Shown: positions 1 to 46,193 of the stretch, one piece after another
Position numbering within the stretch: the stretch's first letter is position 1
Layout of the letters: each line of letters opens with the position of its first letter
Virus record (IMG/VR): IMGVR_UViG_3300045988_103144
Direction: 5' to 3' (one strand)
Origin: a virus
Length of the DNA stretch: 46,193 bases
Made by a program: the position numbers and the translations under genes
Notes under the pieces: model-generated
Seen by the model: only the letters and a program-made list of their open reading frames with translations
Database searches by the model: none
Told to the model about the DNA's origin: nothing

Positions 1-77
1 TGCCGGACGGCGGCTCCACCGATGATTCAGCCGATGTTGGGCTAGAGTAATGGCTTCTGTAATTAGTGGCGAAATAT
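1..77. repeat. Terminal direct repeat, copy 1 (identical to 46117..46193); most likely a circular-assembly overlap
   Basis: The first 77 nt (tgccggacggcggctccacc...agtggcgaaatat) recur exactly as the last 77 nt of the window. Confidence 0.9.
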
Positions 78-126
78 CGTCAATAATGCCGTTTTTAGGC
101 GTTTTGACGGCATTTCGCCACTTTTG
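65..126 (+). terminator. Stem-loop between the convergent HU-like gene and terL; candidate intrinsic terminator
   Basis: AGTGGCGAA (65-73) pairs with TTCGCCACT (114-122). An inner ATGCCG (86-91) pairs with CGGCAT (108-113). A TTTT run follows. Confidence 0.45.
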
Positions 127-135
127 CGTATAGTT

Positions 136-1881
136 TTACCTCTCGTAGGTATAAAGTAGCCCTAACGTCATTAAAAGCGTTATCGCCCCATCTATCTTGC
201 GGTATTGTGACACTTTGAGCGGCTTTTTGTTCTCCAGATTGTCGGTATCTATCACGCAATTTTCCAAACAGAAAGCGTTAATAGGGTTGTCGTTAAACTC
301 TATCTTTACCGGGTCACTCCATGCAAGCATCTCAAAACTTTCGACTGGTAGGTTAAAGTTTCCGTAGGTCTGACTAAATGGGGTTAGCACGTTCCTCGCT
401 CCAACTGACTTTAAAATACTCGTTAGCTCCTGCGCCTTGTAAGCATCGTAGCCAATACGGATAATATTAACCAACTTACTGCGCCTTAATATGTCCTCGG
501 TAATCATCGCCGTGTCTATCTTCTGCCCTTTGCAAAAAATAAGATACCCTTTTTCGTTCCAAAGCCTATAAAGCTGCTCGTTGGGATGCCCTTTTAACGC
601 TCCCTCCGGAAAATAGTAATCAGTATGCGTGTAAAACTTCTTATTGCCCGATAGGTACACGGTATAAGATACTGCGCTGAAATCATCATGCACCGACAAA
701 TCAAACGCCACGGCACAATCTGGGCGGCCCTGCACCTGATCTATACAGAAATTGCCCAATAATTCTTTTGCCTTTTCGTGGGTAAACCACGTTTTTTCGT
801 CGTTTATCGTGAAAATATTAAGCAATTTCGTGCGAAAAGCCAACATATTTTCGGCTGATAACTGGGCGGTCTGATACTCATTTTCGTAGTAGTCCGGTTG
901 CACCGTGATACCCAAATGTGGCTGCACCTTTGCCCACGTCTCCGGGCTGTCCTCTGCATCGTCCACATCAGGCATGAAGATAGATGCAAACATGGTGTCG
1001 CTTTCTGCCTCACCTCGTAGTACCGCCATCACTCCGTCAAGTTCGTGGGCAAATGGGCCATCTACCACATCGCTTGCCGTGGTGATAATGATTGTTAGCG
1101 GCTCACGCCTTGGCCCCATTGATGTTGTCAATACGTTTTTGAGGTCTGCGCCGTTCTTGCTTGCCGTGTTTCGGGCTTGGGCGTATTCGTCCATTATCAC
1201 CAATGAGGCAAACAAACCATCTTTGGTTTTGGCGTTGGCGGTCAAACATTGTATGAGGCTATCACGTCCACGGTCTTTGAAAGTAATCTTTTCACGATTA
1301 ACCCTAAAGTGCTTTTCCTTTGGGTCAATATCAAACATGATGTTTCGTATCTCGTCGAAACAGATTTTAGCCTGATCGTAGCTATTTGCGCCCACGTATG
1401 CCTGGGCGTTGTTATCGCCGAAAAGCATATCATAAACCGCCAAAGCTGCGCACGATGTCGTTTTGCTGAACTTTCGGGGCACGAATAGGTAGGCGGTACG
1501 TATCAGTCTGCGCCCATCGTCTCGGGCAAAGCCGTAGATATTGGCAAACTGGTAGGCCTGCACCGGGGTTAGCTTATAGCGTGTACGCCCTCGTATGCCA
1601 CTAAACCGCAAAGCCTCGTAGAACTTGAAAAAACGCTTTACTCGCTTGGGCTTCCAATCGTACTTATCAAGCAACTGCAAAAAGCGTCTTACTCCCAATA
1701 TCTCATACAGGTTGTGTGCGTCCGGGTGGTCTATCACTCCAAACACATAATCGCCGATACGCTTATCTGTTTCGATAAGCGCACGGCGGTAACGGTCGGC
1801 GTATGTACTGCGCCCCTGCCGCAACTGCTCCGATACCTCGGCTTTCAGTTGTCGAAATCTTTCTTTTTCTTCCTCTGTCAT
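136..1881 (-). CDS. terL: Terminase large subunit
   Basis: 581-aa ORF with COG4626-like TerL layout and an ATPase P-loop-like segment (VPRKFSKTTS). It overlaps the upstream TerS-like ORF by 4 nt, and an HNH gene lies nearby. Confidence 0.85.
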   Translation of the reverse strand: MTEEEKERFRQLKAEVSEQLRQGRSTYADRYRRALIETDKRIGDYVFGVIDHPDAHNLYEILGVRRFLQLLDKYDWKPKRVKRFFKFYEALRFSGIRGRTRYKLTPVQAYQFANIYGFARDDGRRLIRTAYLFVPRKFSKTTSCAALAVYDMLFGDNNAQAYVGANSYDQAKICFDEIRNIMFDIDPKEKHFRVNREKITFKDRGRDSLIQCLTANAKTKDGLFASLVIMDEYAQARNTASKNGADLKNVLTTSMGPRREPLTIIITTASDVVDGPFAHELDGVMAVLRGEAESDTMFASIFMPDVDDAEDSPETWAKVQPHLGITVQPDYYENEYQTAQLSAENMLAFRTKLLNIFTINDEKTWFTHEKAKELLGNFCIDQVQGRPDCAVAFDLSVHDDFSAVSYTVYLSGNKKFYTHTDYYFPEGALKGHPNEQLYRLWNEKGYLIFCKGQKIDTAMITEDILRRSKLVNIIRIGYDAYKAQELTSILKSVGARNVLTPFSQTYGNFNLPVESFEMLAWSDPVKIEFNDNPINAFCLENCVIDTDNLENKKPLKVSQYRKIDGAITLLMTLGLLYTYER

Positions 1882-2582
1882 TCGTCGCCCTCCTGCATCG
1901 CTGCCATAAAGTCGTTAAAACTATCGTTGTCGCTCTTTCGTTCCTTGCTCTCGGTGTTCATACCCAAAGCCCTTAACGCTTTCTGTCCCTGCTGCAACAA
2001 CTCGATATATAGCTTTTCTTTCGGGTCGATCGTCTTGCGTTCGTTACCCTCTCGGCTATACTCCACGTTTACGGCCTGGTGTCCGTCTGCCATGATTTCA
2101 TCGCCCAAAATGTCGGCACGTACCAACAACTTAGCCGTAATATCCACTTGGTATGTAAGTTCGGCGGTATATTTGCCTTGCTTCTTCAACAACTTAACGA
2201 TATACGCTTTCTTGCTCTTAATCTTGGCGGCTATCTTCTTGTTGTTTTCCTCGGTGGATGGCTCCGGCAAAGTCTGTCTAACTGGCAATGGGTCGTCGGT
2301 CTTTGGCTGCGCCTTGTCGCTGTAACCTCGCTTCTTGCCCTTGGTCTTCAGATAGAAGATAATAGCCGTTGTGTCGTTGGCGTTTATCGACTGCATCAAC
2401 TTACTTTCTACAAAATCTACCTGTGTCTCGGTGATCTCGTCCACTTTCTCCTTAAACTCTGGGTCGGCGTTGTACCATCGGTAATAAGTACTGCGCCCTA
2501 TGCCTATCGCCTCGCACGCTGTTGCTATGATGCCGTAGCCCTGCGCCAAAGCCTCCAAAAACTTTTGTTTCTTTTCTTCCAT
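1878..2582 (-). CDS. Terminase small subunit (N-terminal HTH, P27-like C-terminal half)
   Basis: 234 aa. The N-terminal HTH (ACEAIGIGRSTYYRWY) and the position immediately upstream of terL with an overlapping stop/start support the call. Confidence 0.6.
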   Translation of the reverse strand: MEEKKQKFLEALAQGYGIIATACEAIGIGRSTYYRWYNADPEFKEKVDEITETQVDFVESKLMQSINANDTTAIIFYLKTKGKKRGYSDKAQPKTDDPLPVRQTLPEPSTEENNKKIAAKIKSKKAYIVKLLKKQGKYTAELTYQVDITAKLLVRADILGDEIMADGHQAVNVEYSREGNERKTIDPKEKLYIELLQQGQKALRALGMNTESKERKSDNDSFNDFMAAMQEGDE

Positions 2583-2588
2583 GCTGCG

Positions 2589-3287
2589 TTACTTTTCAAA
2601 TGAGCGGATGCCGCCGAAGTAGTCTTTGTAAAACTCAAACAGTCCCTTATCAACTGTTATACTTCCCTGCTCCGTTCTTGGGTTAGTGTTAATGTTTGCG
2701 CTTGTCTGTATGCCGAAATAAAAGCCATCATCGTAGTTGCACCCTGCGTATATCTTGCTGTGGTTTTTGAATACTGCGGCACGTCCTGCCTCTGGGTGTT
2801 CCTGATAGAACTTTTGCACCATCTGCCACTCAATCTTATAGCTGTCCGGGAATATCTCGCCCAAATACATATCAAGTTTCTTAATGCGCCCTTGCTCGTA
2901 CCATTGCCGTACCTGCAAAATATCCTCTGCCGCCATGCACCATGTAGATAACAAACAATAGTCTAAGTCGTGCTGATTAAGCACCACTTTCAGGTAACTA
3001 AGGCTATCCACGTCCCCGGCGGTGATAAAATTGTAGGTGGTATGGTCTTGCAGCTTAACGTACTGCATTGCCTCCAATAACTTGACCTCGCTAAATGCCC
3101 GGCGGTACTCGTAGCGTTGCGATAACTCGGTACACTCCTTTGTACGTCTGTGCGCTCGCTTTGCCTGGGCGGTTGTCTCGGCTGTGGTTTCTTCCGGCTC
3201 CACCTCATCGGGTGGGGGGGCTTGGGTCTGACCTGCGCCAAAGCTGCCAAATCCAAAGCCTGTGCCATCTTGGTTTCCAAACTTCAT
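2589..3287 (-). CDS. PLD-like (HKD-motif) domain protein, putative nuclease
   Basis: 232 aa. NHSKIYAG...FGIQTSANIN resembles the HxK...GSxN phospholipase-D/Nuc signature. The N-terminus is low-complexity. Confidence 0.4.
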   Translation of the reverse strand: MKFGNQDGTGFGFGSFGAGQTQAPPPDEVEPEETTAETTAQAKRAHRRTKECTELSQRYEYRRAFSEVKLLEAMQYVKLQDHTTYNFITAGDVDSLSYLKVVLNQHDLDYCLLSTWCMAAEDILQVRQWYEQGRIKKLDMYLGEIFPDSYKIEWQMVQKFYQEHPEAGRAAVFKNHSKIYAGCNYDDGFYFGIQTSANINTNPRTEQGSITVDKGLFEFYKDYFGGIRSFEK

Positions 3288-3435
3288 AAATCTTGATTTT
3301 TAATATTAACCTACACACGTGGGCGTTTTTATATCGTGCCAAATATGCCGGGGCTTTGCATCTGGGCAAAATCCCCCACGGCCAAAAAATCGGCTCACGT
3401 GTGGAAAAGGGGATTGGTGAGGTTTAGTTCACTCA

Positions 3436-4044
3436 CTATGCCCTTAAAAAAAGTACCCCCGGGGTCTCAAACCCGAAAGTCTTAATAATTTCTTTCACTT
3501 CCTCATCTGTGAGGTTAAACCATTCGCCTTTTACTCTCGCACTCTGATATAGCTTGTGCAAATAAACTTCAATGTCTCTACCAACATAGGCAATAAGTTT
3601 CAATCGCTTTCTGCCAATCGTTTTCATTCTCATGTAGATGTCTTTTGACTTGCCAATCTTTATCAATCCGACGTCCTCATCACGAATTAAATACGTTTGA
3701 AACTCTGCCTTTTTAGTAAGCCCTATTTTGTTAGCGCATGATAGATGTCTTATATCGTATTGCTTGGCATCCTCCAAAATAGGTCTTGCCTTATCCATCA
3801 TTGCTTTGTATTCACTCTTTCTTAGCTTCAATATCTGCAATTCAAGATTAGTACTATACTCGTTAAGTACACTATTCAGTTGCTCACAAACGCCACTCAT
3901 CCAAACTTTCAAAAGTTCTTTGTCTTTCAATGAACGACGGATAATATTACCTTGAAACTGTATCTCTGCCGTATATGATATACCGCCATTCTTACGCTTA
4001 CGCTCATAGATTGAGCCATAAACATTTCCACCTTTGTGTTTCAT
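3436..4044 (-). CDS. T5orf172 (GIY-YIG-related) domain protein with an AP2-like N-terminus; homing-endonuclease-like
   Basis: 202 aa. The C-terminal TYLIRDEDVGLIKIGKSKDIYMRMKT...GEWFNL matches the T5orf172/MUG113 pattern. The N-terminal GISYTAEIQFQG is AP2-like. Confidence 0.55.
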   Translation of the reverse strand: MKHKGGNVYGSIYERKRKNGGISYTAEIQFQGNIIRRSLKDKELLKVWMSGVCEQLNSVLNEYSTNLELQILKLRKSEYKAMMDKARPILEDAKQYDIRHLSCANKIGLTKKAEFQTYLIRDEDVGLIKIGKSKDIYMRMKTIGRKRLKLIAYVGRDIEVYLHKLYQSARVKGEWFNLTDEEVKEIIKTFGFETPGVLFLRA

Positions 4045-4051
4045 ATCTCCG

Positions 4052-4384
4052 TTATTTCAAAAATTTATTCACAAATCTTTTCAGGTGCTCTTTGGCTCTG
4101 TTCTTTGCTTGAACTTTGCCACACCTACCCATATCCGTATGTACCTTAACGTGGCACTCGTGGCATAGGGCTTTGAGGTTAAAGTAATCAAACATCAGGC
4201 GTTCTTTTTCCTGCCTCGTTAGTCCATCCTCAACCGGAATAACGTGGTGTACCTCGGTAGCTGCTCTCACTCTGCCTAATTCCTCACACCTCTCACATAG
4301 TGGTGTATCGTTGAGTTTGTCACGTCTCAATCGTAGCCACTTGGCCGTATGTATCAGCCTTATATAATCTTTATCCTTTGCCAT
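4052..4384 (-). CDS. HNH endonuclease (terminase-associated type)
   Basis: 110 aa with CERCEE...EVHHVIPV...ALCHECHVKVH, an HNH/zinc-hook motif. Confidence 0.85.
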   Translation of the reverse strand: MAKDKDYIRLIHTAKWLRLRRDKLNDTPLCERCEELGRVRAATEVHHVIPVEDGLTRQEKERLMFDYFNLKALCHECHVKVHTDMGRCGKVQAKNRAKEHLKRFVNKFLK

Positions 4385-4387
4385 ACT

Positions 4388-5803
4388 CTAATATTCGTCT
4401 TTGATGGTTATTGTTGCATGATATTTCTTTGCTAAGTAATTAAGACTATCCAACAAAGATTGCTGTACGCCCTGCTTATTGTCTAAAGCCGCATTAGCTC
4501 TTTCATCTACGGTGTTGGCACAAATCAACTTATACACCTGTACTGGGTACTGCTGCCCCTGTCGGTGTAATCGTGCGTTGGCTTGTTGGTATAATTCCAG
4601 ATTCCAACCTGTGCCAAACCATACGATATAGTGCCCACCTTGCTGCATATTCAAGCCAAACGCCGTGCTCATAGGGTGAGCCAATAGTACGTCTATCGCT
4701 CCGGCGTTCCACTCTTTCAACTCCTTTTCGCCCTCGTATGTCTTGACGGTATAGCCTTTCAGTTTCTTAATGATACGTGTCACATCATGCTTAAACTGGT
4801 AGAAGACTAACACATGATTGCCGTTTGCAGCTTCCACGATCTCGGCTAACTTATCCAACTTCTCATCGTGTATTTCGTGTACGTCCTTGGCCTCATCGTA
4901 TATTGCACCGTTGGCGAACTGGCTTAACTTATTCATCAGCCCGGCGGCACTATTCGCTAAGATATTGGCATTTTCTCCGGTATGCAATTCGGAAAACTCC
5001 AAAACCTTTTCTTTCTCAAACTTGTTGTATGCCGCCATCGTCTTTGGCGACAAAGTAAGTTTGGTTTCGTGGGTGATCATGTCCGGCAACTGCAAATAGT
5101 CCTTTGCTTGCATTGATAGGCAAATATCAGAAATCTTGTTTTTGATAACGTCCTCGCACCCTTTTTTGATGTCGCAACGTACTATTATGTCGTTATGCTT
5201 GTGGGTATCAAAGTAGGTGTCACGATACTTCGTTACGCTCTTGCCCAAACGTTCGCCCATGTCTATACAGTACATCTGTGCCCATAGGTCTATCAGTCCG
5301 TTAGGTGCCGGGGTTCCTGTAAGTCCGATAACTCGACTAACCGTTGGTATGGCTGTACGCATTGCCTTAAATCGGTTTGACTTAGGAGATTTGAAACTCG
5401 TTAGCTCATCAATCACCAACACATCAAATGGCAACTGACCGCCATACTTACCAACTAACCAAACAAAGCTGTCTCGTCCGATAACGTAGATGTCGGCTTT
5501 AGATGCCAACGCCAAATTACGTTTCTTTTCCGTGCCCATTACCTTTGCCACTTTCAGGCCCCGCAAATGATTCCACTTTTCTGCCTCGGTGGTCCATGTT
5601 GTTTCAGCTACCTTTTTCGGTGCCACCACCAAAGTACGGCTAACCTCGCAATCGTCCATCAATTGTTGTATGGCTGTTAAGGTAATAACACTTTTTCCAA
5701 GTCCCATATCTAACAGCAACCCACATCGTGGGTGGTCTAATATCCACTGCATCGCTGTTTTCTGGTACTCGTATGGTCTGTACTTCATTGCTCTGCCCTC
5801 CAA
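4388..5803 (-). CDS. SNF2/DEAD-like helicase
   Basis: 471 aa. Motif I is LLLDMGLGKS, motif II is VIDELTSFK, and the C-terminal helicase domain carries ARLHRQGQ. Confidence 0.85.
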   Translation of the reverse strand: MEGRAMKYRPYEYQKTAMQWILDHPRCGLLLDMGLGKSVITLTAIQQLMDDCEVSRTLVVAPKKVAETTWTTEAEKWNHLRGLKVAKVMGTEKKRNLALASKADIYVIGRDSFVWLVGKYGGQLPFDVLVIDELTSFKSPKSNRFKAMRTAIPTVSRVIGLTGTPAPNGLIDLWAQMYCIDMGERLGKSVTKYRDTYFDTHKHNDIIVRCDIKKGCEDVIKNKISDICLSMQAKDYLQLPDMITHETKLTLSPKTMAAYNKFEKEKVLEFSELHTGENANILANSAAGLMNKLSQFANGAIYDEAKDVHEIHDEKLDKLAEIVEAANGNHVLVFYQFKHDVTRIIKKLKGYTVKTYEGEKELKEWNAGAIDVLLAHPMSTAFGLNMQQGGHYIVWFGTGWNLELYQQANARLHRQGQQYPVQVYKLICANTVDERANAALDNKQGVQQSLLDSLNYLAKKYHATITIKDEY

Positions 5804-6105
5804 ACTTTAATTAATTCGTCGATCGCCTGTTTGTTGTCGATTGTATAGACTTCGTGGCCCATACTTACCAACTCATTTTGTCTTATGGTTTGTATCTTCG
5901 TTGGCTTCTTGCCTTTACTTTTCAACTCCACCCAAACAACCTTACCACCATGTAGGCATACCACTCTATCAGGATAACCTACCATGTTTGCATTTGAGTA
6001 TTTGAGGCAAATGCCGCCAATGGCTTTCACCTCTTGCACCAAATATTTTTCTATCGCCTTTTCCGATACCTCGGCGTGGCGTGTTATTGCTTCTAACTTC
6101 TTCAT
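5785..6105 (-). CDS. VRR-NUC domain nuclease
   Basis: 106 aa. GYPDRVV...VWVELKSKG fits the PD-(D/E)xK VRR-NUC motif. It follows the typical SNF2 partner arrangement. Confidence 0.75.
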   Translation of the reverse strand: MKKLEAITRHAEVSEKAIEKYLVQEVKAIGGICLKYSNANMVGYPDRVVCLHGGKVVWVELKSKGKKPTKIQTIRQNELVSMGHEVYTIDNKQAIDELIKVWRAEQ

Positions 6106-6122
6106 TCTATCTTATGCCGTTT

Positions 6123-6391
6123 GTAAACATTCTACTTTCAACATTCTATACATATATACTTAATACCCCTTTATACGTATATTTATAGTATATAACTATA
6201 TATTACTACTTATACTATATTTTATGTTTATTATGTTTACATATATAGTTAAGTATTGATAATCAGCCCTTTAGGTGTAAACAAAGTGTGTAAACAAAGC
6301 CGTAAACAAAATAAATTGTTTACGCATTTTGCGATATTTGCTTTTTGTCGCTTTGCTTGTAAACAAACCCTGTAAACATCACTTTGTTTAC
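6123..6391. repeat. Iteron array (GTAAACA, 9 copies) flanking an AT-rich tract; candidate replication origin
   Basis: GTAAACA occurs at 6123, 6277, 6290, 6302, 6359 and 6372. The complement TGTTTAC occurs at 6234, 6317 and 6385. A TA-rich tract spans about 6130-6255. Confidence 0.55.
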
Positions 6392-6415
6392 ATATTCCTA
6401 CGCCCGATTGATGCC

Positions 6416-8854
6416 TTAAAGGTCGCTTTCGTCGTCGTCTTCTGTTGGTCTGCTAAACCCTCGTTGTGTCCCATATATCGGAAATCTTGCAGACGATAAT
6501 TTTTGCCAACCAATTTCGCCCAACACCTTATTAACCTTTCTTGCTTCGTACTTGTAATCTTTACTGCCAACGTCTCGCCCTAACACCTCACAAAGAAACT
6601 CGGCGGCACATACTTTGGTACGTGTTTCCGTTCCTACCTCATCCAGTGGGTCGGGGTTCTTAATGTATGCACGTCGGCGGTTTAAATCCCATGTACTCCA
6701 GTCGGTCGGTAACTTCATATCTAAGTATGCCTGTATCATTCCCGGTAATGGGTCTTCCTGATTATCGTTAAACTCACCCTGACGCTTTCGGGCTTCCGCT
6801 TCCAAAGCCTCGCTAAGATACAACTTTTCGCCGTCCTTATAGCGTTGCACGGCTTCGGCCCATAACTGGTTACGGTCTGCCTCGATCGCTTGGCGTGGGT
6901 CTCCATGCTTACGTAGTTCTGGGTTTACACTCATTACCCAAAAGCGGCGGTTTCCGGTCTCTCCCTTTAAGAAATATGTTTCATTGGTCGTACCGCAAAA
7001 AACGCATTGTCTCGGGTGGGATTCCATCACGCTGCCGTATGCCGGGCGGTACATATCATTCTGACGGCTTATGTAGGCTTTCACCTGCTCAACGTCTGAT
7101 CGCTTGATACTGCCCAACTCCGGTAACTCGATAACCCAACCGTTCCGGGCTTGCTCCATACCTTTTGTACCCTCCATCGTTACCAAACTATCGCTAAACC
7201 AATCGCCGCCCATCACATTGAAAAGCGTAGATTTACCGATGCCCTCGGCTCCGGCAATAATCAGGCAATAATCATACTTGCATCCTGGGTTCATCACTCT
7301 TGCAACTGCTGCCGTAAAGTGCTTACGTGTCATAGCTCTGTTTAGCTCATTGTCTTCTGCACCTACGTAGTCGATAATTAGGCGGTCTAAGCGTGGCACG
7401 CCGTCCCATGTAAGACTATTGAGGTAATCACGTATTGGGTGTACTCTGTGACGTGTAACGACTGCCACCAAAGCATCTTTGATTTTGTCCTTTCCAGTTA
7501 CTCCGTACTTCTCATCTAAGTAGATTCTTAGATTTGCATCATCAGTATTACCCCATTGTGTCGCCTCGGCGTTCCACGGCAAACCACCTGTTATGTAGTT
7601 AAACCCATTAAACAGATTTTGCCATATATGGTTTTTTAACCTTGGGTCGTTCTCCAGAATAGCAATAATATTGCTTGCCGTTGATTTGATGCTGCCTTTC
7701 TTGTCAAAGTCTAATTCAGCCATCCACTTGTCGGCGTTTTCAGATACTGCGCTGTTCCCGGCTTCCTCTGCTTCGATGTCGGCAAAATCATCATCGGCCT
7801 GGCCCCGCCGTTCCTTTGTAAGTAAGATTCTAACCTTTTTGTCCTTGGCTACGAAATCCTGCATTTTCAGGTACGACGGCAAACGTGTATTGTCTGTTAT
7901 CTTCGTCCCCTCATCCTGCACACCATATAGATGTATTCGGCAAAGGTCGAAAGCATTGCAAAGCTGCTTACTCGCCGGGTCTGTTTCGTGGTTGCTGTAC
8001 GCAAACTTACCCTCATAGCAAACCAAACCTGCCGCCACACTACCATTAATGTACGTGTATCGCCCATCGTGGGCGGTCTTCTCGTACACATCAGGTAGAA
8101 ACGTGTCGATTGCATCCTCAATGGAATAGGCACGGCAAAAAGCACCAATTAAGCCGGGCTTTTCGGTTGGATCACCTACCTTTTTCAATTCGTGTACGAT
8201 GATGTCGCCCTCTCGGCTCGACACTGGCCAAAGTGCCACATCTTTATAGTCGTGGTACTGCTTTAGGAACTCATCAACGTTGCACGCCTTGCCGTCTTGG
8301 TACTCAAACACATATTCGCCGTCTCTGCTTGTAGATGGATAATAAAACAATCTCGCTAACTGATAGGTGGTATCGTCGAACACCTCAATATTAAGTTTGC
8401 TTGCTATCATCCTGCAAAGTGGCTCGTATTCATCCGGGCGTACCTGACGGCTTAATGGGAACACCAAACGAAAGCGTGGGTTTTCCGGCGTGTGCTTGTG
8501 TGTGCTGTAAAGCATCGCCGCAAAGTCAAAGTTTAGCGTGAACTCATCCCAAAGGTCGGGCGTACCGTAGTCAATATCAAGCGTGGCAATACTTCGCCAC
8601 ATTACGTTAGCGGTCTTTCGTGTGCCGCCTGATAGGTAGCCGCCGACAAAACCGCCCACGTCCTTGATGCTGCTTTGTTCCTCCCTGCTCATCTTGGCGT
8701 ACTCGCTTACGCTTTCGTTGGTTCGCTTCGTTTCGCTGCATCGCTCTACCAACTTCGCCCATGTGGTCGCTTTGTTCTTCCACTTCTTCGCCATACGGCT
8801 ATGGGCTGTTGCTATGTCGATCGGGAAATCATAGTTTAACTTTATCTGTGCCAT
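6416..8854 (-). CDS. DNA primase/helicase (VirE/VapE-type P-loop domain with an N-terminal primase-like region)
   Basis: 812 aa. Walker A is AGAEGIGKST, followed by a VapE-like region. The long N-terminal domain is typical of Bacteroides phage/CTn primases. Confidence 0.7.
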   Translation of the reverse strand: MAQIKLNYDFPIDIATAHSRMAKKWKNKATTWAKLVERCSETKRTNESVSEYAKMSREEQSSIKDVGGFVGGYLSGGTRKTANVMWRSIATLDIDYGTPDLWDEFTLNFDFAAMLYSTHKHTPENPRFRLVFPLSRQVRPDEYEPLCRMIASKLNIEVFDDTTYQLARLFYYPSTSRDGEYVFEYQDGKACNVDEFLKQYHDYKDVALWPVSSREGDIIVHELKKVGDPTEKPGLIGAFCRAYSIEDAIDTFLPDVYEKTAHDGRYTYINGSVAAGLVCYEGKFAYSNHETDPASKQLCNAFDLCRIHLYGVQDEGTKITDNTRLPSYLKMQDFVAKDKKVRILLTKERRGQADDDFADIEAEEAGNSAVSENADKWMAELDFDKKGSIKSTASNIIAILENDPRLKNHIWQNLFNGFNYITGGLPWNAEATQWGNTDDANLRIYLDEKYGVTGKDKIKDALVAVVTRHRVHPIRDYLNSLTWDGVPRLDRLIIDYVGAEDNELNRAMTRKHFTAAVARVMNPGCKYDYCLIIAGAEGIGKSTLFNVMGGDWFSDSLVTMEGTKGMEQARNGWVIELPELGSIKRSDVEQVKAYISRQNDMYRPAYGSVMESHPRQCVFCGTTNETYFLKGETGNRRFWVMSVNPELRKHGDPRQAIEADRNQLWAEAVQRYKDGEKLYLSEALEAEARKRQGEFNDNQEDPLPGMIQAYLDMKLPTDWSTWDLNRRRAYIKNPDPLDEVGTETRTKVCAAEFLCEVLGRDVGSKDYKYEARKVNKVLGEIGWQKLSSARFPIYGTQRGFSRPTEDDDESDL

Positions 8855-9086
8855 ACGTCAATCTTTCTAAAGATTCATACGATAATTTATCTAAGATACC
8901 TTTAAAGTACTTAGCGTCTTCCTCGCTGTTCGCCTTGATAGTTACCGGGCGCACACCGATTTTGCCTATTGGTGGGTGTACCACTAATTCAAATGGTCGT
9001 GGTTCATCGTCCAACTGCCTGAAAAGTTCTTTTAGGTCGCTTGCCCTAATAACCTTAAACCTTATGTATTTGAAATCTTCTGCCAT
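8829..9086 (-). CDS. Hypothetical protein
   Basis: 85-aa ORF, co-oriented, overlapping the primase start by 26 nt. Confidence 0.5.
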   Translation of the reverse strand: MAEDFKYIRFKVIRASDLKELFRQLDDEPRPFELVVHPPIGKIGVRPVTIKANSEEDAKYFKGILDKLSYESLERLTYGTDKVKL

Positions 9087-9121
9087 ATTGTTTTACTTTT
9101 TAAGATGATCGGTATTTTGGT

Positions 9122-10027
9122 TTATAAATCGTCGAACAAATTACCCTGTAATTTATGCTCACAATACCAATGTTTAAGGCCCTGCTTAGAAGTCCACCAA
9201 TTAAAAACCTCCTCGTCTGTTAGGTCGGTATAACGATTCACATAGCCGTTTTCTCTTAATCGGTGTATGGTACGCAATATTAAAGCCTTGTAGCGTGGAT
9301 ATGCCCCCCCTTGTTTTATAATTTCTTTTTGGCTTGCCATCGGGCAAAACAAACACCCGATACGTTGCCAACCTTTATCGTATAGCTCGCAGTGTTCTAC
9401 TTTAACGACTTCATTAAGAAAGTACCAAACATCTTCTTTCGTCCAATCTATGATAGGGTTTATCACGATTTTGTCTTTGCCCTTGACACACTGCACGCCC
9501 TCAACTTCTTGGCTTCGTGTAAATTGGTCTAACTGCTCAAAGCTGCCACTAAATCGGTCTGTCTTCTTCGCTCTGATAATCTCGGCTTCGTTTCTGTGGC
9601 TTCGCTGTACGGATTCCTCACGCCTTACACCTGTAAGTGTAACTGTCCCGGCTCCTTTGGTTTCTTTCAGTACGGCGCAACAAAAGCGCATTAAGCGAGT
9701 TGGCAAAGCCTTACTTTTGATGCAAAGTTGGGCAAAGGTTAGTTTAGGTCTATCTATTGCAACATCAGGATATTTGTTACGGATAAACATAACTAACTCT
9801 GGTGGATCTAAAGTCGTGAGGCTATAATGAGCGTCAAACTTTACACCTGCTAATACTGCCACGTGGTAAAGGCTCTGGCTATCTTTGCCCCCACTAAATG
9901 CCAAATAAAACCCCTTATCTGAATAACGCAAAGCCAACTTTTCCGACTTCTGTAATAACTCGATACTGTGTTGCAACTTTTTGTCAAAGTTAAGGGGTTT
10001 TCTCTTTTGATACGCTGTACTGTTCAT
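9122..10027 (-). CDS. PAPS-reductase-family PP-loop ATPase
   Basis: 301 aa with the PP-loop SGGKDS (LAFSGGKDSQS) and C-terminal cysteines (IGCLFCP). Confidence 0.75.
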   Translation of the reverse strand: MNSTAYQKRKPLNFDKKLQHSIELLQKSEKLALRYSDKGFYLAFSGGKDSQSLYHVAVLAGVKFDAHYSLTTLDPPELVMFIRNKYPDVAIDRPKLTFAQLCIKSKALPTRLMRFCCAVLKETKGAGTVTLTGVRREESVQRSHRNEAEIIRAKKTDRFSGSFEQLDQFTRSQEVEGVQCVKGKDKIVINPIIDWTKEDVWYFLNEVVKVEHCELYDKGWQRIGCLFCPMASQKEIIKQGGAYPRYKALILRTIHRLRENGYVNRYTDLTDEEVFNWWTSKQGLKHWYCEHKLQGNLFDDL

Positions 10028-10029
10028 AA

Positions 10030-10179
10030 CTAATTAAACCAAATCTTAAAATACCGCCAATCTATGCAACCGGGGCACTGCTCGCAAACTTCACACTCCG
10101 ATATTTTACAAACTCCGTAGCCGGGTTTGTCTTCATCAGGATCGTATGATAGGCACGTTTTGCAGTACATCTTTTTCAT
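10030..10179 (-). CDS. Small cysteine-rich protein (49 aa, 8 Cys), hand-translated
   Basis: MKKMYCKTCLSYDPDEDKPGYGVCKISECEVCEQCPGCIDWRYFKIWFN. It is below the ORF-track cutoff. Its stop lies 2 nt before the ATG (10027) of the PAPS-reductase-like gene. Confidence 0.4.
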   Translation of the reverse strand: MKKMYCKTCLSYDPDEDKPGYGVCKISECEVCEQCPGCIDWRYFKIWFN

Positions 10180-10203
10180 AATTGGCGGTATTGGTGAATA
10201 ATG

Positions 10204-10221
10204 GCACGGCTTTCGCCGTGC
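10204..10221 (-). promoter_or_regulatory. GC-rich hairpin with a GAAA loop downstream of VR2 (candidate DGR target-recognition element)
   Basis: Plus strand reads GCACGGC-TTTC-GCCGTGC. A near-identical element lies at 22108..22127. Confidence 0.6.
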
Positions 10222-10250
10222 TTAAAGATTAAAAACTAAAATATTAAGGG

Positions 10251-10961
10251 CTAAAAAATAAATGCTGACACTGCCCTAACTCTGCCCGTGTTGCTGGCCT
10301 TAGTGGTCCAATTGCTCGAAGTACCGTCGTCGAGGTACAGATACCACGCGTTGGTCGCACTGCTCTCGGTAGAAGTCCAATACCAACGGTCTTGCAGTTT
10401 ATCGCCCTTGGCAAACTCCAAAGCTGCATTGATAGTCTTTTTGTTGATAAAGATACGGTACAACTCGCCTAAAGATGGTATGTACCAATCATCAGCTAAC
10501 TTTATCTTTGGATTCAGGATGCTACGCAAATGGTTGGTGTTTCTCGCTCCGTCCATGTCTGCTACTGCATCGTCGTACTTGTCGATATAATAATCTTGGT
10601 CGGCTTTTAGATCGCTATTGCTCTTTGTGGTTAGTGCGATACCATCGCCGTTAGCCTCATCGTGCAAAGCTATCTTAATGCCAAAGCTACCCATCTTCAG
10701 ACCGATAGCCACTACCTCGCTATCCATGTTGTCGTCTTTGGTGTACTCCAGTTCAAACAAAGTTGCTTTGCCGTCGGCGTGTACCAAATAGACGCCGTCC
10801 TCTATGCCGGATTTTGGTAACTGCGCTTGTACTGGCTTTTCGTCCTTACCCATCACAAAGGTATTGGCTTTCTCCGCATCTTCCACGTTGCCACACCATT
10901 GTAATAACTCGTATCTGAATTGCTGCACGTCTGATAGTGCCTTACTTGTCTGTATCTCCAT
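10251..10961 (-). CDS. DGR target protein 2 (DUF1566/lectin-fold C-terminus carrying VR2)
   Basis: 236 aa. WYIPSLGELYRIF...WYWTSTESSATNAWYLYLDDGTSSNWTTKASNTGRVRAVSAFIF. The last 36 codons are collinear with the TR. Confidence 0.85.
   Translation of the reverse strand: MEIQTSKALSDVQQFRYELLQWCGNVEDAEKANTFVMGKDEKPVQAQLPKSGIEDGVYLVHADGKATLFELEYTKDDNMDSEVVAIGLKMGSFGIKIALHDEANGDGIALTTKSNSDLKADQDYYIDKYDDAVADMDGARNTNHLRSILNPKIKLADDWYIPSLGELYRIFINKKTINAALEFAKGDKLQDRWYWTSTESSATNAWYLYLDDGTSSNWTTKASNTGRVRAVSAFIF
10263..10370 (-). repeat. DGR variable repeat VR2
   Basis: 108 nt, collinear with TR 21493..21600. By hand alignment there are 10 mismatches, all at TR adenines (T on the + strand). Confidence 0.85.
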
Positions 10962-10987
10962 TTTTGTATATGCTTTATATTGTTTAA

Positions 10988-11290
10988 CTAATCTTCTTTA
11001 TACCATGCCCACGCTGCAAATTTCGCCTCTGCCACTATCTCATCAGTAATGAGCGGCTCGATCTGACTTGCATACGTCCACATGATAGGTAATTGGGCTT
11101 CCTGGGTTTCTGCCTTGCCCCAATCACATTCAGCCGGAACGACGTTACTATGATGGAACGTCATTAAACGACAAAGCGGATATTTTCGTTTACCCACCTT
11201 AAAAAGTAGGTATATCGGCACATTCTTTTTAGGGGCTTCCGTCGCCTTGTGCCATTCTACCTTAATTTCTGTTGTATTACTCTTTGCCAT
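10988..11290 (-). CDS. Hypothetical protein
   Basis: 100-aa co-oriented ORF between the polymerase gene and DGR target 2. Confidence 0.5.
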   Translation of the reverse strand: MAKSNTTEIKVEWHKATEAPKKNVPIYLLFKVGKRKYPLCRLMTFHHSNVVPAECDWGKAETQEAQLPIMWTYASQIEPLITDEIVAEAKFAAWAWYKED

Positions 11291-11303
11291 ATTGCTTTAT
11301 TGT

Positions 11304-13277
11304 TTAATCTTTTAGATAATATGGGGTGGTGTACCCTGCGCCTTTGAGTGGCAAATCTTTGCACCACGGTATAGGCTCACTAAACAAAGCCTCAACCATC
11401 GGTAACGTCTGGTCTTTCGTAGCCTCAACGATGATCTCATCGTGTATATGGAAAACTACGTTTAACCCTCGCTGCTCGGCTCTAAGTATCACACAACCTA
11501 ATATGTCACGTGCCGTAGCCTGTACGATGTTCTCGGTTAGCTTACCGCCGTAGGTTCTCAATTTTCCCCACTTCTTCGTTTTTTGGTTCAAACCCTCATA
11601 TTCGATAATTTCGTGGTCGCCTCGCCAACCGTCGTTTGTCTCGATTCCAACTTCTGTACGTGGGTAACAAATAGTCCTGCCACTTGGTAGGGTAATTAGC
11701 AACATACCCCAACGATAACTAATAATAATGCCTCGTTGTATCTGCACTCTTTTTCCTGTCTTAATGGCTATGATAGCCGCTTTCTCGACTGTACGCCATA
11801 ACTTAACGATATGTGGGTTACTGTCTCGCCACTTGTTTACGATGTCTTTTTCCTCGGATTCTGTTAAACCTAACTTCTTACCGCCCATCGCTTCCAATGC
11901 CGATACACCACCGCCGTAGCCCAAACCCAAAACGGCTACTTTGCCTTTCGGTCTCAAATCTCCGTTGGGGCCGTGCTTTTGTACTGGTACACCAAACATT
12001 TTGCTTGCCGTCTCACAATAGATGTCGTGCCCTGCTCTGAAAGCGTCCAATACCCATGTTTCCCCGGCAATCCATGCTATCACACGTGCCTCGATCGCTG
12101 AAAAGTCGCATACGTGGAACGTGCAACCGGGCTTGGCTATGAAAGCGGTACGTATCAACTCGCTAAGTACTTGGGTAACGTTTCCGTAGTTCATTTCAAA
12201 CTCTTCCAAATCGCCCTGCTTAACCAAATAGCGTGCATCATCCAGACTTTCCAGATGGTTTTGTGGTAGGTTCTGTAACTGCACCAAACGCCCTGCCCAT
12301 CTGCCTGTACGTGCTGCACCGCAAAACTGCAACAAACCATGTACTCGGCCATCCTTGCAGACACATTTTTGCATTGTCGTGTACTTCTTGTTAGAAGTCT
12401 TACCCATTTCCCTACGCAAAGCCAAAACTTTCTGCACCTTGGGCCAATACTTAAACTGCACCTCGTAGTCGTCCAAATTCTTTTTGTTGAGGCTATCAAT
12501 AGTAAACCCGGTGTTCTCGGATATGTATTGCTTAATCTGTCCGGGGCTATTGGGGTTGCTCATGCCTGTAAGTTTTCGGGCTTCTGCAAATAGCTCATCT
12601 TTGTATAGCTCATCAAATCGGGCGGCGTTGTTTACCAAAACTTGGTCTATCATCACGCCACGGTCGTTAATGTGCTGATCGGCTACGTACAAATCTTCGT
12701 CAAACTCTGGTGCCTCCAATCTTCTGACCTTTTTTAAGATGGCTTGCTCCACGTCCACGTCTCGGATATTGTAGGCTTTGAACGTTGCCCACTTATCGGG
12801 CGCATCGCTTGGCATGTGACGGATCATCTTTGTTATTCCCTGTTTGGTTTGCTTGTTTGGAACACTAAAGTATCTTATCAGGGCTTTACCCTCTGTCATC
12901 TTTCTGTCTTCCAGTTTAAGCACCTCACCACATTGAGCCAACGAAAGCGGCAAACCCATTCGAGCGGCTCTTACCATCGTACACCGCCATTGTCTCGGGT
13001 CTAATCGCCCTTTGATACCTAAATACACGCCAATACAAATCCGTTCAAAAGCTGCATTGAAAGCGGTCTTTATTACCTCGGGGTCGGTTAATGCTGCTTT
13101 GATGTCCGGCGGCAAAGTTTCGCCGCTTGCAAAGTCCACACATTTCGCCGGGCTACCGTCCACGCTATACCCAAAAAGCAATATGGTAAAGTCTTCGGCT
13201 TCCACATACTTATATACGCCACACTCGGTTAGGTCGTTGCTACTATATGTTTCGATGTCTATGCCTAATTCTTTCAT
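11304..13277 (-). CDS. Family A DNA polymerase with 3'-5' exonuclease domain
   Basis: 657 aa. ExoI is GIDIETYS, motif A is DFSAIEARVIAW, motif B is RPKGKVAVLGLGYGGG and motif C is HIHDEIIVE. Confidence 0.9.
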   Translation of the reverse strand: MKELGIDIETYSSNDLTECGVYKYVEAEDFTILLFGYSVDGSPAKCVDFASGETLPPDIKAALTDPEVIKTAFNAAFERICIGVYLGIKGRLDPRQWRCTMVRAARMGLPLSLAQCGEVLKLEDRKMTEGKALIRYFSVPNKQTKQGITKMIRHMPSDAPDKWATFKAYNIRDVDVEQAILKKVRRLEAPEFDEDLYVADQHINDRGVMIDQVLVNNAARFDELYKDELFAEARKLTGMSNPNSPGQIKQYISENTGFTIDSLNKKNLDDYEVQFKYWPKVQKVLALRREMGKTSNKKYTTMQKCVCKDGRVHGLLQFCGAARTGRWAGRLVQLQNLPQNHLESLDDARYLVKQGDLEEFEMNYGNVTQVLSELIRTAFIAKPGCTFHVCDFSAIEARVIAWIAGETWVLDAFRAGHDIYCETASKMFGVPVQKHGPNGDLRPKGKVAVLGLGYGGGVSALEAMGGKKLGLTESEEKDIVNKWRDSNPHIVKLWRTVEKAAIIAIKTGKRVQIQRGIIISYRWGMLLITLPSGRTICYPRTEVGIETNDGWRGDHEIIEYEGLNQKTKKWGKLRTYGGKLTENIVQATARDILGCVILRAEQRGLNVVFHIHDEIIVEATKDQTLPMVEALFSEPIPWCKDLPLKGAGYTTPYYLKD

Positions 13278-13295
13278 ACGCTTTGTTGTTTAAAT

Positions 13296-13328
13296 ACCCC
13301 GGCGGCTTCCTCTTTCCACCGCCGGGGT
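13296..13328 (-). terminator. 10-bp GC-rich stem-loop between the SSB and polymerase genes (terminator/attenuator-like)
   Basis: ACCCCGGCGG...CCGCCGGGGT with a 13-nt loop; the U-tract is weak. Confidence 0.35.
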
Positions 13329-13363
13329 CACACATTAACATTTTATCGTAGAAAAAAAGCATT

Positions 13364-13927
13364 TTACAAATCGTCGTCGTCCTCGTCGTCGATTCCGTCC
13401 AAATCTCCAAAGTCGCTTTCGGCTGATACTCTTCCGCCCAAATGGTCGTCGTCCTTGAACTTCATAATGTTGTTGAGGCCGCACGCTACGCCCTTGTTAC
13501 CGCTTACGTCGTAGCCGTAGAAAGTTACCGACACAATCGCCCAAACGCCGCTGTAAACTTCTTCCTCGTCCACGATAGGCACTTTCTTGCGATCAACTAC
13601 GCCCGGGCGTGTGTTGCTCTTGGCGTTCAAATAGTAGTGGTCTTCGTAAACCTCATCGTCCTTTTCGTCACCATCACGCAAAGCCAAATCAAGTTTCTTA
13701 GGCTCTTTGCCTCCCCACTTGGCTACGATAGCGGCTTTCTTAGCTGCCTCGATTGCCTTTTTTATGGCTTCGATAGTCTTCTTTTCAGACTTCGGGATCA
13801 AAACGTTAGTCATAAACTTGCCCTCTCCGACACCGTCCGGGCTGAACTTCTCGAAAACGTGGGTGTAACTAAGGCGGCATGGGCCAAAGATTACCTTAGT
13901 GTCATTAACTACTTTAGGGTCTATCAT
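13364..13927 (-). CDS. ssDNA-binding protein (DUF2815-like)
   Basis: 187 aa. It has a CRLSYTHVFE start motif and an acidic tail (DGIDDEDDDDL), and sits between the DUF2800-like nuclease and PolA. Confidence 0.65.
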   Translation of the reverse strand: MIDPKVVNDTKVIFGPCRLSYTHVFEKFSPDGVGEGKFMTNVLIPKSEKKTIEAIKKAIEAAKKAAIVAKWGGKEPKKLDLALRDGDEKDDEVYEDHYYLNAKSNTRPGVVDRKKVPIVDEEEVYSGVWAIVSVTFYGYDVSGNKGVACGLNNIMKFKDDDHLGGRVSAESDFGDLDGIDDEDDDDL

Positions 13928-13953
13928 AATTGTATGAATTTAAAATGTTAAAC

Positions 13954-15102
13954 TTAAATGTCTTTAAAATCGTCTGCTGCCTGATTAAACGCCGGGCGTT
14001 TATCTGATTCAGGCACTAACGTTGGTTTGCCTTGTGGCTTGTTGATGTACTCGGCACAAATTGTACAAAAGCGTTTCTTACCAATGAGCTTCTCCAAATC
14101 GGTAATACTTCGTAGCTCGGTAGGCTTAATGTAGGCTTCTTTTGCAAAGCCCTCTTTGCCTAAAAGTTCCATCACGGCGGTTGGGTTTGTTATCTTTCTG
14201 ATACTGCGCCCCTCAACGATTTTAAAACCTCTGTACTGTACACCACTTAACGCCTGTTCCAAACTGTACTCCTCAACTCCAGTTAGCCACGTTTTGATCG
14301 TTGAAAGCAAAGGTAGTATAGTGCTTTCCATTACTTCCTTGCTAATTTTACGTGGGTCGGGGTTGGCTTGCTGTGCTTCGATACACATAGACGATAGGGC
14401 TTTGCAGTTTGCCTTAATCTTGCAGAACTGACACCAATTGCCCGGCTTTTGCTTACCTCCGGCATAGGCTTCGTTGGCTTTTGGTTGCAGCTCATCGACT
14501 GCCCAATTAATGAGGTCGGCGGCATCTAACTCGAACTCCGAAAGATTATCAATACGTGGTTGTACGATAGTCATGCGTACCTTACGTATGTCGTACTCAA
14601 AGTTAAATAAGTCCCATGCGCCCAAAGCGTAAATCATCATTTGTGGATTTTCCACGGCTGACACTTTTACGCCCTTACCATACTTAAAGTCGATAATTTC
14701 CATCACGCCATCGGCGATAATGATAGCGTCCGACGTGCCGAAAGCATCAGGCACATAGTGGCTAAAATCTAACTTGACCTCAACCAACAATTGTGCGTCC
14801 TTGGTCTTAGCTCGGGCGGCGTTGAACTTCTCCAGTACGATAGTCTTGTACGTATCGGTGTACTCGTCCATTTCGCCACTGTGGTACTGCTCGTCTAACT
14901 GCGCTATTTCGGCTTTTTCCTCATCCGCCGACAAACCCAAAAACTCTTTCAGTTTCTTGGCGCAATAGGCGTGGGCTAACGTTCCCTCCTCTGCAAAGGT
15001 GCTGCCCTTATCCTCCACGTCTTTTTCCAGAAGTGGGGCGGCGGTACAATTCATCCAACGATGTGCCGCACTTGGTGATAATAAAGCGTGTTTACCTGCC
15101 AT
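13954..15102 (-). CDS. PD-(D/E)xK Cas4-like nuclease (DUF2800-like)
   Basis: 382 aa. N-terminal LLSPSAAHRWMNCTAAP and C-terminal cysteines (WCQFCKIKANC). Confidence 0.6.
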   Translation of the reverse strand: MAGKHALLSPSAAHRWMNCTAAPLLEKDVEDKGSTFAEEGTLAHAYCAKKLKEFLGLSADEEKAEIAQLDEQYHSGEMDEYTDTYKTIVLEKFNAARAKTKDAQLLVEVKLDFSHYVPDAFGTSDAIIIADGVMEIIDFKYGKGVKVSAVENPQMMIYALGAWDLFNFEYDIRKVRMTIVQPRIDNLSEFELDAADLINWAVDELQPKANEAYAGGKQKPGNWCQFCKIKANCKALSSMCIEAQQANPDPRKISKEVMESTILPLLSTIKTWLTGVEEYSLEQALSGVQYRGFKIVEGRSIRKITNPTAVMELLGKEGFAKEAYIKPTELRSITDLEKLIGKKRFCTICAEYINKPQGKPTLVPESDKRPAFNQAADDFKDI

Positions 15103-15127
15103 AATTGTATATGATTAAATGTTGTTA

Positions 15128-15784
15128 TTAAAATGGGCAATTTGAACCGATCGTGCCATCATCCATAATACGCAACTCGTCGCACTGCTCCATGAAACTT
15201 GCAATCTTATCAGGTGGCAAAGCACTTGGTTTTTCAGCACCCAACAAAGCGGCTATGTTCTTGAACTGTGCCGTTAATGGCTTATGGTATTTTTTGTATA
15301 GATCGCCGTTGGTGTTCTCCTTGTAGTCTTCACCCTCGATACGTTGGCGTGTCTTGTGCATAGCTGCCCTAACGTCTTCGGCGGTTAATGGCTTCTGCTC
15401 TGCCTCTGCTTTGGCCTGGCCCTCATTCTGTGGGGCGGCTTCCTCGGCTTTGGCTTCTTCCTGCTCGGCTACCTGCTCACCGTTGGCATCGGCTTCGTTG
15501 GCTGCTGCCTCCTGCTGTTCGTCTCCGGCTGGCTCCTTAGTAGGCTCCGGCTTGTCGGCGGCTGCTTCCTCTTTCTTTTTTCTGCCTCGCTTGTTAGTAG
15601 GCTGTTGAGGCTGTGCCGGGGTGGCGTCCTCTGGCTTGTTATCTACTTGTCCGTTTCCGTCGAGTGCTTCCTCGGCGGTCGGCGCAACTGTTGGTCGGTG
15701 GCACAAAATGGCATTTACCAAAGCCACGATTTCGGGTGTTACACCCAAATTGACCTGTACGTTAATACTAAAATCTGTTTTCAT
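15128..15784 (-). CDS. Hypothetical protein with an Ala/Glu/Gln-rich low-complexity centre
   Basis: 218-aa co-oriented ORF. Confidence 0.5.
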   Translation of the reverse strand: MKTDFSINVQVNLGVTPEIVALVNAILCHRPTVAPTAEEALDGNGQVDNKPEDATPAQPQQPTNKRGRKKKEEAAADKPEPTKEPAGDEQQEAAANEADANGEQVAEQEEAKAEEAAPQNEGQAKAEAEQKPLTAEDVRAAMHKTRQRIEGEDYKENTNGDLYKKYHKPLTAQFKNIAALLGAEKPSALPPDKIASFMEQCDELRIMDDGTIGSNCPF

Positions 15785-15805
15785 CTTTGTATATGATTAA
15801 TGATG

Positions 15806-16039
15806 TTATTTATCTTCGTTGATGTACTCCAATAGCTCATCTATCTTTCTGTGCTTCGCAAACCATACATACAAACGTATGTCGAAATATGCGAGTGCTA
15901 TTGCTGTAAACTTGGAATAAATCACTAACTCCCAATAGTTGGGGTTGCCCTTGTGTGGCATCCCAATCAGATTGAAAAAAGCGATAAAGCCGATAACTAC
16001 CATCAGCCAATAACGCCAATTCTTCATTACTTTTTTCAT
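15806..16039 (-). CDS. Small membrane protein
   Basis: 77 aa with two hydrophobic segments (WLMVVIGFIAFFNLIG; FTAIALAYFDIRLYVWF). Confidence 0.5.
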   Translation of the reverse strand: MKKVMKNWRYWLMVVIGFIAFFNLIGMPHKGNPNYWELVIYSKFTAIALAYFDIRLYVWFAKHRKIDELLEYINEDK

Positions 16040-16051
16040 ACGGCTTAATTT

Positions 16052-16252
16052 TTAAAGATACATTGATTTCCAACACTTGATTATTTCCGCCCCCGTAGTG
16101 ATTAAGCCCTTTCCGGCTTTTCTAACTCTGAACTTGATAAGCCCATCGTTAGCGTACCGAGCAACGGTGTGCCGATCAACGTGCAACGCTTTAGCTGCTT
16201 GCCCTTGGTTATACAAACCGTCTGGCTCTACTTCGGGTTTGGTGATAATCAT
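16052..16252 (-). CDS. Excisionase/Cro-like helix-turn-helix protein
   Basis: 66 aa. QGQAAKALHVDRHTVARYANDGLI is an HTH. It is the second gene of the leftward early operon. Confidence 0.55.
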   Translation of the reverse strand: MIITKPEVEPDGLYNQGQAAKALHVDRHTVARYANDGLIKFRVRKAGKGLITTGAEIIKCWKSMYL

Positions 16253-16464
16253 ATAGCGTTACGTGTGATGGTTAGTGTATTGGCTGTATAGTCCGTTTTA
16301 ACGCTGAACTTGCAGCCCATCAAATTTTGAAATTGATACGTTAAAGCCTTGCCGTTGTCGCACGCTTTCGCATCAGGTAGGTAAAACGTTTTCGTCTTTC
16401 CCACGCCAATTGACCGCAAATCGTCACGTGTCAATTTGATTGCTTTTCCTGTTTCGTCTGCCAT
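16249..16464 (-). CDS. Hypothetical early protein
   Basis: 71 aa; first ORF of the leftward operon next to the switch region. Confidence 0.45.
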   Translation of the reverse strand: MADETGKAIKLTRDDLRSIGVGKTKTFYLPDAKACDNGKALTYQFQNLMGCKFSVKTDYTANTLTITRNAI

Positions 16465-16490
16465 AAAAGTATAAATTTTATTAAAATTAC

Positions 16491-16676
16491 TTACTTAGTT
16501 ACTTATACCTTTGGAGAAAAAGAAAAACTGCCGTATATTTGCAGTTGGGTTTATGGTATGTTGGGCAAAATGTCCGACAGCCTTTCTTGTACTCGTAAGG
16601 TTAGTTACTTACTTATTTCGAGTGCAAAGATACGGCGAAATTTCGCCACTACAAAATTATTTGGCGAGAAATCGCC
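16491..16676. promoter_or_regulatory. Lysis/lysogeny switch region with face-to-face promoters and two operator types
   Basis: Rightward TACCTTTG box at 16506-16513. Leftward TTTG (16655-16652), a 19-nt spacer, then TATCTTTG (16632-16625). Palindrome GGCGAAATTTCGCC at 16634-16647 and GGCGAGAAATCGCC at 16663-16676. 17-mer motifs at 16491-16507 and 16600-16616. Confidence 0.5.
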
Positions 16677-16705
16677 ATTTATTAACTATTATTAATAATA
16701 GCCGT

Positions 16706-17107
16706 ATGTTTGAAACTATCAATCAAAGGATAAAAGCGGTATTAGATACCGTGTATCACGGAAACGTTACAGCAATGGCAAAAGGCTCATACATAAAGCG
16801 TACCACTATAAATAGTATAGTGGGGCCTAATGAAACAACGCCGGGGTTTGATGTTATTGCTAAGATTGGCGAAATCTCGTCACCACGAATAAGTATGGAA
16901 TGGCTTGTACGTGGTGTTGGTGATATGTTCTTAGACGAAAAAGATACCATAATATATAATAATGGTGTCAATGGAGACAATAACGCAAGTTATAACGATA
17001 GTGATATGTTAAGCCGTCTTGTTGGTTTGGTTGAGGCTAAAGACAAACAATTGGCTGAAAAGGATAAACAGATTAATACTTTGTTGGAGATTATAAAAGC
17101 TAAGTGA
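16706..17107 (+). CDS. CI-like repressor (Phage_CI_repr/BetR-type HTH plus C-terminal coiled coil)
   Basis: 133 aa counted from the ATG at 16706. NVTAMAKGSYIKRTTINSIV...ISMEWLVRGVGDMF. The track ORF start at 16511 is a TTG extension. Confidence 0.6.
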   Translation: MFETINQRIKAVLDTVYHGNVTAMAKGSYIKRTTINSIVGPNETTPGFDVIAKIGEISSPRISMEWLVRGVGDMFLDEKDTIIYNNGVNGDNNASYNDSDMLSRLVGLVEAKDKQLAEKDKQINTLLEIIKAK

Positions 17108-17108
17108 T

Positions 17109-17318
17109 ATGATGGTAATTTTGGCTACAATTATAGTTCTGGTGGTATTCTTCATAATTTCTGGGATGTTTAACCACGATACCAAAAAGGGTGAAAAAAT
17201 TAGTACATTTAAGACGCTTGGTATCCTAAGTTATGGCGGCTGTTTGCTCTCCGTCCTAATAATTATAGTGCTGTGCTTGGTGATTGTAGGACTTAATTTT
17301 GTGGTTAATTTACTGTAA
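17109..17318 (+). CDS. Small two-TM membrane protein
   Basis: 69 aa, strongly hydrophobic, directly after the repressor gene. Confidence 0.5.
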   Translation: MMVILATIIVLVVFFIISGMFNHDTKKGEKISTFKTLGILSYGGCLLSVLIIIVLCLVIVGLNFVVNLL

Positions 17319-17327
17319 TATTTACTT

Positions 17328-17549
17328 GCAAATTTTCAGCAAATAGTTTTTAGGTGTTCGTAATTAATTATAAATCAATAAGATATGAATAATATGGGAT
17401 TATTAAGTGGTGTCACGGCTCTAGTAGCCAAACACCTGATAATCAGCCCTAAAATGGGGGCTTTTTTCTGCGCCAAACCCCTAAAAATGGGCGAAATATG
17501 GTGCATTTTGGTAGGTTCGGGCGCAAAAATCAGCAAATTTTCAGCAAAT
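17328..17549. repeat. 17-bp direct repeats GCAAATTTTCAGCAAAT bracketing about 190 bp upstream of int; candidate attP arm sites
   Basis: Exact copies at 17328-17344 and 17533-17549. CCCTAAAA(A)TGGG occurs at 17447 and 17479. Confidence 0.4.
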
Positions 17550-17564
17550 TTTTAAGTCTGGCTT

Positions 17565-18803
17565 ATGGCAAAATCTCGTTTTCGCTTAGATGTTCGTAGG
17601 GCATTAAAAGATGGTACGTACCCGATTCAGATTATAGTAGGGCACGGCACTAACATCTATCTTGGTACTGGTGTCTATGCCTCGGTTGGTGAGTGGGATG
17701 CCCGGACACAACAATACATTGGCAAAGGGGCACGGCGTATTAACGCCGCTCTTGTCTCTATGCTCGCTATGGTTACTAACCGCATTATGGAATTAAAGGA
17801 GACTGGGCAATGGCCGAAATTATCACGTAGGCAAATCAAACAAATGCTTACCGACTTGGAATTGGAAAAGCCCACCATTGATGTACCTACGCTTAGTGAC
17901 GTATTTTCGTCAATGTGTGAGGGGCGCGCCGATCGCACTAAGGGGATAACCAAAAGTGCATCGTTAAAGATACAGGCATTTGGCTATGATCCGGCAAAGC
18001 TGCACTTTGAGCAAATAACTACTACGTGGTTAGATGATTTCTACGCGTCGATGTCTGGGCTATCAATTAATACGAAAGCGGCATACATGAAAGCTGTTAA
18101 GCGCGCGTTTAACTGGGCAATAGACCACAATATTACAACTAATGATCCTTTCAGACACTACCGCATAAAGGTAGAAGAAACTCGTATGAGGGATTTGCCG
18201 ATAGAGAAAATGAGGCAATTGTTAGACTTACCACTACAGGGGCTTTATCCTGAATATCGTGATTTGTTCATGCTTACCTTTTACCTGATAGGCATTAATA
18301 CGGTTGATCTTGCCGACTGCACGTTAGATAGCATCGTTAATGGTCGCTTGGAATACCGCCGACACAAAACAAATAAGCTATATAGCATTAAGATTGAGCC
18401 GGAAGCAATGGAGATAATAAACCGCTATAAGGGCAAAAAGCACCTCATACGTTGCTTTGATAGGTACAAAGACTATAAAGCCTTACAGGGTAGCGTTAAT
18501 AACGCTCTATCTAAAATAGGCCCTGCCCGGTTGGATGATAACGGAAATTTCGTTTTTACTCGAAACCACCGAAAAGAAATGCAACCTTTGGAAAAGGGGC
18601 TATCTTTGTACTGGGCGCGTTACTCCTGGGCGACGTATGCCGCCGACTTGGATATACCTAAAGACACTATCAGTGAGGCTTTGGGACACTCCCACGGCGC
18701 AAAGGTTACAGGTGTGTATATAAAGTACAATAGGGATAAAGTGGATGCCGCAAACCGCAAAGTTATAGACTACGTATTGGGTAAAGCAAACCGCCCGGGC
18801 TAA
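17565..18803 (+). CDS. int: Tyrosine site-specific integrase
   Basis: 412 aa with a Bacteroides-type N-terminal arm-binding region. C-terminal catalytic region: RHKT...YWARYSWAT...ALGHSHGAKVTGVYIKY. Confidence 0.85.
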   Translation: MAKSRFRLDVRRALKDGTYPIQIIVGHGTNIYLGTGVYASVGEWDARTQQYIGKGARRINAALVSMLAMVTNRIMELKETGQWPKLSRRQIKQMLTDLELEKPTIDVPTLSDVFSSMCEGRADRTKGITKSASLKIQAFGYDPAKLHFEQITTTWLDDFYASMSGLSINTKAAYMKAVKRAFNWAIDHNITTNDPFRHYRIKVEETRMRDLPIEKMRQLLDLPLQGLYPEYRDLFMLTFYLIGINTVDLADCTLDSIVNGRLEYRRHKTNKLYSIKIEPEAMEIINRYKGKKHLIRCFDRYKDYKALQGSVNNALSKIGPARLDDNGNFVFTRNHRKEMQPLEKGLSLYWARYSWATYAADLDIPKDTISEALGHSHGAKVTGVYIKYNRDKVDAANRKVIDYVLGKANRPG

Positions 18804-18846
18804 CCTCTCGGTCGGCTCCGGGCTTGCACTATCAAGAAAACAGATT

Positions 18847-19380
18847 TTATTTTTTTCTCCGTAGATATAAGAATATAACATAAATAATCGCCGCTACGCA
18901 ACATAAAAAGCCAATATGGTAAATTGTACGCTGATACCATTTTAAGGCTTTCACGCCCTGTTTCTGTGGCTCTCTGCTGGCTTGTTTGTTGTCTCGGCTC
19001 TGCACTGCATTTGCTTGCAGCTTATGGGTGTTGGTGCTGTCCTTGCTCTGGGTGACGTTCTCAGCTTTCTTCTGGGCGGCTTTCTTGCCGTGTTGGTATG
19101 ACTTCACGCCATCGGCTTTCAGGTTGCCCAAAGTGTCAATCGTGAGTGTACCGCCGTTATTGGCAAACTCGATGTACCCCCAATCGCTAAAATACGTTAG
19201 CGTGGTCCGGCTGTCGGTTTGGATAGTACCTACGTGGATACTATCGGTTGCTAACTTGGTGGTGTCGGTTTCCTCTCTTGTAGTTGTGGATGATTCCGAT
19301 ACCGCCTTTTTTGTCGTCTTGCAGCCTATCAGCCCAAACAAGGCTAACAGGCACATACAGATAGTTATAAACTTCTTCAT
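18847..19380 (-). CDS. Unimolecular-spanin-like lipoprotein (N-terminal lipobox, C-terminal TM)
   Basis: 177 aa counted from the ATG at 19380. MKKFITICMCLLALFGLIGC is a lipobox. The C-terminal TM is IGFLCCVAAIIYVIFLYL followed by RRKK. It lies directly after the endolysin gene. Confidence 0.55.
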   Translation of the reverse strand: MKKFITICMCLLALFGLIGCKTTKKAVSESSTTTREETDTTKLATDSIHVGTIQTDSRTTLTYFSDWGYIEFANNGGTLTIDTLGNLKADGVKSYQHGKKAAQKKAENVTQSKDSTNTHKLQANAVQSRDNKQASREPQKQGVKALKWYQRTIYHIGFLCCVAAIIYVIFLYLRRKK

Positions 19381-19387
19381 CGGCTCA

Positions 19388-19825
19388 TTATTTAATGTCT
19401 TTGTACTCCTTAGTAGCGTCAAAACTTGGGCACGCCTTGGCCGCAAAGTCTCGGTGTCCGTGGATTGTAGCGTTAGGGTAACGGTGCTTTAACTCTGTAA
19501 GCAACTTTACCAAAGCCGCCTTTTGCTCTGGTGTTCGGGTGTCCTTTGGTGTCTTCCCATCGGATGCCAAACCGCCCACATACACCACACCAATACTATT
19601 AGCGTTGTGCTTCAGGCAATGTGCCCCCACCTCGCTTTCTGGTCGGCCTGGTTCTACCGTTCCGTCCAAATCTACTACATGATGGTAGCCAATTCCATTC
19701 CAACCTTTAGCCTTGTGCCATCTGTCAATGTCTGCCGCCTTAAAGTTCTTACCCTCGGCGGTTGCCGTACAATGTACGATGATCTCATTAATCTTTCTCA
19801 TATTAATAACCATTTTGTGGGTCAC
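19388..19825 (-). CDS. N-acetylmuramoyl-L-alanine amidase (Amidase_2/PGRP) endolysin
   Basis: 145 aa with IIVHCTAT, GYHHVV and HGHRDFAAKACPSFD zinc-ligand motifs. Confidence 0.85.
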   Translation of the reverse strand: MTHKMVINMRKINEIIVHCTATAEGKNFKAADIDRWHKAKGWNGIGYHHVVDLDGTVEPGRPESEVGAHCLKHNANSIGVVYVGGLASDGKTPKDTRTPEQKAALVKLLTELKHRYPNATIHGHRDFAAKACPSFDATKEYKDIK

Positions 19826-20159
19826 GTTTAGTGCAACCCTTAATTACACACTTATAGTGTTGCAGTTCTAATTCTAACTGCGCCTTATCCTTGTTGAGCT
19901 GCAAAATATCTAAATTCTGCTTTCTCACCAAATCGGTTTGCTCTGCAAATCTCTGCTCTTTATCTTTGAGTTGGGTTTGCAAAAAGTCCATAGCCTCACG
20001 TAAAACGTTAAATTCCACGTTGTCGGCCTCGGCTTCCTCCTTTCGGCGGTTGGTCTTTCGATTCATTACATATTTAATCATTTCCCAACCGCCCAAAGCG
20101 GTAATAACCGATACTACAATTTCAATTACCTGCATGATGCTCGATGCTGTTAAGTTCAT
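19803..20159 (-). CDS. Holin-like protein (one TM plus coiled coil)
   Basis: 118 aa. N-terminal TM is VIEIVVSVITALGGW followed by a charged coiled coil. It overlaps the endolysin start. Confidence 0.35.
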   Translation of the reverse strand: MNLTASSIMQVIEIVVSVITALGGWEMIKYVMNRKTNRRKEEAEADNVEFNVLREAMDFLQTQLKDKEQRFAEQTDLVRKQNLDILQLNKDKAQLELELQHYKCVIKGCTKRDPQNGY

Positions 20160-20266
20160 AAATCACTTTTCCGTCTCGCTGTTCTGTTATTACTACATAT
20201 TTTGTAAGTAGCAATCTAAGCAAACCCATATCCAACCTATCGGATGATAGGGTAATGAGTGCCTTA

Positions 20267-21451
20267 TCAGTAGTCGCCATTTCTAATTCTCTGCATAGTT
20301 TGATACCTCAATTTATGTTTGTTCTTAATTACCAATACTTCGTAGTGCCCTTTGATGTACACATATTCTTTATATATGCGCGGCTCGATCATGTTAAGCA
20401 CTTTACGACGCATAGCATATTCATTGGTATGCCTTAACAAACCTAAATATGAGTTGATACTACATACCGCGTGTAATACCTGACGCTCGTTGTTAGCCTT
20501 GTTTAGTCGCCTGACCGCGGCAATAAAGTTTGTTATTGTTCTGTTACAGGTATAGACACGTCCGGGCTTTACTATTGACCCGGTAAACTCCACGCCTTTG
20601 CTGTAGTGTTGCAAATAAAACTTTTTCTCATTCAGTCGTAAACCTAACTTGGCTAATAGTTCACGTATCTTAGGCACCAACGCCAATAGCTTTTCTTTGT
20701 CCTTATGGATGCAATAGAAGTCGTCTACATATCTGCCATGATGTTTTATACCCTCATTCTCAATATACCAATCAAGCGTATTAAGTAAGAAATTGGCAAA
20801 TATCTGGGCAAACAGGTTGCCGATGGCTACGCCCTTACCCTCACCATTTGTAAATAGTGATTTGTTCTTATCCAACTTCTCCCAATAGCTTAAAGGGCTG
20901 TGCCGTTCACAATTCCTTTCGGGGCTGTGTAAAATAACGACACGGCAAAGGTAGCGCAAATCGTCTATGTCTTCGCCCTTGTAGTACCTGACTATAAAGC
21001 GATCTACCATTTCAGCCAATAACTTTTTGTCGATGCTCATAAAGAAACCTTTTAAGTCAAGTTTCATAATGTAGCAATCTTTCGTGTAATTATTGCTGCA
21101 CTGCCTTATATCTTCTTTCAGCATATTAATACCATAAAGCTGCCCTTTGCCTTTCCTACAATTAAATGTACGCTCGCTAAAGATTTCTTCAAATAGCGGC
21201 GTTAGGCGCAAAGCTATGTAATGGTGTACGATTCTATCTTCAAAGGATGCTGCAAATACCTCTCTGTATCTTGGGCGTGTTACGACAAAGCAAATAGACT
21301 TACCCGGTTGGTATGTTCGGTTATTGATTCTATCACGCAAAGCAATCAAACGGCTTTCGTAGTCCATTTCGTAAACAACCGCGCTCGCTGTCCGTCTCTT
21401 GCTATGGCGACAATCAAAGTAAGCATCTAAAAGCCATTCTGTCGTTACCAT
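20267..21451 (-). CDS. DGR reverse transcriptase
   Basis: 394 aa with the RYVDDFYC catalytic box and the DGR-type GVAIGNLFAQIFANFLLN motif. Its start lies 41 nt downstream of the TR. Confidence 0.85.
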   Translation of the reverse strand: MVTTEWLLDAYFDCRHSKRRTASAVVYEMDYESRLIALRDRINNRTYQPGKSICFVVTRPRYREVFAASFEDRIVHHYIALRLTPLFEEIFSERTFNCRKGKGQLYGINMLKEDIRQCSNNYTKDCYIMKLDLKGFFMSIDKKLLAEMVDRFIVRYYKGEDIDDLRYLCRVVILHSPERNCERHSPLSYWEKLDKNKSLFTNGEGKGVAIGNLFAQIFANFLLNTLDWYIENEGIKHHGRYVDDFYCIHKDKEKLLALVPKIRELLAKLGLRLNEKKFYLQHYSKGVEFTGSIVKPGRVYTCNRTITNFIAAVRRLNKANNERQVLHAVCSINSYLGLLRHTNEYAMRRKVLNMIEPRIYKEYVYIKGHYEVLVIKNKHKLRYQTMQRIRNGDY

Positions 21452-21492
21452 TGTATATTATCATTTGTCACGTTTCTGCTTTCTGTAAATAG

Positions 21493-21600
21493 TGCTGACA
21501 CTGCCCTAACTCTGTTCGTGTTGCTGGCCTTAGTGTTCCAATTGTTCGTATTACCGTCGTTGAGGTTCAGATTCCACGCGTTGGTCGCACTGTTCTCGGT
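21493..21600 (-). ncRNA. DGR template repeat (TR)
   Basis: 108 nt homologous to the 3' ends of two ORFs. Sense strand reads ACCGAGAACAGT...GTGTCAGCA. It is adenine-rich, with 11 AAC/AAT codons in the VR frame. Confidence 0.85.
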
Positions 21601-21663
21601 TGGCCGCAATCTGTGGTCTATTATCTTGTTCTTAGCCGTAAATGACGGCATAAACCCCATTTA

Positions 21664-22080
21664 TTACGGAAAACTGCGCTCTCGGTCTGTCGTAACATTC
21701 CGATTCTGGCTACAAAGCGTATTAACTACTTTGTTTTTCCACGCTGACGATTGTTTACCTATTTCGTCCATTAACTCGATGATATTTGCAAACTTTCCTC
21801 TGCCTTTTATCCATTCCCTTTCTCCGGCAATTCTCATTAGCGTTTTCATTGTCTCAAACTCTGCCTGAAACTCGGTTAGGTGCTTTACTGTCTCGGCTTT
21901 GTCCTTATTGATGTACGACGCCGCTATTTCCTGCATCAGATTAACGCCAATTTCTTGCAGCTTTGCCCCGATGGTGAATTTGTAGGCACGTGGGAAATTT
22001 GGCACTATATCCAAAATGATGTCTAACAACTTTCTTGCATCTAAATAAATCTTTGTACTTGAAACTAATTTTACCGCCAT
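21664..22080 (-). CDS. avd: Accessory variability determinant (Avd, four-helix-bundle protein)
   Basis: 138 aa, helical and basic (…DIVPNFPRAYKFTIGAKLQEIGVNLMQEI…), located between target and TR. Confidence 0.7.
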   Translation of the reverse strand: MAVKLVSSTKIYLDARKLLDIILDIVPNFPRAYKFTIGAKLQEIGVNLMQEIAASYINKDKAETVKHLTEFQAEFETMKTLMRIAGEREWIKGRGKFANIIELMDEIGKQSSAWKNKVVNTLCSQNRNVTTDRERSFP

Positions 22081-22107
22081 TGCTTGTTTATTAAATTGCC
22101 TTATAAT

Positions 22108-22127
22108 GGTACGGCTTTCGCCGTACC
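22108..22127 (-). promoter_or_regulatory. GC-rich hairpin with a GAAA loop downstream of VR1
   Basis: Plus strand reads GGTACGGC-TTTC-GCCGTACC. It is the paralogue of 10204..10221 with a compensatory C:G to T:A change. Confidence 0.6.
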
Positions 22128-22155
22128 TAAAGGTTAAAGACTAAGAAATTAAGAA

Positions 22156-22935
22156 TTAAATAATAAATGCTGACACTGCCCTAACTCTGCCCGTGTTGCT
22201 GGCCTTAGTGCCCCAATAGCTCGTACCTTCGTTGAGGCTCAGATACCACGCGTAGGCCGCACTGCTCTCGGTAGAAGTCCAATACCAATCCTCGACTAAC
22301 TGGGTGGCTCCGGCAATCAGGGACAAAGCATAATTGATTTTTGTCATATTGGCATAAATCATCATCATTTCGCCCAACGATGGCAACCACCATTTACCTG
22401 CTGTCAATCCCTCACCTTTAGCATTTACCCGACTATACAGATTGCAGTAGCCCGGTGCATACTGCGCCGTATTGGTTATTGCATCGGCTCTACTTGCCTT
22501 GATTGTAGCCGCCGTGTTCGTCTTACCGTTCCAATCGTTCATCGCCGTAACACGATCTCCTGTTGTCGTACCGCCCCCGCTAATAGCTGCGCTACTCCAC
22601 GTTAAAGGTGAACTTGATTCAGTAGGGGCCACAACTAAGATTTTGCCGCCCTCTACAATTACTACACCCTCGGCAATTTCGCCGCTGTTTTGGTAGGATG
22701 GCCATTTATAAGGCTTAACCATAAGTGGGAAATTGTCGCTATTACGATGAAACATGATAAAGATACCGTCGTTTATGCTGTCAAGGTTCATACCTGCCAT
22801 CAAAGCGGCTTTGAGGTTCGCTAATGAAATAAGCGTAACCTTTCCGTTTGTGTCCGTTACCGGAAATTTCTGGTCGTTGTTGATGGTCGTTACTGTTGCC
22901 TGGCCACTCAACTTTTTTGTTTTCTTTATTGCCAT
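22156..22935 (-). CDS. DGR target protein 1 (DUF1566/lectin-fold C-terminus carrying VR1); probable receptor-binding tail protein
   Basis: 259 aa. WWLPSLGEMMMIY...WYWTSTESSAAYAWYLSLNEGTSYWGTKASNTGRVRAVSAFII. It is the last gene of the tail-fibre cluster. Confidence 0.85.
   Translation of the reverse strand: MAIKKTKKLSGQATVTTINNDQKFPVTDTNGKVTLISLANLKAALMAGMNLDSINDGIFIMFHRNSDNFPLMVKPYKWPSYQNSGEIAEGVVIVEGGKILVVAPTESSSPLTWSSAAISGGGTTTGDRVTAMNDWNGKTNTAATIKASRADAITNTAQYAPGYCNLYSRVNAKGEGLTAGKWWLPSLGEMMMIYANMTKINYALSLIAGATQLVEDWYWTSTESSAAYAWYLSLNEGTSYWGTKASNTGRVRAVSAFII
22168..22272 (-). repeat. DGR variable repeat VR1 (105 nt, one codon shorter than the TR)
   Basis: Hand alignment to the TR gives 11 adenine-site mismatches, one non-adenine mismatch (GAC to GAA) and loss of one AAT codon. 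Confidence 0.8.
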
Positions 22936-22956
22936 AATTACTACTATTTAAATATT

Positions 22957-23709
22957 CTACCTAATCGCCCAAATCGTTTGTCCGTCTTGCCCTATGCCGA
23001 CAACGTCAAATAGCCCATATCCCAATCCAATTTCTTTAGACTGCGCTAGATCTTTTGAGCCGTGTACCCATATTTTAACTTTACTGTTCTGCGGTGCAAC
23101 AGAAGCATCAGGTGAGGATCGAGTACCGAATGGTGCATAAATCTTAATATTCATACATTCGCCGTTTGGTAACTCCGGTAAAATAATCGGCTTCCACTCT
23201 CCGAATACAACAGCTCCGTCAATATTAGTAATGCTTGACGATATATGCAATCGAATGGATTTTGCCGTAATGTCTCCTGCTACAGTAACATTCTCAAATA
23301 TTCCCGATTTGCAAGTTACATTACCGTCTTTAGCTTGAAAGATGATGTTGCCTTCAGCGTCTTTCATGTCGATGGTCTCCACACCCAAATTTTTGACTAA
23401 AGCATACTGCGTTAACAGTATCTTCGTAGCTACTATTTCCACAGGGTCGGCTAACTTCCAAAGTCCGCTATTGGTGTCGGTTGCACTTCCTGGGTAATTG
23501 CTTGCGGTCTTGGTGTGTGATTTGATGCAAGAATAATAGTATCCACCATACAAAACTACGTCTTTGTAATCCTCGCCGTTTGCTCCGGATTGGAACACAT
23601 AGCCTACGGCGCAATCACTCCACGCTTGTGGGCCTCGTAGTGCCGGGCCCCTGTCGCCTTTACTACCCTTACGTATAAACTTAACTATTCTTGTTATTGA
23701 CACACTCAT
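22957..23709 (-). CDS. Tail fibre/baseplate-associated structural protein (by position)
   Basis: 250-aa co-oriented ORF between the tail genes and DGR target 1. Confidence 0.45.
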   Translation of the reverse strand: MSVSITRIVKFIRKGSKGDRGPALRGPQAWSDCAVGYVFQSGANGEDYKDVVLYGGYYYSCIKSHTKTASNYPGSATDTNSGLWKLADPVEIVATKILLTQYALVKNLGVETIDMKDAEGNIIFQAKDGNVTCKSGIFENVTVAGDITAKSIRLHISSSITNIDGAVVFGEWKPIILPELPNGECMNIKIYAPFGTRSSPDASVAPQNSKVKIWVHGSKDLAQSKEIGLGYGLFDVVGIGQDGQTIWAIR

Positions 23710-23713
23710 AGGC

Positions 23714-24766
23714 TTAACTTTCTGATGTTATAGTTACACTAATATCTCCACCACTTTGCGAACACATAGCACGTGTTACGGAATAGCTTGCAACCGCCGT
23801 TTTTCGCTCGCTGTCACTATTCAGGTAAACACCCGCTGCATCTTTCACAACAAAGAAAAACTTAGCGTCTTTGATTGCTTGCGTGTTAGTTCCACGCTTG
23901 ACGATCCACGGCGTGTAGGTTACTTTGCCGTTGCCGCTCTCATCTTCGCTTATCGCCTCGTCTTCCGGTGTCGGGCGTGCGTCGATGTCGTAGGGGTCGG
24001 ATGCGTCCATAACGCCCTGTATGTCTTTACCAATTTCAACGCCACTACGATTAACAGTCACTCGATATTCGCCGTATGTGTCTATACTGCTGCCTGACAC
24101 TGTAAGCGTCTGAGCGGTCTGTCCGTTGATAACCTCCCAACCACTGGCTCCCATCTTCTCCCACACATAGGTTAAATCTTTGGTGATTTCCCCGTAGTTC
24201 TGGTATGCCATTGCCTTTAAAACGCAACTGCCGCCCTTGTCGGTAATAACAAAGCCCTTGTTATCTCCTGCCATGATTGCAACACGATAACTTGTACCTG
24301 TTGTTTTCTGCACTGGGATTGTATAGGTAGCTTGGATATTATCGCTTTGTGTGCCATAACTGATAGCTGCCACCATCTTGATAGTTACCGGGGCAAAACC
24401 TGCGATTTCTACCAAATTCTTAACAATCTGCAAACCATAGTAGATGTTGTCACCGCTTGGCGCAAACTTCTTAAAGTAGCCTGCAAAAATGCCGCTTGAC
24501 GTATCGCCGTTAAACTCGATTTTCGTACCATTGAAAAAGTACTGCATACTATCAGGCGTTGCCACTCCCTCGGCTACTCGGCTACTCATACAAACAAAGT
24601 TAAGTTTCGGCTTTGTCTGTTCAAAGTTAGGGAACACCTTAGTAACGTCGGATTCTGTGCCGTCCCATTCTTGGTAGATGTCACCATCTGGGCACATGAT
24701 TAATGCCATATAAGTCCCTGCCTTGGCAATAAACTTAATCGTTCGGGTTGTACTCGCTTTGCTCAT
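23714..24766 (-). CDS. Tail fibre/baseplate-associated structural protein (by position)
   Basis: 350-aa ORF, predicted beta-rich. Confidence 0.45.
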   Translation of the reverse strand: MSKASTTRTIKFIAKAGTYMALIMCPDGDIYQEWDGTESDVTKVFPNFEQTKPKLNFVCMSSRVAEGVATPDSMQYFFNGTKIEFNGDTSSGIFAGYFKKFAPSGDNIYYGLQIVKNLVEIAGFAPVTIKMVAAISYGTQSDNIQATYTIPVQKTTGTSYRVAIMAGDNKGFVITDKGGSCVLKAMAYQNYGEITKDLTYVWEKMGASGWEVINGQTAQTLTVSGSSIDTYGEYRVTVNRSGVEIGKDIQGVMDASDPYDIDARPTPEDEAISEDESGNGKVTYTPWIVKRGTNTQAIKDAKFFFVVKDAAGVYLNSDSERKTAVASYSVTRAMCSQSGGDISVTITSES

Positions 24767-24772
24767 AGTTCC

Positions 24773-25228
24773 TTACTTTTTGGTTTCACTTTCTGTTTGC
24801 TCACTCTCTGACGCTTCCGGCTGTTGGTCGCCCTCCGAATTTTCCTCGTTGGCCTGGCCCTCGTTGCTGTTGCCGCCATTGTCGGTGCTCTCTGTGTTCT
24901 CGCCCTTACCATCTGCGCCCTGCTCGGTGTTGGTGTTGTCACCTAAGATAGCATCATTAACGTTAGCCTTAATAGGCTGCTGAAAGCGTGCATCGGTTGC
25001 CATCGGCAAAGGTCGGCAAATAGTACCGTCTTGCTCGCTTCTCGCCTCATGCGGCATAAGTGCAATACCTCCAATCTTAACCAATATGTCGTTAAGTTGG
25101 GTTAGTGGGCCAAATTTCAACATATCGTTTTGCCATAACAGATAGTTGCCATCACTCACCTTGTTACGTTCGTCCTCCAATTGCAAGTATTGTGCAACCA
25201 ATGGATTTGCTTTAATGTATCTTGCCAT
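24773..25228 (-). CDS. Hypothetical virion-module protein with an acidic low-complexity C-terminus
   Basis: 151-aa ORF. Confidence 0.45.
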   Translation of the reverse strand: MARYIKANPLVAQYLQLEDERNKVSDGNYLLWQNDMLKFGPLTQLNDILVKIGGIALMPHEARSEQDGTICRPLPMATDARFQQPIKANVNDAILGDNTNTEQGADGKGENTESTDNGGNSNEGQANEENSEGDQQPEASESEQTESETKK

Positions 25229-25249
25229 AATCTTATATTGATTAAATTG

Positions 25250-26419
25250 TTATTTGATTAATATTACATTGTCGTCTGCATCAACGAATACTGCGCCGTC
25301 GCTGTCTTCCCATGCACACGCCGGGCCAACGTCCTTAACGTCCAAACCATAAACGCCGCCCAAAGTCTGGCTAACCTTTTTGGTCGAAAGCGTCGGTGCC
25401 ATACCATGTGCTATGAGCGAATAGTTAAGCGTTCCTGACTGAGCATTGGTCGCAACATACCAAAGCGGCAATAACTCACGTTCTGGGTTGTCGATTATGC
25501 CGTTAGTGTTCCAAATCTTCGCCGTTGGCGCAATCTCTAACAAACCACTTGGTAGGTTGGTAGGTAGTTCGCCGATGTCATACTCAAATTTTGGGATTCT
25601 ACGGATAAATGCAACTAACTTAGTAGGGGCGTTGTCCGATAGTGTTACGCTGCTTGGGTTTCCGTTCGGGCTATATTTTACCCTGCATCGCAAATAAAGC
25701 TCTGTACCCATGAGGCTACGATTAACGGTACAACTGTTTCCGTCTTCTGTCACCACTACGTCATAGTCTAATGTGGTGTCGCTGCCTACAGCGGTAAACG
25801 TTCCGTCTTCCCTCATTACTTCCCAGACAAACAAACGTTTATTCTCCGGGCACTCATTGGCTCCCAATCTCAATGATGCGTGCACCGTCTGTGTGTCTTG
25901 GTCGCTCAATGGGTTGTAGATAGTTTGGGCGGCTGCGTCCAATACCAGAAGTGGCGTGTATGTTGTGGCATTCTTGCATTGTACTTGTTTTGTACGTTTT
26001 ATGTGGTACACTTGCCCTGTGCGTGGGTCGGCATAATCACAACTAAATACCAAATTAAGTGGTACTTGGGGAACTGCGTTTTTACAGATAGTAATCCGTC
26101 CTGCGTTGTTGCCGCTTCTGACGATTTTAAACGGCGGCTTTTCCGCCGTACTATCGGCTATCTCCACACATTTGCCATTAACGATTTGTTCCCATCTAAC
26201 ATTTGTCAAATCCTTATTAATTTCCCCTGCTGTTAGTACTTCGTCTTTGTCTATTCTACCCACACGTGGTTGTATAATAAGATTTACCAAAGTGTAATCG
26301 GGGGTATATGTATTGGTGTCGGCATCATAATTTTGCGTGTCCGGTACGCTGCCCTCACACACAAAGCTAACATTAATTTTCAATGGCCTAAAATTGAAAT
26401 CAAATCTTTTTGTCTTCAT
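25250..26419 (-). CDS. Tail/baseplate structural protein (by position)
   Basis: 389-aa ORF. Confidence 0.45.
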   Translation of the reverse strand: MKTKRFDFNFRPLKINVSFVCEGSVPDTQNYDADTNTYTPDYTLVNLIIQPRVGRIDKDEVLTAGEINKDLTNVRWEQIVNGKCVEIADSTAEKPPFKIVRSGNNAGRITICKNAVPQVPLNLVFSCDYADPRTGQVYHIKRTKQVQCKNATTYTPLLVLDAAAQTIYNPLSDQDTQTVHASLRLGANECPENKRLFVWEVMREDGTFTAVGSDTTLDYDVVVTEDGNSCTVNRSLMGTELYLRCRVKYSPNGNPSSVTLSDNAPTKLVAFIRRIPKFEYDIGELPTNLPSGLLEIAPTAKIWNTNGIIDNPERELLPLWYVATNAQSGTLNYSLIAHGMAPTLSTKKVSQTLGGVYGLDVKDVGPACAWEDSDGAVFVDADDNVILIK

Positions 26420-26437
26420 AACCGCGCTATGTTTAAA

Positions 26438-28030
26438 TTAATACTCGTAACTAACTGCCTCCGTTGCCACTTCGTTGCCCTCACCATCACGTAAAGTGAC
26501 GGTAGCCGTAAAGCGTATCACCTGGGGCATATATCCGTTAAAGTCCATGTCTTCGGCTGTGAGGTGTAAAGACTTTCCGGTATTAGCGTGGCGCAAACTC
26601 CAAACGTTGTCGCTTGCCGTTCTCTCGTTTCCCTCTGCGTCCTCGCTGTATCTCGTCCACATTACGTCGGCGTCCAAAATATCATCTGTGATATTCATAT
26701 TATACAGGGTCGCCACGATGGTTAGCGTGAGGTCTATTTTGTCCGGGTCTAAGATACTTTCAGGCTCTTGGAAATCTACGGCAAAGTCTGGGTTTCCCTC
26801 GATCATCGCCCAATCGGTATTGTTCCATGCCGGGGCGGTCGTTGTGAGGTTCTTGCAACATCTGTACTTGCAGCCATTAAACCAAACGTCTGATGTCTCA
26901 TACTCTCCGGTGTCCGGGTTGATGGCATCACAATAGTACTTACCGCTTTGCGTCCACGCCCCACGATCCACATACGTAACCAACGGCTTACCAGTCCATT
27001 TGTTAAGTCTGATAACGTCCATTGTGACGATACCCGGTATATACATATAGTCTAAACCATCACGTATTGGCAAAGGGTTGCCGTTATCGTCCAATAACTC
27101 GTACACAAATTCTGGCAAACTGCCGAAAGCTGCACCATAGTTGGCTTTATCCAAAATCGGCTTAGTCACTCCCTTTAGCTTGACGATTCGCCCCTCTGTG
27201 CTCGATAGATACAAACAATCTTGCCGTTTCGTGTCCGTTTGGTTTCCCCATCGTGCAATCTTCATCATCTCGCACGGTGGGTAATTCTTACCGCTTGGTA
27301 CTTCGGTGTCCGGGTACTGCGTCACCTCTATGTAGTTGTTAGCGGTATTAACGCTATTAACTCTAAACCATGCCGTGTAATACTTTCCGCTTCCCTGCGC
27401 CAAAGTATTGATGATACCTTTAAGCACGTTGCTTTCGGCTTGGGCGGTAAAATATCCGTCCCATTTACTTCTCAGGTGCAAACCAAAACAACCATCGCCC
27501 AAATCGTCCACGCTCTCGATTGTGTCCGCTTCCGTTAGAAGTTGATCGCCCTCGATTGCAGACAATCGGTTTACTATCAATTCCAGACACTCAAAGTAAC
27601 TGCGTACTCTCAGGCTTTCCACCTCGGCGTTACCTTGTGCGTCAATACCTGCGCCCTTACCTGCATACAGGGATTTGACAAACTCGCCAAAGTGGGCGCC
27701 GTCCTTGAATACTGCCAAACCGATAGCCGTTAAGCCCTGCTGAAAAGTAATGTGCCCTTGCGCTATGTCGGCGGTAATCTTCGACAAAAAGCGGTCGTTA
27801 ATCGGGCTATCCTCTGCAACGTCTCCGGCTAAATCGGAATAGGCGGCACGGCTCGCATATCCTGCACGGTTTGCATACTCGGATTGCTCGGCGTGTGTCG
27901 CTAAATCGGCTTTGGCTGCGTGCTTGGCTTCCTCGGTCATTTTGCCGATACTTCCATAGCTGCCGCCTCCAGTGGAGGCCCCACCGCTGCCGCTGTTCCT
28001 GGGTTTTGCTATCTGCTTAACTTCGATCAT
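26438..28030 (-). CDS. Tail fibre-like protein
   Basis: 530 aa with a Gly-rich N-terminus followed by helical and beta segments. It overlaps the upstream gene by 4 nt. Confidence 0.45.
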   Translation of the reverse strand: MIEVKQIAKPRNSGSGGASTGGGSYGSIGKMTEEAKHAAKADLATHAEQSEYANRAGYASRAAYSDLAGDVAEDSPINDRFLSKITADIAQGHITFQQGLTAIGLAVFKDGAHFGEFVKSLYAGKGAGIDAQGNAEVESLRVRSYFECLELIVNRLSAIEGDQLLTEADTIESVDDLGDGCFGLHLRSKWDGYFTAQAESNVLKGIINTLAQGSGKYYTAWFRVNSVNTANNYIEVTQYPDTEVPSGKNYPPCEMMKIARWGNQTDTKRQDCLYLSSTEGRIVKLKGVTKPILDKANYGAAFGSLPEFVYELLDDNGNPLPIRDGLDYMYIPGIVTMDVIRLNKWTGKPLVTYVDRGAWTQSGKYYCDAINPDTGEYETSDVWFNGCKYRCCKNLTTTAPAWNNTDWAMIEGNPDFAVDFQEPESILDPDKIDLTLTIVATLYNMNITDDILDADVMWTRYSEDAEGNERTASDNVWSLRHANTGKSLHLTAEDMDFNGYMPQVIRFTATVTLRDGEGNEVATEAVSYEY

Positions 28031-30723
28031 GTGCCAATCTCCTTTAATGTGAGGTCGGCACGTCCCTCAATAAGGTTTCTGCCGATGCCCTGCACGAAAA
28101 ATTCTTTGTTCAAAGCCTCGTGGCGATAATGGTTAAACAGACTGACAACATTATCAATGTCTCTTAGTTTCTGCTCCATTACGATACGTGGCTTATGGTA
28201 TTCAGTATAATAACTATCCACGTAGATTTGTTCGGGCTTCGCCTTAACATTGCCGTTTCGGTCGTACACCTCTAACACTCCGTCCCCGGTTGATATATTC
28301 AGCGGCGTGGATAACTTCACCGTGTTACTAACTCCCAACTGGGCGCACTCCGTGGCGGTTAATGCCGAATTTATCTTAAACTCCAAATCGTCCTTTTTGT
28401 TCACAAAGGTTTCTTTGGTATCGCTCATGTAGATAATATCGTTATCATCATTGCCATTGCTGATTAGTCCGTTATCGCTATAAACTTTAACCTCAAACGA
28501 CTTTATCAGGATGCTACTAACATGAGCTAAAAGCGGTACTGATGAGCTGCTCCACTTCGTATGTCTGAAAAAGGTAGGGTGGCGGCGTGTGATAACGTCC
28601 CATGTAACATTAACCGGACCTAATATCATAAACCTAACCTGCCCACTTATCTTGTCGCCCTTGGTAATCGGTATCGCTATGCCCTCCGCATCAATACCCA
28701 TCTTATAGTCGATGTTGTTTTGGATGCCGAACTCTGTGCCCACCAACTTATCACCTATCTTAGGGTCAAAGCCAATAGTAAAGCATTGCTGATAATATTC
28801 ATCATCGCTTTGGCACTCGCTCCGCTCCTTATATTTCTGCCAAACAAAATCGGTTGTCTGCCCCTCGGTTCCGGCTTCCACTACGCATTTATCACCGATA
28901 ACCAACATACAGGCTAATACGGCCACCTTACTGATTGTGTCGGTACTGTCGCCTACTGCGCTGTACTTAAATTCGTATTCCTCTGGGCCTTCTCCGGTAT
29001 ATGGATAAAAGCCGCTATCTGCGCCCTCATGCCATGATACTTCTTTGTCCGGTGTCTCGGCTTGCCAATACTGACGGGTGTAATACCTGCCATCACCATT
29101 GTTACGGCTTGGTACGGTCTGATGCCATACGTAGATCATGCCCTTTTCTATATCCAGCGGCCATTTCGTCCACTCCTTGTTATGTAGGTTGGTGTACGTG
29201 TTGGTCTGCCTCATTATAGGATTTAAAACAACCTTACCCGACAATACTATATAATTGGTTGTTTCCTCGTCTGGAGGCGAAAAAACGCCCCCTGCCTTGT
29301 TACCAGTATAGACGGCATACGGTATATTTTTCTGTATGTCTGCCACACTCGGGTAGGTCTTGTTTTCGTCATTATCCACGCCATTGCCATTAACCGACAC
29401 TACCAAATAGTTAGTCATGTTCACCTTAGATGTCGGGCTATTATCATCATTGGCCGTGTTCATCTTGACGCTTCCCAACGCCATGATAGCCGCCCCCGGT
29501 GCTTGCCCTAACCAATCAGGCAAAGCGTGTTGTTTTGTGCCCTCGCTGCCGAAATAGTCCACGATGTCTATATCTGTGTTGCCTTTCATCGGAAACACCC
29601 ATTGTTTATTACGCATCACCTGCAAATACCAATCAGTAATAGCACCTGCGCCATACGTTGTTTTTTGGTTGTGGGTCATAGCATAAAAAGCATTATAGGC
29701 GGTCTTTCCCTCTCCGTCGCTTGAATACTCGGTGAGGTACTTTTGCTTATTGATGTATGGGCTAACCAACAAATCATCGTCCAATGGGCTTTCTATCACG
29801 CTTTCGATGTCTTCCACCTTGGCGGTTAATAGAAGTTGGTTATATACGTCGCCTATGCTTATCGTGGTATCGCAATCGGCCACGTTAGCCAAAGCGATTG
29901 TTACGGCTTGCTGCGCCGTTGTCTTGGTGCTGTTTGCTACGATGTCATGCCAAATAATCTTATCGGGTGCCGCCTTGACGGATTCCCACGAAAAGATATA
30001 GAAGTTAAAGCCGTCTTGCACGATATGTAAGTTAAGGTACTTCAAAAGTTCCTCCAACACTTCGTCTTGCTGCCAAACGTCGCTCTCATCGTCACCCAAA
30101 AACAACAAATCAGATATTGAAAGCTGCTTAAACACTTGGTATCGGTTGGCGGTCTGTGCATCAACTGCCTTGCTGCCATCATACCAGAATTTAATATTTT
30201 GGTTGCCCAATATATCCAGTTCATCGGTAACTCCTTGCAGTATCTCGGTGGCAATTTCGTAAAAACTACGCTGCGCCGCTTCTGCCTTGACGAAAGCATA
30301 GATAACGCCCAATGCGCCCACGTTCTTATACTTGCTATACTGCAAAGCACTAAGCGCATCAATGCAATTTAATTCCAGTTCGTCCCATCGATCGTTATAG
30401 GGTTGCGACAAAGTTTGCGGCTCGATGAACCCGGCAAAGATACACGTATCGTTTTTATAGATGTTTACGACTGCATCACGGCATGAGGTACTAAAAAGGT
30501 CTTTAATCAGGTTGCCGCAAAGCAATCTTATTTTAGCCGAATTTCTTAAAAGCACATCGAAAGTGTCGTTTACCTCGTTTTCGATTTCTGCCGGATCCTC
30601 GCTAAAATATACATCTGCCTTTTCTGTACCTATTTCAATAGTCTGCGTGCGATCGTTCCCGGTAACGATGTATACCGTTATCGTATCGCCCTGCTGACTT
30701 AGAAAACTGCCGTGTATATACAT
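28027..30723 (-). CDS. Large tail-tip/baseplate protein (Dit/Tal-position gene)
   Basis: 898-aa ORF immediately downstream of the tape measure gene. Confidence 0.5.
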   Translation of the reverse strand: MYIHGSFLSQQGDTITVYIVTGNDRTQTIEIGTEKADVYFSEDPAEIENEVNDTFDVLLRNSAKIRLLCGNLIKDLFSTSCRDAVVNIYKNDTCIFAGFIEPQTLSQPYNDRWDELELNCIDALSALQYSKYKNVGALGVIYAFVKAEAAQRSFYEIATEILQGVTDELDILGNQNIKFWYDGSKAVDAQTANRYQVFKQLSISDLLFLGDDESDVWQQDEVLEELLKYLNLHIVQDGFNFYIFSWESVKAAPDKIIWHDIVANSTKTTAQQAVTIALANVADCDTTISIGDVYNQLLLTAKVEDIESVIESPLDDDLLVSPYINKQKYLTEYSSDGEGKTAYNAFYAMTHNQKTTYGAGAITDWYLQVMRNKQWVFPMKGNTDIDIVDYFGSEGTKQHALPDWLGQAPGAAIMALGSVKMNTANDDNSPTSKVNMTNYLVVSVNGNGVDNDENKTYPSVADIQKNIPYAVYTGNKAGGVFSPPDEETTNYIVLSGKVVLNPIMRQTNTYTNLHNKEWTKWPLDIEKGMIYVWHQTVPSRNNGDGRYYTRQYWQAETPDKEVSWHEGADSGFYPYTGEGPEEYEFKYSAVGDSTDTISKVAVLACMLVIGDKCVVEAGTEGQTTDFVWQKYKERSECQSDDEYYQQCFTIGFDPKIGDKLVGTEFGIQNNIDYKMGIDAEGIAIPITKGDKISGQVRFMILGPVNVTWDVITRRHPTFFRHTKWSSSSVPLLAHVSSILIKSFEVKVYSDNGLISNGNDDNDIIYMSDTKETFVNKKDDLEFKINSALTATECAQLGVSNTVKLSTPLNISTGDGVLEVYDRNGNVKAKPEQIYVDSYYTEYHKPRIVMEQKLRDIDNVVSLFNHYRHEALNKEFFVQGIGRNLIEGRADLTLKEIGT

Positions 30724-30742
30724 ATTAACTGATTTTTATTTG

Positions 30743-33700
30743 TTACACATTATAGTTCTTGCCGCTCTTCTTCGCCACTCGCTTAACATCTGTAATCATG
30801 TCAAGTAACTTGCGTGCGTTGGCATTCATATTGATGTTTACCTCCGTGGCTGTCGGCTCAATGTCGTTTGTTATGTTCTGCATCGTCACCGGCTGTAATC
30901 TCCGCTCCGTAAAGGTAGGCGGCTGAAACTTGCCGTCGATCATGCCGAACAATCGGGCTTGCTGAAACTTGTTTAGTATCATCTCGCCGCTGTTCACTCG
31001 GGCAAACTTCTTGTCGCCCGATGTAGAAGTACCGCCGATAACACCACCAGTGGCAAATCCCGAAACTGCTGCGAGTGCCGCAATAACTGCCGCCACACCT
31101 GCCGCAATCGCTACCAGGTTCAAAGGAAATGGCATTTTTGCACCGCTCGCCGTGGCATTTGCAACCGCTTCACCGCTCTTGGCTGCCGTGTTGGCTGTAG
31201 CTGCTGCCGCTTCTCCTGCCGTTGCTGCTGCATCGGTAGTGGATGCCGCCGCATGTGCTGAGGTTGCCGCCGTGAGCATGTCGAACAATGCCACAATACC
31301 CTGTATGCCCTCGGCAATGGAAATAAAGCCATTAATAAGCCCCGTTACCTGCTGCCAGGCATCACCGTTGCCCTCCAGTGCATCACTTATGCCCTGAATG
31401 CCGTTGCCTACGCCCTGGATGCTTCCCCAACCGCTTTTGATGTCGCCAAACACCTTGTCAAAACCCTTGCTGTCAAGTTCAATCTTTATAGGCTTCAATC
31501 CGATTTCTGCGAGTTGTCGGTTTATCTCCTCAATCTCTTTCAGTGCCTCGTCCTTGCCAATAATTCCTATCTCGTAGTCGGTTTGTATGCGGCTTGCCTT
31601 ATTCTGGGCGTTGCTGTGGCTCTGTCTCTTGTCGGCTGCACTTCCCTGCACGATGTATGCCGGTTCCGTCTCTGCCTTGATAGATACCTTACCCTTTGTA
31701 GTTTCGTCTATCTGCCGTTGTATGTCGGCTATCTTGGCATCGGCTTTCACCCTTGCATCTATTGTGGTGGCTTCCTCAAACTCCTGCTGTGCGTCGTGCA
31801 ACTGTTCTTGCAGTTCCTCGATGTAGGTTTTGAAATGTACCTCTATCGACTTAACGCCCAACTTTTCAAGCTGCTTGTTAATGTCGGCTATCTGCCTTTC
31901 GGCATCTTCCTTGCCGATAAGTCCTATTTCAAAGTCCTGCTTTATCCGGTCAATGTTGTGTTGTGCATTGGTTCGACTCTGTCGTTTGTCGGCATCGCTT
32001 CCCTGCACAATGTATGTTGGTTCTGTCTCTGCCCCGATAGATACCTTACCCTTTGTAGCTTCGTCTATCTGCCGTTGTATGTCGGCTACCTTTGCATCGG
32101 CTTTTACCCTTGCATCTACGGTCATGGCGTTGCCCATTTCCTTTTGTGCCGCCGCCAACTGCGCCTGTAGTTCCTCTACGTGGGTTTTCGGTTCATCTTT
32201 CTTGTTGTCCTTGATGGTCGTTTTCTTCGGGGTATCCTTGGCGTGTGGGGTAGTCGGTGTACCAGCCGTAATAAAACTACGTGCCGTGTTCAGCCGTGTG
32301 GTGAGCTGCTTTTGTGTGTCACCAATCTGTCGGTTTACGGATTCAATTTCTTTATCTACACTATTAATCTGTGTGTTTCCGGAAACATTCGTACCGTTGT
32401 ACCTCTCCGCTCCAACCTTGGTAAATCTCCACTGCCCATCGCGGCCAACCTTGCCGTAACGATCGCTACGCCAACTTTCGGGCACGATGTCACCCTCTTT
32501 GGCGTGTCTGCCTCCCTGCTTGGCATCGTCGGCAATAGTCTTGGTGATTTTCTGCTTTTTATCAAGCAACTCAATTTGACGCTGATACAAAGCCGTGAGT
32601 TTTGCCGCATACGCTGCCGCCAATGCCCTTTGCTTGAATGCCTCCACCACTGCATCGGTTCTGCGGTTAAATATGTTCTCGGCTTCCGTCACGTTACCGA
32701 TTTTCAGGCGCAATTCATTGAAAGCACTTTGGTTATCCTTTATCCACGCCATTTTCTGCTGCTCTGTGGATAATGCGCGCCAACCTGCTTTCAATTTCTC
32801 ATATTTCGCCATGAGGTCGGCGTATGTGTTCTTTAGCGCACTGTCGTAGGCGGTTTTTATGTCGTCGGCTGCATTACCAAAGCCTTTCATGCTCTCGGCT
32901 GTGTCCTCTGCTTGGGTCTGCGCATCTGCCGACTTTGAGGTAAATGCCGCTATAACCTCAGTAAGCGCAACGATAGCCACGCCAACGCCTGTAGATATTA
33001 ACAAACCCTGTATGGCAAGTTTCAGCGTTGTAGCACTCACCGCCGCACCGCGAAATGAAGCTGTCATTACTTGCACCAAAGCATTCATACGCACCGATGT
33101 AGCGTTCCATACCAGTGAAGCGGCATTCATTGCCATTGTGCGAACCTTGACAATAGCCTGTATCTTTGCAAGATTCTTCAAACCGCTAACCATTGCAGAA
33201 ACGGCAATCACGGTATTGCCAATCTGTGCCGTAATGTTGAGTACCGGCATAATGCCACCCATCGTTGAGGCTATAGCGTCGCCCACTTCTGCAAACTTGT
33301 TTTTGAGTATCTGCAAACTTGCCGCTCCGCTGCTGCTCATAATGGAAAAAGCATCGTCTATAGTTCCGGCACTGCCTTTCATCGCTTCCACGTTTTCATT
33401 AAACTTGGCTGCGAGTTGTCCGGTGAGTGGCCCCAATGCTCTCAGGCTCTCGGCACTGCCGAATAACTTCCCGTAGATTTCCTGCTCCAGCATACCGCTC
33501 TTGCTGGCGTATGCCTTAACGTTCTTATCTAAGTCGGTGAGGAAATTACGCATACCTCCTGCCGCCTTGATAGCTGCTGCATCAAACTCGATGCCCATTT
33601 GCTGTGCCATCTTGCTTGCCTCGCTCGACGGCTTCACCAAAGCGGTAAAGATAGCGGCTAACTGGGTGGAAACTTCTGCCGTGTTACCGCTCACGCCCGT

Positions 33701-34375
33701 AAGCGTTGCAAAGGTCGCCATAAGTTCGTCAATGCTTACACCCAAAGTGGCGGCATTGCTCGTAACTTTCGGTAGGGCTTGTGCAAGCTGCTCGAACGAT
33801 GTTACACCATTCTTGGCCGTGAGCTGTATTTTATCCTGCACATCGCCTGCCTTGTCCCACGACAAACCATAATTCTTGATAATGGTAGATGTAACCTTTA
33901 CAGTCTCGCCCAGATCAGCAATACCGCCCACGGATGCCTTAGCCGATTTCTGCAAAAAGGCTATCCAGTTGTCTTCAGGCACGCCATTGCTGATAACCTG
34001 GTATAATCCGTTAGCGAGTTCGTCACGTACTACCGGAATGCTTTTTGATAACTCGGCTACCTGTCCTTTGAGTCTGGCAAAGTCCTCGCCGCTCTTTCCT
34101 GCCATCGTGTTAGCGGCGTTCATGGCTGCGCTGAAACTGCGGCTTTCCTCGGTAACGCTGTTGAGTGCTCCCGAAATCTGCGAAATGGCATTGGTAACGT
34201 TATTAGCCGCCATTACCGCCTGGTTGAAATTAACCAAAGCCGCGTTTAGTTTTTGGCTGCTCGTCTTGGCAGAATCAAGCACACGGCGCAACTCTTCCGC
34301 TGTAGAAGTAGCTGTAACCAACTGCTCTTTGCCGTCAACAACCAGTTTAACGTTAAATTTTATTTCTTTTGCCAT
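30743..34375 (-). CDS. Tail tape measure protein
   Basis: 1210 aa. It is helical and Ala-rich, with hydrophobic segments and an internal tandem repeat, and sits after the frameshifted chaperones. Confidence 0.85.
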   Translation of the reverse strand: MAKEIKFNVKLVVDGKEQLVTATSTAEELRRVLDSAKTSSQKLNAALVNFNQAVMAANNVTNAISQISGALNSVTEESRSFSAAMNAANTMAGKSGEDFARLKGQVAELSKSIPVVRDELANGLYQVISNGVPEDNWIAFLQKSAKASVGGIADLGETVKVTSTIIKNYGLSWDKAGDVQDKIQLTAKNGVTSFEQLAQALPKVTSNAATLGVSIDELMATFATLTGVSGNTAEVSTQLAAIFTALVKPSSEASKMAQQMGIEFDAAAIKAAGGMRNFLTDLDKNVKAYASKSGMLEQEIYGKLFGSAESLRALGPLTGQLAAKFNENVEAMKGSAGTIDDAFSIMSSSGAASLQILKNKFAEVGDAIASTMGGIMPVLNITAQIGNTVIAVSAMVSGLKNLAKIQAIVKVRTMAMNAASLVWNATSVRMNALVQVMTASFRGAAVSATTLKLAIQGLLISTGVGVAIVALTEVIAAFTSKSADAQTQAEDTAESMKGFGNAADDIKTAYDSALKNTYADLMAKYEKLKAGWRALSTEQQKMAWIKDNQSAFNELRLKIGNVTEAENIFNRRTDAVVEAFKQRALAAAYAAKLTALYQRQIELLDKKQKITKTIADDAKQGGRHAKEGDIVPESWRSDRYGKVGRDGQWRFTKVGAERYNGTNVSGNTQINSVDKEIESVNRQIGDTQKQLTTRLNTARSFITAGTPTTPHAKDTPKKTTIKDNKKDEPKTHVEELQAQLAAAQKEMGNAMTVDARVKADAKVADIQRQIDEATKGKVSIGAETEPTYIVQGSDADKRQSRTNAQHNIDRIKQDFEIGLIGKEDAERQIADINKQLEKLGVKSIEVHFKTYIEELQEQLHDAQQEFEEATTIDARVKADAKIADIQRQIDETTKGKVSIKAETEPAYIVQGSAADKRQSHSNAQNKASRIQTDYEIGIIGKDEALKEIEEINRQLAEIGLKPIKIELDSKGFDKVFGDIKSGWGSIQGVGNGIQGISDALEGNGDAWQQVTGLINGFISIAEGIQGIVALFDMLTAATSAHAAASTTDAAATAGEAAAATANTAAKSGEAVANATASGAKMPFPLNLVAIAAGVAAVIAALAAVSGFATGGVIGGTSTSGDKKFARVNSGEMILNKFQQARLFGMIDGKFQPPTFTERRLQPVTMQNITNDIEPTATEVNINMNANARKLLDMITDVKRVAKKSGKNYNV
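31466..32179 (-). repeat. Tandem 357-bp (119-aa) duplication inside the tape measure gene
   Basis: Peptide units VEELQAQL...ARVKADAKVADIQRQIDEATKGKVSIGAETEPTYIVQGS... and IEELQEQL...ARVKADAKIADIQRQIDETTKGKVSIKAETEPAYIVQGS.... The matching nucleotide string tagataccttaccctttgtag starts at 31681 and 32038. Confidence 0.8.
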
Positions 34376-34385
34376 AATTTCAGCG

Positions 34386-34423
34386 TATAAGTAACTAAGT
34401 AATCAATATTTTTTGTATCTTTG
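34386..34423 (+). promoter_or_regulatory. Promoter-like region of the plus-strand moron (17-mer motif plus TATCTTTG box)
   Basis: The reverse complement of TTACTTAGTTACTTATA lies at 34386-34402. TATCTTTG lies at 34416-34423, 26 nt before the ATG at 34449. Confidence 0.45.
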
Positions 34424-34448
34424 TGGCGTAACATTTAAACTAAGCGTT

Positions 34449-34781
34449 ATGGAAAAGGATTATAAGAACATCAACCGCATGCCAGAAGCCGCAACCAACG
34501 ATGTAGCGAGTAAGCCCGAAAACAAAATCAGGGCAGAACTTGTTAGCGTCGAAGTCGTAGGCGAGGATACGCCGCACAAGCATTCAAGCAAATATGAGGC
34601 TTGGGGCGTAATAGCCTTGTTGTCTCTTGTTGTCTGGGTTATCTGCCTGACGTATTTTGCTTTCAATAACCAATCGGTCAACAGCTTGTTAGCCCTTGGC
34701 GGCTCTACCGCATTGTTTTTCCTGTCTATTGGGCAAATGGTGCTTACAAGTTCCGAAGAACTGAATGGCGAAGCTATTTAG
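34449..34781 (+). CDS. Moron: small two-TM membrane protein, opposite strand within the tail module
   Basis: 110 aa counted from the ATG at 34449, with hydrophobic segments WGVIALLSLVVWVICLTYFAF and LALGGSTALFFLSIGQMVL. Confidence 0.55.
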   Translation: MEKDYKNINRMPEAATNDVASKPENKIRAELVSVEVVGEDTPHKHSSKYEAWGVIALLSLVVWVICLTYFAFNNQSVNSLLALGGSTALFFLSIGQMVLTSSEELNGEAI

Positions 34782-35421
34782 CCGTTTCCCACTTTTTCCA
34801 ACACTTCCTCAAAACGCTTTAACGCATCTTCCTTAGATACTGCCGGGGCTGCTTTCGTATGCTCCGGCTTTTTCTTCTCCCATGGAAAGGGTAGAAGTCC
34901 GTGGGGCGTTAGCCCTTTCTTTGCATACGGCTGTATGGTTATTGCCGCAAGCATACGCATACGTTCCCAACTGTCTTGATACTGCGCCGTCCGCTCCTCG
35001 CTGTACGCCTTGTATATGTGGCTGAACTCCTCGGGTGTGAGGGCACAAAAATCATTGTAGGGCAAACCGATGTTGCCAACGGCTATGCCCAGAATGTCGA
35101 AGATGCCTAACTTTTTTTTTCGCCCTCCGTGTCGGTGTCCTCGGGTGCCTGGTCTGTCGTGGCGTTCACGGTGTCCGTCCACTTGTTGAGGTCTTCAGGC
35201 GTGAGGCTGTCGGCAAAGTCCATAAGCGACATATCGAACTTTACGCCATCGTGCTTACAGGCTGACGCTACGCAACAAAACAGATAGGCGCACATATCCG
35301 ATAGGCTGTTGCCTAACTCCGTCACCTCCTTGCCGGTCTCTTTCTTAAAGCGAAGCATAGCCCCCATAGTCTGCCTACAGGGGTATGCCTTGCCGTTGAT
35401 CATGATTTCAATCTTTGGCAT
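34778..35421 (-). CDS. Tail assembly chaperone GT-like fusion made by a -1 programmed frameshift
   Basis: The ORF 34778..35182 is in the -1 frame and overlaps the end of the G-like ORF. The sense strand reads GGC GAA AAA AAA AGT TAG, and slippage gives ...EKKKLGIFDIL... Confidence 0.6.
35107..35421 (-). CDS. Tail assembly chaperone (gpG-like, zero-frame product)
   Basis: 104 aa located between the major tail and tape measure genes. It ends ...TEGEKKS on an A9 run. Confidence 0.7.
   Translation of the reverse strand: MPKIEIMINGKAYPCRQTMGAMLRFKKETGKEVTELGNSLSDMCAYLFCCVASACKHDGVKFDMSLMDFADSLTPEDLNKWTDTVNATTDQAPEDTDTEGEKKS
35112..35120 (-). promoter_or_regulatory. Slippery A9 tract (A AAA AAA type) for the -1 frameshift
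   Basis: Nine consecutive T on the + strand at 35112-35120. Confidence 0.6.
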
Positions 35422-35498
35422 AAATCAACAATTAACTAATAATTCAACAAATCAAACATTTATCTTAAAAACAATATGGCCTTTGTTCCATGTGGTCG

Positions 35499-35984
35499 TT
35501 ACTTGCTCACTGCCTTGCCGGTGTCTGTTGCCTGCATCACTGCCGCATCCTTGCCCGGGTAGGTCTCAGGCTCGCCGTCGTTCTCCAAAGACACGCTGTA
35601 AGTAGCATCGTCCTGCGCCGGGCTTGTCTCTTCCAATGAGGCGATAACAAAGTTACCCTTTACATAAGGTGTTGTGTCGCCACCTCGCTTGAATGCCTCA
35701 ACCTCCACACTTGCGCCCTTGCCCCAAAGTGGTGCAATCTGCTCGTGGCCGTTCTCGGTCTCGCCATAGAAGCGCAAACCCTCGGCACTGATAGAGATTG
35801 ACAAACCAGTCACTCCCTTGCCCTTCCAAAGTCCGCTGCTCTTGGCGGCACTCGCTTCAGGCTTGACGGCACGGTCTTTTGTCTCGCTGTTGAAAGTGAG
35901 GGTGTGGCTTGTACAATGTCCCACCGCCTTGCCTCCAACCTTAAGCAAAAGGTCACTACCATTGATATATCCAGTATCTGCCAT
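35499..35984 (-). CDS. Major tail protein (TP901-1/phi13-like)
   Basis: 161 aa, MADTGYINGSDLLLKVGGKAVGHCTSHTLTFNSETKD..., upstream of the chaperones. Confidence 0.7.
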   Translation of the reverse strand: MADTGYINGSDLLLKVGGKAVGHCTSHTLTFNSETKDRAVKPEASAAKSSGLWKGKGVTGLSISISAEGLRFYGETENGHEQIAPLWGKGASVEVEAFKRGGDTTPYVKGNFVIASLEETSPAQDDATYSVSLENDGEPETYPGKDAAVMQATDTGKAVSK

Positions 35985-36014
35985 AACTATAAAAATTAAA
36001 TGGTTCTAAATTAC

Positions 36015-36407
36015 TTAAATTCTGACTTGATAAACAAGCTGCTGCACAAAGGCATCATCCTCGTAGCCCTCTTCGCTGTCGGCAAGCGTACAACTGCGCA
36101 TCTTCACGCCGTCACGTTCTCCGCTTGCGTAGTCGAGTGCCTGGCGCACCGCCTCGGCAAGTTCCACGCCCTCGGCATACTTCGCCGTATAGCAAACCAC
36201 CTCCATAGTCACGGTGTCGGCTCCCGGCATTCCCTGCTTTGTGGGATTGTGTGCCAATGCCGCACGGCGATATAATATATAAGGTAGTTGGGCATTGTCT
36301 ATCACGATGGGGAAAACCTTGTTTGTTCTCCGCTTCACTTCCTCGTTAGATAGAAGAATATCGCGAATAATGCTGCCTGCGCTTAATGATGTCTTTTTCA
36401 GTGCCAT
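36015..36407 (-). CDS. Tail completion/terminator protein (DUF3168-like)
   Basis: 130 aa; call rests on position and an LPYILYRR-type motif. Confidence 0.45.
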   Translation of the reverse strand: MALKKTSLSAGSIIRDILLSNEEVKRRTNKVFPIVIDNAQLPYILYRRAALAHNPTKQGMPGADTVTMEVVCYTAKYAEGVELAEAVRQALDYASGERDGVKMRSCTLADSEEGYEDDAFVQQLVYQVRI

Positions 36408-36416
36408 AGCTATATG

Positions 36417-36971
36417 TTATAAAAGTCCCTGCTTTCTTGCTGCCTTTTCCACGTTGTTCTGCAAGTTGTTGAAAAGGTTGGTTTCCACGCTGTCGGCGGT
36501 CTGCTGCTCCGTCTTGGCGAGAAAAGCGTAACGCTTCATCTTGCCGCGGCTCCCACCGCCTCGTAGATACTGTCTTATTTTCTTGCCCGTGAACCTGCTT
36601 TTACCGAAAAACGATGAAATACGCCGTCCTACATGTCTTTGGCGTGTTCCGTCCTCTGCCCACATCAAAACTGGCTTTTCCATGTTCTGACGGTTGAGGT
36701 GGATGCCCTTGCGCCTACCATGTGGCTTAACGCTTACCATGAAGCCCAGGCCGTAGCGATCGGGGTAGGTACGCACATAGATGCCGTTTGAAAGACTGCG
36801 CTTTGTGCCACTGCCAATGCCGCTTTGTCCCAGATTGGAGACTGCTGCCTTTTTCAGGCGGTTGCCCTCCCTGCGCATGGCACTTCGCATAGCCTTGCGT
36901 TGGTCTTTCATGTCGAGTGCCTTGTAAACATCGGCAAACGGCTTGTTGATGTCGGTAACGGTTTCTTTCAT
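36417..36971 (-). CDS. HK97 gp10-like head-tail joining protein
   Basis: 184 aa; call rests on position in the head-tail connector block. Confidence 0.45.
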   Translation of the reverse strand: MKETVTDINKPFADVYKALDMKDQRKAMRSAMRREGNRLKKAAVSNLGQSGIGSGTKRSLSNGIYVRTYPDRYGLGFMVSVKPHGRRKGIHLNRQNMEKPVLMWAEDGTRQRHVGRRISSFFGKSRFTGKKIRQYLRGGGSRGKMKRYAFLAKTEQQTADSVETNLFNNLQNNVEKAARKQGLL

Positions 36972-37019
36972 CGTTCTGGCTGCATATACATTAAGAAAAC
37001 AGACTATTGCAAAATCTGA

Positions 37020-37340
37020 CTATTCGTTTACTCGTTCACAAACTAAAGTGTTCATACCTCTATCAATGTTAGGGATGATGGCAACAACCGTATAAAGGTA
37101 GCCACCTAACTGCTGCACTCTCCAGTTTTCTTTTACCGGGTGTGCGTCCCTCACATTAAACTCGGCTCGATAGTCGGGGAAATGTTCGCCCACTTCCTCG
37201 CTACGGTTTCCGCTCTGCTTCTTCCTCTCTGCCCACACTGTGCGTATAGGCTCGTAGGTTGTCGCTTCCTCGCCGTAGTCGTTAGTTGTCGCCGTAGGCT
37301 TCAACAACTGCAAACGATATTTCATTTCTCCTGCTCTCAT
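37020..37340 (-). CDS. Head closure / head-tail adaptor protein
   Basis: 106 aa with the pattern RLQLLKP...TYEPIRTVWAERKKQSGNRSEE. Confidence 0.6.
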   Translation of the reverse strand: MRAGEMKYRLQLLKPTATTNDYGEEATTYEPIRTVWAERKKQSGNRSEEVGEHFPDYRAEFNVRDAHPVKENWRVQQLGGYLYTVVAIIPNIDRGMNTLVCERVNE

Positions 37341-37645
37341 TCCGCTAATTTCCGATAGGGTTTAATTAAGGCTTGTAGCGAATCAGGCACGGCGTGCATC
37401 TGCACGTTACTCACACTTTCACGCTGATTGTACCAATGTGCGCCCAACATCATTATAGCGTGTTTTATGGGGGTAGGTACATCATGTCCGTTACCCATCT
37501 GCGCCAATTCCTCTTGGGTTCTATTGGTCGCCGTGATAACTGCGCTTTCCGCTGTATCTAATAGATGCTGCAAATACTCGTCATCATCGGCGAAATCATC
37601 AGCCCTTACGTGCTTCTTAAAAAGTGCCAAACTCACTACTGCCAT
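37337..37645 (-). CDS. gp6-like head-tail connector protein
   Basis: 102 aa with LFKKHVRADDFADDDEYLQHLLDTAESAV. Confidence 0.6.
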   Translation of the reverse strand: MAVVSLALFKKHVRADDFADDDEYLQHLLDTAESAVITATNRTQEELAQMGNGHDVPTPIKHAIMMLGAHWYNQRESVSNVQMHAVPDSLQALIKPYRKLAE

Positions 37646-37678
37646 AACGTTATAACTTTATAAATTGTGATTACTTAC

Positions 37679-38857
37679 TTAATCCTTGGTGCCTGCCGCT
37701 GCCGGGTCCTTAGACAACATGGCAAACGCCTCCTCACGCAATGTGGTAATAGCGTAGTCGGCATTGAGCACGAAGTCGATAGAGTTCTTACGTGCGAGTG
37801 TATAAGGGTCGATGATGATTGACATTTCACCAAACAAGCCCTGTGGGGCATACTTGAATGAGCCGAACAATACCGAGCCCTCAGCCACGTATGAGCTACA
37901 GAATACCGGTACACCCGAAATCTTGCCGTTCTCATCAACGATAGCCTGGTTTGCACCGCTCCACTTTGGCGTACCCTCCAAAAGTGCCTTTGTGGTCTCT
38001 GTCATTACGTAGCAAAGTCCCTCCGGCATGATGTTGGCGCCCAAAACAATGCCCTTGAGTGCAAGAAGCTCGGCGAGGGTAGGTGCTTCACCCTTATAAG
38101 TCTTCTTGTTAGCAGCCTTGAGGTTGACGAATGGGCCTACAAGATTTGTAGCCTTTGCCACCTTTACGGTGCTGAACATGATTTTATTCATAAGGGCGGC
38201 TGCCGCAACTGGCATATACTGGGTACATACAAGCTGCAAAAGGTCGTCGGTCTCGTTGAGCGCTTCACGTGTGATAGGCACGGCTACGCCCATACGCTCA
38301 GGCTTTGCGATAAGTTTTGTAACGTCAATCTTGGTATCACCCAGTTTTACGCCCTCATCATTGATGGTTGCCTCGAAAGTCTCGATTACAGGCCACTGAT
38401 AGTTGCCTTTCAGTCCGGTGAGCAATGGCGAACCGATTGCCGAAAGAATGGTCTTTGCATACAATGGTTCTACGATGTCGCCCATGGTGACCGGTGACGG
38501 ATTGGTAGAACTGCCCGGATTGAGATAACCCGAAGTGTTGCCGCCAAAGTCAGAAGCCACGGCGCGGCTGATCTTCAACTCAAAACGCTTGCCGTTCTTG
38601 ATGCACTCGCGCATCTGCTTGTTAGCCTCCTCGATGTCCTCACGGCGCATAACCTCAATAGTAGGGGTAGCCGCCTTGATCTTCATTTCGAGGATGTCCA
38701 TTTCACGGTAAAGGGCTTTACGCTCTCCCTTTTCCGCATCGGTGAAGTCTTCGCGCTCCTTGTCGTTCTCCAGGCCCTGCGCAATTTCTGCGAGGCGGTT
38801 TTTGATTACGTCCATGCGCTCGTAGGCTTCACGAAAATTAAACTTTTCCTTTTTCAT
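37679..38857 (-). CDS. Major capsid protein, HK97 family
   Basis: 392 aa with an N-terminal coiled-coil delta-like region. It follows the prohead protease gene. Confidence 0.85.
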   Translation of the reverse strand: MKKEKFNFREAYERMDVIKNRLAEIAQGLENDKEREDFTDAEKGERKALYREMDILEMKIKAATPTIEVMRREDIEEANKQMRECIKNGKRFELKISRAVASDFGGNTSGYLNPGSSTNPSPVTMGDIVEPLYAKTILSAIGSPLLTGLKGNYQWPVIETFEATINDEGVKLGDTKIDVTKLIAKPERMGVAVPITREALNETDDLLQLVCTQYMPVAAAALMNKIMFSTVKVAKATNLVGPFVNLKAANKKTYKGEAPTLAELLALKGIVLGANIMPEGLCYVMTETTKALLEGTPKWSGANQAIVDENGKISGVPVFCSSYVAEGSVLFGSFKYAPQGLFGEMSIIIDPYTLARKNSIDFVLNADYAITTLREEAFAMLSKDPAAAGTKD

Positions 38858-38906
38858 CTGTCAATGATTAAAATTAGTAACTAAAAAACATATATAGAAG
38901 CCGCCT

Positions 38907-39587
38907 CTACAGATTGCGGCCAACACTTGCTATGCGCTCACGCACCGCATTGATACGTTCACGCTTCTTGCTCTCGTCTATCTGCTTGGGCTTCGGCTGC
39001 TGCTCAAACTTGATGCCTGCCGCTTCCACCTCACGTTTGCTTACGTCGGTCTGCTCATAGGCGGGGTCGGTGGTAATGGTAAAGTCGTAAACGTTGTCAA
39101 TACGCTTCACGTGGCGCAAAAGAATATCCTCGCCGTCGTCGCCTTTCTCGTCCAGACGCTCGTAGCTCACGGCGTTCTCGCTGTCGCCCTCATCGGTGGA
39201 ATAGATGAACGAGCACCCGGCAATATCACCACGGCTTACCAGTTCCAAAGCCTTGTCGCCGTCAACCGTGTGCGGCATTTCTGCCCAGAACTTAACGCCC
39301 ACCTTGTCAACCTCGTAGTTTAAAGTACCATTGCCCTTGTTGCTTCGTGCCAAAACCAACTGGCGGTCGTGGAACATCGTAAGTTTGATGTCCTGCTTAT
39401 CCAGCATCTCGCGTGTCACACACCCAGGTTCCAGTACCTCGTAATAATTGTTCCACCAATCGCATAAAAGACGGCTACGTACACCGAACTTCAGTGCATA
39501 GCCCTCAATCGTGCGGCTCTCTGCTCCGTCGGTAGCCTCACGAATTCGAAGCCCCGACACAATAGCTATTGTTCTTTTCTTTTTCAT
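38907..39587 (-). CDS. Prohead maturation protease, HK97 family
   Basis: 226 aa between the portal and capsid genes; overlaps the portal stop by 4 nt. Confidence 0.75.
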   Translation of the reverse strand: MKKKRTIAIVSGLRIREATDGAESRTIEGYALKFGVRSRLLCDWWNNYYEVLEPGCVTREMLDKQDIKLTMFHDRQLVLARSNKGNGTLNYEVDKVGVKFWAEMPHTVDGDKALELVSRGDIAGCSFIYSTDEGDSENAVSYERLDEKGDDGEDILLRHVKRIDNVYDFTITTDPAYEQTDVSKREVEAAGIKFEQQPKPKQIDESKKRERINAVRERIASVGRNL

Positions 39588-40855
39588 TCTCCGTTGTTTT
39601 TATCGTTGTTATCATTTCCCTTTGCAGCTGTGCCCGATAGCTTTTCACTGCCCAGCGGTGCAAGATTGGTAGAAAGATAAACCGTATCGCCTCCGTCGAT
39701 GGTAGGTTGGTTTTCCATCCTGCGCCAATCGTTCACGGTGTAAATGCCGCTCTCGATCGTCTTTTTCTGATAGTCGGCGAGTGACTGCAAATCCATTGAG
39801 TAAATCCCCCGGCGGTCAAACAGAAAACGGCGTTTGCAGCACAAAGACCGCGGTATCAGCTTTCGGGTCAGTTCGCATTCTATACGCTTCAATATCGGGT
39901 TAAGCGTGTTGGAAAGAAAAGCCACGTTTGCCATTTCGGCACTTTTGTAGTTGCTGCTCGTATCATCGAACACGAAAGACGGGTGAACGCCAAAGAAACG
40001 GCATATCTCGCGCACCGTAAACTTTCGGCTCTCCAGAAACTGCATATCAGTAGAAGAAAGCGAAATTTGCTTAAAGTCCACCTGCCCCGGCAAACTTACT
40101 ATGCGCTCGCCCCGGCTGAAACGGCTATCCACGCTTTCGGCTGTCTTCTCCAGTTCCTTGTCCTGATACTCACCAAATCCCGTAGTAGTCTTGTCGTTGC
40201 TGATAATGCCGCGAACACTGCCACCATTGGTAAACCGGTTCTCCGTCTCCGCATCTCCTGCCGTGGCAATATCCATCGTGCGCCTTGCGTGGGTCAGCAC
40301 GCTTTCGCCCCTGCGCCCGTCTGAGGAATGCAAGTAAAGATGTATGATGTCCTTTTCCTCGAATGTGCCGAACACTCCATTATAGGCATCGGCTATGTAG
40401 TAACGGCTGTTCAGTGGGTCGTGGGTCACGGTGTGAGGTCGGCAAAGCACTAAGTCGGTCAACTCTCCCAGTACATAGCGTGGGTAAATGTAGGCATTTC
40501 CCTCAATGAGCATCAGGCGCACCGCCATCGTCCAGAAGTCAAACGCCGACATTTCGGGTTGAGGCTGCACGGTCAGAAGATAATGCAGATCACTTGCCGT
40601 GTCTTCCTGATAGCGTCCATCCCTGCACCGCATATACTGCAAACGTAGGCTCGCCACGCTCTCGCTTAGAAGCGTCACACACCGATATACCGCTGCAACC
40701 GTCATGGCATCACCGCCCCAGGCTGAAAACACCGCCACGCCGCCACCAGTCCTTACGGTGGTGGGGCGCGCGGTGCCGGCTGTGTCAGCGCCTGTTGCCT
40801 CACGGCTGAAAAATCGTTTTATATTGTTCCAAAATGTTGCCATCCGTCGTTTCAT
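39584..40855 (-). CDS. Portal protein, HK97 family
   Basis: 423 aa; first gene of the head operon. Confidence 0.8.
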   Translation of the reverse strand: MKRRMATFWNNIKRFFSREATGADTAGTARPTTVRTGGGVAVFSAWGGDAMTVAAVYRCVTLLSESVASLRLQYMRCRDGRYQEDTASDLHYLLTVQPQPEMSAFDFWTMAVRLMLIEGNAYIYPRYVLGELTDLVLCRPHTVTHDPLNSRYYIADAYNGVFGTFEEKDIIHLYLHSSDGRRGESVLTHARRTMDIATAGDAETENRFTNGGSVRGIISNDKTTTGFGEYQDKELEKTAESVDSRFSRGERIVSLPGQVDFKQISLSSTDMQFLESRKFTVREICRFFGVHPSFVFDDTSSNYKSAEMANVAFLSNTLNPILKRIECELTRKLIPRSLCCKRRFLFDRRGIYSMDLQSLADYQKKTIESGIYTVNDWRRMENQPTIDGGDTVYLSTNLAPLGSEKLSGTAAKGNDNNDKNNGE

Positions 40856-40987
40856 ACAAAACCGCCAAAGCTACAACAATTTGAATGCTGTCAACTATCT
40901 TACTGTTTTCGCTCCGGCGGTGTTCTGTCCTTTAATTATGAGTAAAAAAATCCGAGGCCCTCACGCCAAACGGCTAATGAGCCGCTA

Positions 40988-41019
40988 CAAAAATACAATC
41001 GTATTTTGCAAAAACCAAA
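40988..41019 (-). promoter_or_regulatory. Consensus Bacteroides-type promoter for the structural (late) operon
   Basis: Minus strand reads TTTG (41019-41016), a 20-nt spacer, then TATTTTTG (40995-40988), about 130 nt upstream of the portal ATG. Confidence 0.5.
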
Positions 41020-41027
41020 TGCCGTTG

Positions 41028-41060
41028 GGTGCATCGTGGTGCACGTTGGTGCAACGTGGT
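41028..41060. repeat. Three GGTGCA hexamers at exact 10-bp spacing, directly upstream of the late promoter -33 element
   Basis: GGTGCA at 41028, 41038 and 41048, plus a partial GGT at 41058. Confidence 0.6.
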
Positions 41061-41113
41061 AAAATTATTAGTTTTTTAAGAAAATAGTTTTTGGCTGTTA
41101 GGCTAAAAGGCAC

Positions 41114-41147
41114 AAAAAAGCCGCTACACCATTACGATGCAGCGGCT
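41114..41147 (-). terminator. Intrinsic terminator ending the Rha operon
   Basis: The stem AGCCGCT...AGCGGCT is followed on the minus strand by a U6 run (A6 at 41114-41119 on the + strand). Confidence 0.6.
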
Positions 41148-41183
41148 ATGTATGTGGGTTATGGTAATGTCGGGATCGTGTCC

Positions 41184-41426
41184 CTATGGCTTGTTGGTCA
41201 CCGTCTTTATAACGGCATCCTCGGTGAGCCATTCAAGCGGATACATGGCATCAAGCAAACCGTGTATTCTCAACTCGTAGTCGGGTGGCAGTTCCTCCAG
41301 CAACCATTTTACGTAGTCGCGTGTCTGCCTGATCGCATCACGGAACGTGTCAGCATTATATACCGGCATTCCGTCACGGTCTGTTATCACCAGACTTGTA
41401 ACTTTCTTAGGCTTCTTGTATCTCAT
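41184..41426 (-). CDS. Hypothetical small protein (paralogue of 41446..41673)
   Basis: 80 aa counted from the ATG at 41426 (MRYKKPKK...). The longer track ORF adds an unlikely N-terminal extension. Confidence 0.45.
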   Translation of the reverse strand: MRYKKPKKVTSLVITDRDGMPVYNADTFRDAIRQTRDYVKWLLEELPPDYELRIHGLLDAMYPLEWLTEDAVIKTVTNKP

Positions 41427-41445
41427 ATCTGTGTCCTCCCTTGTT

Positions 41446-41673
41446 TTACTCGTCTGCGTCCTCAATCCAACAGTAGTTAAGAAGATACTCCAACGTGCCC
41501 TGCACGCTTCGCACCTTGCTCGCACTTACCTTCACATCCTCCGGCAAACCCGCCATAAGGTCGTTAACGAAATCGTACACCTCGGCGATGTTCTTCTTTA
41601 AATCCTCTGCATCAGTGTTCAAGTTGCTGCTTACTAAAATAGTGTCCTTGTGCTTCTTATCTGTAACTATCAT
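41446..41673 (-). CDS. Hypothetical small protein (paralogue of 41184..41426)
   Basis: 75-aa ORF. Confidence 0.45.
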   Translation of the reverse strand: MIVTDKKHKDTILVSSNLNTDAEDLKKNIAEVYDFVNDLMAGLPEDVKVSASKVRSVQGTLEYLLNYCWIEDADE

Positions 41674-41676
41674 ATC

Positions 41677-42807
41677 TTATTCTCCTTTATTCATTAAGTT
41701 CATTAAATTGTCTGTATCCATTCCCATCATCACGCCCACGGCCTTTACAAAACGCTGCATAAGGTCGGTTGGGGTCTGTGGCATCATTGCCGCCGTCGGC
41801 TTGCCCTGCTGAGGCTTTGCCGTCTCGGTCGGTGTCGGTGGGGTAGTAGGGGCCTTTGGCTTGGTCTGCTGTGGTGCTTGGGTTGTCGCTACAGGCTTGC
41901 CGTGGTTCTTTGGTCCCTGTGCTCTGCGAAAAGCCTTGCGGACCTCACTTTGCATGTCCTTGTCTATGGTCGTACAATGCTTGCACATCACTTTGAACGC
42001 CTCTGCCGTAATGTAGTACACTACACCCGTCGGGCTTTCGTAGCCCTTGCCAAAGCCTCGGTTTACCGTTCTGCCACATCTGAAAATGACGCTACCAGGG
42101 CGCACGAAATATTTTTTCATACGCTGGACGCTCTCACAAACGTAGCGGTGTTCACGCCCTTGCAGCTTTGCGAGTGTTAGCGACGAAACCACACGTCTGC
42201 CGTTGTAGTCCTCAATGGTGATGCCGTCCTCTGCTGTGGTGGTCTGCTGCTCGGCTGTCTGTGGCTCTGCCTGTCGCTTTCTGCTCTTGGCTAGCGACAT
42301 AGCTGCCACGCGTGCATCTATCGCCGCCTCCTCTCGTTCCTCGCGCTCCAAAAGTTTCTCGTACTCCTCGGCTTCCTTTTTGTCGTGCTCCTCAATGGCT
42401 TTCGCCATCTGCTCGGCTCTTATCTTAGCCTCCATTTCGTTGAACGCCTTGATGTAAGCCTCTTTCCACTTCGCTGCCGTCTTTCCGGTAAAACCCATAA
42501 CAAGAAACATGAAGCCATCACGGGTAATGTAATACATTGGCAACTGCTTTTTGATGTTGCCATTTTGGTAGTCGATTTTAGAAAGCGCAAAATTTCGCTC
42601 TCTAAATTCTTCGCTGCAATCCAACGACTTAACGGCTTTCAGAACATCTTTGTGCTGTTTGCTGAAAACCTCCGCTACTTTCAAAGATGTAGTAACGGCA
42701 TGCTCGTTTTCTACTGCTACCAAACTTAACTCTTGGTCGGTGGGTGCAACCTGCACCACTTCCGTTACCTGCTCTACAGGATTTTGATCTGATACGTTAC
42801 TTGACAT
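41677..42807 (-). CDS. Rha-family regulatory protein / antirepressor with a second C-terminal DNA-binding-like domain
   Basis: 376 aa. TTSLKVAEVFSKQHKDVLKAV...YYITRDGFMFLVMGFTGKTAAKWKEAYI is Rha-like. A Glu-rich linker and a Pro/Thr-rich tail follow. Confidence 0.65.
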   Translation of the reverse strand: MSSNVSDQNPVEQVTEVVQVAPTDQELSLVAVENEHAVTTSLKVAEVFSKQHKDVLKAVKSLDCSEEFRERNFALSKIDYQNGNIKKQLPMYYITRDGFMFLVMGFTGKTAAKWKEAYIKAFNEMEAKIRAEQMAKAIEEHDKKEAEEYEKLLEREEREEAAIDARVAAMSLAKSRKRQAEPQTAEQQTTTAEDGITIEDYNGRRVVSSLTLAKLQGREHRYVCESVQRMKKYFVRPGSVIFRCGRTVNRGFGKGYESPTGVVYYITAEAFKVMCKHCTTIDKDMQSEVRKAFRRAQGPKNHGKPVATTQAPQQTKPKAPTTPPTPTETAKPQQGKPTAAMMPQTPTDLMQRFVKAVGVMMGMDTDNLMNLMNKGE

Positions 42808-43023
42808 AACTAAATGACTTTGACAAAAACGAAAAAACCGCGCTACGTGCTGTCAGGTCTCATTTAGCAAGAACCCCGGGGCATTTCTGCTACCCGACAC
42901 GGCGCGGCTATCTCTTTATATAGAAATATCCTATTATACTTACTATGGCATGGATACAAAAATAGCCGCTACGTTACGGTGAACGGCGGCAACATCTGTA
43001 CCGCTAAATGAAATTTGACACTG

Positions 43024-43055
43024 CAAAGATACATAAAAAAGTTTAAAGCACCAAA
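43024..43055 (-). promoter_or_regulatory. Consensus promoter of the Rha operon
   Basis: Minus strand reads TTTG (43055-43052), a 20-nt spacer, then TATCTTTG (43031-43024). Confidence 0.45.
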
Positions 43056-43071
43056 GATTTTCGGTAAAAAG

Positions 43072-43103
43072 TTACTTAGTTACTTATATTTTTTGTATTT
43101 TTG
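43072..43103 (+). promoter_or_regulatory. 17-mer motif plus TATTTTTG box upstream of the 43130 operon
   Basis: TTACTTAGTTACTTATA at 43072-43088 and TATTTTTG at 43096-43103; the ATG is at 43130. Confidence 0.45.
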
Positions 43104-43129
43104 CATTCAAATTACAAATTTTAAGAAAA

Positions 43130-43480
43130 ATGACACTTGAAACAATAAATTCTCTTTTGGTGCTGTATGGCTTGATTGTTACGGTTGCCGCCATATTGAT
43201 GTATGCAAAACAATGGCAGATGGCGAGCGATATTAGGGCTATACGCAACCATTTCATTAAGGCGAATGAGCCGATTAGTACAACTACGCAGTTGACAGAA
43301 GAAACCGACTATGATAAACGCCTTGATAATGTTAAGCCCGGTGACAAAGTAAAAAGGGCTTATGACGGCAAAATTATGACCGTTGAGGCTGTTTGCCCTG
43401 ATGGCATTTGCTGCTACGCTGGAGTTATAGACGGAAAGCAAACATACCCAAAATCTTCTCTTGAATATATTGTACAATGA
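43130..43480 (+). CDS. Hypothetical protein with an N-terminal TM segment
   Basis: 116 aa with LLVLYGLIVTVAAILMY. Confidence 0.5.
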   Translation: MTLETINSLLVLYGLIVTVAAILMYAKQWQMASDIRAIRNHFIKANEPISTTTQLTEETDYDKRLDNVKPGDKVKRAYDGKIMTVEAVCPDGICCYAGVIDGKQTYPKSSLEYIVQ

Positions 43481-43905
43481 AAAATCTGTTATTTCTTTTG
43501 TTCGCCGTAACGCTTTTTTGTTGCTGTTCTTCTGACAATGACGACAACAACAATCTTAACGGTTTTGAACTCTATGAAGGAACGTGGGGGCCTGTATCAT
43601 ATACGTTGAAAGGCAAAGTTTATCCATGCAATCCAGAATATCCTAACATCAACAATATTGACCGCCTTGTGTTTCTCAGGTGGGAAGACGATAAAGTGAT
43701 CATACGGTACGAATGTTTCTACAATGGAGAATGGAAGCACCGTACCGACAAAACATTTATCTGGCATAATGGCAAGTTCTACAAAATTAAACTTGTAGGC
43801 TCTTCAAATGTAGAAATGGGCGAACCATATACTGCCATAACAATAGATGGCGGCTTTATGTATAACTCCGACTATGAGGGTGTGAAATTCAAGAAAGTGC
43901 GATAA
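43477..43905 (+). CDS. Lipoprotein (accessory)
   Basis: 142 aa. MKNLLFLLFAVTLFCCCSSDN is a signal peptide plus lipobox-like Cys. The ATG overlaps the stop of the upstream gene. Confidence 0.55.
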   Translation: MKNLLFLLFAVTLFCCCSSDNDDNNNLNGFELYEGTWGPVSYTLKGKVYPCNPEYPNINNIDRLVFLRWEDDKVIIRYECFYNGEWKHRTDKTFIWHNGKFYKIKLVGSSNVEMGEPYTAITIDGGFMYNSDYEGVKFKKVR

Positions 43906-43915
43906 AACAAACATA

Positions 43916-43945
43916 AGCCCCGATAGGTTGCTGCCTATCGGGGCT
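43916..43945. terminator. Perfect 12-bp stem-loop between convergent genes (bidirectional terminator)
   Basis: AGCCCCGATAGG-ttgctg-CCTATCGGGGCT. Confidence 0.7.
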
Positions 43946-43987
43946 ATATCTTAGTATTGGCAATAAAAAGTACAACCCTTGAAAGGT

Positions 43988-44404
43988 CTATTGTTTTTTA
44001 TTGTTGATAAATATAGATGCGATGCTTGCAACGGCGGCGAGACCAAAGACACCGGCAAACCATGCACGATCAAGATAGAGTGCATAGGCCGCAAGACCAA
44101 TTGTAACAACAATAGACAAAAAGGCAAAAAACATTCCCCACCAATTCATTCGTCCCACCTTATGCTCATTATAGCTAAGTATCTTTAGCTTTTTCTCATC
44201 TTGTTTGTGACGGTGCTGTTGTTCACGCTCCGACGATTTAATGAGAAAATCAACTATCTTAGGGTCGATTTTCTGATACTCCGCTAACTCTTGTGGTGCT
44301 GGCAGTATGTTGTCGTCAACCGAAACGGTCTGCTCTATCTGGTTGCCCACGGCATCGCCATTGGCGATGTTGGTGCCTTTAATTGAATATGATTGCTTAG
44401 CCAT
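43988..44404 (-). CDS. DUF2335-like membrane protein
   Basis: 138 aa with LPAPQELAEYQKIDPKIVDFLIKSSEREQQHRH followed by two TM segments. Confidence 0.5.
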   Translation of the reverse strand: MAKQSYSIKGTNIANGDAVGNQIEQTVSVDDNILPAPQELAEYQKIDPKIVDFLIKSSEREQQHRHKQDEKKLKILSYNEHKVGRMNWWGMFFAFLSIVVTIGLAAYALYLDRAWFAGVFGLAAVASIASIFINNKKQ

Positions 44405-44630
44405 TACTTAATTTTAAATTTTCAAATGCCCTACGCACGTCGTGCGCCACGTTGTCACGGTCTTTTCTGAGGTTCTCCATATCGGTGCGCCGATTTGATG
44501 GCATTGAGAAAAACTCATGCTTTAATGCCTCAATTTCGGGTGAATTCTCCTTGTATTTGTTAGAAGAAGCACTGCGAAAAACGGAAACTCCATTCTTGAC
44601 GAAGTGAGTAATATCGTTGATGATGCACAT
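44397..44630 (-). CDS. Hypothetical protein
   Basis: 77 aa. It overlaps the downstream gene by 8 nt. It is preceded by GGAGG, a Shine-Dalgarno-like sequence not seen at the other gene starts spot-checked here. Confidence 0.45.
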   Translation of the reverse strand: MCIINDITHFVKNGVSVFRSASSNKYKENSPEIEALKHEFFSMPSNRRTDMENLRKDRDNVAHDVRRAFENLKLSNG

Positions 44631-44780
44631 AATTTTAACCTCCTTTTAAGATTATTTTTATATTACTTTTGTCCAACTCTGTAGATCTTTCTCATGTTAG
44701 CGTTGATAAATCCGCATGACGCAACGGGCGGCAAGACCTTTGCCCCGTTATTTGGAGTTAAATGCCAAACGAGTTGCGCC

Positions 44781-44975
44781 CTAACATACACGTTCTTTCT
44801 CCTTGGAGTTGGAATACGACACGGCTGTACCGAAATTCTCCCTAACGAATTCGGCGTACTCAATGACATCGGGGCCAATCTCATTGAGATATTCTATTTC
44901 TCTCCAATCCTTTTCGATTACATCCTTTGGGGTGTTCTCGAAGTAATCTTTGAGGCTTTCAAAAAGATTTCCCAT
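44781..44975 (-). CDS. Hypothetical small acidic protein
   Basis: 64 aa. A TAATTTTG box lies on the minus strand at 45033-45026. Confidence 0.4.
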   Translation of the reverse strand: MGNLFESLKDYFENTPKDVIEKDWREIEYLNEIGPDVIEYAEFVRENFGTAVSYSNSKEKERVC

Positions 44976-45067
44976 AATTCTTAATTTATTTAATGTTTTG
45001 TTTAATGTTTTGTACTTTTGGACTGCAAAATTAATATTTTTAATTCAAACAGCAATATTTTTTGCCC

Positions 45068-45084
45068 GTTAGTTACTTACTTAT
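45068..45084. promoter_or_regulatory. Class II copy of the recurrent 17-mer motif (GTTAGTTACTTACTTAT)
   Basis: Identical to 16600-16616. Confidence 0.5.
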
Positions 45085-45270
45085 ACGAATATTTAACACT
45101 AATCGTCCTAAAAAACTCATTCTAAGCGCATTTTGCGGCAAAAACACGTAAACTGGTTGTAAACGGGTTTACAACTGTTACACTATTGTTTCACATCGCA
45201 AACGCCAAATTATCGGTACGGAAAACGGCGATTTCCATACGGCAAACCGCCGATAACCGTACCGATAATC

Positions 45271-45501
45271 TCACGGCTCACCCAGGGCATCCACTATCAG
45301 GCGCACTTGTGCCGGTGTGAAACTGCGGCTGCGCTCTGTGTAACCAATGGCGGCAAGCTGCTCCATAAGCCCGGGGTATAGGTGCATCCATCGGCGGAAT
45401 TTCTTCCACGCCGATTCGGGCATGATGCAATTACAGTACTTTGCCGCAAGTTCCATGCGGCCGTACTCCCTTATCTTGAAATTATCTTTGTTCTGTTCCA
45501 T
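45271..45501 (-). CDS. DUF4248-like protein
   Basis: 76 aa with the pattern YGRMELAAKY...AWKKFRRWM...L...GY...RSFTPAQVRLIVDALGEP. It is divergent from the HU-like gene. Confidence 0.6.
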   Translation of the reverse strand: MEQNKDNFKIREYGRMELAAKYCNCIMPESAWKKFRRWMHLYPGLMEQLAAIGYTERSRSFTPAQVRLIVDALGEP

Positions 45502-45659
45502 GGGTGCAAAAGTAAGGAAAACAAACGTGAAAATATAATTAATCGCTGCCTACAACAGACGGTAACAGGATACAACGGCACGCATCCGGATTCTTGCCAA
45601 AAATGGCTGCTATCTTTGTGGCGGCAATAGTGCCAAACAACCTTTTAAACGCAAATAGT

Positions 45660-46166
45660 ATGATACGTTACAAGAAGTACAAAAGCAATCAGACGGGCGT
45701 AACCAAAAACAAGTGGTACGGCCGTGCCGTTACCGAACTTATGGAGTTTGAGGAATTCGTAAAGCACATGGCAAACCATCACTGCGTGTTCGGTGAGTCC
45801 ACAATCCGCGGCGTGCTGATCGAGATGCAGATTTGTATGCGTGAGCTGCTGCTGGAAGGCAAGGCGGTACGCCTCGATGACCTCGGCATCTTCCGCATTG
45901 GCCTGGAAACCTCCGCGGCTACCACCGCCAAGGAGTTTACCGCCGACAACATCAAAGCTGTGCGCCTTAACCTCTATCTCGGCAAACGCTTCCGTGCTGC
46001 GGACCTCTACAAAGATGCCAAGTTCCGTGAGGCTGGCAAGTATGATGGCGGCGGCGACGATGGCGGCGAGACTGCCGGTACCCACGATGAGGGTAGCAAC
46101 ACCAGTGGTGGCAATATGCCGGACGGCGGCTCCACCGATGATTCAGCCGATGTTGGGCTAGAGTAA
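45660..46166 (+). CDS. HU-family (Bacteroides HU_HIG-type) DNA-binding protein with a Gly/Asp-rich tail
   Basis: 168 aa counted from the ATG at 45660. MIRYKKYKSNQ...WYGRAV...EFVKHMANH...IRGVLIEMQICMRELLLEGKAVRLDDLGIFRIGL. Confidence 0.6.
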   Translation: MIRYKKYKSNQTGVTKNKWYGRAVTELMEFEEFVKHMANHHCVFGESTIRGVLIEMQICMRELLLEGKAVRLDDLGIFRIGLETSAATTAKEFTADNIKAVRLNLYLGKRFRAADLYKDAKFREAGKYDGGGDDGGETAGTHDEGSNTSGGNMPDGGSTDDSADVGLE

Positions 46167-46193
46167 TGGCTTCTGTAATTAGTGGCGAAATAT
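46117..46193. repeat. Terminal direct repeat, copy 2 (identical to 1..77)
   Basis: Exact 77-nt identity with the window start. Confidence 0.9.

Follow-up and report, generated by a model that had tools for sequence, protein, structure and literature searches.

To our knowledge, nearly everything that is known about phage DGRs concerns the switching of tail-fibre tropism. In bacteria, for example in Legionella and Treponema, one template repeat (TR) can serve several distant VRs, which are often carried by DUF1566/C-type-lectin-fold scaffolds; these DGRs are cellular elements, most of whose targets are found at the surface as secreted proteins or lipoproteins, and bacterial DGRs with multiple or remote targets were reportedly surveyed by Wu et al. 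in 2018. Among phages, two DGR targets, of which one lies far from the RT, were described by Hedzet, Rupnik and Accetto (2021; PMC8143477) in Bacuni F1, F2 and F4, which infect Bacteroides uniformis. Both targets are treated there as fimbrial-tip-like adhesins, and the replication-module context, the swapped N-terminal module and the wider conservation discussed below do not form part of that account. Likewise, the DGR of Quimbyvirus ('Quimbyviridae') diversifies two proteins of the C-type-lectin type, one encoded after the tail-fibre genes and the other far from the structural module, beside DNA methyltransferases and DNA-metabolism genes, and Benler et al. (2021; PMC8008677) suggest that the latter is not structural and takes part in conflict. 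In the large metagenomic DGR survey of Roux et al. (2021; PMC8144416) remote targets were explicitly not looked for.

The analysis of the window, by which we mean the whole 46,193-nt stretch of viral DNA under study, confirms at the level of sequence that a second DGR target beside the gene encoding PolA is real, and that the same layout has already been published for the related cultured Bacuni phages. This second target (T2) is orthologous to Bacuni_F1_00026 (MT635598), with 47-48% identity over 97% of the length, and the GenBank record displays the same genome architecture, in which PolA is followed by a small ORF, the target and then a DNA-modification (methyltransferase) gene. In both systems one TR serves two VRs with adenine-specific mismatches, and a GC hairpin with a 4-nt loop is found downstream. 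Nevertheless, the host is Bacteroides uniformis for Bacuni and of the Segatella copri type for the prophage analysed here, the PolA proteins are 73% identical with no match at the nucleotide level between Bacuni and the window, and the slot behind the target holds a C5 methyltransferase in Bacuni but a PAPS reductase in the window. Quimbyvirus is an unrelated phage of ~75 kb, with an RT encoded in three overlapping frames, and is likened to the window by layout and not by sequence. Its second target lies on the opposite strand in a defence-like island, whereas T2 lies on the same strand, behind PolA, in a DUF2800-SSB-PolA-VapE module; as in Quimbyvirus, however, T2 is remote from the structural genes and located among genes for DNA metabolism and modification. 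In contrast to what is expected of a tail fibre, it is not encoded in the tail/virion module, but between PolA and the PAPS reductase and VapE genes. The initial annotation had considered a replication-gene context unusual for a phage DGR target, but such a context is not new, as a PolA-adjacent target has been published for Bacuni (PMC8143477) and a non-structural one for Quimbyvirus (PMC8008677). With Bordetella phage BPP-1 (Guo et al. 2011, PMC3240598), the prototype of the mechanism, the window shares adenine-specific TR-to-VR transfer, a VR at the 3' end of the target gene, which in BPP-1 encodes a C-type-lectin-fold protein and here a putatively C-type-lectin-like one, and a 3' homology boundary. 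BPP-1, however, has a single target, the tail-fibre tip protein Mtd adjoining avd-TR-brt, while the window has two, and the window displays no evident distinction between a GC-only IMH and an IMH* of the BPP-1 type, the last 22 nt being the same in the TR and both VRs. What the present work contributes is that T2 and the tail-module target (T1) are paralogues in which the N-terminal module has been exchanged, that the place next to PolA is deeply conserved, that TR-to-VR transfer has concerted support for both targets, and that the stems of their hairpins covary.

Both ends of the window carry the same 77 nt, so that the window represents an entire phage genome assembled as a circle. Almost all of its genes lie on the minus strand, in the order virion genes (~44 to 23 kb), DGR cassette, lysis genes and a leftward replication module, and an integrase gene on the plus strand (17565-18803) is located between the last two. 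Transcription of the whole genome from one strand weakens gene position as evidence of timing, and this applies to an early-expression reading of T2 as well. At the end of the tail module the gene encoding T1 (22156..22935, minus strand, 259 aa) is followed on the same strand by that for bAvd, the accessory variability determinant (21664..22080; Pfam bAvd 86.5 bits, with the NCBIfam Avd model reaching 38.7, below its cut-off of 80), by the 108-nt TR in the avd-RT intergenic region (21493..21600), and by the gene for the DGR reverse transcriptase (20267..21451; Pfam RVT_1 73 bits, and also identified as RT by PADLOC). RT (RVT_1) and bAvd thus flank the TR in the same genome, and the cognate DGR machinery is present. 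The motif found in this RT is IGNLFAQ; DGR RTs typically carry (I/L/V)GxxxSQ. The replication module, likewise on the minus strand, includes genes for a DUF2800 nuclease (13954-15102), an Enc34-type SSB (13364-13927), the family A DNA polymerase PolA (11304..13277; Pfam DNA_pol_A), a VapE primase-helicase (6416-8854) and an SNF2 helicase. PolA is located upstream of T2 (10251..10961, minus strand; an ORF call of 236 aa) and in the same orientation, and a PAPS-reductase-like gene (9122..10027, minus strand; Pfam PAPS_reduct) lies on the other side. The gene annotation of the window and the gene order of its relatives agree with the earlier placement of T2 inside the replication module and away from the virion genes; PolA and the PAPS-reductase-like gene are the neighbours that had been named, although a hypothetical 100-aa ORF that separates PolA from T2 (10988..11290, minus strand) had been omitted. 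This small ORF is missing in several close relatives. No match for T2 or the small neighbouring ORFs was obtained in the PADLOC and NCBIfam libraries. An ORF on the plus strand at 10288-10590 was rejected as a gene, since it is merely the antisense of VR2, as also seen at the TR.

The 108 nt of VR2 (10263..10370, minus strand) match the TR (21493-21600) without gaps and end 12 nt before the stop codon of T2. Ten positions differ, and all ten correspond to adenines of the TR, in which 39 of the 108 nucleotides are A, an outcome with P = 1.6e-5 by chance (hypergeometric). Every mismatch falls in codon position 1 or 2, and eight of the nine codons changed are AAC or AAT, the remaining one being ACG (AAC>AGC, AAT>TAT, AAC>TAC, AAC>GAC, AAT>ACT, ACG>TCG, AAC>AGC, AAC>ACC and AAC>GGC). 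In VR1 (22168..22272, minus strand, 105 nt) 11 adenine mismatches are accompanied by one C>A mismatch and a 3-nt deletion, and consequently the RT-adjacent VR is a less perfect copy of the TR than VR2, which has neither a non-adenine mismatch nor an indel. The initial annotation had proposed an ORF at 10251-10961 with a 108-nt TR-collinear segment (10263..10370) whose 10 mismatches are all at adenines, and the alignment reproduces this in full; the TR, placed about 11.2 kb away, is found at a spacing of 11,230 nt, and the list of codon changes stands except for one, which is AAT to TAT and not AAC to TAC.

Variation among relatives follows the same pattern. When the best 120 (92-100% identity) of 1,560 T2 homologues in the database were compared, they varied almost only at residues 200, 204, 207, 209, 211, 214, 216, 217, 219, 224 and 226, which correspond to AAY-templated codons, and the set of residues seen is that expected from AAY mutagenesis. 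A strong residue preference at these positions, with Tyr at 209 in 69/120 and Gly at 226 in 71/120 of these best homologues, points to selection acting on a binding surface. In 17 related IMG/VR contigs holding both target loci, comparison of each TR with its own VRs gave 10-18 adenine differences for VR1 and 12-21 for VR2, and almost no others. Moreover, TR polymorphisms that are not adenine-mutable (G15T, G24A and, in one contig, A76G) recur in both VRs of the same contig, and transfer from the TR to the two targets is thereby shown directly. The nearest relative is near-identical to the window in PolA, SSB, DUF2800 and RT/avd/TR, but the VR2 bin contains 16 differences and the VR1 bins contain 17. 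For T2 a pN/pS of 0.19 was obtained outside the VR and of 5.75 inside VR2, and the protein outside its VR is, on this measure, under purifying selection. In addition, a comparison of Bacuni F1 with F2 over 901 nt gave 16 differing positions, every one of them inside the PolA-adjacent VR. Judged by these sequence comparisons, T2 is a bona fide and currently used second (trans) target of the single DGR of this phage. The initial annotation, which had proposed a second and remote DGR target, made the proposal depend on variation of VR2 across related genomes; such variation is abundant in the 120 homologues and the 17 contigs, and, together with the adenine-only mismatches and the copied TR variants, it allows the proposal to be accepted.

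The features found at the 3' side of VR2 are those expected of a functional target. Its last 22 nt, CAGAGTTAGGGCAGTGTCAGCA (10263..10284, minus strand), are invariant, being identical in the TR, VR1 and VR2; exactly three copies of this 22-mer exist in the window, one in each of these elements, when zero are expected by chance, and mutations at its adenines are all but absent from 36 VRs. This 3' end is predicted to act in an IMH-like manner, as the 3' homing boundary. A conserved 3' flank of ~65 nt (10198..10262, minus strand) is common to T1 and T2 and runs beyond the stop codon, 10198-10318 and 22103-22223 being 88% identical and the two VRs with their 3' flanks sharing ~170 nt at 88-91% identity. 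Located 3' of VR2 is a predicted DGR target-recognition hairpin or cruciform, GCACGGC-GAAA-GCCGTGC (10204..10221, minus strand), with a 7-bp GC-rich stem and a GAAA loop, ~41 nt past the end of the TR homology and 29 nt past the stop codon. Its counterpart downstream of VR1, GGTACGGC-GAAA-GCCGTACC (22108..22127, minus strand), shows a compensatory C-G to T-A change relative to the VR2 hairpin, and no such hairpin was found in the flank of the TR. In related loci the hairpin is present at 94/97 T2 and 74/76 T1 sites with covarying stems, and consists of a GC stem of 7-11 bp and a 4-nt loop situated 10-35 nt after the stop; the loop is mostly GAAA, in some cases GGTA, GGCA, GCAA or GTTA, and the stems comprise many distinct sequences that are all still complementary. 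A third occurrence of the hairpin core (GGCGAAAGCC, 42397-42406) was judged to be due to chance, as it lies inside a coding region, has a 5-bp stem and is not associated with a VR. In BPP-1 homing requires a hairpin with a GC stem of 7-10 bp and a GRNA tetraloop, at a variable distance from the VR, and this hairpin together with the IMH is sufficient for retargeting of the DGR (PMC3240598). The VR1 and VR2 hairpins match the type of element defined in that phage, although with ~41 nt the VR2 hairpin is slightly beyond the 4-34 bp range reported for BPP-1 (PMC3240598).

At the protein level, three parts are distinguished in T2: a helical hairpin at the N-terminus (residues ~8-38), a linker rich in P and Q, and, over residues ~52-236, a domain of the DUF1566/Lcl_C type. 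The match to Pfam Lcl_C (PF07603) reaches 32.7 bits, just under the gathering cut-off of 34.9; PF07603 is precomputed for most T2 homologues, and T2 also matches phrog_4245 and, weakly and by profile, the DUF1566 structures 8q4e and 4eps. In BLASTP the similarity between T2 and T1 is confined to the last 82 residues, leaving the first 155 residues of T2 unmatched, whereas hhalign with family profiles aligns residues 52-236 of T2 with 52-259 of T1 (probability 99.95%, E 8.6e-38), and a DGI(Y/F) strand opens the common domain in both proteins. Profile comparison thus identifies T1 and T2 as paralogous DUF1566-type and putatively C-type-lectin-like binding domains with differing N-terminal modules of ~50 residues. 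The DUF1566-like C-terminal scaffold that the initial annotation attributed to both proteins is therefore supported by the hhalign match, but the 'unrelated N-terminal half' ascribed to T2 has to be reduced to the first ~50 residues, since the paralogy begins at residue ~52.

These N-terminal 50 residues are unlike the N-terminus of T1 and specific to the T2 family, with the motif L-S/T-x-x-Q-x-x-R/K-Y-x-L-L ... A-K-K-x-Y-D-F-V, of which the window holds no second copy; the N-terminus of T1, in turn, found Bacuni as its sole match among deposited phages. The AF2 model of T2, built on a 105-sequence alignment, is poor (mean pLDDT 66, with the VR region below 50 and disordered), but places helices at residues 11-23 and 26-37, the N-terminal hairpin having a pLDDT of 82-85. 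With this poor model Foldseek returned no match with E<=0.001 in the PDB, and the matches in BFVD were weak (TM ~0.4-0.45), concerned the DUF1566 part only and were to DUF1566 proteins, one of them annotated as 'tail fiber protein'; for the N-terminal module of the same model no informative fold match was obtained in PDB or BFVD. A search with the N-terminal 51 residues against 1.8 billion representatives retrieved T2-family members and long InlB B-repeat (Flg_new_2) proteins, the repeat 'YEFVNWTGDVADANSANTTVTM' looking like 'YELLQWCGNVEDAEKANTFVMG'. Homology to InlB B-repeats was rejected, given that the wider T2 family does not conserve the shared W, G and ANT, that AF2 predicts helices and that up to 10 repeats in a single protein inflate the E-values. 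The T2 sequence contains no signal peptide, lipobox or hydrophobic segment, and in lacking the first two it differs from the mostly secreted or lipoprotein targets of bacterial multi-target DGRs.

All 32 close IMG/VR loci share the arrangement PolA-(small ORF)-T2-[variable slot]-85-aa ORF-VapE, and in nearly all distant loci (DUF2800 66-88% and T2 32-51% identical) a T2-like gene is located behind PolA. Altogether the PolA-adjacent position of T2 is kept in >100 related contigs, including contigs found via the protein database, and in one variant the T2-like gene is found behind VapE, as a tandem form of 444 aa. The survey of gene position in related phages that the initial annotation had suggested thus yields a conserved PolA-adjacent T2 in these >100 contigs and in Bacuni F1, F2 and F4, and the gene order shows this placement to be a shared trait of a large group of Bacteroidales siphophages. 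In the distant relatives L062, L074 and Bacuni F1 both targets match their own TR with adenine-specific differences, and hence the two-target layout is ancestral in the group. The slot downstream of T2 varies, being occupied by a C5 DNA methyltransferase in most relatives and by the PAPS-reductase-like gene here, or left empty. One relative, 94% identical, is integrated next to a gene for TamB that is 97-100% identical to Segatella (Prevotella) copri genomes, and because the genes flanking this prophage match S. copri the host is probably of the Segatella copri type. A search with T2 found no relative in GTDB representative genomes, and megablast of 9100-13300 gave no match to deposited phages, the relatives emerging by protein-level search; likewise, we found no publications linking S. 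copri prophages to a PolA-adjacent DGR target. Two unrelated phages, BS-TP1 and csAssE-Sib, also encode T2-like proteins with the same N-terminal motif, in regions of early or non-structural genes, and in BS-TP1 no TR is present within 14.6 kb of the T2-like gene.

On the sequence evidence, one avd-TR-RT cassette (20.3-22.1 kb) diversifies both paralogous domains in trans: it supplies adenine-mutagenised cDNA of the 108-nt TR, which replaces both the adjacent VR1 and VR2, 11.2 kb away, and the targets are predicted to be recognized by their common 22-nt 3' homology end and the downstream GC-rich GAAA hairpin. T2 starts 13-31 nt behind PolA or the small ORF, the gap being 24-31 nt in many loci, and a consensus match scan of the minus strand from 10962 to 14308 found no Bacteroidetes -7 motif (TAnnTTTG); a full -33/-7 promoter, as a match to the consensus only, is located at 16625-16655, in the early regulatory region. 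On account of the short gap to PolA or the small ORF, and of the lack of an own promoter consensus, of a signal peptide and of the N-terminal module of T1, co-transcription with the replication genes is the most likely arrangement. We accordingly lean, with some confidence but not a great deal, towards T2 being co-transcribed with these genes and acting as a soluble diversified binding protein, in a role other than that of the primary tail receptor-binding protein. T2 might bind a host factor that varies, or else a factor of a competitor, in defence or superinfection, and the N-terminal helical hairpin would serve as an adaptor. Of the Bacuni phages, F1 and F2 have one host strain in common, while F4 departs from F1 in the RT-adjacent VR and infects a different strain (PMC8143477). 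Since F1 and F2 share their host and yet differ solely in the PolA-adjacent VR, T2 is probably not the main determinant of tropism, in so far as a host-range comparison covering very few strains allows.

An alternative that deserves serious attention, even if we would not expect it to prevail, is that T2 belongs to the virion, as a second protein for receptor binding or adhesion that happens to be encoded outside the tail module, with the helical hairpin docking on the tail or capsid and VR2 broadening adsorption, either as a second tropism determinant or as a mucus/glycan adhesin. DUF1566 domains are typical of adhesins and phage tail-fibre tips, which counts against a non-tail role, and the DUF1566/C-type-lectin-like domain of T2 is paralogous to that of the tail-module target. 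As T1 and T2 are diversified from one TR, the same binding-site sequence space is sampled by both, a situation compatible with two adhesins directed at surface ligands of a similar kind. The BFVD neighbours of T2, DUF1566 proteins that include one annotated as a tail fibre, and the preference for Tyr 209 and Gly 226 at its variable positions also favour adhesion, and Hedzet et al. regard both Bacuni targets as fimbrial-tip-like adhesion proteins (PMC8143477). A virion protein would, however, be encoded directly behind PolA in >100 contigs and behind VapE in one variant, would lack the conserved N-terminal module of T1 and would have homologues in the early-gene regions of unrelated phages; nor does it agree with the common host of Bacuni F1 and F2, which differ in nothing but the PolA-adjacent VR.

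That VR2 is a relic, either a former target or a duplicated T1 3' end that is no longer diversified and whose adenine pattern is historical, is highly improbable. Uncoupling can take place, as in the related contig IMGVR_UViG_3300034415_000142 (L152/L026), where VR2 has 10 non-adenine mismatches to its own TR, and the T2-like gene of BS-TP1 is without a nearby TR. In the window, however, VR2 is cleaner than VR1, free of non-adenine mismatches and indels, and retains an intact hairpin and 22-mer; in addition, VR2 differs in every close relative, TR point variants are copied into it, and two cultured isolates, Bacuni F1 and F2 from one study, differ only at the PolA-adjacent VR. The ~170 nt shared by VR1, VR2 and their 3' flanks at 88-91% identity could also have caused a chimeric join in the assembly and thereby misplaced T2, and the short contig L176, with its unusual PolA-T2-Avd-TR-RT order, is possibly such a chimera. 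The chance that this occurred in the window is negligible, in view of the PolA-(small ORF)-T2-slot-VapE order of 32/32 close IMG/VR loci and dozens of distant ones, of the same order in a prophage integrated in a contig of the S. copri type and in the genomes of the cultured Bacuni phages, which are finished, and of the first 155 residues of T2, which are unrelated to T1 at the BLAST level.

Returning to T2 as a soluble protein of the replication module, we may tentatively hypothesize, as a possibility that we rate below an even chance, that it represents a conserved family of early-expressed, intracellular, DGR-hypermutated binders, antibody-like in counter-defence, host takeover or superinfection exclusion, which would be kept in the replication operon of Bacteroidales siphophages and would have arisen when the tail-tip target was duplicated and its N-terminal adaptor replaced. 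In these phages, widespread in the human gut, one DGR constantly rewrites a second protein, encoded in what is probably the replication operon. As the cultured Bacuni phages carry the same gene, the role of a non-structural DGR target is directly testable in an existing culture system. Should T2 be a virion protein, it would be an ordinary second adhesin; should it be a diversified intracellular binder, the role of DGRs in phages would extend from adsorption to intracellular conflict.

An exact direct repeat of 77 nt (1-77 and 46117-46193) lies at the two termini of the window, which therefore represents a complete circular assembly. A close relative was found integrated in a genome of the Segatella copri type, where its neighbours are genes for TamB, a pseudouridine synthase and a short-chain dehydrogenase. 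Divergent matches to the Bacteroidetes-type promoter (TTTG...TAnnTTTG) are present on both strands at 16510-16655, between the replication module and an ORF on the + strand (16511-17107), nine full matches being observed in the window against 2.5 expected. The segment is likely to be a lysis-lysogeny switch region. Within a 1210-aa ORF (30743-34375), which probably encodes the tape-measure protein, two direct repeats of 300 nt, 73% identical and 357 nt apart, were found at 31484-32140.

Downstream of the second DGR target gene, T2 (10251-10961, - strand), lies a slot whose content is exchanged between genomes (10028-10250 and 9122-10027; compared with relatives L002, L013 and L193), occupied in the window by a PAPS-reductase-like gene (9122-10027) with a weak BrxP-like match in PADLOC, and in most relatives by a full or truncated C5 cytosine DNA methyltransferase gene, being otherwise empty. 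On the other side, the region of a 100-aa ORF (10988-11499) displays 37 differences in 500 nt relative to the nearest relative, L001, and the genes flanking it are near-identical between the two genomes. This ORF, which matched no family in the searches, is wholly absent from several close relatives and is a small mosaic cassette.

Variant gene orders were also found around T2-like genes. In a 7.9-kb contig (L176, IMGVR_UViG_3300026549_000568, 1-3951), PolA is followed by a 106-aa ORF and a T2-like gene, and directly behind this PolA-adjacent target comes the DGR cassette, with Avd, the template repeat (TR) and RT in that order. The arrangement is either genuine or the product of a chimeric join within the common VR/hairpin repeat during assembly. 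A tandem double T2-like protein of 444 aa (P0121) is encoded in another relative (L254, 8001-9335), after VapE and not after PolA, in a replication module that is otherwise similar.

Among 120 T2 homologues, some of the positions templated by AAY codons are strongly skewed to a residue other than that of the template, namely Tyr at residue 209 (10335-10337; 69 homologues) and residue 207 (10341-10343; 45 homologues), and Gly at residue 226 (10284-10286; 71 homologues). GGC is the predominant form of the last variable codon in the variable repeats of both targets, VR1 and VR2 alike. The bias is due either to selection acting on the binding surface or to rarer replacement beside the 3' homing boundary.

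Besides one non-adenine change (GAC to GAA), the RT-adjacent VR1 of the window (22168-22272) lacks 3 nt, the TR sequence GGTAATACG having become GGTACG. An identical deletion is found in VR1 of contig 121255 (L137) and in VR2 of contig 090877 (L014), and in none of the TRs when TRs and VRs of the window and related contigs were compared. Because it recurs in variable repeats and never in templates, we suggest that recurrent in-frame slippage at TA-A-TA occurs during cDNA synthesis or homing.

In one relative (L152/L026, IMGVR_UViG_3300034415_000142), VR1 tracks its own divergent TR with a single non-adenine mismatch; VR2 carries 10 non-adenine mismatches to that same TR and resembles the repeat of the main lineage. 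The identity of its replication module is 81% for PolA and 67% for DUF2800. This module seems to have been brought in by recombination, whereby VR2 would have become uncoupled from the resident TR.

Follow-up and report, generated by a model that had tools for sequence, protein, structure and literature searches.

The window, by which we mean the whole stretch of 46,193 nt, carries on its minus strand a target gene, an accessory variability determinant gene (avd), a template repeat (TR) and a reverse transcriptase (RT) gene, all four at the coordinates claimed in the preliminary description. That description took positions 20267-22935 for a complete diversity-generating retroelement (DGR). While the four parts were found as described, the extent was not, because a remote target gene and its hairpin at 10204-10961 also belong to the element, which thus reaches beyond 20267-22935. 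The features are the following.

22156-22935, minus strand: target gene 1, a 259-aa ORF with a DUF1566/Lcl_C-type C-terminal domain, adjoining the cassette
22168-22272, minus strand: variable repeat 1 (VR1), 105 nt, codons 222-256 of 259
22108-22127, minus strand: hairpin 3' of VR1, GGTACGGC-GAAA-GCCGTACC, 40 nt past the end of the TR/VR homology
21664-22080, minus strand: avd, accessory variability determinant, 138 aa, Pfam PF22296 (bAvd)
21688-21697, minus strand: small stem-loop UGU-UACG-ACA within the 3' end of avd
21664-21673, minus strand: TTTTCCGTAA, which includes the avd stop codon and forms the 5' side of a long-range duplex with 21480-21488
21612-21659, minus strand: structured domain lying 3' of avd and 5' of the TR, made up of an outer stem and the inner hairpin GCCGU-CAUUU-ACGGC
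21493-21600, minus strand: TR, 108 nt, with 39 A and 11 AAY codons in the VR frame
21480-21488, minus strand: TTACAGAAA, the 3' side of the long-range duplex, 4 nt past the TR
20267-21451, minus strand: DGR reverse transcriptase, 394 aa, Pfam RVT_1, with BPP-1 bRT as the best PDB match
10251-10961, minus strand: target gene 2, remote, 236 aa, in the replication module, Pfam Lcl_C
10263-10370, minus strand: variable repeat 2 (VR2), 108 nt, codons 198-233 of 236
10204-10221, minus strand: hairpin 3' of VR2, GCACGGC-GAAA-GCCGTGC

An independent repeat search recovered the same repeat family (10263-10370, 21493-21600, and 22168-22275). The TR copy is non-coding and is spanned by a 71-aa pseudo-ORF, the upstream part of which covaries as RNA and is not conserved as protein; our count of AAC/AAT codons in the VR frame agreed with the 11 reported earlier. 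VR1 had been described as the last 35 codons of target gene 1. Its length of 35 codons was correct, but it occupies codons 222-256 and is followed by F-I-I. As had been noted, target gene 1 lies by the tail cluster, with the tape-measure and tail genes before it and the lysis genes after it.

The 394-aa ORF contains the motifs GRYVDDF and IGNLFAQIFAN (IGNLFAQ at 210 and YVDD at 241), which had been read there as RYVDDF and IGNLFAQIFAN, and it matches Pfam RVT_1 (E 3e-20) and phrog_1423 (E 2.7e-81). The best match among solved structures was chain 8ub7_A (E 2.2e-26), the identity of which as the BPP-1 enzyme (bRT) was established by tblastn to brt of Bordetella phage BPP-1, the aligned 146-residue stretch being 100% identical; the next-best solved structure was a group II intron RT (E 1.7e-7). 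R63 and I210 align to R74 and I181 of bRT, and the catalytic Y-x-DD is conserved. In DGR RTs, the signature [I/V/L]GxxxSQ stands in place of QGxxxSP. Here, it reads I-G-x-x-x-A-Q, with I, G, and Q kept and Ser replaced by Ala in the clade, while more distant relatives have IGNLTSQ or IGNLFSQ. A retron, a group II intron, or a defence-associated RT was rejected because all scores fell far under the curated cut-offs: 82.8 vs 300 for NCBIfam group_II_RT_mat, 40.6 vs 235 for Retron St85, about 42 bits vs 390-450 for Drt2 and Drt4, and at most 72 bits for the PADLOC DRT models. With BPP-1 bRT as the best solved homologue and the group II, retron, and DRT models far below cut-off, the earlier assignment of the predicted enzyme to the DGR-type RTs is supported. 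The reading of the 138-aa ORF as Avd likewise stands, as it clears the Pfam bAvd cut-off (86.5 bits, cut-off 40) and matches phrog_3206, 'Avd protein of DGR' (E 1e-16); its NCBIfam DivGenRetAVD match (E 1e-9, 38.7 bits) is under the cut-off of 80. Single-sequence PDB searches with Avd and both targets gave no significant match.

Alignment of the repeats bore out the claim that TR/VR differences fall almost exclusively on TR adenines. All 10 mismatches between VR2 and the TR lie on TR adenines (hypergeometric P = 1.6e-5), as do 11 of the 12 between VR1 and the TR, the sole exception being a C->A change (GAC->GAA) at TR position 45; VR1 also has a 3-nt deletion within GGTAATACG relative to the TR. 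We compared about 60 related metagenomic genomes from different samples, genome to genome, and found polymorphism confined to TR-adenine positions at both VRs. Among these relatives were 29 distinct full-length VR1 sequences, variable almost solely at TR-A positions, and 29 distinct VR2 sequences, variable at the same kind of position, while the TR was nearly invariant (6 near-identical variants in 37 related genomes, whose VRs all differ). At the two VRs, 37.8% and 38.2% of cells differed at TR-A positions vs 0.30% and 0.46% at non-A positions, and the substitution spectrum comprised 488 A->G, 273 A->T, and 120 A->C changes. Protein-level entropy was 0.95-1.12 bits in the VR and 0.08-0.29 elsewhere (109 and 97 homologues). 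In the wider clade (RT identity 63-89%, including Bacuni F1/F2), most loci had 10-20 A mismatches vs 0-2 others inside the repeat, with up to 7 non-A mismatches in the few longer alignments that reach into the flanks.

The A/non-A contrast of 38% vs 0.3-0.5% over 58 distinct VRs cannot be explained by ordinary divergence, and it speaks against the view that the repeats are ordinary paralogous C-terminal domains, that the RT belongs to an unrelated system, and that the adenine pattern is a coincidence or a result of selection on Asn codons. Such a view might draw on the weak matches of the RT to group II intron, retron, and DRT models and on the relationship of the targets, which, judging by their sequences, are true paralogues in their C-terminal 80 residues (the C-terminal 82 aa of target 2 are 61% identical to target 1). 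However, those RT matches are far below the cut-offs (e.g. 82.8 vs 300 bits), the enzyme has a genuine DGR RT as its best structural relative, an Avd gene adjoins the RT, and the TR is non-coding, with an upstream pseudo-ORF part that behaves as RNA. We consider this explanation extremely improbable.

Because VR1 combines a non-adenine change with a one-codon deletion, it is not a simple copy of the present TR, and the last homing event into VR1 may be old. A decaying DGR that no longer homes here, at least into VR1, and whose differences are frozen history would account for this C->A change and for VR1 being one codon shorter than the TR. It would also suit the long-range duplex, where the window, like its closest relatives, has one C.A mismatch at a pair that is C-G in the other clade members. 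However, the RT, avd, TR, and invariant 3' segment are intact, as are the two hairpins, and all agree with those of relatives that differ from one another in their VRs; VR2 departs from the TR at adenines only, and non-adenine changes run at 0.3-0.5% population-wide. Furthermore, in otherwise unrelated VRs of both targets the same codon has been lost repeatedly, yet the TRs remain full length, which points to a product of the mechanism rather than to decay. Decay is therefore improbable in our view, and an active DGR with one template and two targets, carried by a temperate siphovirus of the Segatella copri group, is very probably what the window contains. With about 32 mutable adenines, mostly in the 11 AAY codons, such an element could generate roughly 10^18-10^19 possible sequences per target.

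The 3' 20 nt of the TR (21493-21512) are identical across the TR, VR1, and VR2, and their adenines almost never vary in relatives, so this segment appears to act in an IMH-like manner. Directly after it, the TR and the VRs diverge. Within the shared 20 nt of the TR, VR1, and VR2, no IMH/IMH* difference of the BPP-1 style was seen. Both VRs are followed about 40 nt downstream by a covarying GC-rich hairpin with a GAAA loop, and 121 nt of 3' VR plus flank are 88% identical between the two targets. The DNA folds of the VR1 and VR2 hairpins have energies of -10 kcal/mol (z = -4.9) and -9.7 kcal/mol (z = -4.6), respectively. At the VR1-hairpin position, 32 divergent relatives have 17 distinct stem sequences with 4-nt loops in the same place, and the VR2 hairpin differs from that of VR1 by a compensatory T:A to C:G change. 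An equivalent hairpin was sought after the TR and was absent there. DGR targets are known to have a GC-rich stem of 7-10 bp with a GRNA loop (PMC3240598), and the VR1 hairpin fits this stem/loop pattern. Alternatively, the hairpins 3' of the VRs could be transcription terminators.

Structured RNA was examined around the TR in 35 relatives. Across the whole structure of 17 pairs, 97.1% of cells were paired, vs 26-42% in slid controls, and 11 pairs showed compensatory changes, with 93 double-change cells vs 25 in shuffles. Of the 3 pairs in the small avd stem-loop, 2 show compensatory changes. In the long-range duplex, native partners averaged -10.4 kcal/mol vs -3.4 for shuffled partners, and complementarity is kept in divergent relatives by different sequences. 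A comparable duplex, in which sequence 5' of the TR pairs with sequence 3' of it, is described for BPP-1 and 207 other DGRs (preprint 10.1101/2023.10.23.563531). Covariation is what supports the RNA structures: when the full-length avd-TR-spacer RNA of the window was folded by itself, it was no more stable than expected (z = 0.01). In an Rfam search of the cassette, no family reached its gathering score. Pairs proposed by RNAalifold between the TR and the RT coding region were set aside as invariant and thus uninformative. A pairing between the conserved GUUACG in avd and CGUGAC in the spacer was also rejected, since on reading the alignment it is not kept in relatives; the local mini-hairpin was preferred.

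These features suggest the following course of events. A transcript would run from the 3' end of avd through the structured domain and the 108-nt TR into a short 3' tail. This RNA would fold so that the long-range duplex, for which covariation was observed, brackets the domain and the TR. The RT and Avd, by analogy with BPP-1 biochemistry, would copy the TR into cDNA and misincorporate opposite template adenines, the outcome of which, A-specific variation, is present at both targets. The cDNA would then take the place of the homologous stretch of 105-108 nt that lies toward the 3' end of one or the other target, presumably guided by the conserved 20-nt 3' segment and GAAA-loop hairpin, a role that BPP-1 genetics suggests.

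The prototype, mtd-avd-TR-brt of BPP-1, shares with the present element the order target-avd-TR-RT, adenine-specific mutagenesis, an RT with conserved R74, I181, and Y-x-DD that ranks first among solved homologues, a protein of the pentameric-type bAvd family, and a GC-rich 7-8 bp hairpin with a GRNA loop downstream of the VR. The present element differs in having two targets rather than one, a DUF1566 target domain ('CLec2', category d of PMC5758913) instead of Mtd, and a hairpin about 40 nt rather than 4 nt from the VR. Unlike BPP-1, it is without the GC-rich (GC)14 tract, separates the TR from the RT by only about 41 nt of low conservation in place of a 140-nt structured spacer, and has covarying structured RNA 5' of the TR. 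Two side points, the structured RNA 5' of the TR and the recurrent one-codon deletion in VRs, might be read jointly as an RNA layout of this Bacteroidota-phage DGR clade unlike that of BPP-1 (a domain of about 48 nt 5' of the TR, a duplex enclosing both, and almost no spacer after the TR) combined with a deletion that recurs; we regard this reading as possible but tentative. If it holds, the protein-binding RNA, and perhaps the priming site as well, would lie upstream of the template, the RNA geometry would be nearer to retron msr-msd than to the TR-Sp of BPP-1, and the in-frame loss of one codon at GGUAAUACG would make the VRs vary in length as well as by adenine substitution.

The closest isolates were the Bacteroides phages Bacuni_F1, F2, and F4 (MT635598, MT806186, and MT806185), which answers the question of lineage raised in the preliminary description: the phage is a relative of a published lineage. 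The two-target DGR of the Bacuni phages was published in 2021 by Hedzet, Rupnik & Accetto (PMC8143477). Both share the order tail genes-DUF1566 target-bAvd-TR-RT-small protein-amidase, with an integrase on the other strand after the amidase, although the TR is annotated as a small ORF in the Bacuni phages. Also alike are a second, remote DUF1566 target in the replication module right after DNA polymerase A, 35-codon VRs near the target 3' ends with adenine-specific changes, an identical cassette-VR hairpin (GGTACGGC-GAAA-GCCGTACC), and the structured domain 5' of the TR and the long-range duplex, with compensatory changes. In contrast, amino acid identity is 67-72% for the RT (71.7% to that of Bacteroides phage F2), the genome is 46.1 kb here vs 40.4 kb, and the neighbour of the remote target is a PAPS reductase here vs a cytosine methyltransferase. 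Relatives of the window occur as integrated prophages; for the Bacuni phages, no lysogens were recovered (PMC8143477). Megablast of positions 19000-24000 against 50,697 phage records gave no match, and kinship to known phages is thus visible only at the protein level. Together with protein identities of 47-72%, this places the phage in a related but distinct lineage outside the Bacuni genus. The system is real yet not of a new kind, being a close cousin of the Bacuni DGR.

The host of this lineage is not Bacteroides, the genus named in the preliminary description, but Segatella (Prevotella) copri, where the integrated relatives are located; the host of the Bacuni phages is Bacteroides uniformis. 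S. copri is a major species of the human gut for which, to our knowledge, few characterised phages are known. In a literature search for a published DGR phage of S. copri, none was found, an absence that is not proof. While they leave the current understanding of DGRs unchanged, these findings add a well-documented DGR phage lineage for this species. The lineage is common, because thousands of target variants occur in public metagenomes (1560 and 3328 homologues at E<=1e-5, the larger number for target 1), and it offers ready natural data for comparing the sequences that a DGR samples with those that survive selection. Furthermore, the conserved RNA elements and target hairpins, each of which covaries, are handles for reconstituting a Bacteroidota-type DGR.

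As for the diversified proteins, the proposed DUF1566 or C-type-lectin scaffold would fit the Pfam Lcl_C (PF07603) matches with E of about 1e-7, which score just below the gathering score of 34.9 (target 1, E 1.5e-7, 32.2 bits; target 2, E 1e-7, 32.7 bits). Most close homologues of the targets bear a precomputed PF07603 match. Target 1 also matches phrog_4245 (E 6e-12), and its family profile aligns in the C-terminal 100 aa with PDB 8q4e (HbP1; E 9.6e-5) and has a weak match to 4eps. AlphaFold2 models of the two targets had pLDDT of 33.7 and 29.8, from alignments of 54 and 41 homologues that are mostly >80% identical. With these low values and the sub-gathering Lcl_C scores, the C-type-lectin fold is deduced only from sequence. 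The varied residues would lie in a DUF1566-type (C-type-lectin-like) ligand-binding domain, and target 1, encoded after the tail genes, most likely sets receptor specificity. On reading of the target sequences, no signal or lipobox sequence was apparent.

The remote target in the replication module raises the question of what the phage is diversifying there. Target 2 might be a non-virion protein made with the replication genes and acting in or on the infected cell, for example against a variable host factor. Its position between DNA polymerase A and the genes for PAPS reductase and VapE primase, the conservation of this place in Bacuni_F1 (46.6% amino acid identity to the orthologue), an N-terminal 150 aa without significant similarity to target 1, and diversification as heavy as that of target 1 would all agree with this. 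On the other hand, phages sometimes encode structural proteins or accessory adhesins apart from the tail module, PADLOC gave no match, and the Bacuni authors view both targets as adhesin-like (PMC8143477). A non-virion role is rather unlikely in our assessment; if true, one element would serve two different purposes. In Legionella pneumophila LdtA and other DUF1566 ('CLec2') targets, as here, the VR overlaps a C-terminal DUF1566/Lcl_C-type motif. LdtA is a chromosomal surface lipoprotein, whereas the present targets are phage-encoded and short (236-259 aa).

The preliminary description had reported a diversity-generating retroelement (DGR) on the minus strand at 20267-22935, and the ORF list and an independent repeat search of the window confirmed the positions of its parts. 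The cassette does occupy this interval, but the element is larger, with a second target 11 kb away. The ORFs, the template repeat (TR) and the two variable repeats (VR1 and VR2) are as follows.

22935..22156, minus strand: target 1 ORF, 259 aa
22272..22168, minus strand: VR1, 105 nt, 12 mismatches to TR
22080..21664, minus strand: ORF of the accessory gene avd, 138 aa
Over TR, minus strand: pseudo-ORF, 71 aa
21600..21493, minus strand: TR, 108 nt, 39 adenines, 11 AAC/AAT codons when read in frame with VR
21451..20267, minus strand: reverse transcriptase (RT) ORF, 394 aa, with GRYVDDF and IGNLFAQIFAN
10370..10263, minus strand: VR2 (remote target 2), 108 nt, 10 mismatches to TR

The repeat search recovered a three-copy family (10263-10370, 21493-21600, and 22168-22275) and a 121-nt family that links the 3' part of each VR to the flank beyond it (10198-10318 and 22103-22223, 88% identical). 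When the mismatches were classified by TR base, almost all fell on TR adenines, as had been noticed at first reading: 10 of 10 in VR2 (P = 1.6e-5) and 11 of 12 in VR1, the remaining one being C->A (GAC->GAA), which fits a low background of non-adenine changes. Together with the Avd and RT assignments and the population pattern described below, this adenine specificity bore out the reading of the element as a DGR. The element is complete, and its activity, as far as sequence can tell, is demonstrable at the lineage level. Beyond the textbook DGR picture are a recurrent one-codon deletion, a structured RNA domain 5' of TR, and the role of the second target, which lies in the replication module.

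The 138-aa ORF, initially called Avd-like, cleared the Pfam bAvd model (86.5 bits against a cut-off of 40) and also matched the PHROG 'Avd protein of DGR'. The RT carries RVT_1 in the Pfam search, and its top homologue of solved structure was chain 8ub7_A (E 2.2e-26), followed by a group II intron RT (1.7e-7). A 146-residue aligned stretch of 8ub7_A was 100% identical to brt, the RT of Bordetella phage BPP-1, the prototype DGR, so that the DGR type of the RT was upheld; every group II, retron or DRT model scored far under its cut-off. In the 8ub7_A alignment, R63 and I210 of the RT align with R74 and I181 of bRT, which promote adenine mutagenesis (PMC7826257). I210 is the first residue of IGNLFAQ, the form taken in this clade by the DGR signature [I/V/L]GxxxSQ; Ala occupies the Ser position in 85 related loci and Ser is found in more distant ones. 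Both targets match phrog_4245 and, at E about 1e-7 and slightly below the gathering score, Pfam Lcl_C/DUF1566. They share 61% identity across the C-terminal 82 residues, and pairwise comparison upstream of these residues gave no significant similarity. Based on the matches and the C-terminal likeness, both can be assigned to 'category d / CLec2', the DUF1566 class in a survey of DGR targets (PMC5758913).

A search of IMG/VR with the RT gave about 38 loci at 95-100% RT identity, and target 2 as the query gave 31 loci with VR2; the comparison is thus of genomes from different samples, not of single-sample reads. TR was near-invariant (six variants, 1-3 bases apart, among 37 genomes), and VR1 and VR2 were distinct in nearly all related genomes. 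The expected polymorphism at TR adenines was evident across these samples: of the TR-adenine cells, 37.8% in VR1 and 38.2% in VR2 (29 distinct sequences of each, those of VR1 full-length) differed from the majority TR, versus 0.30% and 0.46% of non-adenine cells, part of the latter being accounted for by G/T polymorphism within TR itself. Changes at TR adenines were A->G (488), A->T (273), and A->C (120), and in the target proteins per-site entropy was 0.95-1.12 bits in VR versus 0.08-0.29 outside (109 and 97 full-length homologues). In the wider clade (RT identity 63-89%), including the Bacteroides uniformis phages Bacuni F1 and F2, most TR/VR pairs had 10-20 adenine versus 0-2 other mismatches, and a few longer alignments reaching into the flanks had up to 7 non-adenine mismatches. 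This between-genome pattern is the prediction of mutagenic retrohoming and is not predicted by ordinary divergence. The adenines at TR positions 90, 94, 99, 105, and 108, all within the final 20 nt, almost never change, as expected if this segment is uncopied or serves only homing. The AAG codon at TR positions 70-71, which could become a stop by mutation, is invariant too, likely because of selection.

Relative to TR, VR1 of the window has a 3-nt deletion within GGTAATACG, giving GGTACG and removing TR codon 17 (AAT) in frame. The identical loss occurs in VR1 of three related loci (L021, L024, and L027) and VR2 of another (L096), each with a different adenine-site background and a full-length TR, while VR1 of L030 and L031 has a 3-nt insertion. 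DG-T-xx-W in place of DG-x-T-xx-W was found in 10 of 120 target-2 and at least 12 of 120 target-1 homologues, a codon-17 loss frequency of roughly 8-13% for both targets, with the proteins P0017 and P0137 among the carriers. The simplest reading is that, while making cDNA, the RT would slip recurrently from one to the other of the two UA dinucleotides in GGUAAUACG. Because the deletion recurs in differing adenine-site backgrounds with full-length TRs, it argues for the DGR mechanism and against decay.

RNA structure around TR was tested on an alignment of 35 diverse relatives.

21659..21612, minus strand: structured domain 3' of the avd stop and 5' of TR, outer stem and inner hairpin GCCGU-CAUUU-ACGGC
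21673..21664, minus strand: 5' strand of a long-range duplex found by complementarity, TTTTCCGTAA, spanning the avd stop
21488..21480, minus strand: 3' strand of the duplex, TTACAGAAA, 9 nt starting 4 nt past TR

Over the whole structure tested, 97.1% of 588 cells were paired (26-42% in slid controls), 11 of 17 pairs showed compensatory changes, and double-change cells numbered 93 versus 25 +/- 5 in shuffles. The covarying duplex encloses both the domain and TR; native partners averaged -10.4 kcal/mol versus -3.4 +/- 2.0 when shuffled, and divergent members preserve it via other sequences such as CUUCUUCC/GGAAGAAG and UUAUCUGU/GCAGAUAA. A duplex of sequences flanking TR up- and downstream is part of the BPP-1 ribonucleoprotein and was predicted in 207 of 278 Avd-type DGRs (preprint 10.1101/2023.10.23.563531). 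While the structured RNA of BPP-1 lies 3' of TR and includes an Avd-binding stem-loop directly after it, the covarying domain here is 5' of TR, and only about 41 nt, poorly conserved, separate TR from the RT start. An Rfam search of the cassette RNA gave no family match.

Each VR is followed, after about 40 nt, by a GC-rich hairpin whose loop is GAAA.

22127..22108, minus strand: VR1 hairpin, 8 bp, DNA fold -10 kcal/mol, z about -4.7
10221..10204, minus strand: VR2 hairpin, 7 bp, DNA fold -9.7 kcal/mol, z about -4.7

A compensatory T:A to C:G change distinguishes one hairpin from the other, and the region after TR has no equivalent hairpin. When the best hairpin with a 4-nt loop 3' of VR was taken from each of 32 divergent relatives, the stems comprised 17 distinct sequences; in 30 of the relatives the stem was GC-rich and 7-11 bp, with a loop of usually GAAA, GGTA, or GTTA, mostly 26-44 nt past VR. 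These hairpins agree with those reported for DGR targets, with GC-rich 7-10 bp stems and 4-nt GRNA loops 4-34 bp from VR, which BPP-1 needs for homing (Guo et al., 2011; PMC3240598). They may double as transcription terminators, which is compatible with a homing role.

The nearest isolates were the Bacteroides phages F2, F4, and Bacuni_F1 (RT 71.7% and 67.4% aa). Bacuni phages are reported to carry a remote as well as an adjacent DGR target, with 35-residue VRs and DUF1566 motifs, and to differ in host range in a way that tracks VR changes (PMC8143477). Gene order around the cassette is the same as in the window, and an orthologue of the remote target (46.6% aa) occupies the same position. Kinship is at the protein level, since megablast of window 19000-24000 against 50,697 phage records matched no deposited phage, and a literature search of limited extent found no publication on this lineage. 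The DGR belongs to the published Bacuni-like type, which has two DUF1566 targets; its host and phage lineage are different. Homology of the window to several longer relatives ends at about 17360-17390, beside the integrase; past this point, 826 nt of L033 match the chromosome of Segatella copri HDD05 at 99.3% identity. The phage and the bacterial site, which lies beside a TetR-family gene of HDD05, have in common a 13-nt stretch, TTAATAATCCCAT (window 17394-17406), a candidate attP core. The RT also occurs at 97-98% identity in scaffolds of Prevotella sp. CAG:732. Judged from the L033 flank, the common core, and these scaffolds, the host is the S. copri group and not Bacteroides. In four relatives (L014, L019, L022, and L081), homology is lost at 18609, within the integrase gene, which suggests a different integration module. 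The bacterial flank of L033 beyond the prophage (16595-19525) encodes a 976-aa protein that looks primase/helicase-like by reading and may come from a further mobile element neighbouring the integration site.

Target 1 comes after the tape measure (30743-34375) and tail proteins, and is followed by a small protein, an amidase (19388-19825), and the integrase on the plus strand (17565-18803). Target 2 is in the replication module, with DNA polymerase A on one side and a PAPS-reductase-like gene on the other. The PAPS-reductase-domain protein (9122-10027, minus strand, E 1.5e-17) may be part of a DNA-modification module; Bacuni_F1 has a cytosine methyltransferase in its place. An exact 77-nt terminal direct repeat (1-77 = 46117-46193) probably reflects the k-mer overlap left by circular assembly, and the window is therefore a circularly assembled genome, complete at 46,116 bp. 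The tape measure (1210-aa ORF) contains a 300-nt direct repeat (31484-31783 and 31841-32140, 73% identity, 357-nt spacing), which is an internal duplication. A match to the Rfam c4-2 RNA (RF02944) lies at 42834-42909 on the minus strand (55 bits, gathering score 41, E 1.7e-9); c4-type antisense RNAs are a class associated with phage immunity regions.

Follow-up and report, generated by a model that had tools for sequence, protein, structure and literature searches.

In the DGR of BPP-1, efficient mutagenic homing needs an inverted repeat located just past the VR, in which a stem of 8 bp carries a GAAA loop (Guo et al. 2011, PLoS Genet, PMC3240598). Both the stem structure and the GAAA loop were required, the element acted at the DNA level, and a hairpin/cruciform was demonstrated in negatively supercoiled DNA (PMC3240598). 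The IMH together with the hairpin was enough to target a heterologous gene, altered spacing lowered the efficiency, and the directionality was set by the IMH and IMH*, which differ at 5 of 21 positions (PMC3240598). The hairpins of phage DGRs generally have GC-rich stems of 7–10 bp and 4-nt GRNA loops, and they are located 4–34 bp from the VR (PMC3240598); MyDGR predicts DGR hairpins by these criteria, with the 4–34 bp window (PMC6602519). In E. coli, a 2026 study reported that deletion of the stem-loop impaired retrohoming severely, though not completely, and the stem-loop was proposed to make the open state last longer (PMC12875486). For the Bacuni phages of Bacteroides uniformis, the TR, the VRs, and their correlation with host range were described, with no mention of a hairpin, an IMH, or a cruciform (Hedzet et al. 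2021, PMC8143477), and the VRs of Bacuni_F1 differed between isolates (PMC8143477). The BPP-1 site, which we read directly, has the order VR-TAG-GCGGGGCC-GAAA-GGCCCCGC, followed by avd.

The window analyzed here, that is, the whole stretch of 46,193 nt, is a circular phage contig whose first 77 nt are repeated at its end. It has a GC content of 46%, and nearly all of its genes are on the minus strand. A complete DGR is encoded on this strand in the order of target gene 1, avd, TR, and RT, and there is a remote second target besides. Target gene 1 (22156..22935, minus strand) encodes 259 aa, and its C-terminal region resembled Lcl_C/DUF1566 with a score under the Pfam gathering cut-off (32.2 versus 34.9 bits, E 1.5e-07). 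The avd gene (21664..22080, minus strand) encodes a bAvd-like accessory protein of 138 aa, for which the bAvd match was above the Pfam cut-off, and the RT gene (20267..21451, minus strand) encodes 394 aa with an RVT_1 match above the Pfam cut-off. Between them is the TR (21493..21602, minus strand), which is followed by neither the spacer nor the hairpin found at the VRs (see below). Target gene 2 (10251..10961, minus strand; 236 aa) is of the same kind as target gene 1, with a C-terminal region resembling Lcl_C/DUF1566, again under the Pfam gathering cut-off (32.7 versus 34.9 bits, E 9.9e-08). The RT is about 11 kb away, and the neighbors of this target gene are replication and modification genes.

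Comparison of the TR with the target genes delimited VR1 (22168..22274, minus strand) in target gene 1 and VR2 (10263..10372, minus strand) in target gene 2. The 11 differences between VR2 and the TR were all at TR adenines. VR1 showed 13 differences at TR adenines, one non-A mismatch, and a 3-nt deletion; because of this deletion and the non-A mismatch, recent homing at VR1 is not evident from the sequence of this genome. The TR/VR identity stops at 22168 in VR1 and at 10263 in VR2, ending with ...GTGTCAGCA. The final 22 nt of VR1 (22189..22168) and of VR2 are the same as those of the TR, and in VR1 this block resembles an IMH region.

A preliminary description of this DNA had reported a GC-rich hairpin behind each VR, and re-reading of the sequence reproduced both. 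On the plus strand, positions 22108-22127 read GGTACGGC TTTC GCCGTACC and positions 10204-10221 read GCACGGC TTTC GCCGTGC; as both targets are encoded on the minus strand, the loop on the sense strand is GAAA. Hairpin 1 (22108..22127, minus strand; sense GGTACGGC-GAAA-GCCGTACC) has a stem of 8 bp; target gene 1 precedes it, and avd starts about 27 nt further downstream. Hairpin 2 (10204..10221, minus strand; sense GCACGGC-GAAA-GCCGTGC) has a stem of 7 bp and is located after the remote target gene 2. Each stem contains 6 G:C pairs, in line with the GC-rich stems of 7–10 bp in the published definition, the sense-strand GAAA of both copies conforms to GRNA, and a C:G pair closes both loops. Folded as single-stranded DNA, hairpins 1 and 2 had energies of −10.5 and −9.7 kcal/mol, with z values of −3.8 and −3.4 relative to shuffled sequences. 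The energies of the sense and antisense strands were nearly equal and thus give no indication as to which of the two matters.

The two copies differ at three positions, as had been described: a T:A pair in one stem corresponds to a C:G pair in the other (a change on both sides), and a terminal base adds the eighth pair at VR1. The paired change had been taken to argue for selection on structure. Both hairpins are, however, within a paralogous block of 121 nt that is 88% identical (10198-10318 versus 22103-22223), and one compensatory pair between two paralogues, taken alone, is weak evidence for such selection; the strong evidence is that of the relatives.

The hairpins are separated from the VRs by spacer 1 (22128..22167, minus strand; 40 nt, 15% GC), which contains the stop codon of target gene 1 (22158..22156), and by its AT-rich paralog, spacer 2 (10222..10262, minus strand; 41 nt). 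The distances of 40 and 41 nt from the end of the TR/VR identity agree with those noted before and are 6–7 nt past the published range of 4–34 bp. As the source paper calls the distance between the VR and the hairpin "quite flexible" and its range comes from about a dozen examples (PMC3240598), we took this range as a descriptive criterion and not as a defining one. In all other sequence-level criteria, the two hairpins match the element of Guo et al. (2011), the empirical distance range being the only exception. Directly 5′ of hairpin 1, spacer 1 carries a CTTTAAC-CTTTA stretch that is conserved in the family. Both spacers were in the lowest 0.3% of the 40-mers of the genome by GC content. 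This AT-richness is not distinctive on its own, since 33 other regions of the genome were equal in this respect, at least many of them at gene boundaries. A weak similarity between the sequences downstream of the TR and the VRs, past the end of identity, was considered as a reason for a shorter "true" spacer and was rejected, as it comprised about 9 matches of 20 in AT-rich DNA and was not convincingly above chance.

A search of the window for the hairpin motif with up to 3 mismatches returned two matches only, both after a VR. In a census of 4-nt-loop hairpins whose stems were perfect, 7 bp or longer, and contained 5 or more G/C, hairpins 1 and 2 were likewise the only ones, each right behind a VR, and the shuffled sequences gave an expectation of 0.47. 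There was no third hairpin of this class in the window, including the DNA after the TR, and the census found the class absent from the other gene ends of this genome. The preliminary description had also called the hairpins poor terminators lacking a U-tract, and this was borne out: neither is followed by a T-run (the tails are CATTATAAGG and CATTATTCAC), and neither was called by a terminator scan, whereas canonical sites with a hairpin and a T-run were called elsewhere in the phage (e.g., 17445-17462, followed by TTTTTTCT). The covariance models of Rfam 15, applied to the whole window at the gathering threshold, gave no match at either hairpin, and a search of positions 21400-22400 at E<=1 gave nothing at hairpin 1.

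Related loci were collected by an RT-based scan of IMG/VR, which gave 80 loci with RT identities of 63–100%. For each locus, the TR was sought upstream of the RT and the VR was then identified by similarity. Additional loci came from a scan with the PAPS-reductase neighbor of target 2, from the cultured Bacteroides uniformis phages F2 and Bacuni_F1, and from Bacteroidales genomes and MAGs (27 loci). Most of the PAPS-reductase loci, namely L091-L094, L096-L106, and L108-L110, had neither a target gene nor a hairpin upstream and were used as negative context only. The distant RT homologs L234 and L236 were left out, with multiple TR-like matches of unclear nature.

A perfect hairpin (stem of at least 7 bp, 4-nt loop) was present 29–47 nt downstream, mostly at 37–43 nt, at 83 of the 86 VR ends. 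The remaining three (L054, L069, and L078) carried near-versions, with a G·T pair in one and loops of 6 and 8 nt in the others. At least 19 stem/loop versions were found, with stems such as GGTACGGC, GCACGGC, TGGCACGGC, GTTCCCGGC, GTACCCGGC, GGTGCGGC, GATACGGC, AGTGTGGC, GCCCGCC, and AGCCCGGC. The sense-strand loops were GAAA, GGTA, GGCA, and, less often, GTTA, with GCAA in Bacuni_F1 and TTGT and TTAA as rare forms, and thus were nearly always G-N-N-A. The loop is asymmetric, and its orientation relative to the VR is fixed. The non-coding DNA around the hairpin diverges among the relatives while the hairpin persists, down to 63% RT identity, and distant DGRs with 44–48% RT identity also have GC stems after the VR, with the loops GTTA, GGA, or GAA. 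In 46 distinct TR/VR pairs, the final 22 nt were identical, the adenines in this block were never mutated, and the identity then ended abruptly.

The covariation expected across homologous phages, if the stem is under selection, was evident in a MAFFT alignment of 30 sequences. The helix was 87% paired, compared with 27–43% when the 3′ partners were slid by 1–3 columns, and double-sided changes were observed in seven of the nine stem pairs (43 cells). None of the 500 shuffles reached the observed covariation score or percentage paired, and RNAalifold independently predicted the same 8-bp helix. The compensatory changes fell on the outer part of the helix, its four to five terminal pairs. Next to the loop, the four CGGC/GCCG pairs were almost invariant (27–29 of the 30 sequences). 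The alignment thus supports the claim of structural selection that the two copies by themselves could hardly carry, with the amendment that the core is constrained in sequence: the stem is conserved as a structure, and since its loop-proximal CGGC/GCCG pairs are nearly invariant, the element is not purely structural. A role in sequence-specific binding cannot be told apart from one as a cruciform.

The position of these hairpins is highly specific for VR ends. The 1.22 Mb of related phage DNA contained 96 hairpins of the class, 82 of them directly behind a VR end and 14 elsewhere, a distribution that does not fit the generic terminator named in the preliminary description as the competing outcome. 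When distinct stretches of 100 nt downstream of the repeats were compared, a hairpin with 7 bp or more was present in 46 of 48 after a VR and in 1 of 45 after a TR. The exact 18-mer GYACGGCGAAAGCCGTRC occurred in 114 stretches in the whole IMG/VR collection. Among the 80 of these that were listed, 69 had the VR-end motif and a lectin-fold C-terminus upstream, 3 more represented the same element at a contig end, and 8 were unrelated, so that about 90% of the listed occurrences come after a VR. Neither outcome by which the preliminary description would have been refuted, an absent or non-covarying hairpin in related targets or its frequent presence at non-target gene ends, was observed.

The genes downstream of the hairpins vary. 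In L090 and L095, the genes following the remote target are unrelated to those behind hairpins 1 and 2, and the hairpin is kept with a different stem and is the only hairpin of the locus. The remote target of Bacuni_F1 has its own hairpin, likewise with a different stem, and is followed by a methyltransferase gene, and two of the three hairpins of the class in the 40.4 kb of this phage are behind its two VRs. In L093, the neighboring genes are present, and both the target and the hairpin are absent. Judged from these sequence contexts, the element accompanies the VR, independently of the gene behind it.

On the basis of their anatomy and the comparison with BPP-1, the two hairpins are likely to be cis-acting DGR target-recognition elements of the same kind as the hairpin/cruciform at the VR of BPP-1 mtd; the preliminary description had suggested this identity, and the form and position of the hairpins match the published definition. 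By analogy with BPP-1, the inverted repeat would extrude as a hairpin/cruciform in negatively supercoiled or single-stranded DNA, and the extruded hairpin would mark the adjacent repeat as the recipient. It would thereby raise the efficiency with which the VR is replaced by adenine-mutagenized cDNA, made by RT-Avd from TR RNA. As the TR and the VRs are without IMH/IMH* mismatches, the spacer and the hairpin are the best candidates for the recipient mark, and they are the most likely feature to tell the recipient (VR) from the donor (TR) and make an ORF a target. In a plausible physical route, when the VR region is replicated or transcribed, its return to the duplex state would be delayed by a stable C(GNNA)G hairpin in the sense strand, so that the antisense cDNA would have time to anneal. 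By GC skew, the G-rich strand is the sense strand at both targets. With replication in the same direction as transcription, the sense-strand hairpin would be on the lagging-strand template, the orientation favored in the E. coli study (PMC12875486); this placement is speculative, because the GC skew is its sole basis and transcription could equally produce the skew.

Several other readings were weighed against recognition at the DNA level. The hairpins may function in RNA, as a target-specific terminator, attenuator, or stem-loop stabilizing the mRNA 3′ end, with a C(GNRA)G tetraloop, unrelated or additional to cDNA homing. Each hairpin is on the sense strand just past the stop codon of its target, and GAAA is a classical stable RNA tetraloop. 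Guo et al. also noted the terminator-like look of DGR hairpins and drew an analogy to group IIC introns, although the BPP-1 element acts at the DNA level (PMC3240598). Many of the relatives have the loops GGTA, GGCA, or GTTA, which are not GNRA; neither copy has a T/U-tract or a terminator call, although canonical sites exist elsewhere in the phage; and the class is absent from other gene ends here and nearly absent elsewhere in the 1.22 Mb. We thus consider a function in RNA improbable, and a generic terminator is excluded by the missing T-tract and the census.

The palindrome may instead be a duplex operator bound by a dimeric regulator or by Avd/RT, controlling the expression of avd-TR-RT and not forming a structure. 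The almost invariant CGGC...GCCG half-sites in the family and the avd start about 27 nt downstream of hairpin 1 are compatible with such an operator. It is nevertheless very unlikely, as unrelated genes and not avd come after hairpin 2 and after the hairpins at the remote targets of L090, L095, and Bacuni_F1, the loop is asymmetric with a fixed orientation relative to the VR, and the outer stem changes in compensatory pairs, as predicted by base pairing and not by a fixed protein recognition sequence. The similarity of the two copies could also reflect a recent duplication of the target 3′ end, the hairpin being a functionless passenger repeat with a coincidental paired substitution. The 88% identity of the 121-nt block around both hairpins is what such a duplication would leave, and a single compensatory pair counts for little with two copies. 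This explanation is effectively refuted, and we give it almost no weight, since at least 19 stem/loop versions persist to 63% RT identity amid diverging non-coding DNA, the covariation is far above the shuffled and slid controls, and the distant DGRs with 44–48% RT identity also have GC stems after the VR.

DGR target-recognition elements of this kind are already known, MyDGR annotates such hairpins routinely, and those described here involve no new mechanism. Three features appear to be undescribed: the spacer of about 40 nt beyond the published window, the identity of the TR and VR 3′ ends, and the sequence-conserved core of the stem. They allow a more speculative proposal, which we put forward tentatively and regard as rather doubtful, that the target signal in this Bacteroidales phage family is a composite and that its directionality is set entirely by a module found only at the VR. 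This module would consist of a very AT-rich spacer of about 40 nt and roughly fixed length, a conserved CTTTAA(A/C)CTTTA box, and a hairpin with a sequence-constrained CGGC-GNNA-GCCG core, which may contact Avd/RT or a host factor. If the signal is such a composite, the module of about 85 nt, comprising the 22-nt block with the spacer and the hairpin, would suffice as a portable tag to turn any ORF into a target in Bacteroidales, and the published search window of 4–34 bp would systematically miss the hairpins of gut DGRs.

The DGR hairpin rule holds in a widespread family of Bacteroidales phages from human and animal guts, including the cultured Bacuni phages. Annotation tools that scan only 4–34 bp past the VR would miss hairpins 1 and 2. 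The comparative set of 19 stem/loop versions separates the structural part of the element (the outer stem) from the sequence-constrained parts (the core, the GNNA loop, and the spacer length), and the 22-nt block with the spacer and the hairpin would be the obvious minimal cassette for attempts to retarget a Bacteroides DGR to a chosen gene.

The locus shares with BPP-1 the order of the target VR, hairpin, avd, TR, and RT, a GC-rich 8-bp stem with a C:G closing pair and a sense-strand GAAA loop, the lack of a hairpin after the TR, and the conservation of the stem as a structure. It differs from BPP-1 in its AT-rich spacers of 40–41 nt, compared with about 4 bp, in its identical 22-nt VR/TR ends, compared with the mismatched IMH/IMH*, and in a stem of unrelated sequence; the function has been demonstrated in BPP-1, while here it is inferred. 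The target sites of group IIC introns are also similar, in that retroelement-related machinery recognizes a GC-rich stem-loop at the 3′ end of a gene, as in the analogy of Guo et al. (PMC3240598). Unlike these sites and intrinsic terminators, the hairpins of the window have no U-tract, and other gene ends are without the element; unlike group IIC introns, no intron is inserted, and information is copied into the upstream repeat.

The hairpins cataloged for phage DGRs and those predicted by MyDGR (PMC3240598 Fig. 5; PMC6602519) resemble those of the window in their GC-rich stems of 7–10 bp, 4-nt GRNA loops, and location downstream of the VR. They differ in the distance, which is within 4–34 bp in the cataloged set and 29–47 nt in the family of the window, and in the loop, as the GTTA of some relatives fits GNNA and not GRNA. 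The closest cultured relatives are the Bacteroides uniformis phages Bacuni F1/F2/F4 (PMC8143477), with about 67% nucleotide identity over the DGR, whereas the phage of the window is uncultivated. Like the window, they combine a local with a remote DUF1566 target; their local hairpin, GGTACGGC-GAAA-GCCGTACC, is identical to hairpin 1, and their remote hairpin is GCCCGGC-GCAA-GCCGGGC.

The spacers between VR end and hairpin were chimeric in two of the relatives compared. At the VR1 end of L025 (about 9285-9330), a VR2-type 5' part of the spacer was joined to a VR1-type 3' part and hairpin, and at the VR2 end of L083 (about 2266-2310), a VR1-type spacer was followed by a VR2-type hairpin. These chimeric spacers suggest gene conversion or recombination between the paralogous 3' ends of the two targets. 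In the window, compared with TR 21545-21560, VR1 22200-22215 showed a 3-nt deletion and one non-adenine mismatch (C to A), unlike VR2, which was full length relative to TR. As precise homing would remove both the deletion and the mismatch, this allele either has not been rewritten recently or originated in an imprecise event. VR1 alleles shorter by 3 nt were also carried by two relatives, L020 and L026.

The first 77 nt of the window were repeated exactly at its end (1-77 and 46117-46193), and thus, the window is a phage genome assembled as a circle of about 46,116 bp. Two scaffolds of Prevotella sp. CAG:732 (L225 and L249) carried RT fragments that matched the RT of the window at 97-98% identity, and an RT of 89% identity was found in a Bacteroidaceae MAG (L224). 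These matches give hints about the host. Relatives at a greater distance were scattered across MAGs of Muribaculaceae, Parabacteroides, and Porphyromonadaceae.

Beyond hairpin 2, a small Cys-rich ORF on the minus strand (10029-10178, 49 aa, MKKMYCKTCLSYDPDEDKPGYGVCKISECEVCEQCPGCIDWRYFKIWFN) was located between the hairpin and a PAPS-reductase-domain gene (10027..9122). A 300-nt direct repeat with 73% identity (31484-31783 and 31841-32140) is an internal duplication of a very long protein, encoded by a 1210-aa ORF (34375..30743) that is possibly the tape measure. The Rfam family RF02944 (c4-2 RNA), a family of c4-type antisense RNA, was matched on the minus strand at 42834-42909 with 55 bits against a gathering score of 41.

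In the cultured Bacteroides uniformis phage Bacuni_F1 (L251), the only hairpin of this class (perfect GC-rich stem of at least 7 bp and 4-nt loop) away from a VR was GCCCGCC-GTTT-GGCGGGC at 13381-13398. It sits between the convergent ends of terL and a regulator gene and may be a bidirectional terminator. Among distant DGRs with RTs 44-45% identical, four to five TR-like copies were arranged in tandem upstream of the RT at a spacing of approximately 240 nt in L234 (1085-2196) and L236 (1111-2197), MAG contigs labelled Alphaproteobacteria and Azospirillaceae. These copies may represent small targets in tandem or a repeated non-coding unit.
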